Positions 1-64,000 of a DNA stretch of 64,000 nt are shown here, in pieces. How positions within the stretch are numbered: the stretch's first letter is position 1; every line of letters starts with the position of its first letter. The position numbers were made by a program, and so were the translations under genes. The DNA comes from Halioglobus sp. (GTDB lineage: Bacteria > Pseudomonadota > Gammaproteobacteria > Pseudomonadales > Halieaceae): contig JBDNIE010000365.1 in the NCBI GenBank assembly GCA_041688425.1, positions 746-64,745 on the forward strand, written 5' to 3'. The notes under the pieces are model-generated. The model saw nothing but the letters and a program-made list of their open reading frames with translations, was not told the origin of the DNA and searched no databases.

Positions 1-98
<98 letters not shown>

Positions 99-334
99 GC
101 ACTGGGGGTTTGGTGCTGACGCTGCTTGAAGTTTTTGGTTGCTGCTGCTGAACACGAGCCCGAGAGCCAGATGTACGGGCTCGGGCGGCAAGGTCCTCTC
201 GCCATAAAGTCCCGCCCACACATCTGACTCTCAGGCTCTCTGCTCGCGACAAGTTTCAAACTGAGGTACTAGCAGATTCGCAATGCCGCTGACGGCGCAG
301 TGGTATACTCGGTCGCGACAAGGACACTTCAATC

Positions 335-1255
335 ATGCGCCAAAGCTTCGCCCAACTCTCCGATCCCCACCTCAGCTCGCTAGCCGCTGTGCGCCCCCGC
401 GACCTGCTCAGCAAGCGGGCACTGGGCTATTTGTCATGGCGCCGCAAACGGCGTTTTGAGCATCGCATGGAGGTGCTTGAGGCGCTGCAGCGCGATCTGG
501 CTGGAACAATACTCGACCAATTGCTGGTCACCGGCGATCTGACCCATATCGGCTTGCCGGCGGAGTTCCAACAAGCCAGTGAATGGCTGCAGGCGCTGGG
601 CGACCCCAACGATGTGGCTGTGGTACCGGGAAATCATGACGCCTGTGTTGCGGCACCGTGGGCACAGACCTTCGCGCTGTGGCAGGACTACATGGCCTCG
701 GATCGCGGCAGTGACGAGGCCACCGGGGCGACGACCTTTCCCAGCCTCAGAGTGCGCGGTGACATTGCCTTCATCGGGCTTTCCACAGGCTGCCCGAAAC
801 CGCCCCTGATGGCCACCGGGACGCTGGGGCCAGAGCAGTTGCGCCAGTTACCCGCTCTATTAAAAAGCGCTGCAAGCAAGCAGCAGTTCCGGGTCGTGTA
901 CTTACACCACTGCCCGTTGAGCGGACATGAGAAATGGCGCAAGCGCCTCACCGATGCCGCGCAGATTCAGGCGCTGCTGCAGGAGCACGGCGCGGAACTG
1001 GTGTTGCACGGGCATGGACACCGTGCGCATTTCAACGAATTGCCAAGCCGTATCGGGGTTGTGCCTGTCCTCGCGGTGCCGTCCGCCTCTGCTCTGGGCC
1101 TGCACGGTGCGGATATCGCGCAATACAACCGTTATACGGTGGACCGTAATCACCAGGGCTGGGAACTGCAGATAGAAACCCGCGGCTATCGGGCTCAATC
1201 GGACGAGTTCGGCGCAGGGGGCAGCAGAACGCTACAGCTGAACCGCAGGTATTAA
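335..1255 (+). CDS. metallophosphoesterase (calcineurin-like phosphoesterase family)
   Basis: 306-aa ORF with dimetal-phosphoesterase motifs VTGDLTH, VVPGNHD and LHGHGH. Confidence 0.8.
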   Translation: MRQSFAQLSDPHLSSLAAVRPRDLLSKRALGYLSWRRKRRFEHRMEVLEALQRDLAGTILDQLLVTGDLTHIGLPAEFQQASEWLQALGDPNDVAVVPGNHDACVAAPWAQTFALWQDYMASDRGSDEATGATTFPSLRVRGDIAFIGLSTGCPKPPLMATGTLGPEQLRQLPALLKSAASKQQFRVVYLHHCPLSGHEKWRKRLTDAAQIQALLQEHGAELVLHGHGHRAHFNELPSRIGVVPVLAVPSASALGLHGADIAQYNRYTVDRNHQGWELQIETRGYRAQSDEFGAGGSRTLQLNRRY

Positions 1256-1267
1256 CGCGACTGAGCC

Positions 1268-2086
1268 TCAGGCGTCCTCGGCCGCCGCCTTCTCCAGCGC
1301 GCCCTGCACCAGCATCAGGTCGGCGATGGAATCCACGTCAATTGCGGCGTTCGCATAAGGTAATATCACCGCACGCATTCGCAAACCCAACCGCTTACTG
1401 AGCTTGGCCAGCGCCTCTTCCAGCGACAACAATCCCAGGCGGTAGCGGATCACCGCCCACCAACCCAGCAAACCGATGACTACCAGCGGTTTTTTACGTT
1501 GCTGCTCGATCTTGCGCCAGAATTTCGCCGCGCGACGGCCTTCCGGCGTGATAAAGGCAAACAGGTTGCACCCGCAAAAATCACCGTCACTGAAGCGCAG
1601 CACGGTCTTGCGGATGCCCGGGTAGGCCTCTGCGACCAACGCGTAGGGCGCCAGGCCGACGGTGATATCAACATCGTCCGCCAGGCTCTGCCGGGCGAAG
1701 GCATCGACTATTTCGGGGGTCAACAGAGGGTGGTCTGCGGTCGTCAACAACACGGCTTCATCCGGCGGGAGCGCCTGCATCGCCTGATAGGCACTGGTGC
1801 TGGGGCTGATACCCGGCTCGCTCCAGCTAATCTCGCCGTCGTCAATCCACTTTTGCAGCGCCTCGTCCGTGGCAACTTCACTGGCTTCGGGCCCAGCCAT
1901 ACAGATTTTATTCACTACCCTAGCCTGTCGCAGTGAGTTGAGCACCCTGCGCACCATAGGGGTGCCCTCCAAATCAATCATGGCTTTACTGCCAGCCTTG
2001 GTGTGATTGATGAGCGAGTCAGCCTTGGTGCGATCACCGGCCAGCACAATGGCCGTCATACGGTGCCTTTCGGGATCCAGTTGCAT
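1268..2086 (-). CDS. MobA-like NTP-transferase domain protein (nucleotidyltransferase)
   Basis: N-terminus MTAIVLAGDR..KAMIDLEGTPMV resembles the nucleotide-binding loop of NTP_transf_3 proteins. The more likely start is Met10 at 2059, behind GAAAGG. Confidence 0.7.
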   Translation of the reverse strand: MQLDPERHRMTAIVLAGDRTKADSLINHTKAGSKAMIDLEGTPMVRRVLNSLRQARVVNKICMAGPEASEVATDEALQKWIDDGEISWSEPGISPSTSAYQAMQALPPDEAVLLTTADHPLLTPEIVDAFARQSLADDVDITVGLAPYALVAEAYPGIRKTVLRFSDGDFCGCNLFAFITPEGRRAAKFWRKIEQQRKKPLVVIGLLGWWAVIRYRLGLLSLEEALAKLSKRLGLRMRAVILPYANAAIDVDSIADLMLVQGALEKAAAEDA

Positions 2087-2088
2087 TG

Positions 2089-3237
2089 CTATAATTCTTT
2101 TTGGTAGACGCGGTAGCGTTTATACGCCACGCCGCCGATGGTTTCAATGATATTGCGCATGCCGTCGTTATCCTCAAGTATCCAGCCCATTTCAACGTCC
2201 TTCACACCGCGCGCATGCAGCGCCTTGCGTACAGCGTCTATCACCATAAACGCCAGAGTCGGTCCCAGACGCGAATGCTGGAAGCTCTGCTTAACCCCCA
2301 TCAGGGGTACGCGAGCCGTTTTCGGATGGCCAACCTTCAGCCGCCAGAGGAGCTTGGCCCAGCCAAAGGGCAGCAACGAGCCCTTCAGGTCGCGAGCCGC
2401 TTCATTGAGATTGGGCAGCGCCACTATAAAAGCGACTGCCTCGCCGTCGTACTCGGCGATCTGGATGTAGTCGTCGGGCATCAGTTTTGTCAGTGTGGAT
2501 ACCGTTTCGATCCAGTCCGCTTCCGCCAGCGGCACAAACCCCCAGTTGCTCCGCCACGCATCGTTAAAGATATCCAGCATAATGCGCGCATCTTCCCGCA
2601 GGTGTTTGCGCCTGACTGAGCGCACCCTGACGCGATCCGATACGCGCTGCGCCAGCCGCTCCATAATGCGCGGCGCTTCAAAATCCGGTTTTACATGATA
2701 CGCCAGCAGGTCTTTTGCTCCGATGTACCCCTGCGACTCCACGCCCGCGCCGTACCACGGTCGCGCATGGCCCATGAGAACGTAGGGCGGCGTAGAAAAG
2801 CCCTTTACCAACAAACCCACTTCCTCGTTAACATGCAAATTGAATGGTCCGCGCACCTGTCGCATGCCTTCACTGCGCAGCCAATTCTCAGCGACCTCGA
2901 ACAACACTGCAAATATGGCCGGATCATCATCTGCTTCCAGCATGCCGAAGTAACCTGTTGCGTCCGCATGCTGCTGCAGATGCATCTCGTCGATCTGGGC
3001 GGTGATCCGCCCGACCGGCTCCCCGCCGCGCAAGGCAATCCAGGCGCACCAGCGAGCGTGTTCGAAAAAATGGTTTTTCGGGGACATCTGCTCGCGTTTC
3101 ATAAAATCGAGCGGCGCTATCCACGCTGGGTCAGATGCGTAAATACGCTTCGGCAGCGCTAGAAACTGCCGCATCTGTGCAGATTCAGTCACGCGTTCCA
3201 CGGTGATTAGCGCGCTGTTATCGTTATTCGCTGTCAT
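2089..3237 (-). CDS. GNAT-fold acyl-CoA N-acyltransferase-like protein (about 380-aa family usually annotated N-acetyltransferase)
   Basis: 382-aa ORF, 2 nt upstream of the NTP-transferase ORF. Length and sequence recall the conserved proteobacterial family annotated as N-acetyltransferase. Recognition is from memory, not motif-proven. Confidence 0.6.
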   Translation of the reverse strand: MTANNDNSALITVERVTESAQMRQFLALPKRIYASDPAWIAPLDFMKREQMSPKNHFFEHARWCAWIALRGGEPVGRITAQIDEMHLQQHADATGYFGMLEADDDPAIFAVLFEVAENWLRSEGMRQVRGPFNLHVNEEVGLLVKGFSTPPYVLMGHARPWYGAGVESQGYIGAKDLLAYHVKPDFEAPRIMERLAQRVSDRVRVRSVRRKHLREDARIMLDIFNDAWRSNWGFVPLAEADWIETVSTLTKLMPDDYIQIAEYDGEAVAFIVALPNLNEAARDLKGSLLPFGWAKLLWRLKVGHPKTARVPLMGVKQSFQHSRLGPTLAFMVIDAVRKALHARGVKDVEMGWILEDNDGMRNIIETIGGVAYKRYRVYQKEL

Positions 3238-3274
3238 GCTGCGGCGCTGTATCCATTAAATAGCGGGCAAGTAT

Positions 3275-3291
3275 AGCGTTGAATCAACGCT
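3275..3291. promoter_or_regulatory. perfect palindrome AGCGTTGA-a-TCAACGCT in the divergent region between the GNAT-like gene and the GT4 gene
   Basis: 8-bp arms read directly; lies about 40 nt upstream of the minus-strand start at 3237. Function (operator or hairpin) unknown. Confidence 0.3.
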
Positions 3292-3440
3292 CTGAGAAAT
3301 CGGGCGGCATCTCGCGTATCTGCCCGTGCACTGGAACAACTCGCAGCAAAACTGGGGCGTGGAGTGGAGTGCAGTGCGAGTTCAGACAAGAACGGCTCTT
3401 GTTCGAGATTCCAGATCGGCGATGAATTGAATGTCTTAGG

Positions 3441-3549
3441 GTTGGGAGACGCCGTAAATAGGCTCCTGTAGGCCGGGGCTCGGCTTCCTGCCTTCTACAG
3501 TCCCAACCGCATGACATTCAACTCACCGCCTAAGTGCCACCTTTGGGCT
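3441..3549 (+). repeat. structured REP-like intergenic element, copy A (contains the shared 24-nt core CCGCCTAAGTGCCACCTTTGGGCT at 3526-3549)
   Basis: Nested inverted repeats GTTGGGA(3441-3447)/TCCCAAC(3501-3507), CTGTAG/CTACAG and GCCG..CGGC. Segment 3485-3549 aligns without gaps to 29838-29902. Confidence 0.6.
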
Positions 3550-3783
3550 ACAAAAGGGGCGGTTCAGACATTATTTTGGGAACGCAGGAACAATGTCGAC
3601 TCATTTTCTTCGGTGTATACTATACGCTTGCTCGTCTCAACCTATAGTGCCACCAACGCTGCCATCCGAAACTTCCGGGCTGTGGATATTCATTTTGTTT
3701 GAAGTTGACCAGCGCAACGAGGTGTGGCCCACGGGGATACAGCATTGTTGTCGCGGATGTCCTGCGCACAAGAGACTGAAGGA

Positions 3784-5037
3784 ATGAACGACACCCCACC
3801 CACTGAGACTCGCGCCGCGAGGATTGCAGTGCTCCTGCCCTCGCTGGAGGGCGGCGGTGCTGAGCGCTCCATGCTAAACCTGATCAAAGGCTTTCTGGCG
3901 CAGGGTCGGACGGTTGATCTGGTGCTATGTCAGGCAAAAGGCGCGCTCATCAGGGATATCCCAGAGGGCGCGAACCTTGTAGAGCTGGAGGCCGTCAACG
4001 GTTTGCGGGCGAGATGGATGGCGGCGACGGGCAATATCAGAGATTTTTTTGTGTTGCTGCGTCCGATACTACTGACTAAAAAGATTGCACCGGAACTCGC
4101 CCGGATTACAGCGTTACAACAATACATGCAATCTGCCCGGCCCGACGTGGTGCTATCAGCACTCACCTATGCCAACATCGCACTGATATGGGCGAAGCAG
4201 ATGTCCGGCTCCAGCGTCTCGATCATCGTCAGTGAGCGCATCGCTCTGTCCAGCTACTGCGCAGCGCCCTCCAATTCTCGCAAATGGCGCTGGCGCTATC
4301 TGCCGGGTGTGGTGCGCCGGACTTATCCAGGCGCCGATTCCGTGATTGCGGTATCGCATCATGCCGCAGACGAGTTGATCACTGATATTGGGTTGAGTCG
4401 GCAGTCCGTTAAGATCATCCATAATCCCGTTGTCGATGACACTCTGCGAGCGAGCGCGAAAGTCGCGTTGGACCATCCCTGGTTCGCACCCGACTCGGCT
4501 CCGGTGATACTGGCTGTAGGCCGAATGACGGAACAAAAAGATTTCCCGACGCTAATGCGCGCCTTCGCTCAGGTGCGCCGGTACACGCCTGTGCGACTGG
4601 TGATACTCGGTGAGGGCCGACTGCGCGCGGACCTGTGGCAACTCGCAGAGGACCTCGGCATTCAGGAGGACGTAGACATGCCAGGCTTCGTCGACAACCC
4701 ATTTCAATATATGGCGCGCGCTAAGGTGCTTGTATTGTCGTCTCTGTACGAGGGCTTACCCGGCGTACTTATTCAGGCGCTGGCTTGCGGTTGCCCGGTA
4801 GTCAGCACGGATTGCCCCGGTGGTTCCCGGGAGATTCTAGGCGACGGGGAGTATGGCGCGCTTGTACCAGTAGGCGAGGTGGAGCCCATGGCGACTGCGA
4901 TTCGGACGGAGATGGCGCAACCCTCAAACCGGGACAAACTGCTGCGCAGAGCGCAGGACTTCTCGGTCGATCGGGCGGTCAACCACTATCTGGATTTGCT
5001 GGACTCAATAGTCGCACAGGCTGCAAATCCAAAATAA
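3784..5037 (+). CDS. glycosyltransferase family 4 (GT-B fold)
   Basis: RIAVLLPSLEGGGAERSMLNL N-terminus and SLYEGLPGVLIQALACGCPVVSTDCPGGSREIL C-terminal GT4 signature. Start placed at ATG 3784 behind GAAGGA; the ORF track starts at 3724. Confidence 0.85.
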   Translation: MNDTPPTETRAARIAVLLPSLEGGGAERSMLNLIKGFLAQGRTVDLVLCQAKGALIRDIPEGANLVELEAVNGLRARWMAATGNIRDFFVLLRPILLTKKIAPELARITALQQYMQSARPDVVLSALTYANIALIWAKQMSGSSVSIIVSERIALSSYCAAPSNSRKWRWRYLPGVVRRTYPGADSVIAVSHHAADELITDIGLSRQSVKIIHNPVVDDTLRASAKVALDHPWFAPDSAPVILAVGRMTEQKDFPTLMRAFAQVRRYTPVRLVILGEGRLRADLWQLAEDLGIQEDVDMPGFVDNPFQYMARAKVLVLSSLYEGLPGVLIQALACGCPVVSTDCPGGSREILGDGEYGALVPVGEVEPMATAIRTEMAQPSNRDKLLRRAQDFSVDRAVNHYLDLLDSIVAQAANPK

Positions 5038-5051
5038 CAGGGAAATTTGCA

Positions 5052-7010
5052 ATGTGCGGGATTACAGGATTTATACAATATGGCGGCGAGTCATCGGAAG
5101 AGCTCGCCCGCCGCTGTCAACGCATGGCAGACACAATAGCGCACCGCGGCCCTGATGCTGACGGGGTATGGGTGGATCCCTCATACCCGATCGCGCTGGG
5201 CCACCGGCGCCTCTCTATCATCGATCTGTCGGAGGCCGGCGCTCAGCCGATGGTGTCGTCATCCGGTCGCTACGTGCTCTCTTTCAACGGGGAGGTCTAC
5301 AACTTTTCCAGACTGCGCCGCGAAGCCGGGATATCCGATTACCCTTATCAGGGCCACTCCGATACCGAAGTGATTCTGGCAGCAGTGCAACACCTGGGCG
5401 TGGAGCAGGCCATCAGCAGGCTGGAAGGCATGTTCGCAATCGCATTGTGGGACAGACAGGAACGCTGTCTGTGGCTGGCCAGAGACAGGGTGGGTAAAAA
5501 GCCGCTTTACTATGGCTGGAGTGGCAACAGCCTGCTGTTCGGGTCGGAACTCAAAGCCCTGCGCAAGCACCCGGACTTTGACCGTGAGCTGGATCGTAAT
5601 GCGCTGGGACAATACCTGCAGTATGGCTGGGTGTCACAGCCATTATCTATTTACAAACACGTGCGCAAACTGCCGCCGGGCAACCTCCTTCGAATAGCAC
5701 AGGACTGCAAACCCTGGGACGCTCAGCCCAGCGCCTTCTGGAGCGCCAAAGCAGTAGCTGAACAGGGCGAGCGCAACCGCTTCACGGGCAGTTACGAGGA
5801 CGCCGTAGGACAACTGGACATTGTGCTCAATGCGGCAGTGAATGACCGCATGGTGGCCGACGTGGAATTAGGCGCGCTACTCTCCGGCGGCATTGATTCC
5901 TCGATGATCGTCGCGCTGATGCAGAAGCAGTCTGATCGCCCTATCAAAACCTTCAGCATCGGGTTCTGGGAAGAAAAATACAATGAAGCTGAGTACGCTT
6001 CTGCGGTGGCCCGCCACCTGAAAACGGACCATTACGAAATGTATGTCACGCCCGATCAGGCGCTGGACGTGGTGGAAGATCTGCCGCACATCTACGACGA
6101 GCCATTTGCTGACTCGTCGCAAATACCCACCTACCTGGTCTGCAAGCTGGCGCGGGAGCAGCTTAAGGTTGTGCTGACCGGCGATGGCGGTGATGAGCAA
6201 ATGGCCGGTTACCGCCGCTACCAAACGGGCCTCAATCATTGGCGCGATGTGCAGCGCGTCCCCGCAGGAGCAAGAAGTCTGGTGCAGCACATGGCGAGTG
6301 CACTGGGCACCGGGAGTTGGGGTTATGCAAAACGCTACGCTAACGAGGGAAAGTCTGTGCCGCGCTGGACGCGCAAACTGGGGAAGATCAGCCAGCGTTC
6401 CTGCAACTGGGCAGCGAACTCGCCGCAACAAATCCTGGCCAACAAATTCAATAAATGCCTGGCGGTAGACCAGTTTGTGCCGGGGGCGATCGATACCTCG
6501 ACGCCTCTGTCAGATCCATCGTACTGGGCGGACGTCGAGGATCCGCTGCTGTCGATGCTCCACTACGACTATACCGGTTACCTGCCGGACGATATTCTGG
6601 TCAAAGTTGATCGGGCCAGCATGGCAGTGGGTCTGGAGGCGCGAGCGCCACTACTTGATCACCGGGTGCTGGAACTGGCCTGGTCTCTGCCGAGAAACTT
6701 CCTGTTCGACGGCACTGTGGGTAAGCGGGTGCTGCGAGATCTGCTCACCCAATATGTACCCCGCAAGCTGATAGATCGACCCAAGCGCGGCTTCAGTGTG
6801 CCGATAAAGGAATGGCTGGTCGGTCCGCTGCGGGATTGGGCTGAAGATCTGCTGTCGGAAAAAACGCTGCAGGAGCAGGGCATATTTGATGTCAGCAGTG
6901 TGCGCGATGCCTGGCATCAGCACCTGTACGGGTGGGCCAATCACTCCGAACTGATGTGGTCTATCCTCATGTTTCAGGCCTGGTGGAAAGCACAATCGCT
7001 GGAGGCCTAG
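5052..7010 (+). CDS. asparagine synthase (glutamine-hydrolysing) family amidotransferase
   Basis: MCGITGF N-terminus (Ntn Cys2) and LSGGIDSS PP-loop. The ORF-track start at 4785 overlaps the GT4 gene, so ATG 5052 is taken instead. Confidence 0.9.
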   Translation: MCGITGFIQYGGESSEELARRCQRMADTIAHRGPDADGVWVDPSYPIALGHRRLSIIDLSEAGAQPMVSSSGRYVLSFNGEVYNFSRLRREAGISDYPYQGHSDTEVILAAVQHLGVEQAISRLEGMFAIALWDRQERCLWLARDRVGKKPLYYGWSGNSLLFGSELKALRKHPDFDRELDRNALGQYLQYGWVSQPLSIYKHVRKLPPGNLLRIAQDCKPWDAQPSAFWSAKAVAEQGERNRFTGSYEDAVGQLDIVLNAAVNDRMVADVELGALLSGGIDSSMIVALMQKQSDRPIKTFSIGFWEEKYNEAEYASAVARHLKTDHYEMYVTPDQALDVVEDLPHIYDEPFADSSQIPTYLVCKLAREQLKVVLTGDGGDEQMAGYRRYQTGLNHWRDVQRVPAGARSLVQHMASALGTGSWGYAKRYANEGKSVPRWTRKLGKISQRSCNWAANSPQQILANKFNKCLAVDQFVPGAIDTSTPLSDPSYWADVEDPLLSMLHYDYTGYLPDDILVKVDRASMAVGLEARAPLLDHRVLELAWSLPRNFLFDGTVGKRVLRDLLTQYVPRKLIDRPKRGFSVPIKEWLVGPLRDWAEDLLSEKTLQEQGIFDVSSVRDAWHQHLYGWANHSELMWSILMFQAWWKAQSLEA

Positions 7011-7165
7011 GGCTGCTATTTGACGCGGCAGATATGACCGTTCCAAACGCGGTAATAGTGGCCCGTTCACCGCCAACAGATGCGTTCTGATCCTCGACTT
7101 CCTGACCTCGCCTTGACAAAACAGGTAACACGGACTCCATCGCGTAGCGCGCGGCACAATCGCTC

Positions 7166-7212
7166 AAAAAATATATTTTTATTGTTAAATATCAATGGTT
7201 TAAAAAATAATT
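7166..7212. promoter_or_regulatory. A/T-only tract inside the 580-bp untranslated region upstream of the FAAL operon (possible UP element or bending site)
   Basis: AAAAAATATATTTTTATTGTTAAATATCAATGGTTTAAAAAATAATT stands out in an otherwise GC-rich window. No confident -35/-10 pair assigned. Confidence 0.3.
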
Positions 7213-7591
7213 CCGTCTCAGAACAGCCCCCCATCGAAGCCCGTTCCGGCGCCTGTAGGCCGCGTGATAGCCGCCATTATGAATTGCGCACGTCCAAACC
7301 ACATAACCCATCTGTGCGATTGTTCACGCCAGCCATTGGTATTATTTCCTATAAGGCGCAATGCCCAAAATGCTAGGATTACACCCTGTCAGGTAACCCT
7401 TTTCGGGGCCTGAGCGCAGGGTGCCCGCATGTACACATGCTTGTGTAGAAGACTGACAAGTGGCCCGTACGTATACCCCGTTGGGGAATTTATTGAGTTA
7501 AACGCTGTTCCTCTGTCCTTAAGGGGGCAAACAACGTCTGTTTTGAAATTTGTACACCGGCGGAGACATCGTCGAAAACGAGGAATCTACA

Positions 7592-9370
7592 TTGCCACAT
7601 ACTAACGTAAATGCCGCGTCTGCCTACGACAAGCTCCCCTTTCGTGCAGCCGACTTTGCCACACTGACGGAAGCACTCGACTACGCGGCTCAGGGCGATA
7701 CGGGCTCGAGCTTTTACACCGGCCGAGGCGCGGTCTATGCCACATTGTCCTATGCAGAGTTGCGCACGCAAGCGATTGAACTGGCTCATAAACTACTGGG
7801 ACTGGGACTCGAAAAAGGTGCTCGCGTAGCGCTGGTGGCCGAAACCAACCCGGACTTCATTCGTTTCTTTTATGCCTGCCAGTATGCCGGCCTGATTCCT
7901 GTCGCATTGCCGGCATCAGTCAAAGTCGGGGCACACCACGCCTACGTGGCGCAGTTACACCTGCTTCTGGAAGCCAGCGACGCCGCTATCGGTGTCGCCT
8001 CCGAGGGCTACCTGCCTTTCCTGCAGGAAGCCAGTGAGGGCCTTGCTATGCGCATGGTGGCAGTTCCCGAAGCTTTTTACGCACTCTCTGACCTGAAACA
8101 GGAACTGCCTGACGCCAACCCGGACGATATATCCTATATCCAATACACCTCTGGAAGCACACGCTTTCCCCGCGGTGTGGTGATAAAGCACAGCACTGCC
8201 ATGGCTAACCTACAGGGCATCATCTCGCACGGCCTGGAGATGAGTGCTGACGATCGTATGATGTCGTGGCTGCCGTTCTACCACGATATGGGTCTGGTGG
8301 GCTTCGTACTGGTGCCGATGGCAGCTCAGGTGAATATTGATTATCTGGACACCCGCGAGTTTGCAATGCGTCCGCGCCAGTGGCTGGCACTGATGACGCA
8401 GACTCGTGCAACCATCGCCTTTGCTCCCTCCTTCGGTTACGACCTGTGTGCACGCCGCGTGCGGCCCAATGACATCGAAACTTACGACCTCAGCAACTGG
8501 CGTATCGCCGGCATCGGCGCTGAGATGATCCGCCCCCAAACCCTTGAATATTTTGCCGAAATGATGGAGCCAGCAGGCTTTGATCGGCGCGCGTTCCTGG
8601 CTTGTTACGGCATGGCTGAATGCACTTTGGGCGTCAGCTTTTCGCCTCTATGGACCAGTTTCACAACGCACTATATCGACAGTGATCACCTTTCGGATCA
8701 TCACGAAGCCGTGTTGCTTGACGAGGACGACACGCAGGGCCGCGGCCGTCACTTTGTGAACTGTGGCATTCCGATGCCCAATTTCGAAGTGCAAGTTCGC
8801 GATGATAACCGCGTACTCAGTGACTGGGAGAGCGGCGTGATACACCTGCGCGGCCCCAGCGTAATGGCGGGCTATTTCAACTTGCCGGAGGAAACCAGTC
8901 ACGCGCTGAGCGACGATGGCTGGCTCAATACCGGTGATATCGGCTACCTGGTGGATGGCGTACTGACCATCACCGGTCGCAAAAAAGACCTGATCATCAT
9001 CCATGGCCGCAATATCTGGCCACAGGACCTTGAGCACGTTGCCGAAACGCAAGAAGAAGTGCGGGCAGGGGATGCCGTGGCGTTCTCGGCTCCCAACAGT
9101 GAGGGAGAGGAATTGTGCGTATTGATCGTGCAGTGTCGAGAGACTGATGCAGGCAAACGCAATAACCTGGTTCGTCGCCTTACCGCTCTGGTACGTATGG
9201 AAATGAGCCTGGACTGCTATGTTGAGCTGGTGCCTATTCACTCTCTGCCGCGCACCTCATCAGGCAAATTGTCGCGTGCCAAAGCACGGCTTGATTTCAT
9301 CAACGGCAACGACATGGACAGGCTCGACGCAGCCGCTGAAGAAGTGCGCCTTAGGGTGGCTTCCGCCTGA
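7592..9370 (+). CDS. fatty acyl-AMP ligase (FAAL-type adenylate-forming enzyme)
   Basis: YIQYTSGSTRFPRGVVIKH, NTGDIGY, and GRKKDLIIIHGRNIWPQDLE (the GRN..PQD.E box typical of FAALs such as FadD32), then SSGKLSR. Start taken as TTG 7592 behind GAGGAA; the ORF track gives TTG 7550. Confidence 0.85.
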   Translation: MPHTNVNAASAYDKLPFRAADFATLTEALDYAAQGDTGSSFYTGRGAVYATLSYAELRTQAIELAHKLLGLGLEKGARVALVAETNPDFIRFFYACQYAGLIPVALPASVKVGAHHAYVAQLHLLLEASDAAIGVASEGYLPFLQEASEGLAMRMVAVPEAFYALSDLKQELPDANPDDISYIQYTSGSTRFPRGVVIKHSTAMANLQGIISHGLEMSADDRMMSWLPFYHDMGLVGFVLVPMAAQVNIDYLDTREFAMRPRQWLALMTQTRATIAFAPSFGYDLCARRVRPNDIETYDLSNWRIAGIGAEMIRPQTLEYFAEMMEPAGFDRRAFLACYGMAECTLGVSFSPLWTSFTTHYIDSDHLSDHHEAVLLDEDDTQGRGRHFVNCGIPMPNFEVQVRDDNRVLSDWESGVIHLRGPSVMAGYFNLPEETSHALSDDGWLNTGDIGYLVDGVLTITGRKKDLIIIHGRNIWPQDLEHVAETQEEVRAGDAVAFSAPNSEGEELCVLIVQCRETDAGKRNNLVRRLTALVRMEMSLDCYVELVPIHSLPRTSSGKLSRAKARLDFINGNDMDRLDAAAEEVRLRVASA

Positions 9371-10305
9371 TAGCCGACGGCAGCCTCATCGCCGTTACCG
9401 GCGCGACAGGCTTCATCGGTGCCTCCTTATGCCAGCACCTGCGCGAACGCGGTTTCCCGATTCGCGCGCTGGTCAGAAATCCTGCCAAGGCCATACAGCT
9501 TAAGTCGCTGGGCGTAACCCTCGTAGAGGGCGACCTCTCCAATGCCACCGCACTTGAACAACTCTTTTCGCAGTGCGCTGCCGTCATACACTGCGCGGGC
9601 ACTGTCAGGGGAAATTCACAGACCGAATTCGACCAGGTCAACGTTGCCGGAACAGCCGCTGTGCTGCGCGCGATCAGGGCGCAGGCCAGCCCCCCGCGCT
9701 TGATAATGCTATCATCGCTGGTGGCGCGGGAGCCGCAAATCTCCTGGTACGCGCGCAGTAAATCTGCGGGCGAGCAACTGCTGGCGGAGTCTGCTGATCT
9801 CGACCATGTTGTAATCCGCCCGCCAGCCGTTTACGGGCCGGGCGACAAAGAAATGCTGCCGATATTTCAATGCATGCAGCGGGGGTTCGCGCCGGTGCCT
9901 GGCGCCTTGGAGGCTCGCCTCTCGCTGATCCACGTGACCGACCTGGTGACAGCCATAATCGCCTGCCTGCAAAGCGAGGCTGCCAGTGGACAAACCCTGA
10001 CCTTGTGTGACGGCAGGCGCGGCGGGTACAACTGGCACGAGATGGCCGACATTGCCGCTCAACACTGGTCGCGCCGCGTGCGACTGTGGCAAATCCCGTA
10101 CTGGCTGCTCAACAGCATCGCCGCGCTGAATAGTAAACTGGCTGGCATCACCGGCAATGCGCCCATGCTGACGCCGCCGAAAGTGCGCGAACTGCGGCAC
10201 AGGGACTGGGTTGTGGACAATACGGCAATATTTGCAGCCACTGGCTGGACACCCTCAGTGGAGCTGCAACAAGGGCTGCAACAGCTCAAATTACCAGCAC
10301 TTTGA
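9367..10305 (+). CDS. NAD-dependent epimerase/dehydratase-family SDR (start codon unresolved)
   Basis: Frame open from 9355 encodes IAVTGATGFIGASL (Rossmann GxxGxxG) at 9391-9432, then ..VIHCAG.., ..YARSK... There is no ATG/GTG/TTG before 9661. The only candidates are CTG 9367 (overlapping the FAAL stop as CTGA) or ATA 9370. Confidence 0.7.
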   Translation: MIADGSLIAVTGATGFIGASLCQHLRERGFPIRALVRNPAKAIQLKSLGVTLVEGDLSNATALEQLFSQCAAVIHCAGTVRGNSQTEFDQVNVAGTAAVLRAIRAQASPPRLIMLSSLVAREPQISWYARSKSAGEQLLAESADLDHVVIRPPAVYGPGDKEMLPIFQCMQRGFAPVPGALEARLSLIHVTDLVTAIIACLQSEAASGQTLTLCDGRRGGYNWHEMADIAAQHWSRRVRLWQIPYWLLNSIAALNSKLAGITGNAPMLTPPKVRELRHRDWVVDNTAIFAATGWTPSVELQQGLQQLKLPAL

Positions 10306-10335
10306 CCGCGAACCGCACCGCCATACTGCGATATA

Positions 10336-11367
10336 ATGCGTCACTTTTCGTTAAAACCTCAACGTCAGGCAAACCTAACCGTGGCAGAGTTTATAGTCGG
10401 CAATCCACTGCGCAAATGGGCACGCGATAACCGCGTGTTGCGTGAGGTGCTGTGGCGACTCGATTTTGTGCTGGTCTGGATGGTGACAAAACTGGCGCGG
10501 CTACTGCCCATCGATACCGCTTCCCGATTCGGAGAACGTGTCGGCCGCTGGATAGGGCCGAAGCTTAAGCAAAAGACAGCGATATACCGTGCCAATCTCG
10601 CCATCGCATTTCCCGACTTAAGCGACCCTGAGCTCGATGAACTGGTGACCCGCGCCTGGGGACGGTCGGGCCGGGTGATGGCGGAATACCCACATCTGGC
10701 AAAGATCCTCGCGGAAGATGATCGCCTGCAGATAGACATCCGCGAACCCATCGAGACCTACGAAAATCCTGCCAGGCCCTGTGTCATCGTGACAGCTCAC
10801 CAGAGCAATTGGGAAGTGGTATGCTCTGCCATGGCCAAACTGCATATCCCTAACGCCAGTCTCTACTCTCCCCCCACCAATCCACTGCTGGATCGCATGT
10901 TGTTAGAGTCGCGCAGCGCACTGAACTGCGAGCTGCTGCCACGCGAGAACAGCGCCCGCCTGCTGATGCGCGCCCTAAAGCAAGGGAAAACTGCCGCCAT
11001 GGTGATGGACAGGCGGGTCGATGAAGGCAAAGCCATACCGTTTTTCGGGCGAGAGAAACTCTCGACCATTATGCCGGCCAAACTCGCACTCAAGTTCAAC
11101 TGCGATCTGGTGCCGGTGCAGGTGGAGCGCATGCAGGACGCCCACTTTAAAGTCACCTTTCATCCCCCTGTGCGCCCTCGCGATCTCAGCGCGGACGACA
11201 ATGAGCAAGCCATCGATATGATCGAGCAGGTTCACGCCCAGTTCGAAAACTGGATTCGCCAGCAACCAGAAGACTGGTTCTGCTCGAAACGTCTGTGGCC
11301 AAAGGGTAAACTAGCTAACACTGAGGAGACTGGCCATGACGCCGACACCAATTCCCATGCAGCCTGA
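10336..11367 (+). CDS. LpxL/HtrB/PatA-family lysophospholipid (lipid A-type) acyltransferase 1
   Basis: 343 aa, N-terminal membrane anchor, VTAHQSNWE (H-x4-E catalytic box) and MDRRVDEGKAIPFFG, as in Lip_A_acyltrans proteins. Confidence 0.8.
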   Translation: MRHFSLKPQRQANLTVAEFIVGNPLRKWARDNRVLREVLWRLDFVLVWMVTKLARLLPIDTASRFGERVGRWIGPKLKQKTAIYRANLAIAFPDLSDPELDELVTRAWGRSGRVMAEYPHLAKILAEDDRLQIDIREPIETYENPARPCVIVTAHQSNWEVVCSAMAKLHIPNASLYSPPTNPLLDRMLLESRSALNCELLPRENSARLLMRALKQGKTAAMVMDRRVDEGKAIPFFGREKLSTIMPAKLALKFNCDLVPVQVERMQDAHFKVTFHPPVRPRDLSADDNEQAIDMIEQVHAQFENWIRQQPEDWFCSKRLWPKGKLANTEETGHDADTNSHAA

Positions 11368-11968
11368 GAAACAACATCAATCCATTCGGTTGTTCCAGAA
11401 CGATTTTCTTGAACGGCTTTCCCACGTCCATCCCATCACACCGCTGCTGATCTGGGGGCCTCTGGCCGCCTGGCTGATCTGGCGCAGTTTCGCCGTTTAC
11501 CAACTCCCGGTACTTCCTGTGCTAGCCATCGGCGTGGCTGGTGTTGCCACCTGGAGTCTCACTGAATATTGCCTGCACCGTTTTTTGTTCCACTTCCCCG
11601 CCAAAAGTAAGATGGGCACATGGCTGGTCTTCCTTTTTCATGGCAACCACCATGAAGACCCCAAAGACAAAACCCGTCTGGTCATGCCGCCCGCAGGCGC
11701 ACTGCCGATTATGGCAGTGCTATACCTGCTATTCGGTCTCTTTATCCCGCAACCCTGGATTCAACCGTTTTGCGCGTTTTTCATCATCGGATATTTGATC
11801 TATGACTACATCCACTATTCAACCCATCATTTCCCCATGCGCAACCCGGTGGCAAAATATCTAAAGCTCTACCACCTGAAGCACCACTATTCCGGAGAGG
11901 GTGGTCGCTACGGCGTCAGCTCGCCTATTTGGGATAGGGTATTCGGCTCAGATCCGGGCCAGGACTGA
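11336..11968 (+). CDS. membrane di-iron fatty acid hydroxylase superfamily protein
   Basis: Histidine boxes HRFLFH, HGNHH, HYSTHH and HLKHH with several TM segments. ATG 11336 sits behind GAGGAG and overlaps the upstream gene by 32 nt. Confidence 0.85.
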   Translation: MTPTPIPMQPEKQHQSIRLFQNDFLERLSHVHPITPLLIWGPLAAWLIWRSFAVYQLPVLPVLAIGVAGVATWSLTEYCLHRFLFHFPAKSKMGTWLVFLFHGNHHEDPKDKTRLVMPPAGALPIMAVLYLLFGLFIPQPWIQPFCAFFIIGYLIYDYIHYSTHHFPMRNPVAKYLKLYHLKHHYSGEGGRYGVSSPIWDRVFGSDPGQD

Positions 11969-11978
11969 GTCTGCCCGA

Positions 11979-12911
11979 GTGCCCGAGTTCTATCTTGTTC
12001 CCAAGCGTCTTGCACGCAAGGCGCCGTTTCTGGTCGCCGCCGCCCAGCGCCTCGAGGCCGCCTTATTCCGCGGCACCTTCTGGCTTATGCGCAAGCTCAG
12101 CGTTGAGCGCGCCCTGCAATTGTGCGGCTTCACCTTCGAACTGGTTGGCCGATTTTCTGACAAGGCGGCTAAAGCGCGAGAGAATCTGGCCATTGCCTTC
12201 CCGGATGAATCCCCCGAGTGGCGAGACAACACCACCCGAGAGATTTTCCGGCACCTCGGCTACTCTGCAGCAGAACTGGTAAAACTGGAAAAAATCTGGG
12301 AAGAGCGCGAACAACGCATAGAATTTGTGCTGGAACCAGAGGCTCTCAAGCACATGGAGAGCAAGAACGCGACGGTTTTCATGACCGCGCATGTCGGCGC
12401 CTGGCAAGTCGCCTCGCTGGTAACACGCCAGTTCGGATTCAACATCAGCGCAATCTACGCGCCGGAATCCAACCCGGTGATGCAAGAGTTCATGCAGGCG
12501 CTACGCCAATCATTTGGAGAAACCTTGATTCCCGCCGATGCCGGGCCTCGTCCGCTCATTAAAGCGTTGAACGCGGGCGGCAGTATCATCATGGCGATGG
12601 ACACACGTCCCGAGACCGGCAAGCTCATCCCCTTTTTCGGCGTGGACGCGCTCACCAACACCAGCGCTGCGGGTCTTGCGCTGCGCACCGGCGCGGCATT
12701 GGTGGTATCGCGCGCCGAGCGCCTGCCCGGCGCGCGCTATCGAGTCACCGTTTACGACCCGCTGGCCAGCCCGATCCCGGATGCGCCGGTCAAGGAACAG
12801 GCCGTAGCACTGACCGAAATCATCCATCATTATTTTGAAGACTGGATCAGGGAGTATCCGCAGCAGTGGGTCTGCCTGAAGCGGCGCTGGCCGAAGGCGC
12901 ACAAGCTGTAG
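11979..12911 (+). CDS. LpxL/HtrB/PatA-family acyltransferase 2
   Basis: MTAHVGAWQ box (H-x4-Q instead of H-x4-D/E), MDTRPETGKLIPFFG, and a C-terminal WIREYPQQW like copy 1 (WIRQQPEDW). Start uncertain: GTG 11979, or ATG 11901 overlapping the hydroxylase gene. Confidence 0.75.
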   Translation: MPEFYLVPKRLARKAPFLVAAAQRLEAALFRGTFWLMRKLSVERALQLCGFTFELVGRFSDKAAKARENLAIAFPDESPEWRDNTTREIFRHLGYSAAELVKLEKIWEEREQRIEFVLEPEALKHMESKNATVFMTAHVGAWQVASLVTRQFGFNISAIYAPESNPVMQEFMQALRQSFGETLIPADAGPRPLIKALNAGGSIIMAMDTRPETGKLIPFFGVDALTNTSAAGLALRTGAALVVSRAERLPGARYRVTVYDPLASPIPDAPVKEQAVALTEIIHHYFEDWIREYPQQWVCLKRRWPKAHKL

Positions 12912-13134
12912 GCATCATGTAGGTAGCCAATGGGCAGGCATTAACGCAGCCCGAACCGCAAGAAATTGGACAAGATCAGGCGGCTTTGACGTATCATGCC
13001 GCTCGCCGTTCACACATCTAAACGGCGATAAAAATTTAAGATAAGACGACAAAATTCAGCACAAACTATTATGGGAGCGTCCAATTTCTAAGCCCAAACA
13101 CAATAGCTCGCTAGCCGTCTGCATCTGCACCTTT

Positions 13135-14055
13135 ATGCGGACTGAGGGTCTGTTGCGCCTGCTAAATGGACTAGAAAAGCAGATATTTTCTGCCATGCCG
13201 CAGCCGTCCGTGCTACTTATTGTGGTTGATAATTCTCCCGACGGTTCGGCTGCAGCAACCTGCGAATCGCGGCAATGGCACTGGCCGCTGCTTTACCTGC
13301 ATGAGCCCCGACCAGGCATCTCGCATGCCCGCAATACAGCGCTGGCAGCCGTGCCGGATGGTAGTGATTTCATCGCTATGATCGACGACGACGAGGTCCC
13401 CGCTCCCGACTGGCTGGATCAGCTACTCAATGCACAGGCGCGCAGCGGCGCAGACATCGTTGTGGGGCCAGCCGCGCCCGTCTTTCCTGCGGAGACCCCG
13501 GATTGGATAGCAGCCAGCAGTATTTTTATGAAGCCGGAGAACACGGCCAACCTGCAGGAGTTGGATCCCGACCCCCCTGCAGCGACCTGCAACGTGCTGG
13601 TGCGCGCCGGCCTACTCGGTCCGTCGGGCTTGTCGTTTGAACCCGCACTGGCGCTAAGCGGCGGCGAGGACAAGCTGTTGTTCCAGTCGCTAAAACTGCG
13701 CGGCCATCAATTCGCCTGGGCTGCCGCCGCACATGTCAGCGAATGGATTCCGGCCGAGCGTGCAAATTTCGCCTACATGTGGCGAGAATCCTATCGCCGC
13801 GGTTGCGTGAAGTACTTTGTCAAACGACGCCTGAAGTCCGGGTCCCCCATCGGCGCACTGCGCATTGCACTGCGTATGACAGTGCAATCGCTGGGTCTGA
13901 GTGCATGGCATCTGCTGCGCCTACTAACTTGTCTTGGCCAGACGCGCAGTGCGTGGGTGCCTTATGCACTCAAGCTCGCCGACAACCTGGGCACGATTGC
14001 AGGTGTGCTACAAATCCCCAACCGACACTATCGGCCCAAGGATGTTGCGTGCTGA
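13135..14055 (+). CDS. glycosyltransferase family 2 (conservative coordinates; the coding sequence almost certainly begins upstream)
   Basis: VVDNSPDGS, MIDDDE (DxD) and GGEDKLLF motifs. The conserved first strand LAVCICTF is encoded at 13111-13134, upstream of the first ATG. See the finding on start codons. Confidence 0.8.
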   Translation: MRTEGLLRLLNGLEKQIFSAMPQPSVLLIVVDNSPDGSAAATCESRQWHWPLLYLHEPRPGISHARNTALAAVPDGSDFIAMIDDDEVPAPDWLDQLLNAQARSGADIVVGPAAPVFPAETPDWIAASSIFMKPENTANLQELDPDPPAATCNVLVRAGLLGPSGLSFEPALALSGGEDKLLFQSLKLRGHQFAWAAAAHVSEWIPAERANFAYMWRESYRRGCVKYFVKRRLKSGSPIGALRIALRMTVQSLGLSAWHLLRLLTCLGQTRSAWVPYALKLADNLGTIAGVLQIPNRHYRPKDVAC

Positions 14056-15293
14056 ACCTATCGTTTGTGGACAGCGAGCGGCGCTGGAGCCTGCCTAACG
14101 CTGTCTTAGTAACCTATACACTTTTTCTGGCCGGTTTTTTCTTCGTCCCTAATGCTGTGGATAATTATAAATTCTACGTCACGGCAGTGTTCCTGCCAGG
14201 CCTCTTCCTGCTAAAGGGAACTCTGAGCACATGCCTGCGCAGCCCTATCTGGCTGAGTCTTCTGGCGTATCTGGCCTACATGCTGCTGAGTTCGCTGTGG
14301 AGTGAGAATTTCACTCTCCCCGCGCTATGGCGCGATGTCCGCTACACAGCCTACATACTGTCGTTCATACTGCTGACGATCTATTGGTTTGAGCGCAGTC
14401 GTTTGTTGCCAGACGCGGTTATGGATGCCGTTACTCTGGTGGTTATCGTGGCGGCGGCGATCTCGGTCACTACCTTCGAGGGTCTGCTATCGCTCCCCAA
14501 CTTGCCGGCGGAGCGCATGGAAGGGTTTGGTATTACGGATAACCCGAACCCGAGTGCGTTTGTGTATGGCTTTTTTGCCGTTATCGCATTGGATAACGCG
14601 CGCAGGCACTGGGGTGAATGGCTGGGCTACCTCTATGCCATGGGCGTTCTGGTGATAGCCGCGTTTGTCGTTCTCACGCAGAGCAATACTGGCATGCTAG
14701 CGCTGGCGACGGCCTGCGGATTACTGTTTCTCCTCGATCGTAGCCCGGTGCAACCTGCAATGGTTATTGCACTTTTCTTCAGTATTGCGGCGGCCACCGC
14801 ACTGGCCTGGTCTTTTGGAATAATTAGTGCATCCACCGACCACGGTTTTATGAACCGCCTCCCTATATGGGAAAGCATCCTGCAGCAGTGGCAGAGTGCC
14901 CCTGTGTTCGGGTACGGCTATCAACAGACGATCATGCTGCGTCCAAACGGTATGCCAAGCATCATGAATTACGCGCATAACAGTTTTCTTTCGACACTGC
15001 GCGACGGTGGACTTGTCGGACTGGTGATGTTGCTTACGGTCTTCGGGCTTGTATTGCGCGCTGGGCTCAAAATGGTCTACATAGAGCATCGCGCACGGTA
15101 TTTTTGCATGTTCGCGTTTGGCATCGTGTGCATGCTCGCCGATGCCGATCAGCTCATAACCCGGCCGCGGGAGCTGTGGATCATTCTCTGGTTACCGCTG
15201 GCTTGTCTTATGGCCTATGAGATTGGATTGACCGGTGCGGATGCGCCTAAATCGTCTGCTGGCCGGCGCGGCGGCTCACCGAAGAATACTTGA
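14049..15293 (+). CDS. O-antigen ligase / O-antigen polymerase family (Wzy_C) polytopic membrane protein
   Basis: About 10 predicted TM segments and a periplasmic-loop region YAHNSFLSTLRDGGLVGLVML typical of Wzy_C. Start GTG 14049 overlaps the GT2 stop (GTGCTGA). The ORF-track start at 13743 lies inside the GT2 gene. Confidence 0.75.
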   Translation: MLNLSFVDSERRWSLPNAVLVTYTLFLAGFFFVPNAVDNYKFYVTAVFLPGLFLLKGTLSTCLRSPIWLSLLAYLAYMLLSSLWSENFTLPALWRDVRYTAYILSFILLTIYWFERSRLLPDAVMDAVTLVVIVAAAISVTTFEGLLSLPNLPAERMEGFGITDNPNPSAFVYGFFAVIALDNARRHWGEWLGYLYAMGVLVIAAFVVLTQSNTGMLALATACGLLFLLDRSPVQPAMVIALFFSIAAATALAWSFGIISASTDHGFMNRLPIWESILQQWQSAPVFGYGYQQTIMLRPNGMPSIMNYAHNSFLSTLRDGGLVGLVMLLTVFGLVLRAGLKMVYIEHRARYFCMFAFGIVCMLADADQLITRPRELWIILWLPLACLMAYEIGLTGADAPKSSAGRRGGSPKNT

Positions 15294-16522
15294 TGATAGC
15301 CATCCACCGCGCGCTCCAGTGAAAACTCGCGTCCGCGCTGGCGTAACTTTTCCGACTGGGGCTCACTTGCCAGAGCGGCCAGAATACCCGCCGCCAGACT
15401 CTCTGGGTCATTAACCGGCACCAGTGTGCCGTACTGGCCGTTATCGAGAATCTCTGCCGGACCGCTAGGACAATCGGTACTGACGACTGGACAGCCGGCT
15501 AACAGCGCCTCGACCACCACGTTCCCAAATCCCTCAAAGCTTGAAGACAGCACAAATACCCGAGCAGCACGCAGGAACGCGTGGGGATCACTTTGATAAC
15601 CGAGAAGAGCAACGTCATCCGCTACCCCCAGCTCCTGCGCCAGGTCTTGTAGTTCTTGGCGATGCGCCATCTGTTCAATCGATGACTTGTCGCCCCCAAG
15701 GATGACCAACCTTACCTCGCACTGCTGGCGCACGGCAGAGAATGCGCGAATAAGCAGGGGGAAGTTTTTCTGCTCCACAAGGCGGCCCATACCCAGGATA
15801 ACAGGGGGTGCACCGGCACGAAACCAGGGGTGTGAGGGAGTGCTGTGTGCATCATCAGCGGGCGGCGCTGTGAAAACGGGGTTGTAAACCACATTGACCC
15901 GCTCTCTATCCAGCCCAAGAAAACGTATGGCGTCTTCGGCAACGCCGTGTGACGCGGCGATCACGCCGTGCGCCCTGGGGAAACAGTATCGGAATAGCGG
16001 CACCATGCTGTATGCCTGCCCTTTGCCACTCATTCGACTTAACGCACTGCGCACCGACAATGCGATATGGACGCCCACATAAACCCGTGTCGTGACACCC
16101 GGCGCAGAAGCTGCAAGGACAACACTCGTACTGGACTTTCCCAGAGCAGAAGAAATCACGGTGGGAGAAGTGTTCTGAAGATACGCGGTAATATCGCGAA
16201 TATAGCGGAAGCACCGCGGAATTTTGCGCGCCGAAATCACCCAGAAAAGAATACCGCGTAATCCTTGCCAGCCGCCTCGCCCCAGCGCCGAACAAAGCCC
16301 GGTCAGTTTGCCGACCGGCTCCATGACCAACAGATTGACACCAGGGGGTACGCTGTCACATAACTCACCTTGCAACTCGCAGACCAACAGATCAACCTCA
16401 TAGCCAATCGATGCAAAACCTGAGGCCATGCCCAACACAACACGCTCGGCGCCGCCGCCGTTGAGATTATCCAGCAAGAATGCGATCCGTTGCGGCTTGG
16501 CCTGCTCTGTCTGCAGCGACAT
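15215..16522 (-). CDS. glycosyltransferase family 4
   Basis: RIAFLLDNLNGGGAERVVLGM and SSFEGFGNVVVEALLAGCPVVSTDCPSGPAEIL. Start taken at Met15 (16522). The 3' end overlaps the convergent Wzy_C gene by 79 nt. Confidence 0.85.
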   Translation of the reverse strand: MSLQTEQAKPQRIAFLLDNLNGGGAERVVLGMASGFASIGYEVDLLVCELQGELCDSVPPGVNLLVMEPVGKLTGLCSALGRGGWQGLRGILFWVISARKIPRCFRYIRDITAYLQNTSPTVISSALGKSSTSVVLAASAPGVTTRVYVGVHIALSVRSALSRMSGKGQAYSMVPLFRYCFPRAHGVIAASHGVAEDAIRFLGLDRERVNVVYNPVFTAPPADDAHSTPSHPWFRAGAPPVILGMGRLVEQKNFPLLIRAFSAVRQQCEVRLVILGGDKSSIEQMAHRQELQDLAQELGVADDVALLGYQSDPHAFLRAARVFVLSSSFEGFGNVVVEALLAGCPVVSTDCPSGPAEILDNGQYGTLVPVNDPESLAAGILAALASEPQSEKLRQRGREFSLERAVDGYHQVFFGEPPRRPADDLGASAPVNPIS

Positions 16523-16696
16523 TAGATGAATTTCCATATTAAGAACCACTGCGAACGAAGCCATAGCTCAGATACGCATTGGTCGGGCACGCTATTATAT
16601 GTCAGCGAAATCCGCTGTCCACCTGTCACCGGCTGCACATAAGTACTTGATCATCCCCTGTGTCTAGAGTTTTACGAGCGCCGGCATTCAGATAGA

Positions 16697-18025
16697 ATGC
16701 GCGAGTTACCCATCCACCGTTCTACACTGCAGGGAGAGCGCCCCATCTCGTCTATCCAACCAAAGCGCACGAAACTCTGGCTGACTTCACCACATTTCTA
16801 TCCCACGTACGGCGGTGCGCAAAATCGCTATCGCAGTTATATTCCGGGGCTGCTGGAGCGCGGCCTGGATGTGCGTGTTATGACAGGCACCCCGCAGATA
16901 CAAGAGCGCAGCGAGTCGGACACTGACGAAAACTGGTATCAGGCAGCACCGGGCAACTGGTTACCTCAAACCCTACTGGACGGCGCACCGCTGGAGCGCA
17001 TACGCCTGCCCGACAGCAAGAACCGAGTCCGTACACGAATTTACTACGATGCGTTGCTGCAGGTGTGCCAACGCGAGGACGAGGGTCCAACGGTCGCACA
17101 ATTGCTGACCAATATGCGGCCTCAGGCACTGCCGTGGTTGCGCCAGTTAAAAGAAAGCGGCGTCGCCACGGTGTACTCCGTCTCCCAGTTTCCGAACTGG
17201 CAACAGAAGCCACTCAAACGCATATTGCGGCGACGTGGTTATCAAAAGGTCTTCAACGCGTTTGATGCCCTTGTCACCAACAGTGAGGCGATCAAAGCAT
17301 TTCTGCGCGACATCGGCGTGACAGCGCGCATTGAGTACATTCCAAACGGGGTCAACCTGCAACGTTTCCACCCGGTACGATCAGAGCATGACCGTCAGAT
17401 GCGTGCGACGCTGCGCGATCAATTTGGCATACCGGCTGATCACAAGGTCATTGTAGCGGTGGGCGCGGTCATGCCGCGCAAGGGTCCGGATAAGGTATTG
17501 CAGGCCTGGCGCCGGATTCTGCCGCGCTTCCCGAACACGCACGTGATGTTTGTCGGACCGCGCGCCGCCACCCAAGACCCGAAGCTGCAAAAATTCGGTG
17601 CCGAAATTGAGGAACTGGTGAGCGCCTCTGGCGTGCCCGAACAAGTACACTTCACCGGCATTGTCGACGATGTCGAAAACTATCTACGCGCCGCAGACAT
17701 CTCCATCCTCGCCTCCAATCGCGAGGGCACGCCCAATTCCGTATTAGAAGCGATGGCGACCGGCCTGCCATGTATCGTCACGCCGTTCCTTGGCATATCG
17801 GAGGGCATCGGCAAGGCGGGGGAACACTACATGCTGGTAGAGCGCGACCCCGAGGCTATTGCCGCACAGTTGACTCAGCTGCTGGAGAACGAAGCTACCG
17901 GAAAGTCTTTCGCGGAGAGCGGTGAGTGCTTCGTGGTGGCTAACCTCGACCAACAACTCAGCCTCGATCACTACGCGGCGCTCTATGAAGAACTCGCTAA
18001 CCTTGCAGAGCGACGACGCAACTAA
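16697..18025 (+). CDS. glycosyltransferase family 4
   Basis: SPHFYPTYGGAQ N-terminus and LASNREGTPNSVLEAMATGLPCIVTPF GT4 C-terminal signature. Confidence 0.85.
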   Translation: MRELPIHRSTLQGERPISSIQPKRTKLWLTSPHFYPTYGGAQNRYRSYIPGLLERGLDVRVMTGTPQIQERSESDTDENWYQAAPGNWLPQTLLDGAPLERIRLPDSKNRVRTRIYYDALLQVCQREDEGPTVAQLLTNMRPQALPWLRQLKESGVATVYSVSQFPNWQQKPLKRILRRRGYQKVFNAFDALVTNSEAIKAFLRDIGVTARIEYIPNGVNLQRFHPVRSEHDRQMRATLRDQFGIPADHKVIVAVGAVMPRKGPDKVLQAWRRILPRFPNTHVMFVGPRAATQDPKLQKFGAEIEELVSASGVPEQVHFTGIVDDVENYLRAADISILASNREGTPNSVLEAMATGLPCIVTPFLGISEGIGKAGEHYMLVERDPEAIAAQLTQLLENEATGKSFAESGECFVVANLDQQLSLDHYAALYEELANLAERRRN

Positions 18026-18079
18026 CGTGTCAGTACTCAGGGTGATGCGCCCGGAACACGGCCCAGCTATTACCTGCGA

Positions 18080-18835
18080 TCAATACATCAGCCGCTCTTT
18101 CTCAGTCACTAGCTGCGCGCCGGTCAGCAAGCGCCGCGTTTTCTTGAAGGCCATACGCAGCGGCCGGTACTCCTCGAACACAACAATAAAGACTTTGCGA
18201 TAGTAGTTTTGCGGGCAGTTAATGCGCCTGACCCCGTGCCATGAATTACCGCGCCGACCAAATAAAATACTGCGGTTATCTTTAGCGATGGCAGGGTACT
18301 GGGCATCAAAATCCTCAAACGACGGTGCGCTATCCGCTGCGATGCGATGGTTGTCGTCGAGGATGACAGTCTCACCACCCCAGCTCCAGTCCCAGTCATC
18401 TTCGGTGTTGAGATAAAAGATCTGTGAACCGAGTTTGCCTTTTGAGTCGCAGTGAGGTGACAATTCTCCGCCTGCGGGCGTGAAGTGCCAGTGAAAACGA
18501 AACCGCACGTTGGACACATTCAGCAACCTGCAGATGAAGCCTCGGTAGCTGTCGCTGCACAGTTCCTCGACAAAATCACGCCATACCGAGGCAAGTTCCA
18601 TGCCGCGCTCATAGTCCAGGATATAACGGTCATGGCTGGCCTGACCGTGCTTGCGTTGCTTGCCAAAAAACGCATTAAAAGTTGACAGTTCCGGCAGATT
18701 GGCCAGCAACTCTGGATACCGATCCGGCGCAATAAAATGCTGCGGATTTACCCACGGGAAAGGCATTTTTGTCTGAAACTCAGCGGGGTCAATAGCGTTG
18801 AGCACTGTGGAATTCAGGTAGGGTTGACTGGCCAT
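18080..18835 (-). CDS. 2OG-Fe(II) oxygenase superfamily protein
   Basis: 251 aa with an H-x-D facial-triad candidate (SPHCDS) and a distal His (NSWHGV), as in prolyl-hydroxylase-like 2OG oxygenases. Confidence 0.7.
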   Translation of the reverse strand: MASQPYLNSTVLNAIDPAEFQTKMPFPWVNPQHFIAPDRYPELLANLPELSTFNAFFGKQRKHGQASHDRYILDYERGMELASVWRDFVEELCSDSYRGFICRLLNVSNVRFRFHWHFTPAGGELSPHCDSKGKLGSQIFYLNTEDDWDWSWGGETVILDDNHRIAADSAPSFEDFDAQYPAIAKDNRSILFGRRGNSWHGVRRINCPQNYYRKVFIVVFEEYRPLRMAFKKTRRLLTGAQLVTEKERLMY

Positions 18836-18935
18836 CGCTTCACTGCTGGCAAAGGAGCTCAGTATACGATTCCCCTGTTGCCAGGAACAGCCAAGATTGT
18901 GTGCAGGAATTGCGGCCGCGGAAACTTATCCCGTA

Positions 18936-20216
18936 TCAGCTGGCCAATGCCGTAATGGTCTCCTTGAGCATGCCGGCCGGTTTCGAGCGCGCATTGGCAC
19001 TCGCCAGCGCAGCACCGCCGATACGCGCTGTACGCAAATCACCAAAGGGCGAGCCCAGGCCACTGTTGACGATCAACGCCACCGAAAGCCCGCGCTGGGG
19101 GTCGGCCCATGCCCCGGAGCCGCCAAAGCCGAAGTGGCCAAAACCCTCCCGCGGAAAACCCCGCGTTGTTGCCACTCCGTGGTAACCCAGTCGCCAGCGC
19201 ATATCGAAGGGGATCACCGAGAGCTTGCCGGTGGGCTTTTGCAGGGCCGTAGCCTTCTCCAGAGTTTTGCGCGAGATCAACTGGACTCCGTCAAGTTCTC
19301 CTCCATTGGCCAGTAACGCATACAGTCGCGCCAGAGAGCGAGCTGTGAACAGGCCGTTGGCAGCGGGTATCGCCGCGCGCAGGGACTCTGGCGAACCAAA
19401 ATCAAAATCACTCACGCCGCGCGGCGCCAGCGCGTCGAAGATACTTGCCAGATCCGAATCCACTCCTAAACGCTGCAGCACCGCACTGAGGCGACTAGCG
19501 CCGATCTCGAGCCTGCTGCCCAGCGAGGTCTGTGCCAGGCGCTTGGTAGAGTCGGGAAATATCAGTTTTGCCGCACGTGGAATCTCGTGCGACGGAGTAC
19601 CGATGAATAGTCCGTCCAGTTGCAACGGCCGGGCAATGTCCTTCTGCACAAGGTCAGAGAATTTCTTGCCCGTAACCCGCTGGATAATCTCGCCCACCAA
19701 AAAACCAAACGTTAATCCGTGATAACCGGTGCGCGTGCCGGGCGGATGCGCCGGTACGGCCTGCTCAATGGCATTCACCATGTACTTCCAGTCCAGCATA
19801 CGATCTATATGATCGATCATTTGGCGAATATGGTAGAGCCCGGATTGATGGGCCAGCACCTGCCTCACCGTGATATCTTTTTTGCCGGCTTGGCCGAACT
19901 CCGGCCAGTACTTCGATACGCGCGCATCGTAATCAATCAATCCGCGATCAGCATAGATATGCAACAGCGTAGCGGCTACGCCCTTGGTGGTGGAAAAACT
20001 CGGGGCCATGGTGTCCTGGGTCCACAGGGCACCCTCGTCGTCCTTATAACCGCCCCACAAATCAACTACGCACTCACCGCGGTGATACACACTGACTGCC
20101 GCTCCGCCCCGGTAGTTGCGCAACATGTCGCGCAGCGTGGCTTCAACGGCAGCAAAATCCGGGTGAATTCGACCGTCCAGATGCACTCTGGGCAAGCGCG
20201 AGCGGCGTAATGTCAT
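18936..20216 (-). CDS. serine hydrolase, beta-lactamase / esterase (class C-like) family
   Basis: S-x-x-K motif SFSTTKG plus YHGLTFG. Start set to Met58 (20216), because the longer ORF would overlap the upstream lipoprotein gene. Confidence 0.85.
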   Translation of the reverse strand: MTLRRSRLPRVHLDGRIHPDFAAVEATLRDMLRNYRGGAAVSVYHRGECVVDLWGGYKDDEGALWTQDTMAPSFSTTKGVAATLLHIYADRGLIDYDARVSKYWPEFGQAGKKDITVRQVLAHQSGLYHIRQMIDHIDRMLDWKYMVNAIEQAVPAHPPGTRTGYHGLTFGFLVGEIIQRVTGKKFSDLVQKDIARPLQLDGLFIGTPSHEIPRAAKLIFPDSTKRLAQTSLGSRLEIGASRLSAVLQRLGVDSDLASIFDALAPRGVSDFDFGSPESLRAAIPAANGLFTARSLARLYALLANGGELDGVQLISRKTLEKATALQKPTGKLSVIPFDMRWRLGYHGVATTRGFPREGFGHFGFGGSGAWADPQRGLSVALIVNSGLGSPFGDLRTARIGGAALASANARSKPAGMLKETITALAS

Positions 20217-20358
20217 TGCGAACTCCAACAATTTTGTATTGTTATCAAGATGATAATTGGCATTGTCTCGGGCAAAACATAGCACACAATGCCCAGCGAG
20301 AACCCCAGCAAACCAGACCCTGGTCACTCTTACGAGAGAAGATATGCACTGAAGAGGG

Positions 20359-20718
20359 CTAGTTAAGCACCCGATATCCGCGGCCACGGAGGCAGTTTTT
20401 AACTACTTGAACTTCGGTCTGGCTGCCATTGATCACACCTTTGGTGCCGCCGCCAACTGCGCCCACGCCTGCGCCCCTGGCAGCGCCTTCGGTGCCGCCG
20501 GTGATGGCGCCGATTAAACCGCCCACTACGGCTCCGGAAGCCGCGCCCACGGCGGTTTTTTCACCGGTCTTGACGGATTCAGAGTAGGTCTGGCACTCCG
20601 CCAGATCATTCTGGTAAGCGGTCATGTTGACGCCTTTCTGATCGATGATGATTTCATCGGTAGTGGTGCAAGCGGTCAGCGCCAGAACCATCAAAATGGC
20701 TGTAATCGTGTACTTCAT
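20359..20718 (-). CDS. glycine-zipper outer-membrane lipoprotein
   Basis: MKYTITAILMVLALTAC lipobox followed by Gly-zipper repeats GAASGAVVGGLIGAITGGTEGAARGAGVGAVGGG. Confidence 0.8.
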   Translation of the reverse strand: MKYTITAILMVLALTACTTTDEIIIDQKGVNMTAYQNDLAECQTYSESVKTGEKTAVGAASGAVVGGLIGAITGGTEGAARGAGVGAVGGGTKGVINGSQTEVQVVKNCLRGRGYRVLN

Positions 20719-21013
20719 AGTTCTCAGACCCCGCATCCTGATTTGGCTCAGGCTAGCATGGATGGCAGTGAAAATCGCCGTTACCAAGGCGCGGGGAAGG
20801 CAGTTTCTAGCGGGGTTTGCTAAGACCAGCAGCGGGACTGGCCCCTTTCACTTGCTAATAGTCATGGTTTCACAATGCAGACCCGTCACTTCAATATGAC
20901 CGAAGTCGTACAATAAAATCCTATACACTATGTGCCTGATACACTTTACGCGACAACGCTCAGCGCCACTTGTTGCAGCAGTCGCCCAGTCACCGCAAAC
21001 AGGAGATACCCGC

Positions 21014-22528
21014 ATGCGCCAACTCACTGGCCTCGACGCTTCGTTCCTCTACCTGGAAACTGCGAATGCGCCGATGCACATATCGGGCCTGTCGATCTAC
21101 GATCAATCAACCGCACCCGGCGGGCTCGTGCGCTTCAAGGACATCGTCGCAAATACCAACGACCGCATGATGGGCCTGCCCGTGATGACGCAGAAGCTGG
21201 TCAACGTGCCCATGGGGCTCGACCACCCCTACTGGGTGACCGATGGCGCCTATGATCCGGAGTTCCACATTCGCCACCTCGCACTGCCCAAGCCGGGTGA
21301 CTGGCGGCAACTCTGTATTTTGATTTCTCGCCTGCACGCACGCCAACTGGACCGCGCCCGCCCGCTGTGGGAGCTGTACATCATCGAGGGCCTGGACAAT
21401 GTAAAGGGTGCTCCCAAGGGTAGCTTTGCCATGTTCACCAAAACCCATCACGCTGCGGTCGACGGTACCTCCGGGATGGAATTGACAGCCGCAGTTCACG
21501 ATTTGACGCCGGACTACCAGCAGGCCCGGCATACTGCGACCATCAGCGTTGACAGCGAACCCTCCTCCATCGAGCTGCTGCTGCGGTCGCAATTCAATAC
21601 TCTGCGCAAACCCTTCCACTTCCTGAGTGTGGCACGCAACACCGTGCCGGGCCTGGCCAGGGTGATCGCCGGCTTATCGCGCGGCCAGCTGAGCCGAGTC
21701 AAGGATATTCCGCGCACCCGCTTTAACACCAATGTCTCACCGCACCGCGTTTTTGATGCCATTAACGTGCCCCTCGACGCTGTGAAAAAAATCAAGAACT
21801 CGGTGCCAGGTGCAACGGTCAATGATGCGGCCATTGCGATTGTCGGAGGCGCGTTGCGCAAGTACCTGCAGTCTCACGATGAATTGCCTCAGCATTCGCT
21901 GGCAGCGATGGCACCCATCAATGTGCGCTCCGGCAAGGACAAGACTGGCGGCAATGTCGTGGCGAGCATGACCGTTGCGGTGCGCAGCGACATCGAAGAT
22001 CCTCTTGAGCGATTGGAAGCCGTGCACAGTAGCAGCAGCAAAGCCAAGGAACTGACCAACGCGATCGGGGCCAAAACCATGACCGACTACACGCAGTTCA
22101 TTCCCTCCACGCTGACCGCACAGGCTGCACGCCTGGTCAGCCGTTGGGGCCTGATGAATCGTATGAGCCCGCAGTTCAATTGCGTGATCACCAACGTGCC
22201 CGGGCCGCCCATCCCGCTGTACAACACCGGCGCAAAAATGGTTGCCAACTACGGTACCGGACCGGTGCTGGACGGGGTCGGCCTGTTCCATGTCATCAGC
22301 AGTTACTGCGGCCAATTCGTGATCAGCGCCACCAGCTGTCGGGTGATGATGCCAGACCCGGCCTTCTACGCGCAGTGCCTGCGCGACAGCTTCGATGAAA
22401 TGCTGGCAGCAGCCAATAATGTCAAACCCGTCGCCGCGCCGACTGGCAAACCGAAGAAAAGCACGCCTCAACGCGCAAAGAAACCCGCAAAAAAAGCCAC
22501 ACGTAGCAAAACCCGGAAAGCGGCCTAA
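21014..22528 (+). CDS. wax ester synthase / diacylglycerol acyltransferase (WS/DGAT)
   Basis: HHAAVDG active-site box, N-terminus MRQLTGLDASFLYLE typical of WS/DGAT, AGGAGA RBS before ATG 21014. C-terminal Lys/Pro/Ala-rich tail. Confidence 0.9.
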   Translation: MRQLTGLDASFLYLETANAPMHISGLSIYDQSTAPGGLVRFKDIVANTNDRMMGLPVMTQKLVNVPMGLDHPYWVTDGAYDPEFHIRHLALPKPGDWRQLCILISRLHARQLDRARPLWELYIIEGLDNVKGAPKGSFAMFTKTHHAAVDGTSGMELTAAVHDLTPDYQQARHTATISVDSEPSSIELLLRSQFNTLRKPFHFLSVARNTVPGLARVIAGLSRGQLSRVKDIPRTRFNTNVSPHRVFDAINVPLDAVKKIKNSVPGATVNDAAIAIVGGALRKYLQSHDELPQHSLAAMAPINVRSGKDKTGGNVVASMTVAVRSDIEDPLERLEAVHSSSSKAKELTNAIGAKTMTDYTQFIPSTLTAQAARLVSRWGLMNRMSPQFNCVITNVPGPPIPLYNTGAKMVANYGTGPVLDGVGLFHVISSYCGQFVISATSCRVMMPDPAFYAQCLRDSFDEMLAAANNVKPVAAPTGKPKKSTPQRAKKPAKKATRSKTRKAA

Positions 22529-22530
22529 AC

Positions 22531-23217
22531 ATGCAACCGCCCAACCTGCTGCTGGCGCTGAGCGATGCCCCGCGCGCACTGGCAGATGCTGCCTTCCTGA
22601 ATATGGCGGCCCCGCTGTTGCGCCGGCTACCGCACGCCCCACGGCACCAGAGCGTTATGGTCATCCCTGGCTTTCTGGGCGACGACCGAGGCAACGGACC
22701 GCTTATCAGGTTCCTGCAGCATCTGGGTTACACCGCCAGCGGCTGGGGCCAGGGCCGCAATCTGGGGCCGCAAAGTTTCACTGAGGACGGCCTCCGCGCG
22801 GCGCTGGAGCCACTGCTTGCGTGCGGTGATGGCAAAGTCGCACTGATCGGTCACTCGCTGGGTGGTATTTATGCGCGAGAAATAGCACGCCAGCAGCCAG
22901 AGCAGATTGCACAGGTGATTACATTGGGCAGTCCGTTTGGCAAGGGACGGCAGAATGCATCTCACGCCAGCCGACTTTTCCACCGATTGAATCCACAAGC
23001 CGACGACCGCCGTGCCGATGACAGCCTTTCGCTGCCGCCGCCAGTGCCCACCACGGCGATCTATACCAAAGCAGATGGTGTGGTGAACTGGCGGACATCA
23101 CTACAAACAGGTTCCTACTCCAACGTACAAAATATCCAGGTGTTGGGCAGCCATATCGGCCTGAACCTCAATGCCGCCGTGTGGTATTGGGTGGCAAAAA
23201 AACTCGCGGAGCGATAG
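22531..23217 (+). CDS. alpha/beta-fold hydrolase (lipase/esterase-like)
   Basis: GHSLGG nucleophile elbow. Starts 2 nt after the WS/DGAT stop. Confidence 0.8.
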   Translation: MQPPNLLLALSDAPRALADAAFLNMAAPLLRRLPHAPRHQSVMVIPGFLGDDRGNGPLIRFLQHLGYTASGWGQGRNLGPQSFTEDGLRAALEPLLACGDGKVALIGHSLGGIYAREIARQQPEQIAQVITLGSPFGKGRQNASHASRLFHRLNPQADDRRADDSLSLPPPVPTTAIYTKADGVVNWRTSLQTGSYSNVQNIQVLGSHIGLNLNAAVWYWVAKKLAER

Positions 23218-23419
23218 CAATGATTGAACTCGTAACCCTGCCGCCCGCAAGCAGCCCTCATCCCTCGTATCCGCGAAACCCAAACGCCACCGCGATGCAA
23301 GGCGAGCAACAGCGGGCATGCCCTGAGGCGCGAACTGACGACACTGGCGCAGCGTGAAGACGATGTCCTCGCCGTGGTTCACCGGCAACTAATTCATCTT
23401 TAAATCCCAGGAGAAAACC

Positions 23420-24298
23420 ATGTCTTACCAGACGATACGTTACGACGTTGCCGACAATATTCTAACACTCACATTGCACCGACCCGATCATCTCAATGCG
23501 TTCACAATCGAGATGGCGCATGAGCTGATAGCGGCCTTTAATCGCGCCAGCGATGACGATGAGGTTCGCGCCATTGTGGTCACCGGGGAGGGGCGCGCCT
23601 TCTGTGCCGGCATGGATCTCTCCGGAAGCGGCAACGTGTTCGGGCTCAATGAGGACCTGGCACCAACCATGGAGGATATGGAACACAAGCTGAACGATCC
23701 CGAATTTATCAAAGGTGTGCGCGATACCGGGGGGCGGGTCACCCTGGCAATCTATGACTGCAAAAAACCTGTGATCGCGGCGATTAACGGCGCAGCTGTG
23801 GGCATCGGCGCCACTATGACATGCGCAATGGATATCCGCTTGGCATCCGAGCACGCGCGTATCGGCTTCGTCTTCAACAAGATCGGCATTACGCCCGAAG
23901 CCTGTTCGAGCTGGTTCCTGCCGCGCATTGTCGGCATTGCACAGGCGCTGGAATGGGTCTATACGGCAGAAATACTCACCGCCGAAGCCGCGCTCGCAGG
24001 AAGATTCGTCAGCGCGGTTGTGCCCGCCGACGAGTTACTGGAAAAAGCCTACGGCATTGCGCGGCGCATTGCCCAGCACAGCCCGGTGGCTATCGCCCTC
24101 ACACGGCAGATGATGTACCGCTGCGCGGCCCAGGAGCACCCTGTCGAAGCACACAAGGTAGACTCACTGGCCATCTACTACACCAGCCAGAGCAGCGGCA
24201 AGGAGGGCGTGAAGTCCTTCCTGGAAAAGCGCGCGCCCGTATTTACCGAGCACGCATCCACAGACATGCCAGACTTTTATCCCTGGTGGGATGAGTAG
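23420..24298 (+). CDS. enoyl-CoA hydratase/isomerase (crotonase) family protein
   Basis: ILTLTLHRPDHLNAF, VVTGEGRAFCAGMDL and AAINGAAVGIGATM crotonase signatures. Confidence 0.9.
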   Translation: MSYQTIRYDVADNILTLTLHRPDHLNAFTIEMAHELIAAFNRASDDDEVRAIVVTGEGRAFCAGMDLSGSGNVFGLNEDLAPTMEDMEHKLNDPEFIKGVRDTGGRVTLAIYDCKKPVIAAINGAAVGIGATMTCAMDIRLASEHARIGFVFNKIGITPEACSSWFLPRIVGIAQALEWVYTAEILTAEAALAGRFVSAVVPADELLEKAYGIARRIAQHSPVAIALTRQMMYRCAAQEHPVEAHKVDSLAIYYTSQSSGKEGVKSFLEKRAPVFTEHASTDMPDFYPWWDE

Positions 24299-24426
24299 AA
24301 AAGGACACGCAACGTGTCGGGCGATATACTTGGTTATTACAACATTCAGGCAGTGAGCTCCCTGCGGTTGGAGAACGCACTTGCAAATGTCTATAGTATT
24401 AGCGTCGAGCGTTGCGGCTATATCCC

Positions 24427-24642
24427 ATGAATCGAATCAATCCAGCAAAGTTACTCAATAGCAAATGGACTGCGGTGAGACCCCTCAGGAGAGAAAAGCA
24501 TTTTATAGTATCTGAAGTTGAGTTTGATGAAGACAATGTCGTTCTTTCCTGCCTGATAGAAGCCGTTATGTCGAAGCGCACAACTGCAATAGCCTGGCAT
24601 GAGTTGGAAAATGAGAGCGCTTGGCTTCAGGGCTGGAAATGA
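24427..24642 (+). CDS. TIGR02450-like tryptophan-rich small protein
   Basis: MNRINPAKLLNSKWTAV..EKHF..EVEF.. pattern recalled for this family; 71 aa from ATG 24427. Confidence 0.6.
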   Translation: MNRINPAKLLNSKWTAVRPLRREKHFIVSEVEFDEDNVVLSCLIEAVMSKRTTAIAWHELENESAWLQGWK

Positions 24643-24785
24643 ACTGACAACTGTATTTAATCTCGTTATCGAAGCCGAATAGCTAGCTCTCCTCCATGCA
24701 CCAATCCAAAGCGCAAATGCTGTTCTGAAGCAAATTAGTTCAGGATTATGTGTAGCAGTAGTAAGTCGGTGGTTAATGGTTTGAA

Positions 24786-24800
24786 GTGGATTAAATCCAC
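24786..24800. promoter_or_regulatory. palindrome GTGGATT-a-AATCCAC about 30 nt upstream of the MFS transporter start
   Basis: 7-bp arms read directly. A lone AATCCAC half-site recurs at 26134-26140, upstream of the atuA-like gene. Confidence 0.35.
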
Positions 24801-24831
24801 ATGCTAGGCTGCCCGTCTATTGGAGAACGTC

Positions 24832-26055
24832 ATGCGTCCGCAGTTCGCGTTTGGGTTTATTTTTGTCACAGTACTGCTGGATTCTATCGGCTTCGGCATC
24901 ATTATGCCGGTAGTGCCTCAGCTCATTATGGATATTTCTGGTGACACGCTCACCGGCGCAGCGCGCACCAGCGGCCTCCTCATGTTCGCCTTTGCCGGCA
25001 TGCAGTTTGTCGCCTCACCCGTGTTGGGCAACCTTTCAGACCGTTACGGGCGGCGCCCGGTGCTGCTGTGCTCGTTGCTGGCGATGGTGTGCAATTACCT
25101 GTTGATGGGCTGGGCGCCGACGCTGTTCTGGCTGTTCATCGGGCGCATTATCGGCGGTGTGTCGGCGTCTACTTACGGTATCGCCATGGCGTATGTGGCC
25201 GATACCTTTGCACCTGAGAAACGTGCCCAGTATTTCGCCTTGCTGGGGGCGGGATTCGGCCTTGGCTTTATCATCGGGCCGGCCATCGGTGGTTTCCTCG
25301 GCGAATATGGCACGCGTATGCCTTTCTATGCGGCGGCATGTTTGACGGCTATCAATATGGTCTATGGCTATTTCATTCTCCCTGAATCCCTAAAGAGTGA
25401 TAACCGTCGCGCCTTTAGTATGGCCAGAGCGAATCCTCTGGGTGCTTTGAATCAGCTGAGGAAATACCCCGGCGTGATGGCGCTGGTGCTGGTGTACTTC
25501 ACCTATATGCTCGGCCACTTCTCTCTGCCCAGCATCTGGGCGTTTTTCACCATCGAGAAGTTTAATTGGTCGCCGCGCGACATTGGTTTCTCACTGAGCG
25601 CAATTGGCGTGGCAATGATCATCGTGCAGGCGTTTCTTATCCGCCGTGTGCTGCCCATATGGGGGCCGACCAAGACCGCGGTGGTGGGTCTGGTGGCCAC
25701 GTCCTTAAGTTTCGTCCTTTACGCCTTCGCTCCCTATGGTTGGATGATGTACCCGATCATCGCGGTGGGGGCGCTGCAGGGGTTTGTGGTGCCCTCTGTG
25801 CAGAGCATTATGTCAGCGCGCGTACCGTCTAACGCGCAGGGCGAATTGCAGGGCGCCATTGGCAGCATGAGCGGTCTGGTAGCCATTCTCAGTCCGCCGT
25901 TCATGACTCAGCTCTTTGCCTACTTCAGCTCGGACGAGAGCGTCGTCTACTTCCCGGGCGCACCGTTTATCGCCTCTGCCATTTTTACCCTGCTGGCGCT
26001 AACGTTACTGCTGCGCACGGTGACCAGACAGCCCGTGAAGGAGCGCTCTGACTAA
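24832..26055 (+). CDS. MFS transporter (tetracycline-resistance/TCR-like subfamily)
   Basis: 12 hydrophobic segments and GNLSDRYGRRPVLL (MFS motif A). ATG 24832 behind GGAGAA. Confidence 0.85.
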   Translation: MRPQFAFGFIFVTVLLDSIGFGIIMPVVPQLIMDISGDTLTGAARTSGLLMFAFAGMQFVASPVLGNLSDRYGRRPVLLCSLLAMVCNYLLMGWAPTLFWLFIGRIIGGVSASTYGIAMAYVADTFAPEKRAQYFALLGAGFGLGFIIGPAIGGFLGEYGTRMPFYAAACLTAINMVYGYFILPESLKSDNRRAFSMARANPLGALNQLRKYPGVMALVLVYFTYMLGHFSLPSIWAFFTIEKFNWSPRDIGFSLSAIGVAMIIVQAFLIRRVLPIWGPTKTAVVGLVATSLSFVLYAFAPYGWMMYPIIAVGALQGFVVPSVQSIMSARVPSNAQGELQGAIGSMSGLVAILSPPFMTQLFAYFSSDESVVYFPGAPFIASAIFTLLALTLLLRTVTRQPVKERSD

Positions 26056-26077
26056 TACACTGGCGCGAAGTCAGTAT

Positions 26078-26093
26078 GTGCCACCTATGGGCT
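26078..26093 (+). repeat. partial third copy of the shared intergenic core (GTGCCACCTATGGGCT)
   Basis: Differs at one position from GTGCCACCTTTGGGCT at 3534-3549. Followed by a second AAGTGCCAT unit at 26098-26106. Confidence 0.4.
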
Positions 26094-26223
26094 TGAGTAA
26101 GTGCCATTCCGGTCTAAGGATTTGTCTGGCGTGAATCCACACAAGGCGGCGCTCTATACCATGTGCCGCGCCTGTTGATCCGGTACTATATGGCTTCCTG
26201 CCCAATCACTCAGGACAAGACCT

Positions 26224-28029
26224 ATGGTAGAAAAGGTATTGCGCATTGGCGGCTCCAGTGGCTTCTGGGGCGACGCCGCGCGGGCCACGCCGCAACTGCT
26301 GAACGTTCCCGGCCTAGATTACATCGTGTACGACTATCTCGCCGAGATCACCATGTCTATCATGGCCAGAGCGCGCGCCAAGGACGAGAGCAAGGGCTAT
26401 GCGCATGACTTTGTCAACGCGGCTATGGCGCCCAACCTGAGCCTGATTACCGAGCGCGGCATCAAGGTGATCTCCAATGCCGGTGGCGTTAATCCCGAAG
26501 CATGCGTGGCGGCATTGCGTGCGCTCATTGCTGAGCAGGGCCTGAACCTGCGGGTGGCCTGCGTAACGGGCGATGACCTGATTGACAGCGCAGAGTCTCT
26601 GAATGCTGCGGGCATTACTGAAATGTTCTCGGACTCGCCCTTTCCCCCTTTAGACAAAATACTCAGCATCAATGCCTACCTCGGTGCGTTTCCGATTGCC
26701 CGCGCGCTGGAACTGGGCGCAGACATTGTGGTGACCGGGCGCTGCGTCGACAGCGCCGTCACGCTCGGCGCTTGCATCCATGCGTTCGGCTGGGGCCGGA
26801 ATGATCTCGACCAACTGGCGATGGGCTCTCTGGCCGGCCATATCCTGGAATGCGGGCCGCAAGCTACCGGGGGCAACTTCACCGACTGGGAGCAGGTGAC
26901 GGGTCTCGCGAATATTGGATACCCAATCGCGGAAGTTGCGCCCGATGGCAGCTTTGTGTGCACCAAGCCGGATAATACCGGCGGCCTCGTTACCGTGGGC
27001 ACGGTGAGTGAGCAAATGCTCTACGAGATCGGCGATCCGCAGGCCTATTTACTGCCGGACGTCGTGTGTGATTTTTCTACCGTCCACATCGAACAGATCG
27101 CTGATAACCGCGTGCAGGTGTCCGGTGCCAAAGGAAGAACAGCGCCCGCCACCTACAAAGTTAGTGCAACCTATGCCGATCAATTTCGCGGTGGTACCTA
27201 TATGAGTTTTTACGGTATCGATGCCGACCGAAAGGCCCGCGCGCTCGGTGAGGCCGTATTTGAAGCGGCCTCTGCGGCACTCACTGCGTTCAGCCTGCCG
27301 AATTTTAGTGAGACCAGCATCGAGTTGATGGGCACCGAGTGCCAGTACGGCGCCTTCAGCGAAATCACCAGCAGTCGTGAAGTCGTGATGAAAATCGCCG
27401 CCAAGCATCCGGACGCTGTCGGTATCGGCGTTCTGCTCAAGGAAGCTGTTGGCCTCGGCCTTGCCACTCCGCCGGGGCTATCAGGATTTGCCGGCAGTCG
27501 CCCCGGCCCCTCGCCCGTGGTACGGCTGTTTTCCTGTACCGTGCCCAAATGTGACGTGCAGATAACCGTATTGCTGGGAGATGAAAGGGTCTCATGCGAC
27601 GAAGTGTATGGTGAGGCTCTGGATGCCAACGCGATACTGCGTCCCGCTGCGCTGTCTGTCGATACTGGCGAAGCGATGGTCGAAGTCCCTCTCATCGCAC
27701 TCGCCTGGGGTCGCAGTGGCGACAAAGGCAACAAAGCCAATATCGGAATCATCGCGCGCCGGCCTGAATACCTGCCCTATATCTGCGCTGCGCTGACCGC
27801 AGAGGTGGTGCGTGAACGTTTCGCCCATTTCCTCGCAGGCACTTCAAAGAACGACGTCGAGCGCTTCCTATTACCCGGCGCCAATGCCCTGAATTTCCTG
27901 CTGCACGATGTGCTCGGCGGCGGCGGCGTGGCCAGCTTGCGCAACGATTCTCAGGGCAAAGGTTACGCACAGTTACTCTTGTGTTGCCCTATTCCTGTAT
28001 CAGCGACTATTGCGGAGAGCCTGTCATGA
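26224..28029 (+). CDS. acyclic terpene utilisation AtuA-family protein (DUF1446)
   Basis: VLRIGGSSGFWGD N-terminus and overall 600-aa architecture of AtuA-type proteins. Followed by carboxylase subunits, as in atu clusters. Confidence 0.8.
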   Translation: MVEKVLRIGGSSGFWGDAARATPQLLNVPGLDYIVYDYLAEITMSIMARARAKDESKGYAHDFVNAAMAPNLSLITERGIKVISNAGGVNPEACVAALRALIAEQGLNLRVACVTGDDLIDSAESLNAAGITEMFSDSPFPPLDKILSINAYLGAFPIARALELGADIVVTGRCVDSAVTLGACIHAFGWGRNDLDQLAMGSLAGHILECGPQATGGNFTDWEQVTGLANIGYPIAEVAPDGSFVCTKPDNTGGLVTVGTVSEQMLYEIGDPQAYLLPDVVCDFSTVHIEQIADNRVQVSGAKGRTAPATYKVSATYADQFRGGTYMSFYGIDADRKARALGEAVFEAASAALTAFSLPNFSETSIELMGTECQYGAFSEITSSREVVMKIAAKHPDAVGIGVLLKEAVGLGLATPPGLSGFAGSRPGPSPVVRLFSCTVPKCDVQITVLLGDERVSCDEVYGEALDANAILRPAALSVDTGEAMVEVPLIALAWGRSGDKGNKANIGIIARRPEYLPYICAALTAEVVRERFAHFLAGTSKNDVERFLLPGANALNFLLHDVLGGGGVASLRNDSQGKGYAQLLLCCPIPVSATIAESLS

Positions 28030-29648
28030 CGGTGTTTCACTCGAAGATCAACATCAACTCCGAGGGCTATGCAAAGAATCGCCGGGAGATGCTGCAACTG
28101 ATTGACCAGTTGCAGGCATTGAATGCACGCGGCGCAATGATTTCCGAAAAACGCAAATCACGCTTTGAGTCGCGTGGCCAGTTGACTCCCCGCGAACGCC
28201 TCGCTCGCCTGCTCGACCCCGGCATGCCCTTCCTGACTGTGGGCAATCTGGCCGGCTATCTGCTAGACAGCCCGGACCCGGAAAAGTCGATTCCCGGCTC
28301 GACTATCGTCTCCGGCATCGGCTTTATCAGCGGTGTGCGCTGCATGGTGGTGGTGGATGACAGCGGCATCATGGCGGGCACACTGACGTCTGCCGGTGGT
28401 TATCGAGTGCGCCGCTGCGAGGAAATTGCACTTGCGCAGAAACTGCCGTTCGTGCACCTGGTAGAAAGCGCTGGCGGTGACCTGATCAATTACACGGTGG
28501 AAGCTTTTTCTCAGGGCGGCATGCTCTTTGGCAACCTGGCCAAACTGAGCAAGGCCGGGATTCCAGTCATATCCATACTGCACGGCTCCTCTACGGCGGG
28601 CGGTGCGTACATGCCAGGCCTGAGCGATTACGTGATTGCGGTGAAAGACAACGGTCGCGCCTTTCTGGCTGGGCCACCCCTGCTGAAAGCGGCCACCGGC
28701 GAGATCGCCACCGAGGAAGAACTCGGTGGCGCCGAAATGCACGCATCTGTTTCCGGTCTGGCGGAATATCTCGCGGAGAACGACGGGCATGCGGTACAAA
28801 TGTGTCGGGAGTTGCTCCACAGGCTGCAGTGGAACAAGGATTGCGCGACCCCCAATCGACGCTCTTACCGCGAGCCGCTGTTTGACGCCGATGAACTGGC
28901 GGGCGTTATCCCCTGCGATTACCGCAATCCCTATGACATGCGTGAGTTGGTGGCTCGCATCGTGGATGGCTCCGACTTCATGGATTTCAAATCACGGTAT
29001 GGCGCCGCTACCGTTTGCATTCAGGCCGATATTTTTGGACTGCCCTGCGGCATTCTCGGTAACAACGGGCCTATCGATCCCGACGGCGCGACCAAGGCCA
29101 CCCAGTTCCTGCAGTTGTGCGACCAGTCAAACATCCCCGTGCTCTTCCTGCAGAACACTACGGGTTACATCGTGGGCACTAAATCAGAACGCGCGGGGAT
29201 GATCAAACACGGGTCGAAGATGATACAGGCGGTGCGCAATCTGGAAGTGCCGCGCATTACCCTGATGACCGGCGCCAGCTTCGGGGCCGGAAACTACGGC
29301 ATGTGCGGCCGGCATTTTGATCCCGATTTCCTGTACACATTTCCCAACGCCCGCACCGGCGTGATGGGCGGAGAGCAGGCGGCAAAAACCATGTCTGAAG
29401 TGGCGCGGGGCAAGGCTGCAGCCTTGGGCCAGGAAGCAGACGAGGAAGCGCTCGCCACACAGGAAGCCTTCCTCGCCAATATTTTCGACAGTCAGTCCAG
29501 CGCATTCTACACCTCGGGCCACCTGCTGGATGACGGCATGATTGACCCGCGCGACACCCGCAAAACACTGGGTTTTTTGCTGGAAACAGTGTGGGAGACC
29601 AGGCATCGCACCGTCCGGCCCAATAGCTTTGGCATTGCACGCATGTAG
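28026..29648 (+). CDS. acyl-CoA carboxylase carboxyltransferase (beta) subunit, geranyl-/methylcrotonyl-CoA carboxylase type (AtuC/LiuB-like)
   Basis: 540 aa with carboxyl-transferase motifs (SAGGDL, GSSTAGGAYMPG, GASFGAGNYGMCG). The ATG overlaps the AtuA stop (ATGA). Confidence 0.9.
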   Translation: MTVFHSKININSEGYAKNRREMLQLIDQLQALNARGAMISEKRKSRFESRGQLTPRERLARLLDPGMPFLTVGNLAGYLLDSPDPEKSIPGSTIVSGIGFISGVRCMVVVDDSGIMAGTLTSAGGYRVRRCEEIALAQKLPFVHLVESAGGDLINYTVEAFSQGGMLFGNLAKLSKAGIPVISILHGSSTAGGAYMPGLSDYVIAVKDNGRAFLAGPPLLKAATGEIATEEELGGAEMHASVSGLAEYLAENDGHAVQMCRELLHRLQWNKDCATPNRRSYREPLFDADELAGVIPCDYRNPYDMRELVARIVDGSDFMDFKSRYGAATVCIQADIFGLPCGILGNNGPIDPDGATKATQFLQLCDQSNIPVLFLQNTTGYIVGTKSERAGMIKHGSKMIQAVRNLEVPRITLMTGASFGAGNYGMCGRHFDPDFLYTFPNARTGVMGGEQAAKTMSEVARGKAAALGQEADEEALATQEAFLANIFDSQSSAFYTSGHLLDDGMIDPRDTRKTLGFLLETVWETRHRTVRPNSFGIARM

Positions 29649-29756
29649 ATAACTGTCCGAGTGAAGACACACCGAAGGACACCTACTTCAGTCCAAAAGT
29701 GGCGCATAGGCGCCAAAGCGAGTAGCGATTGAAGGGACCCTCTGAGCCTATAGAGG

Positions 29757-29816
29757 GTGGGACGGCCATCCGTGGGGCGGCCATCCGTGGGGCGGCCATC
29801 CGTGGGGTGGCCATCC
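29757..29816. repeat. tandem repeat, 4 x 15 bp (GTGGGRYGGCCATCC)
   Basis: Units at 29757-71, 29772-86, 29787-801 and 29802-16, read directly. Units 2 and 3 are identical; units 1 and 4 differ at one or two positions. Preceded by hairpin ACCCTCT-n8-AGAGGGT (29738-29759). Confidence 0.9.
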
Positions 29817-29837
29817 GCGAAGCAAGCCTACAAGGAG

Positions 29838-29902
29838 AGCCTGCCTCGCACAGCCCTAACCCTGTGACATTTAGTTCGCCGCCTAAGTACCACCTTTGGG
29901 CT
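29838..29902 (+). repeat. intergenic element copy B (core CCGCCTAAGTACCACCTTTGGGCT at 29879-29902)
   Basis: Ungapped alignment to 3485-3549 with roughly three quarters identical positions; 23 of 24 in the core. Confidence 0.6.
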
Positions 29903-29947
29903 TAACTGAGTACCATTTATAGCAGACCCCTTTTGGGAGAGGACAAG

Positions 29948-30757
29948 ATGACAGCTTTACCCACGACCAAGCATCTGATACTGGACCAGCAAGGCAGCGT
30001 GCTGACTATCTGGCTCAACCGGCCCGATGCCAAAAATTCCCTGTCAGTAGACATGGTTGATGAACTACATGCGGCACTGGACGCCGCAGCCATAGACACG
30101 TCATTACGCACATTGATCGTGCGCGGCAAGGGCGCTGTTTTTTGCGCCGGCGCCGACATCAAGGGCTTCAAAGCGGACTCTCAGGGTGGCGAGCAGAATG
30201 CAGAGGATGTCGCGCGCGGTAACCGCGCCTTCGGCGAGTTGATGATCAAGCTAAATGAGCAACCTCAGGCCGTGATTATGCTGGTGGAGGGTGCGGCGAT
30301 CGGCGGCGGACTTGGCCTGTGCTGCGTGGGTGATGTAACCATCGTAACGCGTGAGACAAAGTTTCGTCTTTCTGAGACCAGCTTGGGAATTCCGCCTGCG
30401 CAAATTGCACCCTTTGTCACCGAGCGTGTTGGCCTCACCCATGCGCGCCGCCTAATGCTGACCGGCGCGCGCTTCAAGGGCGAGGAAGCAGTGCAGTATG
30501 GCATCGGCCACATTCTGGCCGAGGACGCCGCCGACCTGGAGAACAAATGTGCTGAAGTACTGGCGCAGATAGCCCTGTGTGCACCCGGCGCCAATGCCAT
30601 GACCAAACGTATTGTGTTCGAAGCGACCCGAAGCCCGCGTTCGGATGCACTGGATTTCGCCTCGCGCGGTTTTGCTGCCTGCATGCTGAGCGAGGAGGGA
30701 CGCGAGGGGGTGTCTGCCTTCGTCGAAAAGCGCAAACCCCAATGGGCCGATGAATAA
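29948..30757 (+). CDS. enoyl-CoA hydratase (AtuE/LiuC-like)
   Basis: Crotonase motifs VRGKGAVFCAGADI and VEGAAIGGGLGL. ATG 29948 behind GGGAGAGGA. Confidence 0.85.
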   Translation: MTALPTTKHLILDQQGSVLTIWLNRPDAKNSLSVDMVDELHAALDAAAIDTSLRTLIVRGKGAVFCAGADIKGFKADSQGGEQNAEDVARGNRAFGELMIKLNEQPQAVIMLVEGAAIGGGLGLCCVGDVTIVTRETKFRLSETSLGIPPAQIAPFVTERVGLTHARRLMLTGARFKGEEAVQYGIGHILAEDAADLENKCAEVLAQIALCAPGANAMTKRIVFEATRSPRSDALDFASRGFAACMLSEEGREGVSAFVEKRKPQWADE

Positions 30758-30772
30758 GCCGTGGAGAACCCG

Positions 30773-32764
30773 ATGACACGATTTACCAGTATTCTGGTGG
30801 CGAATCGCGGTGAGATCGCCTGCCGGGTGATTCGCACCGCCAAAGCGCAGGGCTACCGCACCATCGCCGTTTTTTCCGATGCCGATACCAATGCGCCGCA
30901 CGTGCTGATGGCAGATGACGCGCTGCACATCGGCCCCAGCCCGGTGAACGAATCCTATCTCGTAGCGGACAATATTCTGGCAGCGGCCAAAGCCAGCGGC
31001 GCTGAGGCAATCCACCCGGGTTATGGGTTCCTCAGTGAGAACGCTGAATTCGCGCAAGCCTGTGCAGACGCAGGCCTGGTATTTATCGGCCCCAGCCCAA
31101 ACGCTATTGCGCTCATGGGCAACAAGGCGGAAGCCAAGCGCCGCATGATCGCGGCCAACGTGCCCTGTGTGCCCGGCTATGAGGGCGAGGACCAGAGCGA
31201 TGCCACGCTGCTGCAAGAAGGCGCGAAAATTGACTTGCCGCTGATGGTAAAAGCCGCAGCTGGCGGCGGCGGTCGCGGCATGCGCCTCGTGCGTAAAGCG
31301 GAAGAACTGGCCAACGCCATCAAACTGGCGCGTGCAGAAGCCTCCTCTGCGTTTGGTAATGACGAACTGATTCTGGAGAAGGCGATTCTGCGGCCGCGCC
31401 ATGTGGAGGTGCAGGTCTTCGGCGACAGCCACGGCACTATCGTGCACCTGGGAGAGCGGGATTGCTCGGTGCAGCGACGGCACCAGAAAGTGGTAGAAGA
31501 GGCACCCTGCCCGGTGATGACCGCAGCACTGCGCGATGAAATGGGCGCCACCGCTGTGGCAGCGGCAAAAAGCATAGACTATTGCGGGGCGGGCACGGTG
31601 GAGTTCCTACTGGATGAACAGGGTGCATTCTATTTCCTGGAAATGAACACACGCCTGCAGGTGGAGCACCCGGTGACTGAGTTGATAACCGGGCTGGACC
31701 TGGTCGCGCTGCAGCTTCAGGTAGCTCAGGGCGAGGCGCTGGGATTGACGCAAGACGATGTCACGCTGCGCGGCCACGCCATTGAAGTGCGTCTTTACAC
31801 CGAAGATCCCAGCCAGGACTTCTTGCCGACGTCGGGACCGCTTGACCTGTGGTCACCGCCCAGCGGCCCCGGCATCCGCGTGGACAGCGGCATCTGCAGC
31901 GGCCAGACAATTTCTCCTTTCTACGATCCAATGGTGGCCAAAATCATCGCCAGCGGGCCTACTCGGGACATCGCGCGCCTGCGTTTGATTGAGGCGCTCA
32001 AGGAAACCGTGTTGTTTGGCCCACGCCACAACCGGGACTTCCTTGTCGCCTGTTTGCAAAAGGATTGCTTTGCCAAGGGGCAAGCTACCACGGCTTTTAT
32101 CGACGAGGAATTTGCGGTGGGTGAAATTGCCGATCTGGAGCCGGCCTTCGCCGACAGCGCTGTCGCAGCCGTGCTGGAGCTGGCACTTGAGCATCGCGAG
32201 TTGCACGACAGCACTGTTATCGTGGCAACCGAATTGCGTGACTGGGCCAGCGCCAGCCCCTTGATCTCGCGCAAACAGTATATCCACGGTGAACGGGTGC
32301 ACGATCTGGCGGTTATGCCCGTAGGACGTTCTCGCTATCAGGTGTTCGATAACGGCAACAGCGCTGAGATAGAACTGCTCCTCATGGCAGACAGCACTGC
32401 GCAGGTGAAAATCGATGGTGTCCAGCATGTTGCGCGTTATCACTCCCCCCCAAAAGGCGACCTTTATCTGTCCATCGACGGGCGCGCGGCCCGGTACCAC
32501 GACATGATTCGTCTCGACGGCGCACGGGATCAGACGCGAGGTAATGGTCGAATTGCCGCACCCATGCACGGCCTCCTGCTTGAGGTGCGCGTCAAAGCCG
32601 GCGACAGTGTCGAAACAGGACAAACATTGGCCATACTGGAAGCGATGAAGATGCACTATGAGATAGTCGCGGACATTACAGGTGAGATCACCGAGGTTCT
32701 CGCGGCGGCGGGAACGCAGGTGGCTGCTGATGACCTGCTGATCGAAATTGAGATTGCACAGTAA
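30773..32764 (+). CDS. acyl-CoA carboxylase alpha subunit (biotin carboxylase + biotin carboxyl carrier domain; AtuF/LiuD-like)
   Basis: ILVANRGEIA, HPGYGFLSEN, EMNTRLQVEHPVTE, and the C-terminal biotinylation box LEAMKM. Confidence 0.9.
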   Translation: MTRFTSILVANRGEIACRVIRTAKAQGYRTIAVFSDADTNAPHVLMADDALHIGPSPVNESYLVADNILAAAKASGAEAIHPGYGFLSENAEFAQACADAGLVFIGPSPNAIALMGNKAEAKRRMIAANVPCVPGYEGEDQSDATLLQEGAKIDLPLMVKAAAGGGGRGMRLVRKAEELANAIKLARAEASSAFGNDELILEKAILRPRHVEVQVFGDSHGTIVHLGERDCSVQRRHQKVVEEAPCPVMTAALRDEMGATAVAAAKSIDYCGAGTVEFLLDEQGAFYFLEMNTRLQVEHPVTELITGLDLVALQLQVAQGEALGLTQDDVTLRGHAIEVRLYTEDPSQDFLPTSGPLDLWSPPSGPGIRVDSGICSGQTISPFYDPMVAKIIASGPTRDIARLRLIEALKETVLFGPRHNRDFLVACLQKDCFAKGQATTAFIDEEFAVGEIADLEPAFADSAVAAVLELALEHRELHDSTVIVATELRDWASASPLISRKQYIHGERVHDLAVMPVGRSRYQVFDNGNSAEIELLLMADSTAQVKIDGVQHVARYHSPPKGDLYLSIDGRAARYHDMIRLDGARDQTRGNGRIAAPMHGLLLEVRVKAGDSVETGQTLAILEAMKMHYEIVADITGEITEVLAAAGTQVAADDLLIEIEIAQ

Positions 32765-32804
32765 CAATAAACCAGAAGCATCAATCAACCAGCGGGCTGT
32801 ATTG

Positions 32805-33044
32805 TCATAGCTCTCCCTCTTTGCAGTGACAGTCCCCTACCTTTGCAGGAGTCCTGCTCCCAAACCTGATGCCACTTCGAACCCTCGGCGCATGGTACTC
32901 GCCTTGCTTGCCTTCAACGGCGCAGTAGTTCTGGCAATCTTTCTCCTCAGAGAACAGCCACATCTGGGCCACCGCTCCTGCCAGCAGAAGCAGCGTCAGC
33001 CAAAATGCGATCTGGAATACATAGGCTCCAGTTCGCCGCTTCAT
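32805..33044 (-). CDS. hypothetical small membrane-anchored Cys-containing protein
   Basis: 79-aa ORF with one N-terminal TM segment (VFQIAFWLTLLLLAGAVAQMWLF). No family recognised. Confidence 0.3.
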   Translation of the reverse strand: MKRRTGAYVFQIAFWLTLLLLAGAVAQMWLFSEEKDCQNYCAVEGKQGEYHAPRVRSGIRFGSRTPAKVGDCHCKEGEL

Positions 33045-33143
33045 GTCATGACCGCAATGTCACAGCGGGACCACAGCGCTCAGACCGCAAGGGCTGCCAG
33101 CTCTGTGGCCAGTATTCCCGGGCTGGCACCCAAGACATGCTGG

Positions 33144-33443
33144 CTATAAGTATCCAGTGCCGCAATTCCAACAAAACTCAAACGATTCGTCATTTTCCTC
33201 ATCGCACTTTTTGCATACCCAGGACGCAGCTGTTTTATCGCTGATCGCACCCTCCAACACCCGGCATGCCCTATCGTAGTCGCTATCGTTGACGACCCAA
33301 AGTTGCACCCACGAATCGAAGGGAGACACCTCGCCAATTGCACTGGATGCATATTCATTCTTCACAAATATTTTGAAGTCATAGGACTCCAGAATATTTC
33401 TGGCATTGCCAACGATAAAACGATTGGCATTTGTATAAACCAT
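33144..33443 (-). CDS. DUF2007-like protein with C-terminal zinc ribbon
   Basis: WVCKKCDEENDESFEFCWNCG (CxxC..CxxC). Start taken at Met21. Confidence 0.6.
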   Translation of the reverse strand: MVYTNANRFIVGNARNILESYDFKIFVKNEYASSAIGEVSPFDSWVQLWVVNDSDYDRACRVLEGAISDKTAASWVCKKCDEENDESFEFCWNCGTGYL

Positions 33444-33521
33444 TCTCACTGCAAACCACTCACGTCGTTGGCAAATGCGGAGTGGCCTACCGTGAGACAC
33501 CACTGATTATGGCAGGAAGGA

Positions 33522-33935
33522 CTAAACATCGGGTAGCCCATCGAACTTCGGGATGTGATTATCAATCGAGACCCATGGTAGTTTTTCTGCACAAAATACC
33601 TGTAGCTGGGCCGGAAAGTCTTCCGGATTCTTAAGTGACCCCAGAGCTAGCTGGGCTTCCAGCGGCACTGCGTCTGATCGATAGACGATTGGCGAACCGC
33701 AATTTCCACAGAAAGACCGAGTAACACCCGGTGACGACGGGTAATCACACAGCTGTCCTTTTGTAAGAGTAAATCCGCTTATAGGAAAAGAAACAAAGGT
33801 AGCAACAGCAGCGCCGCTGATTTGCCGGCATGTATTACAGTGACAGTGGCTCGACCAATTGGGCTCGCCACTGACTGAATACTCCACAGCTCCGCACAGG
33901 CATTGTCCACATGTGATCATATTAGGCTCGAGCAT
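33522..33935 (-). CDS. GFA (glutathione-dependent formaldehyde-activating / CENP-V) family protein
   Basis: Cys pattern CGQCLCGAV..CHCNTCRQ..FCGNCGSP typical of the GFA zinc sites. Confidence 0.8.
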   Translation of the reverse strand: MLEPNMITCGQCLCGAVEYSVSGEPNWSSHCHCNTCRQISGAAVATFVSFPISGFTLTKGQLCDYPSSPGVTRSFCGNCGSPIVYRSDAVPLEAQLALGSLKNPEDFPAQLQVFCAEKLPWVSIDNHIPKFDGLPDV

Positions 33936-33937
33936 CT

Positions 33938-34432
33938 CTATCCTGAATGAACTGCGCGCTGCACAATTTCTCTGCGTCTATCCGTATCCTCAATGCTCTC
34001 AATTGCCTGTATTCTCTTCAAGTACGATAGCGGGACCTGTATTTCTCTCGCGCCGACCACCACATGATTCAAATACCATGAATAAGGCTTGAGGCTAGAT
34101 TCAATCCTGATCGCACTATAGGTTATCGCTTCAAACATCACGCCTTCAGCAGATCGGACGCTTACCACCCTTTGATCATAGCCCAAGCCCAAACCTTCGA
34201 TCACATCCAGCGCCTGCTTTTCGCGCGCAGTGATCTCAAAGAGTGCTCCCATTACGATGTCATTACTACTCGCTGTTCTATAGGCGTCACATTTTCCCGA
34301 GCCATCGTCACTCTGCATATGGAAACGTAAATCATGCCCTTCCAACAGGCACAAACCCAGCCTGATGGCGCCCGGAATGCGTGCTCGCAACCTGGCCAGT
34401 GACATATTTGATCCATAGGCAAAGTACTTCAT
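33938..34432 (-). CDS. gamma-glutamylcyclotransferase (AIG2/GGCT-like) family protein
   Basis: N-terminal YFAYGSNM signature. Confidence 0.8.
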   Translation of the reverse strand: MKYFAYGSNMSLARLRARIPGAIRLGLCLLEGHDLRFHMQSDDGSGKCDAYRTASSNDIVMGALFEITAREKQALDVIEGLGLGYDQRVVSVRSAEGVMFEAITYSAIRIESSLKPYSWYLNHVVVGAREIQVPLSYLKRIQAIESIEDTDRRREIVQRAVHSG

Positions 34433-34436
34433 GCTT

Positions 34437-34769
34437 CTACTGGTCTATGCCGCGCTCTTTACGCGCATCGCTGACACCCCCGGAATTGACAACATTGGTA
34501 TAGCCAGCGTCTTCGAGCGATACCTTTGCTTTATCCGCCCTGCCACCACTTTGGCAGTACAAATGAATCTCCGTTGTTTTGTCAGGATAGAGTCTGGCGA
34601 CCTCCTCGGCGATATCCGCGTAAGCAATATGAACATCACCTTCAATATTATTCAAAGAATGCTCTACGGAACTTCGCACGTCTATCCACACCGTCTCCGC
34701 ATAGGACAGCTGGCTCAGCATGATGGCCATTGACACCAAAGCGATTTTTACAAGGGATTCCAATTTCAT
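34437..34769 (-). CDS. secreted single-domain rhodanese-like sulfurtransferase
   Basis: Signal peptide MKLESLVKIALVSMAIMLSQLSYA and active-site loop YCQSGGRA. Confidence 0.8.
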   Translation of the reverse strand: MKLESLVKIALVSMAIMLSQLSYAETVWIDVRSSVEHSLNNIEGDVHIAYADIAEEVARLYPDKTTEIHLYCQSGGRADKAKVSLEDAGYTNVVNSGGVSDARKERGIDQ

Positions 34770-35222
34770 AGCACTGCACCTCTCTATTTGTTAATGATTG
34801 AGCACGTAAGCCTGCTTGCACCCCAGGAGTAGCAGAGTAACAAAAAAAGAAAGAATGAGAGTAAAGGATCGCGCTGATCCCTTCTGGAGAATCTAGACTG
34901 TATAGCTGGCCGTCATGCCGAACTCACGACCCGGAAAGTGCAGGCCCTGTTCAATAAACGCTACCGACAGGTCGACGAACACCACCACGCTCTGCGGGGA
35001 ATTGACCGCGAAAAAACCCGGACCTACACCACGCAATTGAGTAGACGCTGATAGAGATGAGGACATCCTACAGAATCTGTTCACGCTTCTGGGCCGTGAG
35101 CACATCAGATTTGGATAGAGGTTCAGTGCCTGACAGCGTAAACTGACAACCCTCCTGTTCGAGCCTGTCGATAAGGCTGGTATACATAAAAAGCACTCAC
35201 CGGCTTCAGGGAGTTACGAAAC

Positions 35223-35495
35223 GTGGACTGGAAGATTTTCCTGACAATTTTTGCCGCCGTTTTTATCGCCGAATTGGGTGATAAAACACAGCTGGCCACC
35301 ATGCTGTTTGCCGCTGACAAGGAGGTGAACAAGTACACGGTGTTTCTCGCGGCATCCGCGGCATTGGTGGTTGCCTCTGCAATCGGGGTGCTGGCGGGCA
35401 GCCTGCTTGCGGAATATATCAATACGCGATACCTGCAATACATCGCGGGTGTCGGTTTTATCGGCATTGGAATCTTCACTTTGTACAATGCGTAG
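35223..35495 (+). CDS. UPF0016 (GDT1/TMEM165) family cation transporter, single-repeat half-size protein
   Basis: ELGDKTQ signature (E-x-G-D-K-T) in TM1; 90 aa with three TM segments; GTG start. Confidence 0.8.
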   Translation: MDWKIFLTIFAAVFIAELGDKTQLATMLFAADKEVNKYTVFLAASAALVVASAIGVLAGSLLAEYINTRYLQYIAGVGFIGIGIFTLYNA

Positions 35496-35590
35496 TGCAC
35501 AGAACTGCATTCGGTATCGACACTACCGCGTTTTGTAACTCGCCGCGCACGCCATAATTCACCCATGAATGCAGATTGAAAGGTAAGCGT

Positions 35591-35932
35591 ATGAAACAAT
35601 CCACAAAAGCAATGCTGCTTTCAGCACTCGTTTTTCCGGGCGCAGGACACCTCTATTTGAAACGCTGGCTGGCCGGGCTTCTGTTGTCTGGTGCGGCGAC
35701 CGTCGCGCTGTACTTTATTGTAGCGCTGGCTTTGGACACCGCGCTGGATATCGTCGGGAAGATCGAAACTGGAACGGTGGTAGCCGACCCACTGGTAATC
35801 CAGGAAATGGTGTCGATACAGTTGCAAACGCATCAGCAGACCACCCGTATGGCAACGATTGCACTGTCTGCCTGCTGGTTGATAGGCATTATCGGGTCCT
35901 ATTGGATCGCCCGTAAAGAAGACCTCAACTGA
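35591..35932 (+). CDS. hypothetical membrane protein
   Basis: Three hydrophobic segments and a PGAGHLYLKRW motif. No family assigned. Confidence 0.5.
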   Translation: MKQSTKAMLLSALVFPGAGHLYLKRWLAGLLLSGAATVALYFIVALALDTALDIVGKIETGTVVADPLVIQEMVSIQLQTHQQTTRMATIALSACWLIGIIGSYWIARKEDLN

Positions 35933-35986
35933 GCGGCTTTATAATGATAAGCTGCACTACTAACTGATTGGCAGGATAAGAACACT

Positions 35987-36547
35987 ATGTCACTGGACGA
36001 ACTGCTTACCCACTATGGCTATTGGGCTGTTGCGATCGGTACCTTTCTGGAAGGAGAAACTATTCTCATACTCGGCGGATTTGCGGCGCATCGCGGCTTT
36101 CTGGAATTACCCTGGGTGATCGTGTGCGCAGCCCTGGGCAGCTTTGCCGGCGACCAGACATTCTTCCACATTGGCCGCATGAATGGTGAACGGATTTTAC
36201 AAAAGCGGCCTCACTGGAAGGCCAAGTCCACGAAAGTACTCGCGATGATGCACAAGAATCAAACGGCGCTGATTATCGGGTTCAGATTCCTCTACGGGAT
36301 TCGATCGGTGACGCCGTTTCTGCTGGGCGCGGCGAAAATTTCGCCGCTGAAGTTCTTTTTCCTGGATATGATAGGCGCGATAGTCTGGGCGGTAACCGTG
36401 GGCTGTTTAGGCTACTCCTTTGGCTACGCCATAGAAGCCGTGCTCGGTGACATTAAACACTACGAGATGGGCTTCTTCGGTGTGATGGCAGCCGTCGGCC
36501 TCGGCTTCTGGTTGTTCCGACTGCTGACCAGAAAACGCGCGCGCTAA
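35987..36547 (+). CDS. DedA family (SNARE-associated) membrane protein
   Basis: YGYWAVAIGTFLEGETILILGG, and FRFLYGIRSVTPF typical of DedA. Confidence 0.85.
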   Translation: MSLDELLTHYGYWAVAIGTFLEGETILILGGFAAHRGFLELPWVIVCAALGSFAGDQTFFHIGRMNGERILQKRPHWKAKSTKVLAMMHKNQTALIIGFRFLYGIRSVTPFLLGAAKISPLKFFFLDMIGAIVWAVTVGCLGYSFGYAIEAVLGDIKHYEMGFFGVMAAVGLGFWLFRLLTRKRAR

Positions 36548-36557
36548 CCGCCTCCTA

Positions 36558-38429
36558 TCAGGCGGCGCGCAGTGCACGCCCCAGTCGCTTGGTACCCAGG
36601 GTCTCGGTGGCCTGCCCGTCTTGCCAGACCGGCTCACCGTTGATCAATACCGTGGTCACCACGCCCTCGGAGCGATTGAACATCTGTTTATGTTTGAATA
36701 GCTCACGGTATTCAAACACCCGGTTATCATTAGAATCCCATGCTTTCAATGCCTCAGGGTCGACCAGCACAATGTCCGCCTGCGAGCCAATGTCCAGTCT
36801 GCCCACGTCCAAGCCAAAAAAGTCCGCAGGCTCGCGCGTCAATCGCTTCACCATAGTGCTCACGGTTTCCATAGACCTGGCCTGGGCCAGTTTCAGCGAC
36901 ATGAGATTGGCATCGAAGAACGCCATATTGGTGATGTGCGCGCCGGAATCGTTAAAACCGGGCATAGCGTGCTTGTAGAGCAAAATATCCAGTGTGGCGT
37001 GGTTGCCGACATTGCCCACATCCACCCAGAAACGGAATGATTTATCGTAAGTGCGCATCATGTGCAGCATGAAATCAGCATCGTCGCGAATAGGTCGCGG
37101 AAACTGCTCAAAAGCTTCGCGCTCAGCCTCAGACCGCGCGGCACCAACAGCGCCGTACTGAAAGCGCTCCAGCCGATCGTAAACAGCCTGCAAACTCTCA
37201 CCGTCCCAATCCGCCACCGGCGCACCGTCAAATATCATCAGGTGAAACTCCCGTATTACGATATTGTCTGGCAGGCCCATTTTCGTTTTGAGATGCGCCA
37301 GCGTGCGGCCGCGCCGACCGTAGTGCCAGTCGGCGCGAAAGCGGCGTGCAAACTCGGGATCATTGAGCAGAGCCATGCGCCCCTCAACGTCATCATACTC
37401 CTTGGCGATCAATTCGCAGGTCGACTCCAGCTCTTCGTACAGCGGCGAGACAATGCCGTCTGACCAGATACGAAAATTGGTGCCCAACGCCTGAAAGTGC
37501 AGATCACCCTTTAACAACCGGCTATTGACCAGCGCCGCAAAGCCGAGAAAGCCCTTGTGTGCCCCTGGCATCAACACAAACTCCATCACTGAGAGCGCGG
37601 ACGTCTTCAGCGTTTTACCAAACAAGCGGCCGCTGGAAAGCAGAAAATACAGAAAGGCCTTGGCACGATTCTCAATAATCGGCGTGGTCTGCCATACCCG
37701 ATTATGCTTTCGCACCACCTGCAACAGACGCTTCAACTCACCGAAACTGGCAAACTGGGTAGGAATACGTTTGGCCGTGAGGGGCTCGCTTGCCAGATAG
37801 TGAAACGGCAAACCATCCGTGCTCATGCCCAGGTAACCCTGCGCCATGCCGTCTTCCAGCAGTTGCTCCATGCGCACCAACTCCGCCTCCGTGGGCTTGC
37901 GGCTGACGCTGTCCTTGAGTCCCATGGCCTCCACCCTGAGCATGGAGTGAGGAATGAATGCGCCGATGTTGGGGCCCAGCGGTATATTTTCAAAGTGATC
38001 CATGTAGTCGCCGGTATTGTCCCATTGCACTGCCTCAACACATTGTCGCAACACGGACTTCGGGATGTTCTCTACCCGCGCAAAACAATCGACGATCGGG
38101 TTTTGCTGCTCAGTCTGCTGACTACCAAAACAGGTGCCCAGACTGCAGTTGCCCACCAGCACTGTGGTAGTGCCGTGGCGCACCACTTCTGGCAGGCCCG
38201 GCTCCAGATCGACTTCCAGATCCATGTGGGTATGGATATCGAGCAGGCCCGGCATCAGCCACTGGCCCTCGCCCTCTATCACGCGCGCGGCCTCAGTCGC
38301 GGGCAGCCCTGTGCCGCGTGCGGCAATACGCCCGTTCTTCACAGCAATGTCCACAGTCTGCGGTTCCATGCCGGTACCATCGATCACCAGCGCGTTGCGG
38401 ATCAACGTATCCCAGGTCTTTTCGGCCAT
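36558..38429 (-). CDS. amidohydrolase, N-acyl-D-amino-acid deacylase (D-aminoacylase) family
   Basis: IRNALVIDGTG..GLLDIHTHMD N-terminus and DIVLVDP near the C-terminus. Confidence 0.8.
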   Translation of the reverse strand: MAEKTWDTLIRNALVIDGTGMEPQTVDIAVKNGRIAARGTGLPATEAARVIEGEGQWLMPGLLDIHTHMDLEVDLEPGLPEVVRHGTTTVLVGNCSLGTCFGSQQTEQQNPIVDCFARVENIPKSVLRQCVEAVQWDNTGDYMDHFENIPLGPNIGAFIPHSMLRVEAMGLKDSVSRKPTEAELVRMEQLLEDGMAQGYLGMSTDGLPFHYLASEPLTAKRIPTQFASFGELKRLLQVVRKHNRVWQTTPIIENRAKAFLYFLLSSGRLFGKTLKTSALSVMEFVLMPGAHKGFLGFAALVNSRLLKGDLHFQALGTNFRIWSDGIVSPLYEELESTCELIAKEYDDVEGRMALLNDPEFARRFRADWHYGRRGRTLAHLKTKMGLPDNIVIREFHLMIFDGAPVADWDGESLQAVYDRLERFQYGAVGAARSEAEREAFEQFPRPIRDDADFMLHMMRTYDKSFRFWVDVGNVGNHATLDILLYKHAMPGFNDSGAHITNMAFFDANLMSLKLAQARSMETVSTMVKRLTREPADFFGLDVGRLDIGSQADIVLVDPEALKAWDSNDNRVFEYRELFKHKQMFNRSEGVVTTVLINGEPVWQDGQATETLGTKRLGRALRAA

Positions 38430-38648
38430 GGTAATTTCCTCCTAAGGGGTGTTACATGTAGGTCATAGTCGCGAGCGTTGTATAAAGCCACTGCCGAACG
38501 CTGTCGTCAACCCGCTAAATGCCGCACAGACTGGATAGTGACCGGGCATTGCGGCATCATCTATGTTCGCCCTGCCGTTGTCACCCCGTCATTGGGTGGC
38601 TGGGCACGCCCGTTTTAGAGCCCATAACCTTCTACAGGAGTCCGATCG

Positions 38649-40124
38649 ATGGACCCTATCGTCTTCGATAACAGCTATTCCCGTCTCCCGAACAGATTTT
38701 TCGCACGGCAGGAACCGGAACCCGTATCGACACCGGGCTCCATTCGGGTAAATGAGGAACTTGCCGCAACACTGGGCATCGACATCGACTGGCTCCATTC
38801 TGATACCGCGACAGCGGTGGTGGCAGGAAATGCCATGCCGCCCGGTGCCCAGCCAATTGCCACCGTATACGCCGGACACCAGTTCGGCGGCTTCAATCCG
38901 CAATTGGGGGATGGCCGCGCGGTACTGTTGGGCGAGGTCATAACACCAGACGGCAGGCGCTTTGACCTGCAACTGAAAGGTTCTGGACCCACGCCCTACT
39001 CCCGCGGTGGCGATGGCCGCTCACCGCTTGGCCCGGTGCTGCGCGAATATATTGTGAGTGAAGCCATGTACCGACTTGGCGTCCCCACCACACGGTCGCT
39101 CGCGGCGGCCACCACAGGGGACAGGGTAGCGCGCGAGCACTTTCTGCCAGGCGCCGTGCTGGCACGCGTGGCCAGCAGCCACATCCGCATCGGCACCTTT
39201 CAATTTTTTGCAGCACGCAAGGATACCGAGGCGCTGACGCTGCTGGCCGACCACGTTATTGATCGCCACTACCCGCAAGCGCGCAATAGTGACAACCCGA
39301 TGCTCGCACTGCTGGAAAACGTCATTACACGGCAGGCACAATTGATCGCGCAGTGGCAGCTACTGGGCTTTATCCACGGCGTGATGAATACCGACAATAT
39401 GCTCATTTGTGGCGAAACCGTCGACTACGGCCCCTGCGCATTTATGGATGAATTCAACCCGGCGCAGGTTTTCAGTTCAATTGATCACCAAGGGCGCTAT
39501 GCCTACCAAAACCAACCGAGCATGGCACACTGGAATCTGTCCTGCCTGGCACAGTCATTAGTACCGCTTTTGGACGAAGACCAGCAAGGTGCTGTCGCGC
39601 TGGCGCAGAAGGCCATCGATGCGTTTCCCCCGCAATTCCTGGATGCCAATACATTGGGCATGGCGCGCAAGCTGGGGCTGCAGAAAATCACCGATCAGGA
39701 CACAGCGCTGGTCGAAGAACTGTGGCAATTGATGGCGGAGCATAAACTCGATTTCACGCTGGCCTTTCGTCGCCTCGGCGACCTGGCTGACGAAAAAAGC
39801 GCAGCGCCGGATGTATCAGCACTGTTTAAATTCCCCGACGAAGCGCAGCCCTGGCTGGATCGCTGGCGCGCGCGTCTGGATCAGGACGCCCTGCCCGGCG
39901 CAGAGCGACAGGCCATGATGTACCGCGCTAACCCGGCGTTCATCCCGCGCAATCACCTGGTGGAAGCTACTATCGCCGCGGCGACTGGCAATGGAGATCT
40001 GAGCGTGTTCAACCAGTTGATGGCCGTGTTGGATAATCCGCACACCTACCGCGCGGAACTGGCACTCTACGCCACACCGCCCAGGCCGGAAGAGATCGTT
40101 CAGCAAACATTCTGCGGCACCTGA
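38649..40124 (+). CDS. selO: protein adenylyltransferase SelO (YdiU/UPF0061)
   Basis: FDNSYSRLP, YAGHQFGGFNPQLGDGRAVLLGEV, LKGSGPTPYSR and HGVMNTDNM, all characteristic of SelO. Confidence 0.9.
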   Translation: MDPIVFDNSYSRLPNRFFARQEPEPVSTPGSIRVNEELAATLGIDIDWLHSDTATAVVAGNAMPPGAQPIATVYAGHQFGGFNPQLGDGRAVLLGEVITPDGRRFDLQLKGSGPTPYSRGGDGRSPLGPVLREYIVSEAMYRLGVPTTRSLAAATTGDRVAREHFLPGAVLARVASSHIRIGTFQFFAARKDTEALTLLADHVIDRHYPQARNSDNPMLALLENVITRQAQLIAQWQLLGFIHGVMNTDNMLICGETVDYGPCAFMDEFNPAQVFSSIDHQGRYAYQNQPSMAHWNLSCLAQSLVPLLDEDQQGAVALAQKAIDAFPPQFLDANTLGMARKLGLQKITDQDTALVEELWQLMAEHKLDFTLAFRRLGDLADEKSAAPDVSALFKFPDEAQPWLDRWRARLDQDALPGAERQAMMYRANPAFIPRNHLVEATIAAATGNGDLSVFNQLMAVLDNPHTYRAELALYATPPRPEEIVQQTFCGT

Positions 40125-40237
40125 ACGAGCCTACAGCACTGCCAATCAACAGCTGGAGAGATATGAGAAAGTAATCCTTTTCAAGCACGACCAGGGTTAG
40201 ACTATCTGCCACTGAATTTTTATCCGAGACACTAACC

Positions 40238-40552
40238 ATGCTATGCACCTTTTCCAGCCCCGCCCACGGGGATGTAACAATGTTCGGCGATGTGGCTCTT
40301 GGAATGCTCAATATGATGGGACGCAGCGATACGATACCCAGTGCGCTCTATGCTGAAGACGTTCCTGCGGCGCTGGAGAAACTGCAGGCGGCGCTTGGCG
40401 CTGCGCGGTCGGCCTCCGGGCCGGATATTGCAGCCCAGAACGAGGACGACGAGCCAGCCGTGAGCAACTTGCACCGGGCTTTGCCGCTGATCGAGTTGCT
40501 CCAAGCTGCAATCAAGGAAAACTGCTCTGTTATGTGGGACAGCAATAAGTAA
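40238..40552 (+). CDS. DUF1840-like small protein
   Basis: MLCTFSSPAHGDVTMFGDVALGMLNMMG resembles the DUF1840 N-terminus as I recall it. Confidence 0.55.
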   Translation: MLCTFSSPAHGDVTMFGDVALGMLNMMGRSDTIPSALYAEDVPAALEKLQAALGAARSASGPDIAAQNEDDEPAVSNLHRALPLIELLQAAIKENCSVMWDSNK

Positions 40553-41088
40553 GGCGCAATATAGGTCCACATGCCTGCTGAAAAACCCGCTAACGCCACT
40601 CATAATATTTCCGCGATCAGCTTGTCAGGCTCTTCGTCTCGACAGACTTGACGCTAGAGCTACCACCCATGCTCCAACCACCGGGACCAGAAGGCTGCGC
40701 GCCAAGTAGAGTGCGTATAACAGCGCGGGCCCCAATAGCCAGCGCACCGCGACTGGCGCCACCGGGCGGGTCTGCGGAGACGTTTCCCGGCGCTTTCGGT
40801 TTGAATGTTGGCGGTCATCGCTGTGCTCATCGCTACGGTTACTCGGCTCGCAGTCATCGATTTTGTCATGCTCGACCCCGCTAGCCTTAAAAAGGGTGCA
40901 AGAGGTCGGACGCTGCGGAACCCACAGCCTGTGCGATACCGCACCTGCAACCGCAGGATCGACACACAAAATGTGGCAAATAGAGTCGCCAGCAGGGTAA
41001 GGAGGTCGTCTAAGGCGAGCCAAACCCGTATAATTGCGCGACTTATTAACCGCACAACCCATCGCTGCATGAGCACGCTATCTTGACT

Positions 41089-42750
41089 ATGGAATTCTTC
41101 GGTAAAACGCTATCTGGCCCTTTCACCATACCCTCGGGCATCGTCACCACCGCCACTCCGATCATTCAGTACATCTTTGATCACATGCCAGAGGTGGGCG
41201 TAGTCACTACCAAGAGTATCGGAATGGAGCCGCGCGCGGGGAATCGCGAGCCGGTGTATAGCCAGTATGCACCGGGCTGCTTTGTCAATGCGGTGGGGCT
41301 GACCAACCCGGGCGCATACGAATCGTTAGCGGCGCTGGCTGCCCTGAATATTCCTGAGGATCGGTTTCTGCTGACGTCAATTTTTGGCGGGAGCCTTGAG
41401 GAGTTCGTGGCGGTGGCCAAAATTCTGGCACCGGTGTCAGACGGGCTGGAACTGAATCTGTCCTGCCCGCATGCCAAAGGCTATGGCATGGCGATGGGAC
41501 AAGACCCTGACCTGGTCAGGGCGATTACAGCGGCCGTCAAAGCCGTGGTCGATATCCCGGTGATTCCCAAACTCACACCCAATACGCCAGACATCGCAAA
41601 AATTGCTAAGGCCGCTATTGCCGGCGGCGCCGACGGACTCTGTGCGATCAACACGGCGGGCCCCGGTTACACGGCCGCACACGGCCACGCCGTGCTCAGC
41701 AATGGCGCGGGCGGCATGTCGGGCAAAGGTATTTTGCCTATTGGCCTGAAGTGCGTGCGGGAGATTGCCGCAGCGGTAGATTGCCCGATTATAGGCTGCG
41801 GCGGTGTCAGCAGCGCCGATGATGCACGCGCTTACTTTGACGCAGGGGCAACGATCGTAGGGGTGGGCTCTGCACTCACGGGTTTAACCACCGACGAAAT
41901 TGGCACTTACTTCGAGACGCTCAGCAACGATTTGCAGCGCGGTAGCAACCGTGCCGAAGCGCAAATTCGCTATGACATTGATATGCAATTCCGCGCCGTC
42001 ACGCTGGTCGAAAACAAGCGCATCTGTAATGACATCGCTCTGCTCACCTTCAATCGAAAGATCAATATACAAGCAGGTGAGTTCATCTTCCTGTGGATAC
42101 CCGGGCTGGGCGAGAAGCCATTCTCGGCGTTGACCGATGACCCTTTTACGCTCGCCGTGATCGACCTGGGGCAATTCACCCATACGCTGATGGACCTGCC
42201 GCCCGGCACAGTGGCCTATGTGCGGGGTCCGCACGGCATTCCTGTGGCGCCACCGGAGGACGCGAAAATCATCGCGGTAGCGGGCGGCACCGGCCTTGCC
42301 GCCGTCTACCAGATCGCGCGTGATTTCGGCAATACCGAAATATTTTTTGGGGCCCGCAGCGCCGAACGCCTGTACTATCTCGAAGAGTGTCGTCGGGTCG
42401 CGCAAGTCCATGTAGCTACCGATGACGGCAGTGAAGGCTTCCACGGCGTCGTGACACAATTATTGCGTGAATACCTGGAGTCGCTTAGCGAGGCCGAGCG
42501 CGCGCAATTGATTTTTTACAACTGTGGGCCCGCGCCAATGGTGCATGCCGCAAATGCGGTGCAGCTGGAATTCTGCCGCGCCGACCAGGTGTTCAGTTCC
42601 ATCGATTACCTCACCAAGTGTGGGGTGGGCATTTGCGGGGCTTGTGCGACCCCAGACGGACGCCGTCTGTGCGTCGATGGTCCGTTTCTATCGCTGCCCC
42701 AAACAACTAATATAAAAGAAAGGAGTGATTCGCAAGATGCCAGCCGGTAA
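41089..42750 (+). CDS. fusion protein: class-1B-type dihydroorotate dehydrogenase-like catalytic domain (PyrD) + PyrK-like FAD/[2Fe-2S] electron-transfer domain
   Basis: N-half: GVVTTKSIG, NAVGLTNPG, LELNLSCPHAKGYG, KLTPN, GGVSS. C-half: ferredoxin-reductase fold and cluster motif CGVGICGACATPDGRRLCVDGP. Confidence 0.8.
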   Translation: MEFFGKTLSGPFTIPSGIVTTATPIIQYIFDHMPEVGVVTTKSIGMEPRAGNREPVYSQYAPGCFVNAVGLTNPGAYESLAALAALNIPEDRFLLTSIFGGSLEEFVAVAKILAPVSDGLELNLSCPHAKGYGMAMGQDPDLVRAITAAVKAVVDIPVIPKLTPNTPDIAKIAKAAIAGGADGLCAINTAGPGYTAAHGHAVLSNGAGGMSGKGILPIGLKCVREIAAAVDCPIIGCGGVSSADDARAYFDAGATIVGVGSALTGLTTDEIGTYFETLSNDLQRGSNRAEAQIRYDIDMQFRAVTLVENKRICNDIALLTFNRKINIQAGEFIFLWIPGLGEKPFSALTDDPFTLAVIDLGQFTHTLMDLPPGTVAYVRGPHGIPVAPPEDAKIIAVAGGTGLAAVYQIARDFGNTEIFFGARSAERLYYLEECRRVAQVHVATDDGSEGFHGVVTQLLREYLESLSEAERAQLIFYNCGPAPMVHAANAVQLEFCRADQVFSSIDYLTKCGVGICGACATPDGRRLCVDGPFLSLPQTTNIKERSDSQDASR

Positions 42751-44101
42751 GGGAGTTTACAATGCACCGTGGGAGAAATCGTTTGATCGATTGCTGACAC
42801 CACTGGAAGAGTTTATCCATCGCCAAACTACCAGCGGCGTGCTGCTGATGATCTGCGGCGTAATTGCACTGGTGATAGCCAACGGTCCGTTTCATGAGCA
42901 GTACCAACACATCCTGCATACAAAAATCGGCATCTATATCGGCGGCTTCAACTTTTCCCTGACGATTCACCATTGGATCAACGAACTGCTCATGGCGATG
43001 TTTTTCTTCATCATGGGCCTGGAATTGAAGCGCGAGTTAATGGTGGGGGAGCTATCGACTCCCAAGCAGGCGCTGCTGCCTATTATGGCCGCTATTGGCG
43101 GGATGGTGGTTCCCGCCGCGTTCTATCTGGTTTTCAACATGTCTGGTCCGGGCAGCAGCGGCTGGGGCATCCCAATGGCCACCGATATCGCTTTCGCCAT
43201 CGGCGCACTGAGCCTGCTGGGCAGTCGCGTACCCAAAAGCCTGGTGACGTTCCTCATCGCCCTGGCCATTGTCGATGACCTCGGCGCAGTCGCCGTCATC
43301 GCCCTGTTCTATACAGAAGACCTGAATCTGGTAGCGCTGGCTTACGCCGGCCTTTGCACACTGCTGCTGTTTGCCCTGAACCTTGGCGGAATCCGCAGGC
43401 CCCTGCCCTATGCCGCTGTGGGCGCATTGCTGTGGGCAGCGATGCTCAGCTGCGGTATACACGCCACCATCGCCGGCATAGTGGTGGCCTTTATGATTCC
43501 CATTCGGCCCAAATTCGAACCGCAGGTATTCGTTGAGAGAGTGAAGGAGACTTCCTTGAAGATGCAGCAGTCCATCGAGGAGCAGGCGGATATTATCAAG
43601 AACAACCATTTCCGCTCGCTGGTAACCTCACTGGACGATGGCGTGCGACTGGTGCAGGCGCCTGCACAGCGCCTTGAGCACTCTTTACACCTGCCAGTCG
43701 CCTATCTGGTGATCCCTATTTTCGCCCTGGCCAATGCCGGCATCCCGGTCAACTTCGCCGGGTTCTCGCAGTATTTCCAGCACCCCATTACGCTGGGTGT
43801 GTTGGCCGGTCTCCTGCTGGGCAAACCCGTAGGTATCGTCGGACTCACCTGGCTGACCGTAAAAATGGGCTGGGCTGAATTGCCGAAAGGGTTGAACATG
43901 AAGCACATCTTCGGTGTCAGCCTACTTGGCGGCATCGGCTTTACGATGTCAATTTTTATCGCCGACTTGGGATTTGCCAATTCACCCGAGAACCTACTGA
44001 TGGCGAAAACCGGTATTCTCATGGCCTCGGCCATCGCAGGTTTCGGCGGCTTCTTCTGGTTGATGATGCACACCACAAAGCCAGGGAAGGAGCAGCATTG
44101 A
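42737..44101 (+). CDS. nhaA: Na+/H+ antiporter NhaA
   Basis: WINELLMAMFFFIMGLELKRE, ATDIAFA and IVDDLGAV, all classic NhaA boxes. ATG 42737 behind AAAGGAG overlaps the upstream stop by 14 nt. Confidence 0.9.
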   Translation: MPAGKGVYNAPWEKSFDRLLTPLEEFIHRQTTSGVLLMICGVIALVIANGPFHEQYQHILHTKIGIYIGGFNFSLTIHHWINELLMAMFFFIMGLELKRELMVGELSTPKQALLPIMAAIGGMVVPAAFYLVFNMSGPGSSGWGIPMATDIAFAIGALSLLGSRVPKSLVTFLIALAIVDDLGAVAVIALFYTEDLNLVALAYAGLCTLLLFALNLGGIRRPLPYAAVGALLWAAMLSCGIHATIAGIVVAFMIPIRPKFEPQVFVERVKETSLKMQQSIEEQADIIKNNHFRSLVTSLDDGVRLVQAPAQRLEHSLHLPVAYLVIPIFALANAGIPVNFAGFSQYFQHPITLGVLAGLLLGKPVGIVGLTWLTVKMGWAELPKGLNMKHIFGVSLLGGIGFTMSIFIADLGFANSPENLLMAKTGILMASAIAGFGGFFWLMMHTTKPGKEQH

Positions 44102-44362
44102 GGGCTGCTCAGTGGCTTACACAAACTTCCCGACAACGCCTGCGCACATTGGCGCTCGCCACGCTACTGCAGCCCTCCGCTCACGCACCATTCTCCCGGC
44201 TGTCACCATTCACTTAGGTTTCACTAAACTATCAACACGACATTTTCCCGACATAAATCCTTCATTTTTCCTTCATTCATGATTCACTAAAAAGTCATGG
44301 TCAACGTGTAACTTTGTCGGCTTACGCCTGCAACCCAAACAGACCTTTTTAGGAGTGAACGA

Positions 44363-46195
44363 ATGAACTGGAGAAAAATGCTTGCACTGTCGGCTTTCAG
44401 CCTGCTACTGGTTTTAGTCGGCTGTAACGAGGGTGACGATGGTAACACTGGCCCGGCCGGCATGGTGGGTCCCGCGGGCCCAGCAGGCCCAGCAGGCCCA
44501 ACCGGCATGGAGGGTACCGATGCAACACCGAGTACGATCGCACTATCTTTATTAGGCCGCTATGAAACAGGCATATTCGGTGAGTCTGCCGCCGAGATAG
44601 TGGATTACGATCCTGCGACCAAAATGACTTTTGTTGTCAATTCCAATTCCGGACAGATTGACGTTATTGATACCTCTTCGCCTTCAATGCCCACATTAAA
44701 CATGTCGCTGAATGTGGCTGCTGATGTAGGCAGGGCATTTAGCATGGATGCCAGCGAACTGGGTGCAGCCAATAGTGTTGCCGTTAGCAATAGCACGCTG
44801 GCAGTCGCCATCGAAGCCGATAACAAACAAGCCAATGGTTATATTGCGTTCTACCAAACCGATGGCACCTTTCTAAGTGCAGTGGAAGCCGGCGCTTTAC
44901 CCGATATGGTGACGTTCACACCCGATGGCAACAAGCTGGTGGTTGCTAACGAAGGCGAACCCAATGGCGATTATTCGGTGGACCCTGAGGGCAGTATCAC
45001 AGTAATTGATGTGTCTGCCGGTGCGAGCAGCGTCACCGCCCTCAATGTAAAGCAACTGGACTTTACTGCCTTCAATAGCGGCGGTTTAACCGGGCCCGTG
45101 CGCATCTCCGGCAAGTCAGCAACGGTCGCCGCAGATCTGGAGCCGGAATACGTTGCTGTCGCGGCTGACAGCATGACCGCTTACGTGACATTGCAGGAAA
45201 ATAACGCTATCGCGGTGGTGGATTTGACCACCGACAGCATCGAAGCGGTGATAGGTCTGGGCTACAAAAACCACTCTATACCCGGCAATGAAATGGACCC
45301 CAGCAACCGTGACAATGGCGTGAACATTCGAAGCGTGCCGGTATTTGGCGCCTATATGCCGGACAGCGCCGACACCTTTGAGTTCGACGGCGTGACCTAC
45401 ATAGTGACGGCCAACGAAGGGGATGCCCGTGAATACCTCACCGATGCCAGTGACGCCACCGATTGCACGGCACAGGGCGGTTTTGATTTTGATGACGGCG
45501 ACTGCTTTCATTATGTGGATGAAATTCGTATTAAGGATATTACCGATGATGGTGCCGGTTTTGACGCTGATCTGGTTGCGCTGGCAGGCGCAGACTTTGA
45601 AGATGACGACAAGCTGGGCCGCCTGAAGGTCATTGCGAACCTGGGTACCCGTGGCGCCTGCGCTTCATTGGCCACGACCGGGCAGCCCGGCGCCGACTGC
45701 ACCTATGAAGCTTTGTATACCTGGGGTGCGCGTTCATTTACGGTCTGGAATTCCCAGACAGGTCAGCCGGTGTTTGACTCCGGCAGCGACTTCGAAGTGA
45801 TTACTGCCAACCGTTTGGGTGAAAGCTTTAATGCCAGCAATGATGATAACAAAGGTGACGATCGTTCCGACGACAAGGGCCCCGAACCGGAGGCGATTGA
45901 AATTGCTGTGATCGAAGGACGCACCTATGCCTTCATCGGCCTTGAGCGCGTGGGCGGCATTATGGTGTACAACATCACCACACCCGAAGCATCCGAATTT
46001 GTTCAGTACATCAATGCCCGTGATTTTACGGTGGCCGACGTTGAGGAAGACCTGGCTTTAGTGGGCGATCTTGGGCCGGAGTCCATCAAGTTCGTGGCGG
46101 CAGAGGATAGCCCGACGGGTAATCCTATGTTGATTTTGGGCAATGAAGTGAGCGGCACTACCAGCTTCTTTAACGTTAGCGTGATTGCGCAGTAA
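44363..46195 (+). CDS. choice-of-anchor-I-like beta-propeller lipoprotein with short collagen-like (G-X-Y)8 linker
   Basis: Lipobox LLVLVGC. GNTGPAGMVGPAGPAGPAGPTGMEG. Then AAEIVDYDP, LPDMVTFTPDGNKLVVANEGEP, GPEPEAIEI and GPESIKFV, as recalled for choice-of-anchor I domains. Confidence 0.65.
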   Translation: MNWRKMLALSAFSLLLVLVGCNEGDDGNTGPAGMVGPAGPAGPAGPTGMEGTDATPSTIALSLLGRYETGIFGESAAEIVDYDPATKMTFVVNSNSGQIDVIDTSSPSMPTLNMSLNVAADVGRAFSMDASELGAANSVAVSNSTLAVAIEADNKQANGYIAFYQTDGTFLSAVEAGALPDMVTFTPDGNKLVVANEGEPNGDYSVDPEGSITVIDVSAGASSVTALNVKQLDFTAFNSGGLTGPVRISGKSATVAADLEPEYVAVAADSMTAYVTLQENNAIAVVDLTTDSIEAVIGLGYKNHSIPGNEMDPSNRDNGVNIRSVPVFGAYMPDSADTFEFDGVTYIVTANEGDAREYLTDASDATDCTAQGGFDFDDGDCFHYVDEIRIKDITDDGAGFDADLVALAGADFEDDDKLGRLKVIANLGTRGACASLATTGQPGADCTYEALYTWGARSFTVWNSQTGQPVFDSGSDFEVITANRLGESFNASNDDNKGDDRSDDKGPEPEAIEIAVIEGRTYAFIGLERVGGIMVYNITTPEASEFVQYINARDFTVADVEEDLALVGDLGPESIKFVAAEDSPTGNPMLILGNEVSGTTSFFNVSVIAQ

Positions 46196-46480
46196 TCTGC
46201 AGTCAGACTCTGGAAATAGTGTCAGCATGCCGCGTCAATCGAGATCATCTCGTCAGCATTTTGAGCGCGCGGTTTTATGCCCTGCCCGACACCCACCGCC
46301 AGGTACGCGACCCACTTTGCAGTTGTGGTGCTCGGCTCGTCACTATTGGCAAGCAGCGGTTATTCCGAAACTGCAATTTCAAAAGACGCCCAGTCTATCC
46401 CCACCGGGGTGACGCTGCTCACTGGCGCCGAGCCGATTATGGGCAAAGGCCTCGCGCAGGTTGCTCGGCAGCAACAGCAG

Positions 46481-47035
46481 TTATGGCGCATTCCTGAGAC
46501 GCGCACGGTAAAACAAAACGGCAACAGCGACCAGACCCACCAAGAGTACAATCCAGAGAAACTGTGCAAGATACGCCGCAACCACTAGCGCACCAGACAA
46601 TACGCCGCCGAGCAGACACAGCTGCCAGCCGAGGCGCAGGCCAGCCAGAAATGTGGCTAGGGCCAATAGCAAGAGGATTACCAGACCGGTGCTCTGGCTG
46701 TCCAGACGACCCGCCTGGTAAAGGAAGAACACGAGATTCACCGCCGCGAGCACGCCGAGCCAGAACAATACTTCGTTCTTCATCATGATCGCCGTGTTGA
46801 GATTTTCTCGCTGGGCGCGAAACCTCACGATAAAGGCGCAGGCGACCGCAGTAATGACGACCATACCCAGCCAGTACCACTGGCTAAATCCCACGGCAAA
46901 TTGCGTCACGCCGATACCGATCACGTCCAGTAGCAGCAGTCCGATCATAATAGTACCCAGATGGCGCATGTTGGCATGCCCACCGGTGTGCAAACCTGTA
47001 TCGGCGGCGCTAGCCTGATCATCTTGCTGGTTCAT
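46481..47035 (-). CDS. hypothetical polytopic membrane protein
   Basis: Five or six hydrophobic segments. ATG 47035 preceded by GGGAGGAAG. No family recognised. Confidence 0.6.
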   Translation of the reverse strand: MNQQDDQASAADTGLHTGGHANMRHLGTIMIGLLLLDVIGIGVTQFAVGFSQWYWLGMVVITAVACAFIVRFRAQRENLNTAIMMKNEVLFWLGVLAAVNLVFFLYQAGRLDSQSTGLVILLLLALATFLAGLRLGWQLCLLGGVLSGALVVAAYLAQFLWIVLLVGLVAVAVLFYRARLRNAP

Positions 47036-47172
47036 ACTGCTTCCTCCCATTCATTGAAGCCTTGGTATAAACCCTACCGTACTATTTTGCGGTTCGCCAT
47101 GCCTACCCCAAACAACTGAATTGCCAGCAGCCATGTCGGCAAACCGCGGGGAGTGTCACTCTTTGAATTAAT

Positions 47173-47249
<77 letters not shown>

Positions 47250-47296
47250 ACGAAGGACGGCATTATAGGTGTGAGCGCGCGTTTGCTCAACTATCT

Positions 47297-47336
47297 TTGT
47301 TCACTGCGCATTGTTCACTGCGATCTGTCCACTGCC
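47297..47336 (+). repeat. three direct repeats with 14-bp periodicity (TTGTTCACTGCG, TTGTTCACTGCG, CTGTCCACTGCC)
   Basis: Read directly at 47297-308, 47311-322 and 47325-336, between the tRNA-Val 5' side and the LLM oxidoreductase gene. Confidence 0.7.
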
Positions 47337-47553
47337 GGTGATCGTTTTTGCCACTCCCCGGTGCACACCAGGACACTTGATCCCCCGTGTAGGTCGCGTA
47401 AAGTGCACTACGACTTTTACAACAGCCAGATTACTGTCAGCGCACGGCACATGAGTGCCTTCCGCAGGGCCGGCGCACAGGGCACAGCTTGAGCGTGATG
47501 AACAACCTGATCGACACTTTCTTATCATCCGCCACTATCGAGGGGCTGCGCCC

Positions 47554-48564
47554 GTGAAAGTCAGTGGTATGTTAGGTGCCGACCTCAATATGGCGCCACT
47601 GGCCATCGCCGAGCTGGAGCGACGCGGCTACGATGGCGCCTTTACAGCGGAGATTAACAACGATCCCTTTTTCCCACTGGTGCTGGCAGCGGAGCACAGC
47701 AAGAGTATAGCGCTTACTACCTCCATCAGCGTGGCATTCGCGCGCAACCCGATGACGCTGGCCAATCTCGCCTGGGACCTCAACCAATACGCCAAAGGGC
47801 GCTTTACTGTGGGCCTGGGCTCGCAGATCAAGCCCCATATCACCCGTCGCTTCTCGATGCCGTGGTCAAAGCCCGCGGCCCGCATGCGCGAATTCATTAA
47901 GGCCATGCAGGCGATCTGGGCCTGCTGGGAGACTGGTGAGAAGCTGGATTTTAACGGGGAGTTCTATCAGCACAACCTGATGACGCCGATGTTCACACCC
48001 ACTAACGCCGGCTACGGCGCACCCGGCGTCAATCTTGCGGCGGTCGGCCCATTGATGACCGAAGTCGCGGCGGAAGTGGCCAATGGCATGATCGCCCACG
48101 GCTTTACCACCGCACAATACCTGCGGGACGTTACACTGCCCGCGGTGCAGCGAGGGCTCGCTAAATCTGGCCGCAAGCGTGAGGATTTTGACGTCAGCAT
48201 GCCTGCAATGGTCGTCACAGGTGTTACTGAAGAGGCCTTTGCGCAGTCCCGACAGGCAATACAACACCAGCTGGCGTTTTACGCCTCCACCCCGGCTTAC
48301 CGCCCGGTGCTGGAGCTGCACGGCTGGGGCGAGTTGCAAACCACCGCCAACCAGCTGACGCGGGAGGGCCGCTGGCAGGATCTGGGCGCGCTGATAAACG
48401 ATGAGATTCTGCACACATTTGCGATTGTCAGTGAAGACATCAAGCAGGTGCCGGCGTTGCTCAAAGAGCGTTATGGCGGACTGGCAGACACCTGGATGTG
48501 CACAGTCGAGACCGGGAATACCGACTTGCAACGACAATTGGTCGCCGCTGTACAACAAAACTGA
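47554..48564 (+). CDS. LLM-class (luciferase-like) flavin/F420-type oxidoreductase
   Basis: VKVSGML..AIAELERRGYDGAFTAEINNDPF and overall TIM-barrel LLM pattern. GTG 47554 chosen over the longer ORF-track start. Confidence 0.8.
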   Translation: MKVSGMLGADLNMAPLAIAELERRGYDGAFTAEINNDPFFPLVLAAEHSKSIALTTSISVAFARNPMTLANLAWDLNQYAKGRFTVGLGSQIKPHITRRFSMPWSKPAARMREFIKAMQAIWACWETGEKLDFNGEFYQHNLMTPMFTPTNAGYGAPGVNLAAVGPLMTEVAAEVANGMIAHGFTTAQYLRDVTLPAVQRGLAKSGRKREDFDVSMPAMVVTGVTEEAFAQSRQAIQHQLAFYASTPAYRPVLELHGWGELQTTANQLTREGRWQDLGALINDEILHTFAIVSEDIKQVPALLKERYGGLADTWMCTVETGNTDLQRQLVAAVQQN

Positions 48565-48643
48565 TGACATTCAGCGGCAGCAAACGATTACAGGCACAGC
48601 CACGACAGTGGCTTTGCGGAACAAATGGCAGAGGATTCGCTAT

Positions 48644-49825
48644 ATGAATATAGAGTTAACCACGCAACAGAGGGCTCTCCAGATGGAGGTCCGCGAGTAC
48701 ATGAAAACGGTAATGACGCCGGAGTTGCTCGAAGAAATGAAGATCCCCGAGTTCAAGGAGGGGGGCGGCCCGGAGTTCCGCAGGCAGTACGCGCGCATGG
48801 GCGCGGATGGCTGGATCGGCCTCAGCTGGTCTAAAGAACTGGGCGGCAAGGAGCTGTCAGCCGTGGAGCAGTACATTTTTACCGATGAAGTGGTGCGCTC
48901 AGGGTTTGCCTATCCGTTCCTTACCACCGAGTCAGTGACCCCAGTGATTGCCGCCAACGCCAATGCCGAGGTCCGTGCAGAAGTGGTCGGCGGCGTGAAG
49001 CAGGGCAAAGTCACTATCGCCGTCGGCTATTCTGAGCCGAACGCCGGCACTGACCTTGCCAGCCTCACCACGCGCGCCGAACGCGATGGCGACGACTGGA
49101 TCATCAATGGCCAAAAAATGTGGACCAGTCTCGCCAACTTCGCCGATTACGTGTGGCTGGCTGCGCGCACTGATCCGGACGCAAGCAAAAAGCACAAGGG
49201 GCTCACCATGTTCCTGGTGCCCACCAATATCGAGGGCTTCTCGCTCACCCCCGTGCACACGCTGGGCGTGCGCACTAACGCCACCTACTACAGCGATATC
49301 CGTCTGCCGGACAAGTACCGCGTCGGCGAGGTGAATGCGGGATGGAAGCTGATCACCGGCCAGCTGAACGTCGAACGCTTGTCATTGTTTACCCATGGGC
49401 AAGTGGATGCTCTGTATCAAGGCGTCTGCGAGTGGGCGGCCGCAACTGACGCGCCTCGGGGCGGCAAGATCATCGAACTGCCCTGGGTGCAGCACAATCT
49501 GGCCAAAGTCAAAACCGGATTGGAAGTGGTCAAGCTGATCTGCTGGAAGCAGGTCTGGGCCATGGACCAGGGCCCGCTCGACATGGCCGACGCATCTGTG
49601 GCAAAGGTCTACAGCAGCGAATTCTTCGTAGAGCTTTACCGTATGTTGCTGGAAGTCATGGGGCAGGCTGGCACGATTGCCATGCACTCACCGGGAGCGG
49701 TGCTCAAGGGCAAACTGGAGTTTCGCTGGCGGGTGGGTGCGGTACTCACCTTTGGTGGCGGCACCAACGAAGTACAACGCGATATTATCGCCATGGCGGG
49801 GCTGTGGATGCCCCGTACACGCTAG
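48644..49825 (+). CDS. acyl-CoA dehydrogenase family protein (subunit 1 of a probable pair)
   Basis: 393 aa; YSEPNAGTDLAS, WIINGQKMWTS, and C-terminal FGGGTNEVQRDIIA (canonical YEG replaced by GGG). Confidence 0.9.
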   Translation: MNIELTTQQRALQMEVREYMKTVMTPELLEEMKIPEFKEGGGPEFRRQYARMGADGWIGLSWSKELGGKELSAVEQYIFTDEVVRSGFAYPFLTTESVTPVIAANANAEVRAEVVGGVKQGKVTIAVGYSEPNAGTDLASLTTRAERDGDDWIINGQKMWTSLANFADYVWLAARTDPDASKKHKGLTMFLVPTNIEGFSLTPVHTLGVRTNATYYSDIRLPDKYRVGEVNAGWKLITGQLNVERLSLFTHGQVDALYQGVCEWAAATDAPRGGKIIELPWVQHNLAKVKTGLEVVKLICWKQVWAMDQGPLDMADASVAKVYSSEFFVELYRMLLEVMGQAGTIAMHSPGAVLKGKLEFRWRVGAVLTFGGGTNEVQRDIIAMAGLWMPRTR

Positions 49826-49837
49826 GAGAATAGGCCT

Positions 49838-50971
49838 GTGGATTTCACTATTTCTGAAGAACTTAAAAGCGCTCAACAGCTGTCCCAGCAAATTCTCGGC
49901 GATTTTACTGAGGTCGACAAACTCAAGGCCACTGAGAAGCAGGATGAACGCTTCGACTCTGCCCTGTGGCAGGCACTGGCTGCAGCCGGGCTGCTGGGCC
50001 TGGATATTCCGGAGACTAACGGCGGCACAGGCCTGGGCTTTTACGCGCTGACCCTGTTGTGCGAGGACGTTGGCCGCACAGTGGCGCCGATTCCGGTAAT
50101 TCCGGTGCTGGTGTCAGCCGCAGGCACCCTGCGGCGCTTCGCCAGCACTGCACAGAAAGAGCAGTGGCTCAATGGCATCGCCAGCGGCGCGACGCTGGTC
50201 ACCGCCGCCCTGGAAGAGTATGCCAATGACGACCCGGCCAACCCCGCCTGTACTGCACAAAAAATGGAGGGCGGTTACTCCTTCAGCGGCACCAAAATTT
50301 GCATCAGTCAGGCGCATTCGTCCGCGCGTATTCTGTTGTCGGCCAGAGCGGGCGACGAACTGGTCGTGGCGCTCATCGACCCGCAGGCCGCAGGCGTCAC
50401 CCTGAATGCCCAGATTGTGGCCACCGGAGAAACCCGTCATGAATTGGTGATGCATAAAGTACAGGTGCCAACCGCCGACATCATCGTCACCGGCCGCGAA
50501 GCACTAGCTGCAATGGATTGGGCGCTGCAAGCCACGCGCACTGCACTGGCCGCGATGGCCGTGGGAGTGTGCGACAAGATGATGCGTATCACCGGCCAGT
50601 ACACGGCCGAACGGGAGCAGTTTGGCCGTGCGATTGCCACCTTCCAGGCGGTGAGCCACCGGGTAGCGGATTGCTTCATCGACGTCGAGTGCCTGCGTCT
50701 GACGACACAACAGGCGGCATCTCTGATCGATCAGGGCCGCCCTGCTGAAGAAGCAGTACTGATGGCAAAAATCTGGTGCGGTAACGTGACACACCGCGTG
50801 AGCCAGGCCTCTCAGCACTGCCATGGTGGCACCGGTGTGGATCGCGATTACCCCTTGTATCGCTACTGCGAGTTGGCACGCCAGATCGAGCTTACCGCTG
50901 GCGGCAGTGCGCAGCTTTTGGGTGAATTGGGGCAGGGTATTTGCGCACAGTACCTCGCCAAGACGGGGTAG
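49838..50971 (+). CDS. acyl-CoA dehydrogenase family protein (subunit 2 of a probable pair)
   Basis: 377 aa; ACAD fold (FQAVSHRVADCFIDVE, HCHGGTGVDRDYPLYRY). C-terminal box degenerated to LTAGGSAQLLGEL. GTG start 12 nt after the upstream stop. Confidence 0.85.
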   Translation: MDFTISEELKSAQQLSQQILGDFTEVDKLKATEKQDERFDSALWQALAAAGLLGLDIPETNGGTGLGFYALTLLCEDVGRTVAPIPVIPVLVSAAGTLRRFASTAQKEQWLNGIASGATLVTAALEEYANDDPANPACTAQKMEGGYSFSGTKICISQAHSSARILLSARAGDELVVALIDPQAAGVTLNAQIVATGETRHELVMHKVQVPTADIIVTGREALAAMDWALQATRTALAAMAVGVCDKMMRITGQYTAEREQFGRAIATFQAVSHRVADCFIDVECLRLTTQQAASLIDQGRPAEEAVLMAKIWCGNVTHRVSQASQHCHGGTGVDRDYPLYRYCELARQIELTAGGSAQLLGELGQGICAQYLAKTG

Positions 50972-50989
50972 TCTTCCCAGGGGTTTATC

Positions 50990-51952
50990 GTGATCAAATG
51001 CAGGGTTTGTGGATCAACTGTGGATACGCCGGTCTATACCGTCAGGGAAATGTACTTTGGCACCCGGGATACGTTTGATTATCAACAGTGCGCTGATTGT
51101 GCTTGCCTGCAAATCGTCGAGGTTCCCGATAACCTCGGCCAGTACTATCCGCAGGACTATTACTCAAAGCTTATAAAGAAAGAGCACAAGCCAGACAGGG
51201 CCCTTTCTGCGCTGCGCGAGCGCAAGTTAAATGCCAGCCTGAACAATCGATGGCTGGTCTCTGCATCGCTCTTTTTTCTGCGCAAACCCCGCCTGCCCCA
51301 GTGGATGAGCTATATCGATATTCACAGCCAAAGCCGGATATTGGATGTCGGCTGTGGCGCAGGAAAGCTGCTGCTGAAGTTGGCAAAAAAAGGGTTCAGA
51401 CATCTGGAGGGGGTAGACCCTTTCATCAGCGCCGCCATTACTTACTCCAATGGCGTTCAAATCTACAAGAATGAGATCTGGGATATCGCCCGTGACGACG
51501 ACAAGTCCCATACCTTTGATCTGGTTATGATGCATCACAGTCTCGAACACATACCTGATCAGCATCGAACATTTTCGGCGGCGCATGATTTGCTCAATGA
51601 AAATGGCGTCCTGTTGATCAGGGTCCCATTGTCATGTTCCTGGGCATGGGAGCATTATCGGGAGAACTGGGTACAGCTTGATGCCCCCCGTCATCTTTAT
51701 CTTCACAGCATTACAAGTATGCAAGTGCTGGCTCTCAAACATGGATTCACACTGCAGGACGTGCATTTTGATTCCACGCAATTCCAGTTTACCGGCAGCG
51801 AACGCTATCTCCGCAACATACCGCTCGCCGAGAAAGAAGAAGACGAGGTTTTTGGCTCGCAGGAGCTTCGGGAATACCGTTTGAAAGCGGATCAACTCAA
51901 CAAGGATGGCACGGGTGATCAGGCCTGCTTTATTTTTAAATTAGCCTGTTGA
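50990..51952 (+). CDS. class I SAM-dependent methyltransferase with N-terminal zinc-ribbon
   Basis: CRVCGS..CADCACLQ (4 Cys) and SAM motif I ILDVGCGAGKLL. Confidence 0.8.
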   Translation: MIKCRVCGSTVDTPVYTVREMYFGTRDTFDYQQCADCACLQIVEVPDNLGQYYPQDYYSKLIKKEHKPDRALSALRERKLNASLNNRWLVSASLFFLRKPRLPQWMSYIDIHSQSRILDVGCGAGKLLLKLAKKGFRHLEGVDPFISAAITYSNGVQIYKNEIWDIARDDDKSHTFDLVMMHHSLEHIPDQHRTFSAAHDLLNENGVLLIRVPLSCSWAWEHYRENWVQLDAPRHLYLHSITSMQVLALKHGFTLQDVHFDSTQFQFTGSERYLRNIPLAEKEEDEVFGSQELREYRLKADQLNKDGTGDQACFIFKLAC

Positions 51953-52036
51953 AGACCGTCAGGCAGGCTGCAACATGGCACTGGCTAGACGCAGCGCCGC
52001 TCTGCCTTCAACGGCGCGCCTTATGGATAAGGGCTT

Positions 52037-52064
52037 GCTGCATGCTGCATGCTGCATGCTGCAT
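52037..52064. repeat. heptanucleotide tandem repeat (GCTGCAT)x4
   Basis: Read directly in the convergent gap between the methyltransferase (stop 51952) and the GT2 gene (stop 52105). Confidence 0.9.
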
Positions 52065-52104
52065 TCGAAAGTATCAGCTGAAGGAGTACATGAGTCTGTC
52101 CAGC

Positions 52105-53061
52105 TTAGGATGATGCGGCTAGATACAGGGCTATTCGGTATCGCCAAAGCTTGGGAGATTTTCGCACACGGCGGGCGACCGCGGGACTAACCTGCTCCAG
52201 TACAAGCAAGTACGTGTTCAGCCCATCACGGTCACCGGCTTTAATCAGGGTGCGCGCATCTTTGAAGGCGATCTTCCATAGCCGCGTGTAAAGCCAGTCA
52301 TCCAACGTCGAGGCCTCAAATACCGCTGCGGTCTTCGCGGCAAGATAAGGGCCAACAATAGCCTGCAGATTTTCTGAGCGCTCCTGCGCAGACATGTTTT
52401 TCGTGGCATTGTCCCCATGGATGCGCCATACGGATGCAATGGTATCGATGAATACGACCTTCCCCGTTAGTATGTAGCGGTGCAGTGACTCCCAGTCCGA
52501 ACTGATGATATTACTGCGGTAAAAGTCGAGGGCCATGGCCTTGTCCCTTTTGTATAGCGCCGTGCTGTGAAACACCGAGATGTCTTCCTCGGCGAGCTTC
52601 AAGAAAAGATCCCTACCTTCCATCATACGGGGCAACGTTCTGTTCTCGTGCGGGGCCGCATACTCACCCGGACGTTTGCTGTTGAGTCGGGCGGCGTTAG
52701 AAAACAGCAAATCAATACCGGGGTCAGAGGCCGCAATGTCCATTGCTGTTGACAGATAAGTGTCATCGTTCAGAAAGTCATCACCGTCGAGTATCAGCAC
52801 CCACTTCCCTGAGGCCAGATCGTAGAGGCCATGCCTGTAATTGTCGACTCGGCCAAGGTTCTGCGGATTGCGGTGTATGCGGAGGCGGATATCGCCTGAC
52901 CATTTATCAAGTACGTGCGGATCCCAATCTCTTGACGCATCGTCGCAAATGATCACTTCAAGCTGCGGATAATCCTGATTCAGGGCGCTTTCAACCGCTT
53001 GCTGGAGATAGCCCCGCTGGTTGTAGGTCGGGATCAGGATGCTGACCAGCTCAGTGCTCAT
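52105..53061 (-). CDS. glycosyltransferase family 2
   Basis: VSILIPTYNQRGYLQQAVESALNQDYP..VIICDDAS, and LDGDD (DxD). Confidence 0.85.
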   Translation of the reverse strand: MSTELVSILIPTYNQRGYLQQAVESALNQDYPQLEVIICDDASRDWDPHVLDKWSGDIRLRIHRNPQNLGRVDNYRHGLYDLASGKWVLILDGDDFLNDDTYLSTAMDIAASDPGIDLLFSNAARLNSKRPGEYAAPHENRTLPRMMEGRDLFLKLAEEDISVFHSTALYKRDKAMALDFYRSNIISSDWESLHRYILTGKVVFIDTIASVWRIHGDNATKNMSAQERSENLQAIVGPYLAAKTAAVFEASTLDDWLYTRLWKIAFKDARTLIKAGDRDGLNTYLLVLEQVSPAVARRVRKSPKLWRYRIALYLAASS

Positions 53062-53163
53062 CTACCTAACTCTAATTGCGTGCGACACTTATGCGCTCAC
53101 TGACAATAGCGGATCATCGGTGATAAGCGGCAAAGCGTGAGGTGTCAGGCGTCAACTGGCAGC

Positions 53164-54159
53164 CTACGCGTAGCCATTGTCGCGGAACCATTTCACAGAA
53201 TCCGTGATGGCAGTTTCGATGGGGGTTTGCGGCAGACCCAGTTCCTCTATCGCTTTAGACGGATCAATATATCCGTGCTGCAGCACATAGCAGGTATTCT
53301 TGTACGTGGTGATCGGCGCGCGGCCGCTCACCTTTGACCACATCTCGGCCAACTTGCCGACACGCAGCATCATCTTGCCGGACACCTCAGTTTGCGCCAC
53401 ATTGGAGACACCGGCGATTTTCCCTATCAGTGTGAGCACTTCCTTGTTGGTCATATTACCGGCCTTGTTGCCGAGGATATAGGACTCACCAATACGGCCC
53501 TTCTCCATCGCCAGCACATGGCCAGCCGCCACATCGCGCACATCTACAGCACAGACCCCGCCGTCCCAGTAGTTCTTCATTTTCCCTTGCAGCGTGCTGA
53601 GGATCATAGTGCCAGTCGGCGTTGGCGCGCGATCACCGGGGCCGAAGGGCAGGCCCGGCATGACCATTGTTACCGGCAAGCCGTCACTGACCATACCCTT
53701 CACCATCTGGTGGCTGATGAACTTGGAGAGGATGTATTCGCTGGCCCAGGGCCAACCGTTAAAGGCTGTTTTCTCCGTAGCCAAGCCGCCGTTGCCCACA
53801 ATACCAATGGCCGCCACACTGCTGGTAAACACGATTTTCTCAACGCCTGCAGCCTTCGCCGCGGCCATCATGCTGCGCGCGCCATCTACATTCACTTTGT
53901 AGTGCAGATCCGGGTCCTTGGTCCAGATCGCGAACAGCGCCGCCAAGTGATAGAGCTGCTCAACGCCCTGCACTGCCTTGGCCAAAGAGGCAGGATCGAG
54001 GAGGTTGCCCTCCACAAACTCCACATCCATGCCGGTGAGTGGCGACCTGTCCTCGCCGGGCATGACCATCACGCGCACCTCGTCCCCCTTCTCCAAGCAT
54101 AAACGGGTGACGTGGTTGCCGATAAAGCCGGTAGCTCCAGTGATGAGCACTTTGCTCAT
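53164..54159 (-). CDS. NAD-dependent epimerase/dehydratase-family SDR (dihydroflavonol-reductase-like)
   Basis: MSKVLITGATGFIGNHV Rossmann start and YILSK (YxxxK). Start at Met21 of the ORF-track product. Confidence 0.85.
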   Translation of the reverse strand: MSKVLITGATGFIGNHVTRLCLEKGDEVRVMVMPGEDRSPLTGMDVEFVEGNLLDPASLAKAVQGVEQLYHLAALFAIWTKDPDLHYKVNVDGARSMMAAAKAAGVEKIVFTSSVAAIGIVGNGGLATEKTAFNGWPWASEYILSKFISHQMVKGMVSDGLPVTMVMPGLPFGPGDRAPTPTGTMILSTLQGKMKNYWDGGVCAVDVRDVAAGHVLAMEKGRIGESYILGNKAGNMTNKEVLTLIGKIAGVSNVAQTEVSGKMMLRVGKLAEMWSKVSGRAPITTYKNTCYVLQHGYIDPSKAIEELGLPQTPIETAITDSVKWFRDNGYA

Positions 54160-54350
54160 AGTATTCTCTCCAGTCGTTGAATTTAGATGCAGGTATCTTA
54201 GCAGCACCCGGCGTGTCAAGCATGGCCGAATCGGTCATTCTCTGTATCTGTCAGACGGTGTTGAAATCACAAACTGCTTTACAAATGGCGAGGTGCGCGG
54301 GACAGTTGCGCACTGAATGCATTCCTGCACATCACGCGGAAACCTCACTT

Positions 54351-55211
54351 ATGTTACGACTAAAATCCTGCCTTTTGGCAACAAGCCTGCTCATCGCAGG
54401 CGCTATACAGCCGGTATTCGCCAGTGACAACAGCGCCGCACTGGCAGAAGTCGTCGCCGTGCGCAGCGACGAGGACAAAGCCCGCGACGGCGCGCGCCGC
54501 CCTGCTGAAACGCTTGCGTTTTTTCAGGTCGAGCCCGGCATGACGGTGGCCGAGGGGCTGCCAGGCGGTGGCTGGTATACGCGCATACTGGCCAACTACT
54601 TAGGGTCCGATGGTGTTCTCTACGGCGTTAACTATGCCGACCGCATGTGGCCAATGGTCGGGTACGGCAAGGAGGAATGGGTGGCGCAGCGGATCGCAGC
54701 AACCACTAACTATCCCGCTCAAGTAGCCACCTACTCCGACAACGGCATTACCGCGCTGGGTTTCACCTTCGAATCAGTGCCTCCGGAAGTAGAGGGCACT
54801 GTCGATCGGATATTGATGATTCGCGCCCTGCACAACCTCAATCGCTTTGAAGAGGAGGCCGGCACGTTCTCCAAGGCGCTGGCAAGTATGCGCGCCATGC
54901 TCAAGGATGATGGTCTGATCGGTGTCGTCCAGCACCGCGCGCCTGGAACAGCCGGCGACGACTGGGCCGATGGCAGTCGCGGTTATATGAGCCAGGCGGC
55001 TGTCATAGTGGCGTTTGAAGAAGCCGGTTTCGAACTGATAGCCGAGAGCGAGATCAACGCCAACCCGCTGGATAAGCCCGCCGGTGAGGATTCCGTATGG
55101 CGCCTGTCGCCCTCACTGCGCGGCAACGAGGACGATCCCGAACAGCAGGCGGCAATGGCCGCTATCGGTGAGTCGGACCGCATGACCCTGCTATTTCGCA
55201 AAGCACCATGA
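54351..55211 (+). CDS. exported class I SAM-dependent methyltransferase-like protein
   Basis: Signal peptide MLRLKSCLLATSLLIAGAIQPVFA, then GMTVAEGLPGGGWYTRILA (motif I-like). Confidence 0.65.
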   Translation: MLRLKSCLLATSLLIAGAIQPVFASDNSAALAEVVAVRSDEDKARDGARRPAETLAFFQVEPGMTVAEGLPGGGWYTRILANYLGSDGVLYGVNYADRMWPMVGYGKEEWVAQRIAATTNYPAQVATYSDNGITALGFTFESVPPEVEGTVDRILMIRALHNLNRFEEEAGTFSKALASMRAMLKDDGLIGVVQHRAPGTAGDDWADGSRGYMSQAAVIVAFEEAGFELIAESEINANPLDKPAGEDSVWRLSPSLRGNEDDPEQQAAMAAIGESDRMTLLFRKAP

Positions 55212-55229
55212 AATAGCTTTTTGTTATAT

Positions 55230-55251
55230 TATGATATAAAAATATATCATA
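55230..55251. promoter_or_regulatory. A/T-only perfect palindrome TATGATATA-aaaa-TATATCATA
   Basis: 9-bp arms read directly, 19 nt after the methyltransferase stop and just upstream of the predicted promoter. Confidence 0.35.
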
Positions 55252-55261
55252 TGGTTATATC

Positions 55262-55289
55262 TTGCACATTGAGCCATGCTCTCTATACT
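55262..55289 (+). promoter_or_regulatory. sigma70-like promoter TTGCAC-n16-TATACT
   Basis: -35 at 55262-55267 and -10 at 55284-55289 with 16-nt spacing, in a 409-bp non-coding gap. Confidence 0.45.
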
Positions 55290-55452
55290 CCAAACGTTGC
55301 GGTTAATTGGATGACTACCCGTTGAGGGCCACCGCTTCGTTTCGGGAAAGCTGGCAACCACGTGTCAGAGGTGTTTGCCACCGGGAGACCACATCCGATT
55401 TTTGCGGGCTGCGTAAACCCAGGCAACCAACTCATCGTGCTTTACCTGACCA

Positions 55453-55487
55453 CCGCCGTCGCTACCTTATTTGCGGCGGCGTTTTTT
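55453..55487 (+). terminator. intrinsic-terminator-like hairpin (CCGCCG-loop-CGGCGG) followed by T6
   Basis: Stem 55453-58 / 55474-79, tail TTTTTT 55482-87. Located about 135 nt upstream of the HAD-PlsC start. Confidence 0.4.
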
Positions 55488-55620
55488 ATGCCTGCCGTTT
55501 CTCTCTACCTGCCGATAGCACAATACCCATTGCGCCCTCCCCAATACCACTCTTGCCAACAGGAGACACACGCGCAGGACCAGAATAGGCTATGCTTCCG
55601 TCAAACAATAAGGGAGCGTT

Positions 55621-57183
55621 ATGAGTCAGCTAAAAAATCTGTTGCGCGACATCGAAAATTCACCCGACGGACCGCGCATTGCCGCTATCTTCGATTTTGA
55701 CGGCACACTTATCGCGGGCTACTCAGCCACGACCTTTATTCGTGAGCAACTGAGGCGCGGCGACTTGTCGTCACGCCAGTTTGTCGAATTGATGCGCGCC
55801 ATGACCAGCTTCGGACTGGGCAATATGGGCTTCTCCGGCATGATGGCCATTAATGCCCAGTTTATGCGTGGTATTGAGGAAGATACCTACCATGAGGTAG
55901 GGCAAGAACTGTACACAAAACAGATCGCACGCCTCATCTACCCGGAATCGCGTACCCTGGTTGAAGCGCATCAGTCCAAGGGCCACACCGTGGCGATCAT
56001 TTCTTCGGCGACACCGTATCAGGTGGAACCGGCTGCAGCGGATCTGGGTATCGAGCATGTTCTGTGCACCCAATTAGAGGTGAAGGGCGGTAAGTTCACC
56101 GGCAGTGTGGTCAGCCCAACCTGCTTCGGGCAGGGAAAAGTGGATGCCGCGGAGGCACTCGCACGACAGTATCGCGCAGACCTCAACAACAGTTTCTTCT
56201 ACTCCGACAGCTCGGATGATCTGCTGCTGCTGGAGCGTGTCGGCCTGCCCCGCGCCTTGAATCCTAGTAAAAACCTCGAGCGCATTGCGCGCGGCCGTCA
56301 ATGGCCGGTGGCAAGATTCGGCAGCCGCGGGCGACCTACACTCACGCAGTTTGCGCGCTCCGTCGCCGCCACCGGTTCGCTGGTGACCTCGTTTATGGCG
56401 GGCTTGCCGGTGTATGCACTCACTGGATCTCGGCGCGAGTCGCAGAATTTTTCCTTCTCACTATTTGCCGATACCGCGAGTGCGCTTATCGGGATGAATA
56501 TCAAGGTGAACGGTGAACAGCACCTGTGGTCGCAGCGGCCAGCAGTGTTCGTATTCAATCACCAGAGCAAGGCTGATGTTGTGATCACCGCCAAACTGCT
56601 GCGCCGCGATATCGTCGGGGTGGGCAAACAGGAAATCAAGAAAGAGACGCCTCTCCTCGGCATGGTGATGGAACTGGGCGGCGTTGTGTTTATCGACCGC
56701 GCCGACGGTGCAAGTGCAATTAGCGCGATGCAACCGCTGGTTGACGTCATGCGCAAGGACGGCAAGTCGGTAGTGATCGCGCCCGAGGGGACGCGAACCG
56801 TGTCGCCCAAATTGGCACCTTTCAAGAAAGGCGCCTTCCACCTGGCGATGCAAGCCGGCGTGCCCATCGTGCCCATCGTCATCCACAATGCCGGCGATGT
56901 CGCGCCCAAAGGCGATTTCGTGTTCCGCCCCGCCACCGTGATTGTGGACGTACTGCCGCCCGTTGATACCAGCGCCTGGCGCGTGGACACCATTGACGAA
57001 CATGTGCGCGAAGTGCGCAACATGTTCGCGCGCGCACTCGGACAGCCCGAAGACAAGCGGCCAAAGTCGAAAACAGTTGCCCGAACCAGCGCGGTGAAAG
57101 TAAAGACACCCGCCAGGCCGGCGAGGCCAAAACTACAGGCCAAGTCCTCGGGTAAATCTGCACCGAAGAAAAAGACCAAGTGA
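55621..57183 (+). CDS. bifunctional HAD-IB phosphatase-like / 1-acyl-sn-glycerol-3-phosphate acyltransferase (PlsC-type) fusion
   Basis: HAD motif I FDFDGTL. Acyltransferase boxes NHQSKADV (H-x4-D), FIDR and APEGTR. Lys/Pro-rich C-terminal tail. Confidence 0.85.
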   Translation: MSQLKNLLRDIENSPDGPRIAAIFDFDGTLIAGYSATTFIREQLRRGDLSSRQFVELMRAMTSFGLGNMGFSGMMAINAQFMRGIEEDTYHEVGQELYTKQIARLIYPESRTLVEAHQSKGHTVAIISSATPYQVEPAAADLGIEHVLCTQLEVKGGKFTGSVVSPTCFGQGKVDAAEALARQYRADLNNSFFYSDSSDDLLLLERVGLPRALNPSKNLERIARGRQWPVARFGSRGRPTLTQFARSVAATGSLVTSFMAGLPVYALTGSRRESQNFSFSLFADTASALIGMNIKVNGEQHLWSQRPAVFVFNHQSKADVVITAKLLRRDIVGVGKQEIKKETPLLGMVMELGGVVFIDRADGASAISAMQPLVDVMRKDGKSVVIAPEGTRTVSPKLAPFKKGAFHLAMQAGVPIVPIVIHNAGDVAPKGDFVFRPATVIVDVLPPVDTSAWRVDTIDEHVREVRNMFARALGQPEDKRPKSKTVARTSAVKVKTPARPARPKLQAKSSGKSAPKKKTK

Positions 57184-59534
57184 CAAAAGGACAAACGGGC
57201 GTGGATCTGAGAAGCAAGTACGCATTGCGCAACCCATGGCCGAGCCATCAACAACAGACAATTCTGTTTATACTCGACACTCATAACAGTTTTGAACAGG
57301 AACTACTGCGCAGCTGGATAGGCCACCACAGCGCCGACCCGGCAAGCGCAGCACCGCAGGTTTGCCTGCACCTGCGCGACGAACAACGGGGCATTGACAG
57401 TGCACCGCTGTTCGCGGCGCTGGACCTGCCGCAAGACACACTCGTAACGCCGCTGCGTATCGCATGGTTGCCCTCGCAAGAGGCGATCAACTCGGGGCCG
57501 CGTCTGCGCGACCTGATTTTTGGCGACCCCCGCCATCCCGGCGTTCGGCGTGCCCGTAAAATCCTCAGTCGTGCGCCCGAGCGCATGCATCTGCTGCGCG
57601 GCGAGCCCGATACCATCGCTAATCTACGAGAGCGCTTTGCACACACCCACAAAACCGGGGATGGCAATACCCAGCGCGAGTTTGCCGATTTCGTCGCTCG
57701 CCAGGCTGTTGTGGTGCTGGATCTGGCGGAGCGCAGGCTACAGGGTGGGCGCTACAAGGTACCCAGACAAGTGGCGGCCAGCCTCTTGGCCAGCCGCGGT
57801 TACAACCAAGCGTTGGACGGGCTTGCACAGGAAAGTGGCATACCCAAAGAGCAACTGGTGAAAGAAGCATCCACTTACATGGATGAAATGGTATCGCGTC
57901 CGCGCACTTTCTGGCTGGACTTCTACGCGAAGTTCAACAAATTTTGCCTGGGCCTGGGCTACGAGGAAGAAATTGTCTGCGACCAGGCCGATGTCGAGAG
58001 AATGCGCCAGGTGGTGCGTGAATATCCCTCGATGCTGCTATGGACTCACAAGACCTATCTCGATGGCATGGTGGTACCCAAACTGCTGTATGACAACGAC
58101 TTCCCAATGCCGCATATGTTCGGCGGGGCGAACATGAATTTTCCTGGACTGGGCTTTCTGCTGCACCGTGCGGGGGCCATCTTTATCCGGCGCAGTTTTC
58201 AGGACAACGAGCTGTATAAAATCACCCTACGCCACTACATCGGCTACCTCATGGAAAAACGCTTCCCTATGAACTGGGCGTTTGAAGGGACCCGGTCGCG
58301 TCTGGGCAAACTCATGCCGCCACGCTACGGCCTGTTGAAATATGTGCTGGAGGCCTGCCACGCCACGGATGCAAGGAATATACACATCATTCCGATTTCC
58401 ATCAGTTACGACCTTATTCGCGATGTAGAGGAGTACGCTACTGAACAAACAAGCCAGGGCAAGGGCGCAGAGTCACTGCGCTGGCTGATCGGCTACATTC
58501 GCAGCCTGGCAAGGCCCATGGGCAAAGTCTATGTGGATATCGGGGAGCCGGTGGTGTTGGCAACAGCACCGGACCCTGAGGATAAACTGGCACTATCCAA
58601 GATCGCCTTTGAAGTGGCCGTCGAGGCCAACCACGTGACCGCCATTACCTTCCCTTCGCTGGTCACCATGAGCCTGCTGGGTGCTGCGCCGAGAGCACTG
58701 ACGCAGGATGAAGTATTGGCAGACCTGCGCGCCCTGCTGCGCTGGGCTCAGGAGCGCAACCTGCGTATCTCCAAAGACTTCGACCCGGCCTATGCCGATC
58801 AGTTGCCCAGTATGATCAGTATCATGCTCGACGAAGGCATCGTCACGCGTTATGACGAGGGCCCCGAAGTGGTGTACGGCATCGGTCTGAATCAACATCC
58901 AGTCGCCAGCTACTACCGCAACACGGTGATTCACTTTTTCGTCAACAAGGCCATCATCGAACTGGCCTTGTTAAAGGCCAGTGAGAACGAGGGTTCCGAT
59001 GCACTGGACGTGTTCTGGGCCGAAGTGGACCAGTTGCGCGACTTGTTCAAGTTTGAATTTTTCTATGCGCCGACCGCAGAATTCCACCGCCAGATACGTG
59101 AAGAACTGGATCGCTACGACAACAACTGGCCTGAGCTGCTGGGCAAAGGCGCGCAGGGGTTTACGCAATTACTCAATCGCATGATTCCACTGGTATCACA
59201 TGTGACACTGCTGATCTATGCCGAGGCCTACTCGGTGGTGGCTGCGCTGGCCGCCGGCAAAGACCACACAGCAACACTGGACGAGAATACCTGCGTTGCT
59301 GAGGCCCTCAAGTTTGGTCGGCAAGCCTATCTACAGCGCCGCATTAGTAGCGAAGCTTCTATCGGCAAGCTGCTGTTCAAGAACGGTTTTAAAGTACTAC
59401 AGAGTCGAAGACTGACTGATGCCTCAGAGCCCGCCGTCGGCGAACAGCGGCGCGAGCTGTCGCGGCAGTTACGCGACCTGTTGCGACGCCTGGATCTGAT
59501 CCGCGCTATTGGCGTGGCCAGTCGCAGCAGTTAG
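57180..59534 (+). CDS. glycerol-3-phosphate acyltransferase, PlsB-like (about 780 aa)
   Basis: LLWTHKTYLDG (H-x4-D), FIRR, FEGTRSRLGK and IIPISISYD GPAT blocks. GTG start overlaps the upstream stop (GTGA). Confidence 0.85.
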   Translation: MTKGQTGVDLRSKYALRNPWPSHQQQTILFILDTHNSFEQELLRSWIGHHSADPASAAPQVCLHLRDEQRGIDSAPLFAALDLPQDTLVTPLRIAWLPSQEAINSGPRLRDLIFGDPRHPGVRRARKILSRAPERMHLLRGEPDTIANLRERFAHTHKTGDGNTQREFADFVARQAVVVLDLAERRLQGGRYKVPRQVAASLLASRGYNQALDGLAQESGIPKEQLVKEASTYMDEMVSRPRTFWLDFYAKFNKFCLGLGYEEEIVCDQADVERMRQVVREYPSMLLWTHKTYLDGMVVPKLLYDNDFPMPHMFGGANMNFPGLGFLLHRAGAIFIRRSFQDNELYKITLRHYIGYLMEKRFPMNWAFEGTRSRLGKLMPPRYGLLKYVLEACHATDARNIHIIPISISYDLIRDVEEYATEQTSQGKGAESLRWLIGYIRSLARPMGKVYVDIGEPVVLATAPDPEDKLALSKIAFEVAVEANHVTAITFPSLVTMSLLGAAPRALTQDEVLADLRALLRWAQERNLRISKDFDPAYADQLPSMISIMLDEGIVTRYDEGPEVVYGIGLNQHPVASYYRNTVIHFFVNKAIIELALLKASENEGSDALDVFWAEVDQLRDLFKFEFFYAPTAEFHRQIREELDRYDNNWPELLGKGAQGFTQLLNRMIPLVSHVTLLIYAEAYSVVAALAAGKDHTATLDENTCVAEALKFGRQAYLQRRISSEASIGKLLFKNGFKVLQSRRLTDASEPAVGEQRRELSRQLRDLLRRLDLIRAIGVASRSS

Positions 59535-59590
59535 CATGCGTCGATCAGTACGCGTCGGACCACAGAGTTTGGTTTAGGAGAGTAGTCACA

Positions 59591-60595
59591 ATGACAGAAT
59601 TGAACGTTGCCGTCTTAGGCGGCGGTTCCTGGGGTACCACGGTCGCGTCACTGGTGACGCGCAATGCGCCGGTTATGTTGTGGGCGAGGAACCCCGACAC
59701 TGTGACCGAAATCAATACACACCACACCAACGAAGTCTATCTGCCTGGTGCGACACTGCCGGAGAAGCTCGTGGCTACTAACGATATTGCCGAGGCCGTG
59801 CAGGGTGCCGATGTCATTGTGATGGGCATACCGTCGCAAAACTTTCGCGCCGTACTACTTGAGGTAAAAAAGTACATTCGAGCCTGGGTGCCGGTGATCA
59901 GCCTGACCAAAGGTCTGGAACTGGATACCCGACTGCGCATGACACAGATCATCACCGAAGTGCTGCCCGGGCACCCGGTTGGCGTTCTCACCGGGCCCAA
60001 TCTGGCGCGCGAGATTATGGCCGGGCAAGCCGCCGCCAGTGTGATTGCCATGGAAGACGAGATCATCGTTCAGGAGCTACAGAACGTTTTCAAAAGTGGC
60101 CTGTTCCGGATCTATACCAACACTGATGTCATCGGGTGCGAGCTCGGCGGCGTGCTGAAAAATATCATTGCCATCGCAGTAGGCATGGGCGATGGACAGG
60201 GTGCGGGCGACAACACCCGCGCCGGGCTGATCACACGCGGCCTGGCGGAAGTGACGCGTCTGGGTGTTGCAATGGGCGGCCGCGCCGAGACATTCTCCGG
60301 CCTCGCCGGCATAGGCGACATGATCGCCACTTGCACCAGTGCACAGAGCCGCAATCGCCATGTGGGCATACAGCTGGGTAAAGGCCGGAATATGCCGGAA
60401 ATCATCAGTGAAATGGTGATGGTGGCAGAAGGTGCCAAAAGTGCGCCTGCGGTGATGGCGCTGGCAGAACAGTACGGCGTGGAAATGCCGATCGCCAGGG
60501 ACGTCTATCGAGTGCTGTCGGGCGACGCGACAGCCAGCCGCGCATTCCGCGGTTTGCTGCGCGTGGAGGCCGGGGCTGAGTCGGAGCCGGGCTGA
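59591..60595 (+). CDS. gpsA: NAD(P)H-dependent glycerol-3-phosphate dehydrogenase
   Basis: VAVLGGGSWGTT, GPNLAREI, GVLKNIIAIAVG and AEG..SA motifs of GpsA. Confidence 0.9.
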   Translation: MTELNVAVLGGGSWGTTVASLVTRNAPVMLWARNPDTVTEINTHHTNEVYLPGATLPEKLVATNDIAEAVQGADVIVMGIPSQNFRAVLLEVKKYIRAWVPVISLTKGLELDTRLRMTQIITEVLPGHPVGVLTGPNLAREIMAGQAAASVIAMEDEIIVQELQNVFKSGLFRIYTNTDVIGCELGGVLKNIIAIAVGMGDGQGAGDNTRAGLITRGLAEVTRLGVAMGGRAETFSGLAGIGDMIATCTSAQSRNRHVGIQLGKGRNMPEIISEMVMVAEGAKSAPAVMALAEQYGVEMPIARDVYRVLSGDATASRAFRGLLRVEAGAESEPG

Positions 60596-60735
60596 GCGCT
60601 AATGGCTATCGGCCATTGAACTGGAGGCGACACGCCATTGAAGGCATACTCTTCCGGCGCCCAGACATCGGCGCCCTCTTCGAGGTGTGAACACACACCT
60701 TCTGATAACAACAACCTGAACGGGAACCAGAAATC

Positions 60736-61575
60736 GTGAGCAAGTACTTCACTAAGGCGACGTTCGCTGTGCTGATCATGGCCATCGCGTGGCCCAGCGT
60801 CGCTGACGACTCTCGCTTCACCGACCTCCCGGGCGACCCCGAGCTGCGCTCTGCCTCCGCCATTGTGCTCGATGCGCACGGCAACCTGATATATGGCAAG
60901 GATGTCGACACTGTTCGTCCCATTGCCTCCATCACCAAGCTGATGACGGCAATGGTGGTGCTGGATGCCGAGCTGGATCTGGATGAAACAATCATCATCG
61001 CCGATGACGATCGCGACCGCATTCGGATGACAGGTTCACGACTGGGCGTTGGCACGACACTCGCGCGGCGCGACCTGCTATTGCTGGCCCTCATGTCCTC
61101 GGAAAATCGCGCCGCTACTGCACTGGGCAGAACCTACCCTGGCGGGATGGACGCGTTTGTCGAGCAGATGAACAGTAAAGCTGCCAGCCTCGACATGCAC
61201 GACAGCCGTTTTGCCGACCCCGCAGGACTCGACGCAGCGAATGTCTCCACCGCCAGCGATCTAGCGAGAATGTTGGCCGCTGCACATCAGTACCCATTGA
61301 TAACAGCATCTACTACAACCCCTGATTGGGAGGTGCGCCCTTCCAACAAAAGTGGACCGTTAACTTTTATCAACACCAATCGGCTGCTGAAGAGCAGTAA
61401 CTGGCACATCGACCTGAGCAAAACCGGTTACATCAACGAGGCCGGACGCTGTCTGGTCATGCACGCCAGCATCGAGGGTGAAGAAGTGTCTATCGTCTTG
61501 CTGAATTCTTTTGGCAAGCTAACGCCTTTTGGCGACTCAAACCGGCTGCGCAAATGGATGCTGGCTAACGGCTGA
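60736..61575 (+). CDS. D-alanyl-D-alanine endopeptidase (PBP7/PbpG-like, peptidase S11)
   Basis: Signal peptide plus SITKLMT (SxxK), SEN and KTG boxes. Confidence 0.85.
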   Translation: MSKYFTKATFAVLIMAIAWPSVADDSRFTDLPGDPELRSASAIVLDAHGNLIYGKDVDTVRPIASITKLMTAMVVLDAELDLDETIIIADDDRDRIRMTGSRLGVGTTLARRDLLLLALMSSENRAATALGRTYPGGMDAFVEQMNSKAASLDMHDSRFADPAGLDAANVSTASDLARMLAAAHQYPLITASTTTPDWEVRPSNKSGPLTFINTNRLLKSSNWHIDLSKTGYINEAGRCLVMHASIEGEEVSIVLLNSFGKLTPFGDSNRLRKWMLANG

Positions 61576-61655
61576 AGCCATGGTCGACGCGCACGCCTTG
61601 ACCCACAGACGGCGCACTGAAACACTGGTCCAATATTGGCGTACAGGGTAAGGAC

Positions 61656-62576
61656 ATGATCAATCGTCGGCAGGTTTTACAATTGAGTGCAGGTCTGCTG
61701 GCATATCCCGCACTGCGCGCTTTCGCGTCGGAATCCGCCGTCAAGCTGCCACTGATACAGCGGCCCATCCCCAGCTCAGGAGAAATGCTACCGGTCATGG
61801 GCATGGGTACCTCCCGCACGTTTGATACCGCCGCTGATGAGCAGTCTCTGGCGTTACTGACTGAAGTCATGCAATTCTTTTTTGCCGGTAAAGGCACCAT
61901 TATCGATTCATCACCCATGTACGGTAACGCCGAGACGCGGGTCGGTGACGTATTGCGCGCCATGAAGCATCTGCCGCCAGTATTTGCCGCTACCAAAGTC
62001 TGGACCACCGGTAAGGAGCGCGGCATTGCACAGATGGAGGAATCCGCAAGGCGTATGAACGTCAAAACGTTTGACTTGATCGCCGTGCACAATCTGCAGG
62101 ACTGGAAAACACACCTGGCCACACTCAACGAGTGGAAAAAAGAGGGCAAGGTGCGTTACATCGGCATCACCACCTCGCATGGTCGCGATCATGGACAGCT
62201 GATGGAAGTCATGCGCAGCGAGCCGCTGGATTTCGTCCAGTTCAGCTACAACATCGAGGACCGTGAGGCGGAGGAGGCCCTGCTGCCTCTGGCGCAGGAT
62301 AAAGGCATCGCCACGATGATCAATCGTCCTTACCAGCGCGGAGCCCTGTTCGGAAAATCCCACGACCATGCCCTACCCGCAATGGCTGCGGAGCTTGACT
62401 GTAGCAGCTGGGCGCAGTTCTTTCTGAAGTTTATCCTCGGGCATCCGGCTGTAACCTGCATCATCCCCGCCACCGCCGTACCCGCACATATGGCAGACAA
62501 TATGCTGGCCAACTTCGGTCGGGTCCCCGATCGGGCGCAGCGCGCTGAAATGCTTCGAATCTTCGAGTCGCTATAG
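61656..62576 (+). CDS. aldo/keto reductase with twin-arginine (Tat) signal peptide
   Basis: MINRRQVLQLSAGLLAYPALRAFA, then AKR motifs (GMGTSRTF, IDSSPMYGNAE, YIGITT). Confidence 0.85.
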   Translation: MINRRQVLQLSAGLLAYPALRAFASESAVKLPLIQRPIPSSGEMLPVMGMGTSRTFDTAADEQSLALLTEVMQFFFAGKGTIIDSSPMYGNAETRVGDVLRAMKHLPPVFAATKVWTTGKERGIAQMEESARRMNVKTFDLIAVHNLQDWKTHLATLNEWKKEGKVRYIGITTSHGRDHGQLMEVMRSEPLDFVQFSYNIEDREAEEALLPLAQDKGIATMINRPYQRGALFGKSHDHALPAMAAELDCSSWAQFFLKFILGHPAVTCIIPATAVPAHMADNMLANFGRVPDRAQRAEMLRIFESL

Positions 62577-62577
62577 T

Positions 62578-63906
62578 ATGAGCAATGAATCCAACGGCGG
62601 AGGATGGCTCCGACGCATTCTGGCACGGGCTTGCGACATTGAGCCAGAGGAGACGCGCGCCACGCTGGCCTCATTCCTGTTAGTTTTTTTGCTAATGGGT
62701 TCCTATTACATCCTGCGCCCGGTGCGCGACGCACTCGCCAGTAACTGGACTGATGCGGAAGTCAGCTGGCTGTGGACGATCACCTTTTTTATCAGCACCA
62801 TCGCGGTTTACCTCTACGGTGGAGCAATTTCCCGCATTCGTTTCCAGCGCCTGGTGCCTTCGGTCTACGGACTGTTTGCCGTGAGCTTTGTACTGTTCTA
62901 CATCGGCGAAAATACGCTCGCCGAGAGCACGCTGCTGGATAAGAGTTTTTATCTCTGGGTCAGTCTATTCAGCCTGTTTCATATTTCGGTGTTCTGGAGC
63001 TTCATGGCCGACACCTTTTCCAAACCTCAGGCAACCCGATTATTCGGCTTTATCGGCGCCGGGGCCAGCGCCGGGGGTATCGTTGGCCCAGCAACGGCGT
63101 CGCTGCTGGTAGGCGATATGGGCACTGACGTTCTCCTGTTGATTGCCAGCGCAATGGTGGTAATGGCGCTACCTGTGGTCCGCTGGGTGCAGCTCTTGAA
63201 GGTAACAGACCTGCACAATGAACGCCTCGCACTAGACACCGCCAACCTCGCCATCGGCGGTAACCCGCTAGCCGGCTTTACGGTATTTCTGCAAAGCCGC
63301 TATCTGTTGGCCATCGGCCTGTTCCTGTTCCTTTACACCTTCATCTCTGCCTTTGTCTATTTCGAGTTAAAAAACCTGCTGGATGTGTACGACGAGCAAA
63401 CACGCACGCGCATTTGGGCGAATATGGACCTGATAGTCAATTCGCTCACCATCGTAGTCTCGGTATTCGCGACCGGGCGCATCGCCAAATATATGGGCAT
63501 GCCGTTTACGCTGGCATCGGTTCCCGTGCTTATCGGCGCCGGCCTGCTGTTTCTGGCCGCAGCGCCGATGGTCAGTGTGGTAGTGGGCATCCAGATCATC
63601 CGCAGAGCAGGGAACTATGCGATATCACGGCCAGCGCGTGAGATGCTGTTCACCACGGTGGACCGGGAAACCCGCTTCAAGGCCAAACCGGTTATCGATA
63701 TTGTGATCTACCGTGGCGGTGACATGCTCAGCGCCTGGGCTTTTACCGGCCTGACACAGCTGCTGGGGCTGGGACTGGCCGCCGTAGCGGCGGTTGGCGC
63801 GGGGGTCGCGGTACTCTGGGCGATTACGGGGATCTATCTGGGGCGGCAGTTCAACGCCACGTCTGCGCCAGATGCGGCACCCGCCGCGCTGCCAGAAGTT
63901 GAATAG
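62578..63906 (+). CDS. TLC/Npt-like (ATP/ADP-translocase-related) MFS-type transporter
   Basis: 12 TM segments. N-terminal FLLVFLLMGSYYILRPVRDAL resembles the conserved first helix of TLC-family carriers. The ATG is 1 nt after the AKR stop. Confidence 0.65.
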   Translation: MSNESNGGGWLRRILARACDIEPEETRATLASFLLVFLLMGSYYILRPVRDALASNWTDAEVSWLWTITFFISTIAVYLYGGAISRIRFQRLVPSVYGLFAVSFVLFYIGENTLAESTLLDKSFYLWVSLFSLFHISVFWSFMADTFSKPQATRLFGFIGAGASAGGIVGPATASLLVGDMGTDVLLLIASAMVVMALPVVRWVQLLKVTDLHNERLALDTANLAIGGNPLAGFTVFLQSRYLLAIGLFLFLYTFISAFVYFELKNLLDVYDEQTRTRIWANMDLIVNSLTIVVSVFATGRIAKYMGMPFTLASVPVLIGAGLLFLAAAPMVSVVVGIQIIRRAGNYAISRPAREMLFTTVDRETRFKAKPVIDIVIYRGGDMLSAWAFTGLTQLLGLGLAAVAAVGAGVAVLWAITGIYLGRQFNATSAPDAAPAALPEVE

Positions 63907-64000
63907 TTGAGCCGTTGGGCAATCCTTTTACTGTCACGGCACACAGGCGATACCCACAACGCTCTCACGGTCTATACTCGGATTAAAAGCACAAACCGTA

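Follow-up and report, generated by a model that had tools for sequence, protein, structure and literature searches.

In E. coli BL21(DE3), the ceramide cluster comprises yghO, aasR, cerR/epi, acpR, spt, lptG2 and lptF2. The equivalent cluster of Caulobacter crescentus spans CC_1152-CC_1168. Functions of the pathway genes have been described (PMC9386255, PMC11324152). AasR acylates only its cognate carrier, AcpR, and YghO (ECD_02850) is given as a homologue of CC_1154 (PMC9386255). The product of CC_1153, which adjoins CC_1154, is described as MobA/CobY-like. The Roseovarius rcc cluster has the same set of genes, encoding AasR, CerR, an ACP, Spt (RccD), the phosphodiesterase RccE, the MsbA-like RccF and CerS. 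For RccE and CC_1158, see PMC11789144 and PMC11324152. Note that, unlike the locus considered here, the E. coli BL21 and Caulobacter clusters contain neither LpxL-type acyltransferases nor a PF04116 hydroxylase. In Caulobacter, N-acyl hydroxylation is carried out by a DesA-family protein whose gene lies away from the ceramide cluster.

We analysed a 64-kb stretch of DNA (hereafter, the window). Five co-directional and tightly packed genes occupy positions 7592-12911 (Table 1). The best explanation of this block is that a Halioglobus-like member of the Halieaceae has a bacterial sphingolipid locus whose aasR-cerR operon carries three accessory genes, named AT1, FAH and AT2. The two genes at 7592-10305 are, by homology, ceramide genes and so already-known biology. 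The new part is 10336-12911, an add-on to the ceramide genes. The literature searched made no mention of the AT1-FAH-AT2 triad. A sequence-only reading had proposed an undescribed, carrier-less module of five genes, with lipid A as the preferred target. This interpretation is partly supported. Pfam confirmed all five family assignments (PF00501, PF01370, PF03279 twice and PF04116), and both acyltransferase motifs are present. The four junctions are also as claimed: a CTGA overlap of the aasR stop and cerR start (9367-9370), then 30 nt between cerR and AT1, 32 nt shared by AT1 and FAH, and 10 nt between FAH and AT2. The missing carrier, the novelty of the FAAL and SDR, and the lipid A target were not supported.

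Table 1. Genes and gene groups of the ceramide locus within the window.
Feature	Position	Strand	Basis or remark
Calcineurin-like phosphoesterase	335..1255	+	PF00149; corresponds, at domain level, to RccE (Roseovarius) and CC_1158 (Caulobacter)
MobA-like nucleotidyltransferase	1268..2086	-	PF12804; counterpart of CC_1153; adjoins bCerS as in Caulobacter
bCerS, YghO/CC_1154 family N-acyltransferase, 382 aa	2089..3237	-	BLASTP to E. coli BL21 YghO
Variable glycan island 1: GT4 (~3786-5037), AsnB-type amidotransferase (~5054-7010)	3724..7010	+	Pfam, NCBIfam
AasR, FAAL-type acyl-ACP synthetase (predicted)	7592..9370	+	PF00501, NF006624
CerR, extended SDR, 3-keto reductase of ceramide synthesis (predicted)	9367..10305	+	PF01370
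AT1, LpxL/LpxM/PatA-superfamily acyltransferase	10336..11367	+	PF03279, HQSNWE
FAH, Scs7/FA2H-type membrane di-iron hydroxylase	11336..11968	+	PF04116, four His boxes
AT2, LpxL-fold acyltransferase	11979..12911	+	PF03279, HVGAWQ
Variable glycan island 2: GT2, Wzy_C, two GT4	13135..18025	mixed	Pfam
GT2, island 2	13135-14055	+	Pfam
Wzy_C/O-antigen-ligase-like membrane protein, island 2	ORF 13743-15293	+	Pfam
GT4, island 2	15215-16564	-	Pfam
GT4, island 2	16697-18025	+	Pfam

AasR, CerR and bCerS are all full-length homologues of E. coli BL21 and Caulobacter ceramide proteins. The FAAL carries GRNIWPQDLE and scores 759.8 bits with the NCBIfam model NF006624 ('fatty acyl-AMP ligase', cutoff 600). 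Its closest PDB match is the E. coli FAAL (3pbk, E 1.6e-151). Identity to the product of the E. coli BL21 FAAL gene adjoining cerR-acpR-spt is 44.6% over 552 aa (E 2e-165). By orthology, this enzyme is AasR, and would load a dedicated ACP (AcpR) for Spt. The SDR has TGATGFIG and YARSK motifs and is 40.7% identical, over 300 aa (E 2e-77), to the E. coli BL21 epimerase/CerR. Its assignment, on the same footing, is CerR, predicted to reduce the 3-keto group. Note that no ATG, GTG or TTG is found upstream of the Rossmann motif and ORF calling recovers just 9661-10305. Among relatives, just one start candidate is conserved, the CTG at 9367; the gcCTGA junction is kept in 12 Halioglobus-type loci, and ATGA is found at the equivalent place in Roseovarius and E. 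coli. It is likely that cerR starts at this CTG, overlapping the aasR stop, which differs from E. coli BL21 and Caulobacter. In Caulobacter, CerR is reported to be periplasmic, and this complicates the order of pathway steps. The bCerS protein is 46.8% identical to YghO of E. coli BL21 over 374 aa (E 1.6e-133), and its Pfam GNAT match is faint.

No significant ACP was found in the window, whether by tblastn of the whole 64 kb with two AcpR sequences and AcpP, or by a small ACP HMM applied to every stop-to-stop segment of 45 aa or longer (781 in all). Similarly, ORFs 7080-7376 and 3284-3517 had no Pfam match. This is an edge effect, since acpR lies past the window edge. Two contigs (L005 and L006), 99.9% identical to window positions 247-11255, extend further upstream. 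There, they encode LptF, LptG, an MsbA-like ABC transporter, an ELM1-like protein, an 80-aa PP-binding protein, an Aminotran_1_2 protein and a MurA-like protein. The PP-binding protein, ~2.4-2.6 kb upstream of window position 1, is 38% identical to AcpR of E. coli BL21 (E 6e-16). The Aminotran_1_2 gene is spt, ~1.2-2.4 kb upstream of the same point. Its product scores 588.6 bits with NF047599, the NCBIfam equivalog for serine palmitoyltransferase (cutoff 500), matches Sphingomonas SPT structures (~E 4e-120) and is 53.7% identical to E. coli BL21 Spt (E 2e-148).

Gene arrangement was also compared. As in the E. coli BL21 and Caulobacter clusters, aasR and cerR are adjacent, with overlapping stop and start codons, bCerS adjoins a MobA-like gene, and the locus has a calcineurin-like phosphoesterase and an LptF/LptG pair. 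In Halieaceae and Roseovarius loci the MobA-like gene keeps its place next to bCerS, and the phosphoesterase gene follows spt and the murA-like gene in L001 and L003-L006. Conversely, acpR-spt is ~10 kb from aasR-cerR, with a variable glycosyltransferase island between. In contrast to the reference clusters, ceramide kinase and Tam41 genes were not found in the upstream 10 kb. Glycan island 1 is fragmented in L003 and L004, and L001 instead has Wzy_C plus GT4. At the position of island 2, L001 has a single GT4-sulfotransferase fusion, with flanking genes unchanged.

The accessory acyltransferases share the PF03279 family, and fold, of LpxL, LpxM and PatA. The reaction logic is also alike: a secondary chain is ester-linked to a hydroxylated primary chain, or to a glycolipid. 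AT1 (167.7 bits) keeps the canonical H-x4-E, invariant in 22 orthologues, and aligns to A. baumannii LpxM (5kn7, E 4.4e-10) with its catalytic His at that of HFGTWE. In AT2 (121.9 bits), Q replaces the acidic residue of H-x4-D/E; orthologues have H-x4-Q (18) or H-x4-N (two). The 310-aa form of AT2 is the common public gene call, and its AlphaFold model (pLDDT 82) matches LpxM (E 6e-13) and PatA (E 2e-9). The catalytic acid, which matters in LpxM, is missing from AT2, whose activity is uncertain. Both proteins, AT1 included for all NCBIfam lipid A and PatA models, fall under every curated equivalog cutoff. Furthermore, their partners are ceramide genes and an Scs7-like hydroxylase, rather than lpx/kds or PIM genes. 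This hydroxylase, FAH, has the His-box pattern of Scs7/FA2H, including HGxHHxxPxDxxRLVMPP, and the boxes are invariant in 41 homologues. Its only PDB matches are to yeast Scs7 (4zr0 and 4zr1, E 1e-24). Unlike Scs7/FA2H, the 210-aa FAH has no cytochrome b5 domain, sits between two acyltransferases and has a predicted activity. According to a passage of PMC10002949 that cites Ring et al. (2009), myxobacterial FA2H homologues are linked to sphingolipid formation. We presume that FAH is a ceramide N-acyl alpha-hydroxylase, acting at C2 of the acyl chain; the alternative site is C4 of the base.

Across several phyla, 30 of 80 genome loci have Spt and/or bCerS no more than 10 kb from the FAH homologue. 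Co-localisation with Spt, bCerS-like and CerR-like genes is seen in Beta- and Gammaproteobacteria, Roseovarius, Bdellovibrionota, Methylomirabilota, Verrucomicrobia and Bacteroidota. AT2 is its constant partner and comes after FAH in 17 of the 80 loci. AasR, Spt or bCerS is also present in 16 of these 17; in the exception, L019, no sphingolipid genes lie within 10 kb of the triad, which counts against the ceramide role. The full AT1-FAH-AT2 order recurs in Halieaceae, in one Porticoccaceae locus, with FAH-AT2 alone in two further loci of this family, and in three Roseovarius genomes. In the latter, where the acyltransferases are just 40-45% identical to the window copies, an AT1-FAH-AT2-ELM1 unit is inside the rcc cluster, with bCerS on one side of the triad and the MsbA-like rccF homologue on the other. 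One of the Roseovarius loci (L020) has, in addition, genes resembling ceramide kinase and Tam41. The rcc cluster paper does not mention the hydroxylase or acyltransferases (PMC11789144). Roseoceramides are plain 14:0/12:0 dihydroceramides (Ganley & Seyedsayamdost 2025, PMC11789144). That these published lipids have no extra hydroxyl or third acyl chain counts against the add-on role.

On another reading, the FAAL works without a carrier and supplies the paired acyltransferases directly with acyl-AMP, or with a derivative modified by the SDR, so that lipid A or a GT4-built glycolipid is remodelled. This would fit the tight coupling of the five genes and a window with no ACP. We consider this very improbable, since an ACP adjoins spt in the same locus, the FAAL is an orthologue of the AcpR-specific AasR, and the SDR is an orthologue of CerR. 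Vibrio cholerae AlmEFG also combines an adenylating enzyme and an LpxL-family transferase. There, AlmE activates glycine and loads it on the carrier AlmF, for use by AlmG, whereas the adenylating enzyme here is an AasR orthologue serving Spt. For the FAAL and SDR, we have found two of the things that the sequence-only reading had named as contrary to it: a characterised pathway (PMC9386255, PMC11324152) and an ACP in the locus. Least credible is its second suggestion, that the FAAL and SDR make a fatty aldehyde or alcohol for wax ester synthesis by the WS/DGAT at 20930-22528. This enzyme is encoded 8 kb downstream and the SDR weakly matches thioester-reductase and male-sterility NAD-binding models. 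However, the SDR scores only 53.7 bits with TIGR01746 (thioester reductase, cutoff 213) and is, over its full length, orthologous to CerR (41% identity). Furthermore, the 6.3 kb of L001 downstream of AT2 has no WS/DGAT; it carries the GT4-sulfotransferase fusion, 2OG oxygenase and beta-lactamase-family genes (both as in the window) and then AsmA.

A more serious, if still unlikely, alternative is that AT1 and AT2 are ordinary late (secondary) lipid A acyltransferases, LpxL/LpxM, with FAH modifying a lipid A acyl chain and the sphingolipid neighbours incidental. JGI names the AT2 family KDO2-lipid IV(A) lauroyltransferase, LpxM proteins are the best structural relatives, and Halieaceae have 3-OH C10-C12 fatty acids, as lipid A typically does. 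The locus also has LPS-type genes, a point against the add-on role, as the acyltransferases could serve lipid A: LptF/LptG (above NCBIfam cutoffs), Wzy_C and ELM1-like genes, whose A. baumannii homologue, KdoT, acts on Kdo-lipid A. Conversely, AT1 and AT2 score far below TIGR02207 (85 and 76 bits, cutoff 298), TIGR02208 (70 and 50 bits, cutoff 336) and PRK06553 (166 and 143 bits, cutoff 273; Roseovarius copies 154 and 144 bits), and NCBI names the family just 'lysophospholipid acyltransferase family protein'. The E-to-Q/N change is conserved in AT2, and the adjoining ABC transporter is not a canonical MsbA (257 bits, cutoff 602). Lipid A 2-hydroxylation is due to LpxO, an enzyme unrelated to the FAH family. 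The hydroxylase family tracks Spt/bCerS across phyla, rather than lipid A genes, and the Roseovarius triad is embedded in a ceramide island, reported absent from sister species.

We consider it probable that this is a ceramide locus, with three accessory genes that hydroxylate and acylate ceramide, and that the lipid is then exported. Briefly, AasR would adenylate a free fatty acid and transfer it to the 80-aa AcpR, encoded beside spt. Spt would condense acyl-AcpR with serine, bCerS would N-acylate the product, and CerR would reduce the 3-keto group, yielding dihydroceramide. These steps are predicted from orthology to genes already characterised by experiment in E. coli BL21, Caulobacter and Roseovarius. 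FAH may then hydroxylate the amide-linked acyl chain. AT1 and AT2 could esterify free hydroxyls of ceramide, or glycosylated ceramide, with acyl-AcpR or acyl-ACP as possible donor, and the product would be a sphingolipid of acyloxyacyl type with three or four chains. Export would fall to the MsbA-like flippase and LptF/G, whose genes lie a short way upstream. Three-chain phosphoglycerol dihydroceramides of Porphyromonas gingivalis, from another phylum, are the kind of product proposed. Their extra chain sits on a 3-hydroxy acyl group, and we know of no acyltransferase identified for this step. The third chain of the P. gingivalis sphingolipid is aliphatic and ester-linked (PMC3037954). For the last three genes, the earlier idea that a hydroxyl made by the hydroxylase is esterified, on a glycolipid, by the paired LpxL-type enzymes is still the best guess. 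AT1-FAH-AT2 would make alpha-hydroxy, O-acylated (three- or four-chain) ceramides.

Matches to Pfam and NCBIfam, together with motifs, confirm that the five genes of the block are real and belong to the families assigned by the sequence-only reading. These are an FAAL, an SDR and two LpxL-fold acyltransferases (AT1 and AT2), with a PF04116 hydroxylase (FAH) between the latter. The junctions are also as described; in gene order, a CTGA overlap, a 30-nt gap, a 32-nt overlap and a 10-nt gap. Terminator and promoter scans inside the operon gave nothing exceeding shuffles. An Rfam scan of the window found one tRNA and nothing else, and the block matched no plasmid by megablast. The carrier that serves Spt in Alpha-, Beta- and Gammaproteobacteria is a dedicated one, AcpR, loaded by the specialised acyl-ACP synthetase AasR, which acylates neither CoA nor AcpP. 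Synthesis of dihydroceramide is completed by CerR, an epimerase-type SDR, and bCerS (CC_1154/YghO) (PMC9386255, PMC11324152). As a reference we took the E. coli BL21(DE3) cluster, comprising yghO, genes for a fatty acyl-AMP ligase, an NAD-dependent epimerase and an ACP, spt, lptG and lptF. Proteins of the window, and of the near-identical contig L005, were compared with it by BLASTP. The results are shown in the table; in addition, LptF and LptG share 33% and 31% identity with the cluster copies. The top PDB match of the FAAL is E. coli FAAL 3pbk (E 1.6e-151), and the CerR translation contains a Rossmann motif, TGATGFIG, and YARSK (YxxxK). As in E. coli, cerR is directly downstream of aasR, with stop and start overlapping. 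There are also domain-level likenesses to the Caulobacter CC_1152-1168 and Roseovarius rcc clusters. These are a MobA-like gene beside bCerS (carrying PF12804 here), a calcineurin-like phosphoesterase and an LptF/G pair; the rcc counterparts include the RccE phosphodiesterase and the MsbA-like transporter RccF. From this homology and these likenesses, we regard 7592-10305 as aasR-cerR, of an already-known pathway. Hence, the block is not the undescribed five-gene module first proposed; judged by homology, two of its genes are already-known sphingolipid genes.

Features of the locus, with matches to the E. coli BL21(DE3) cluster (identity; length; E-value)
Feature	Position	Strand	Family, score or content	E. 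coli BL21(DE3) match
ELM1-like genes (PF06258)	L005 1-972, 5997-7043; L020 542-1684, 11607-12770
ACP (AcpR)			80-aa PP-binding protein, L005/L006	38%; 73 aa; 6e-16
Spt			401-aa aminotransferase, L005/L006	53.7%; 387 aa; 2e-148
MurA-type gene	1-157 (L005 8604-9854)		TIGR01072, 574 bits, cutoff 393
YghO/bCerS	2089-3237	-	382 aa	46.8%; 374 aa; 1.6e-133
Island 1	3284-7400		Window: GT4, AsnB; L003/L004: fragmented; L001: Wzy_C, GT4
FAAL (AasR)	7592-9370	+	PF00501; NF006624 (fatty acyl-AMP ligase), 759.8 bits, cutoff 600	44.6%; 552 aa; 2e-165
SDR (CerR)	9367-10305	+	PF01370	40.7%; 300 aa; 2e-77
AT1	10336-11367	+	PF03279, 167.7 bits; HQSNWE
FAH hydroxylase	11336-11968	+	PF04116; four His boxes; 210 aa
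AT2	11979-12911	+	PF03279, 121.9 bits; HVGAWQ
Island 2	12912-18079		Window: GT2, Wzy_C, two GT4; L001: one GT4-sulfotransferase fusion
2OG-Fe(II) oxygenase	18080-18835	-	Right border
Beta-lactamase-family protein	18936-20387	-	Right border
WS/DGAT	20930-22528
AtuA	26224-28029		Atu/Liu-type set
Carboxyltransferase	27981-29648		Atu/Liu-type set
ECH	29933-30757		Atu/Liu-type set
Biotin carboxylase	30761-32764		Atu/Liu-type set
Lower-GC patch	32800-36550		GC 0.50-0.53; small genes only

The FAAL had been described as carrier-less. Inside the window there is indeed no ACP: searches by tblastn, using three ACPs, and with a small ACP HMM on all 781 stop-to-stop segments of at least 45 aa detected nothing significant, and neither of the small intergenic ORFs matches a Pfam family. 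Using the exact sequence of the protein encoded at 335-1255, we retrieved two contigs, L005 and L006, that are 99.9% identical to window positions 247-11255 and reach ~9.7 kb further upstream. Towards the window, these encode an ELM1-like protein and a sulfotransferase, LptF and LptG, an MsbA-like ABC transporter, a second ELM1-like protein, the PP-binding protein, the aminotransferase and a MurA-type protein, whose gene reaches into the window at position 1. With the NCBIfam serine palmitoyltransferase equivalog, the aminotransferase scores above cutoff (588.6 bits, against 500), and its closest solved structures are Sphingomonas SPTs (~E 4e-120). The same layout (ACP-spt-murA-phosphoesterase-MobA-like-GNAT-like ... 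FAAL-SDR-AT-hydroxylase-AT) recurs in L001, a more distant Halieaceae locus. Hence, the FAAL does have a carrier, whose gene lies in this locus at a distance of ~10 kb; the window starts too late to include it. The suggested parallel with AlmEFG-type aminoacyl lipid A modification also falls, since the adenylating enzyme is an AasR-orthologous fatty acyl-AMP ligase and the sole carrier of the locus adjoins spt. Note that the MurA-type gene overlaps the spt stop by 1 nt, a position conserved in Halieaceae. It can be read as housekeeping murA, or as a paralogue making an enolpyruvyl sugar for a lipid head group.

The start of cerR is unusual. No ATG, GTG or TTG lies upstream of the Rossmann motif and so a mechanical ORF list begins the SDR only at 9661. 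We compared the aasR/cerR junction in 12 Halioglobus-type loci: the window (9352-9400), L001, L003 and L007-L015. All 12 contain gcCTGA, with CTG overlapping the aasR stop, and none has a canonical start before the Rossmann motif. The CTG is 29 nt ahead of the Rossmann codons in 11 loci, and 44 nt ahead in L001; in most of the 12, an SD-like GAGGGTG is found ~10 nt upstream of it. At the equivalent junction, Roseovarius and E. coli BL21 have ATGA rather than CTGA. The CTG is likely to be a translationally coupled cerR start, and is favoured because the second codon varies between loci. Starting with ATA, ATC or ATT at this second codon was rejected, since L001 and L014 do not conserve these codons. 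We likewise rejected a fusion of FAAL and SDR by -1 frameshift: there is no slippery heptamer and only four codons run from an in-frame TAG (9352-9354) to the CTG. Public gene calls in this clade shorten CerR to 199-274 aa, losing the Rossmann motif; given a CTG start, such calls would truncate cerR systematically.

We turn now to the hydroxylase. The sole solved relatives of FAH are of Scs7, the yeast ceramide very-long-chain fatty acid alpha-hydroxylase (E 1e-24). The match takes in the HGxHHxxPxDxxRLVMPP box, and all 41 homologues aligned keep the His boxes unchanged. Eukaryotic Scs7/FA2H members have a cytochrome b5 domain, whereas FAH has none at its N-terminus; PF04116 alone was found and the Scs7 alignment begins after the b5 part. 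Because the 41-sequence alignment was too diverse for scanning loci, we used a family alignment of 10 sequences, taking one genome per species. The resulting 80 loci were compared by tblastn with proteins of the locus. An Spt and/or bCerS-like gene was within 10 kb of the FAH homologue in 30 cases, drawn from Halieaceae, two beta-proteobacterial MAGs, a Pseudomonadales MAG, Roseovarius, Bdellovibrionota, Methylomirabilota, Verrucomicrobia and Bacteroidota. In myxobacteria, FA2H-like enzymes are already tied to sphingolipid formation (PMC10002949). Given this co-location and precedent, a role for FAH in ceramide hydroxylation is well supported by genomic context.

AT1 and AT2 belong to the LpxL/LpxM/PatA superfamily according to Pfam and alignment to A. 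baumannii LpxM (E 4e-10 and 4.5e-12, respectively). An AlphaFold model of AT2 (pLDDT 82) matches LpxM (5kn7/5knk, E 6e-13) and PatA (E 2e-9). Even so, both proteins are below every curated lipid A cutoff (TIGR02207, TIGR02208, PRK06553 and others) and that of PatA. Scores for AT1 and AT2 were 165.8 and 143.2 bits with PRK06553, the best lipid A model (cutoff 273), 85 and 76 bits with TIGR02207 (cutoff 298), and 75.8 and 52.3 bits with PatA NF005919 (cutoff 209). The Roseovarius copies are likewise below the curated lipid A cutoffs. AT1 keeps the catalytic H-x4-D/E dyad (HQSNWE), with H-x2-N-W-E in 22/22 orthologues. AT2 does not; H-x-G-x-W-Q is found in 18 orthologues, with N in 2, and the acid conservedly replaced is the residue mutated in the LpxM E127A structure.

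Among the 80 loci, AT2 is immediately downstream of the hydroxylase gene in 17 and AT1 immediately upstream in 15. Of the 17 loci with AT2, 16 also encode AasR, Spt or bCerS. The exception, a gammaproteobacterial MAG (L019, 9160-11165), carries AT1-FAH-AT2, but no sphingolipid gene could be recognised in the 10 kb to each side; Pfam was uninformative for the neighbours, which include high-GC spurious ORFs. AT1 is missing from two Porticoccaceae loci, which read aasR-cerR-FAH-AT2. Three Roseovarius genomes place AT1-FAH-AT2-ELM1 between bCerS and an rccF homologue; ceramide-kinase-like and Tam41-like genes belong to the same island. The roseoceramide paper reports plain dihydroceramides only, and does not mention the hydroxylase and acyltransferases (PMC11789144). 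The matches listed in homology searches with the FAAL and AT2 were filled by Halieaceae relatives (at least 68-81% identity) and gave no distant contexts. A limited literature search, for links between LpxL or lauroyl acyltransferases and bacterial sphingolipids or Spt, found nothing relevant. As far as we searched, the three genes are an undescribed, conserved accessory unit of sphingolipid loci. Two ELM1-like genes accompany this unit in both L005 and the Roseovarius locus L020, a pairing common to Halieaceae and Roseovarius. KdoT, an ELM1-like (PF06258) protein of A. baumannii, transfers Kdo to precursors of lipid A (PMC12856342). No PDB entry is related in sequence to the ELM1-like protein.

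We propose a pathway in which the first three steps are assigned by orthology. Briefly, AasR would load AcpR, Spt would form 3-oxosphinganine, and bCerS with CerR would yield dihydroceramide. The hydroxylase may then add a hydroxyl to the amide-linked chain, possibly at C2, the position proper to Scs7/FA2H fatty acid 2-hydroxylases. Finally, AT2, the constant partner, and AT1 would esterify free hydroxyls of the ceramide, or of a glycosylated ceramide, much as LpxL/LpxM set acyloxyacyl chains on lipid A. Dihydroceramides with three chains exist in Porphyromonas (PMC3037954). Speculatively, the donor could be acyl-AcpR, which would account for the operon link between the acyltransferases and aasR.

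Alternatively, AT1 and AT2 may be ordinary lipid A late acyltransferases in an envelope locus, as the neighbouring genes for LptF/G, a Wzy_C protein and KdoT-like ELM1 proteins could suggest; Halieaceae also contain 3-OH fatty acids. However, the scores are under threshold for every curated lipid A model, and the MsbA-like neighbour is itself non-canonical (257 bits, against a canonical MsbA cutoff of 602). The acyltransferase genes are also tightly packed with that of the hydroxylase (32-nt overlap, 10-nt gap), and the same unit is found inside an accessory Roseovarius island. On these grounds, we consider this explanation unlikely.

It is conceivable, though doubtful, that AT1-FAH-AT2 contributes to a ceramide-anchored LPS analogue; that is, a variably glycosylated, Lpt-exported sphingolipid with secondary chains. 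Also involved would be the two ELM1/KdoT-like transferases, the MsbA-like flippase, LptF/G, the Wzy_C/WaaL-like protein and species-variable glycosyltransferase islands. The glycosylated sphingolipid would gain acyloxyacyl chains through late lipid A pathway paralogues, then be flipped, receive a variable glycan and be exported by Lpt. The two islands flank the aasR-AT2 operon and differ in content among Halieaceae species, while their flanks are conserved. This variability looks like that of O-antigen or outer core, set inside a sphingolipid locus.

The right border, with its two minus-strand genes, is conserved between the window and L001. Genes further downstream (20930-32764) appear unrelated to the sphingolipid finding. 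Here, genes for an alpha/beta hydrolase and an enoyl-CoA hydratase accompany WS/DGAT. After these come an MFS transporter and a set of Atu/Liu type for acyclic terpene/leucine catabolism. In the lower-GC patch beyond, no RNA family was found; by their translations alone, its genes resemble GFA-family, gamma-glutamyl-cyclotransferase-like, rhodanese, small membrane protein and DedA look-alikes.

Bacterial ceramide synthesis was only recently worked out, in Caulobacter, E. coli B and Roseovarius, and the later fate of ceramide is largely open. For this, AT1-FAH-AT2 supplies candidate genes for O-acylated ceramides. Our analysis also indicates that "orphan" FAALs, near the edge of a window or contig, are worth checking for a distal AcpR/spt pair. 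In Halieaceae, Porticoccaceae and Roseovarius, all abundant coastal bacteria, this conserved hydroxylase and two-acyltransferase unit within sphingolipid loci offers a concrete route, open to testing, towards multi-chain, lipid-A-like sphingolipids. Were the LPS analogue real, these marine Gamma- and Alphaproteobacteria would have a second glycolipid of the outer leaflet, based on sphingolipid, beside or instead of LPS.
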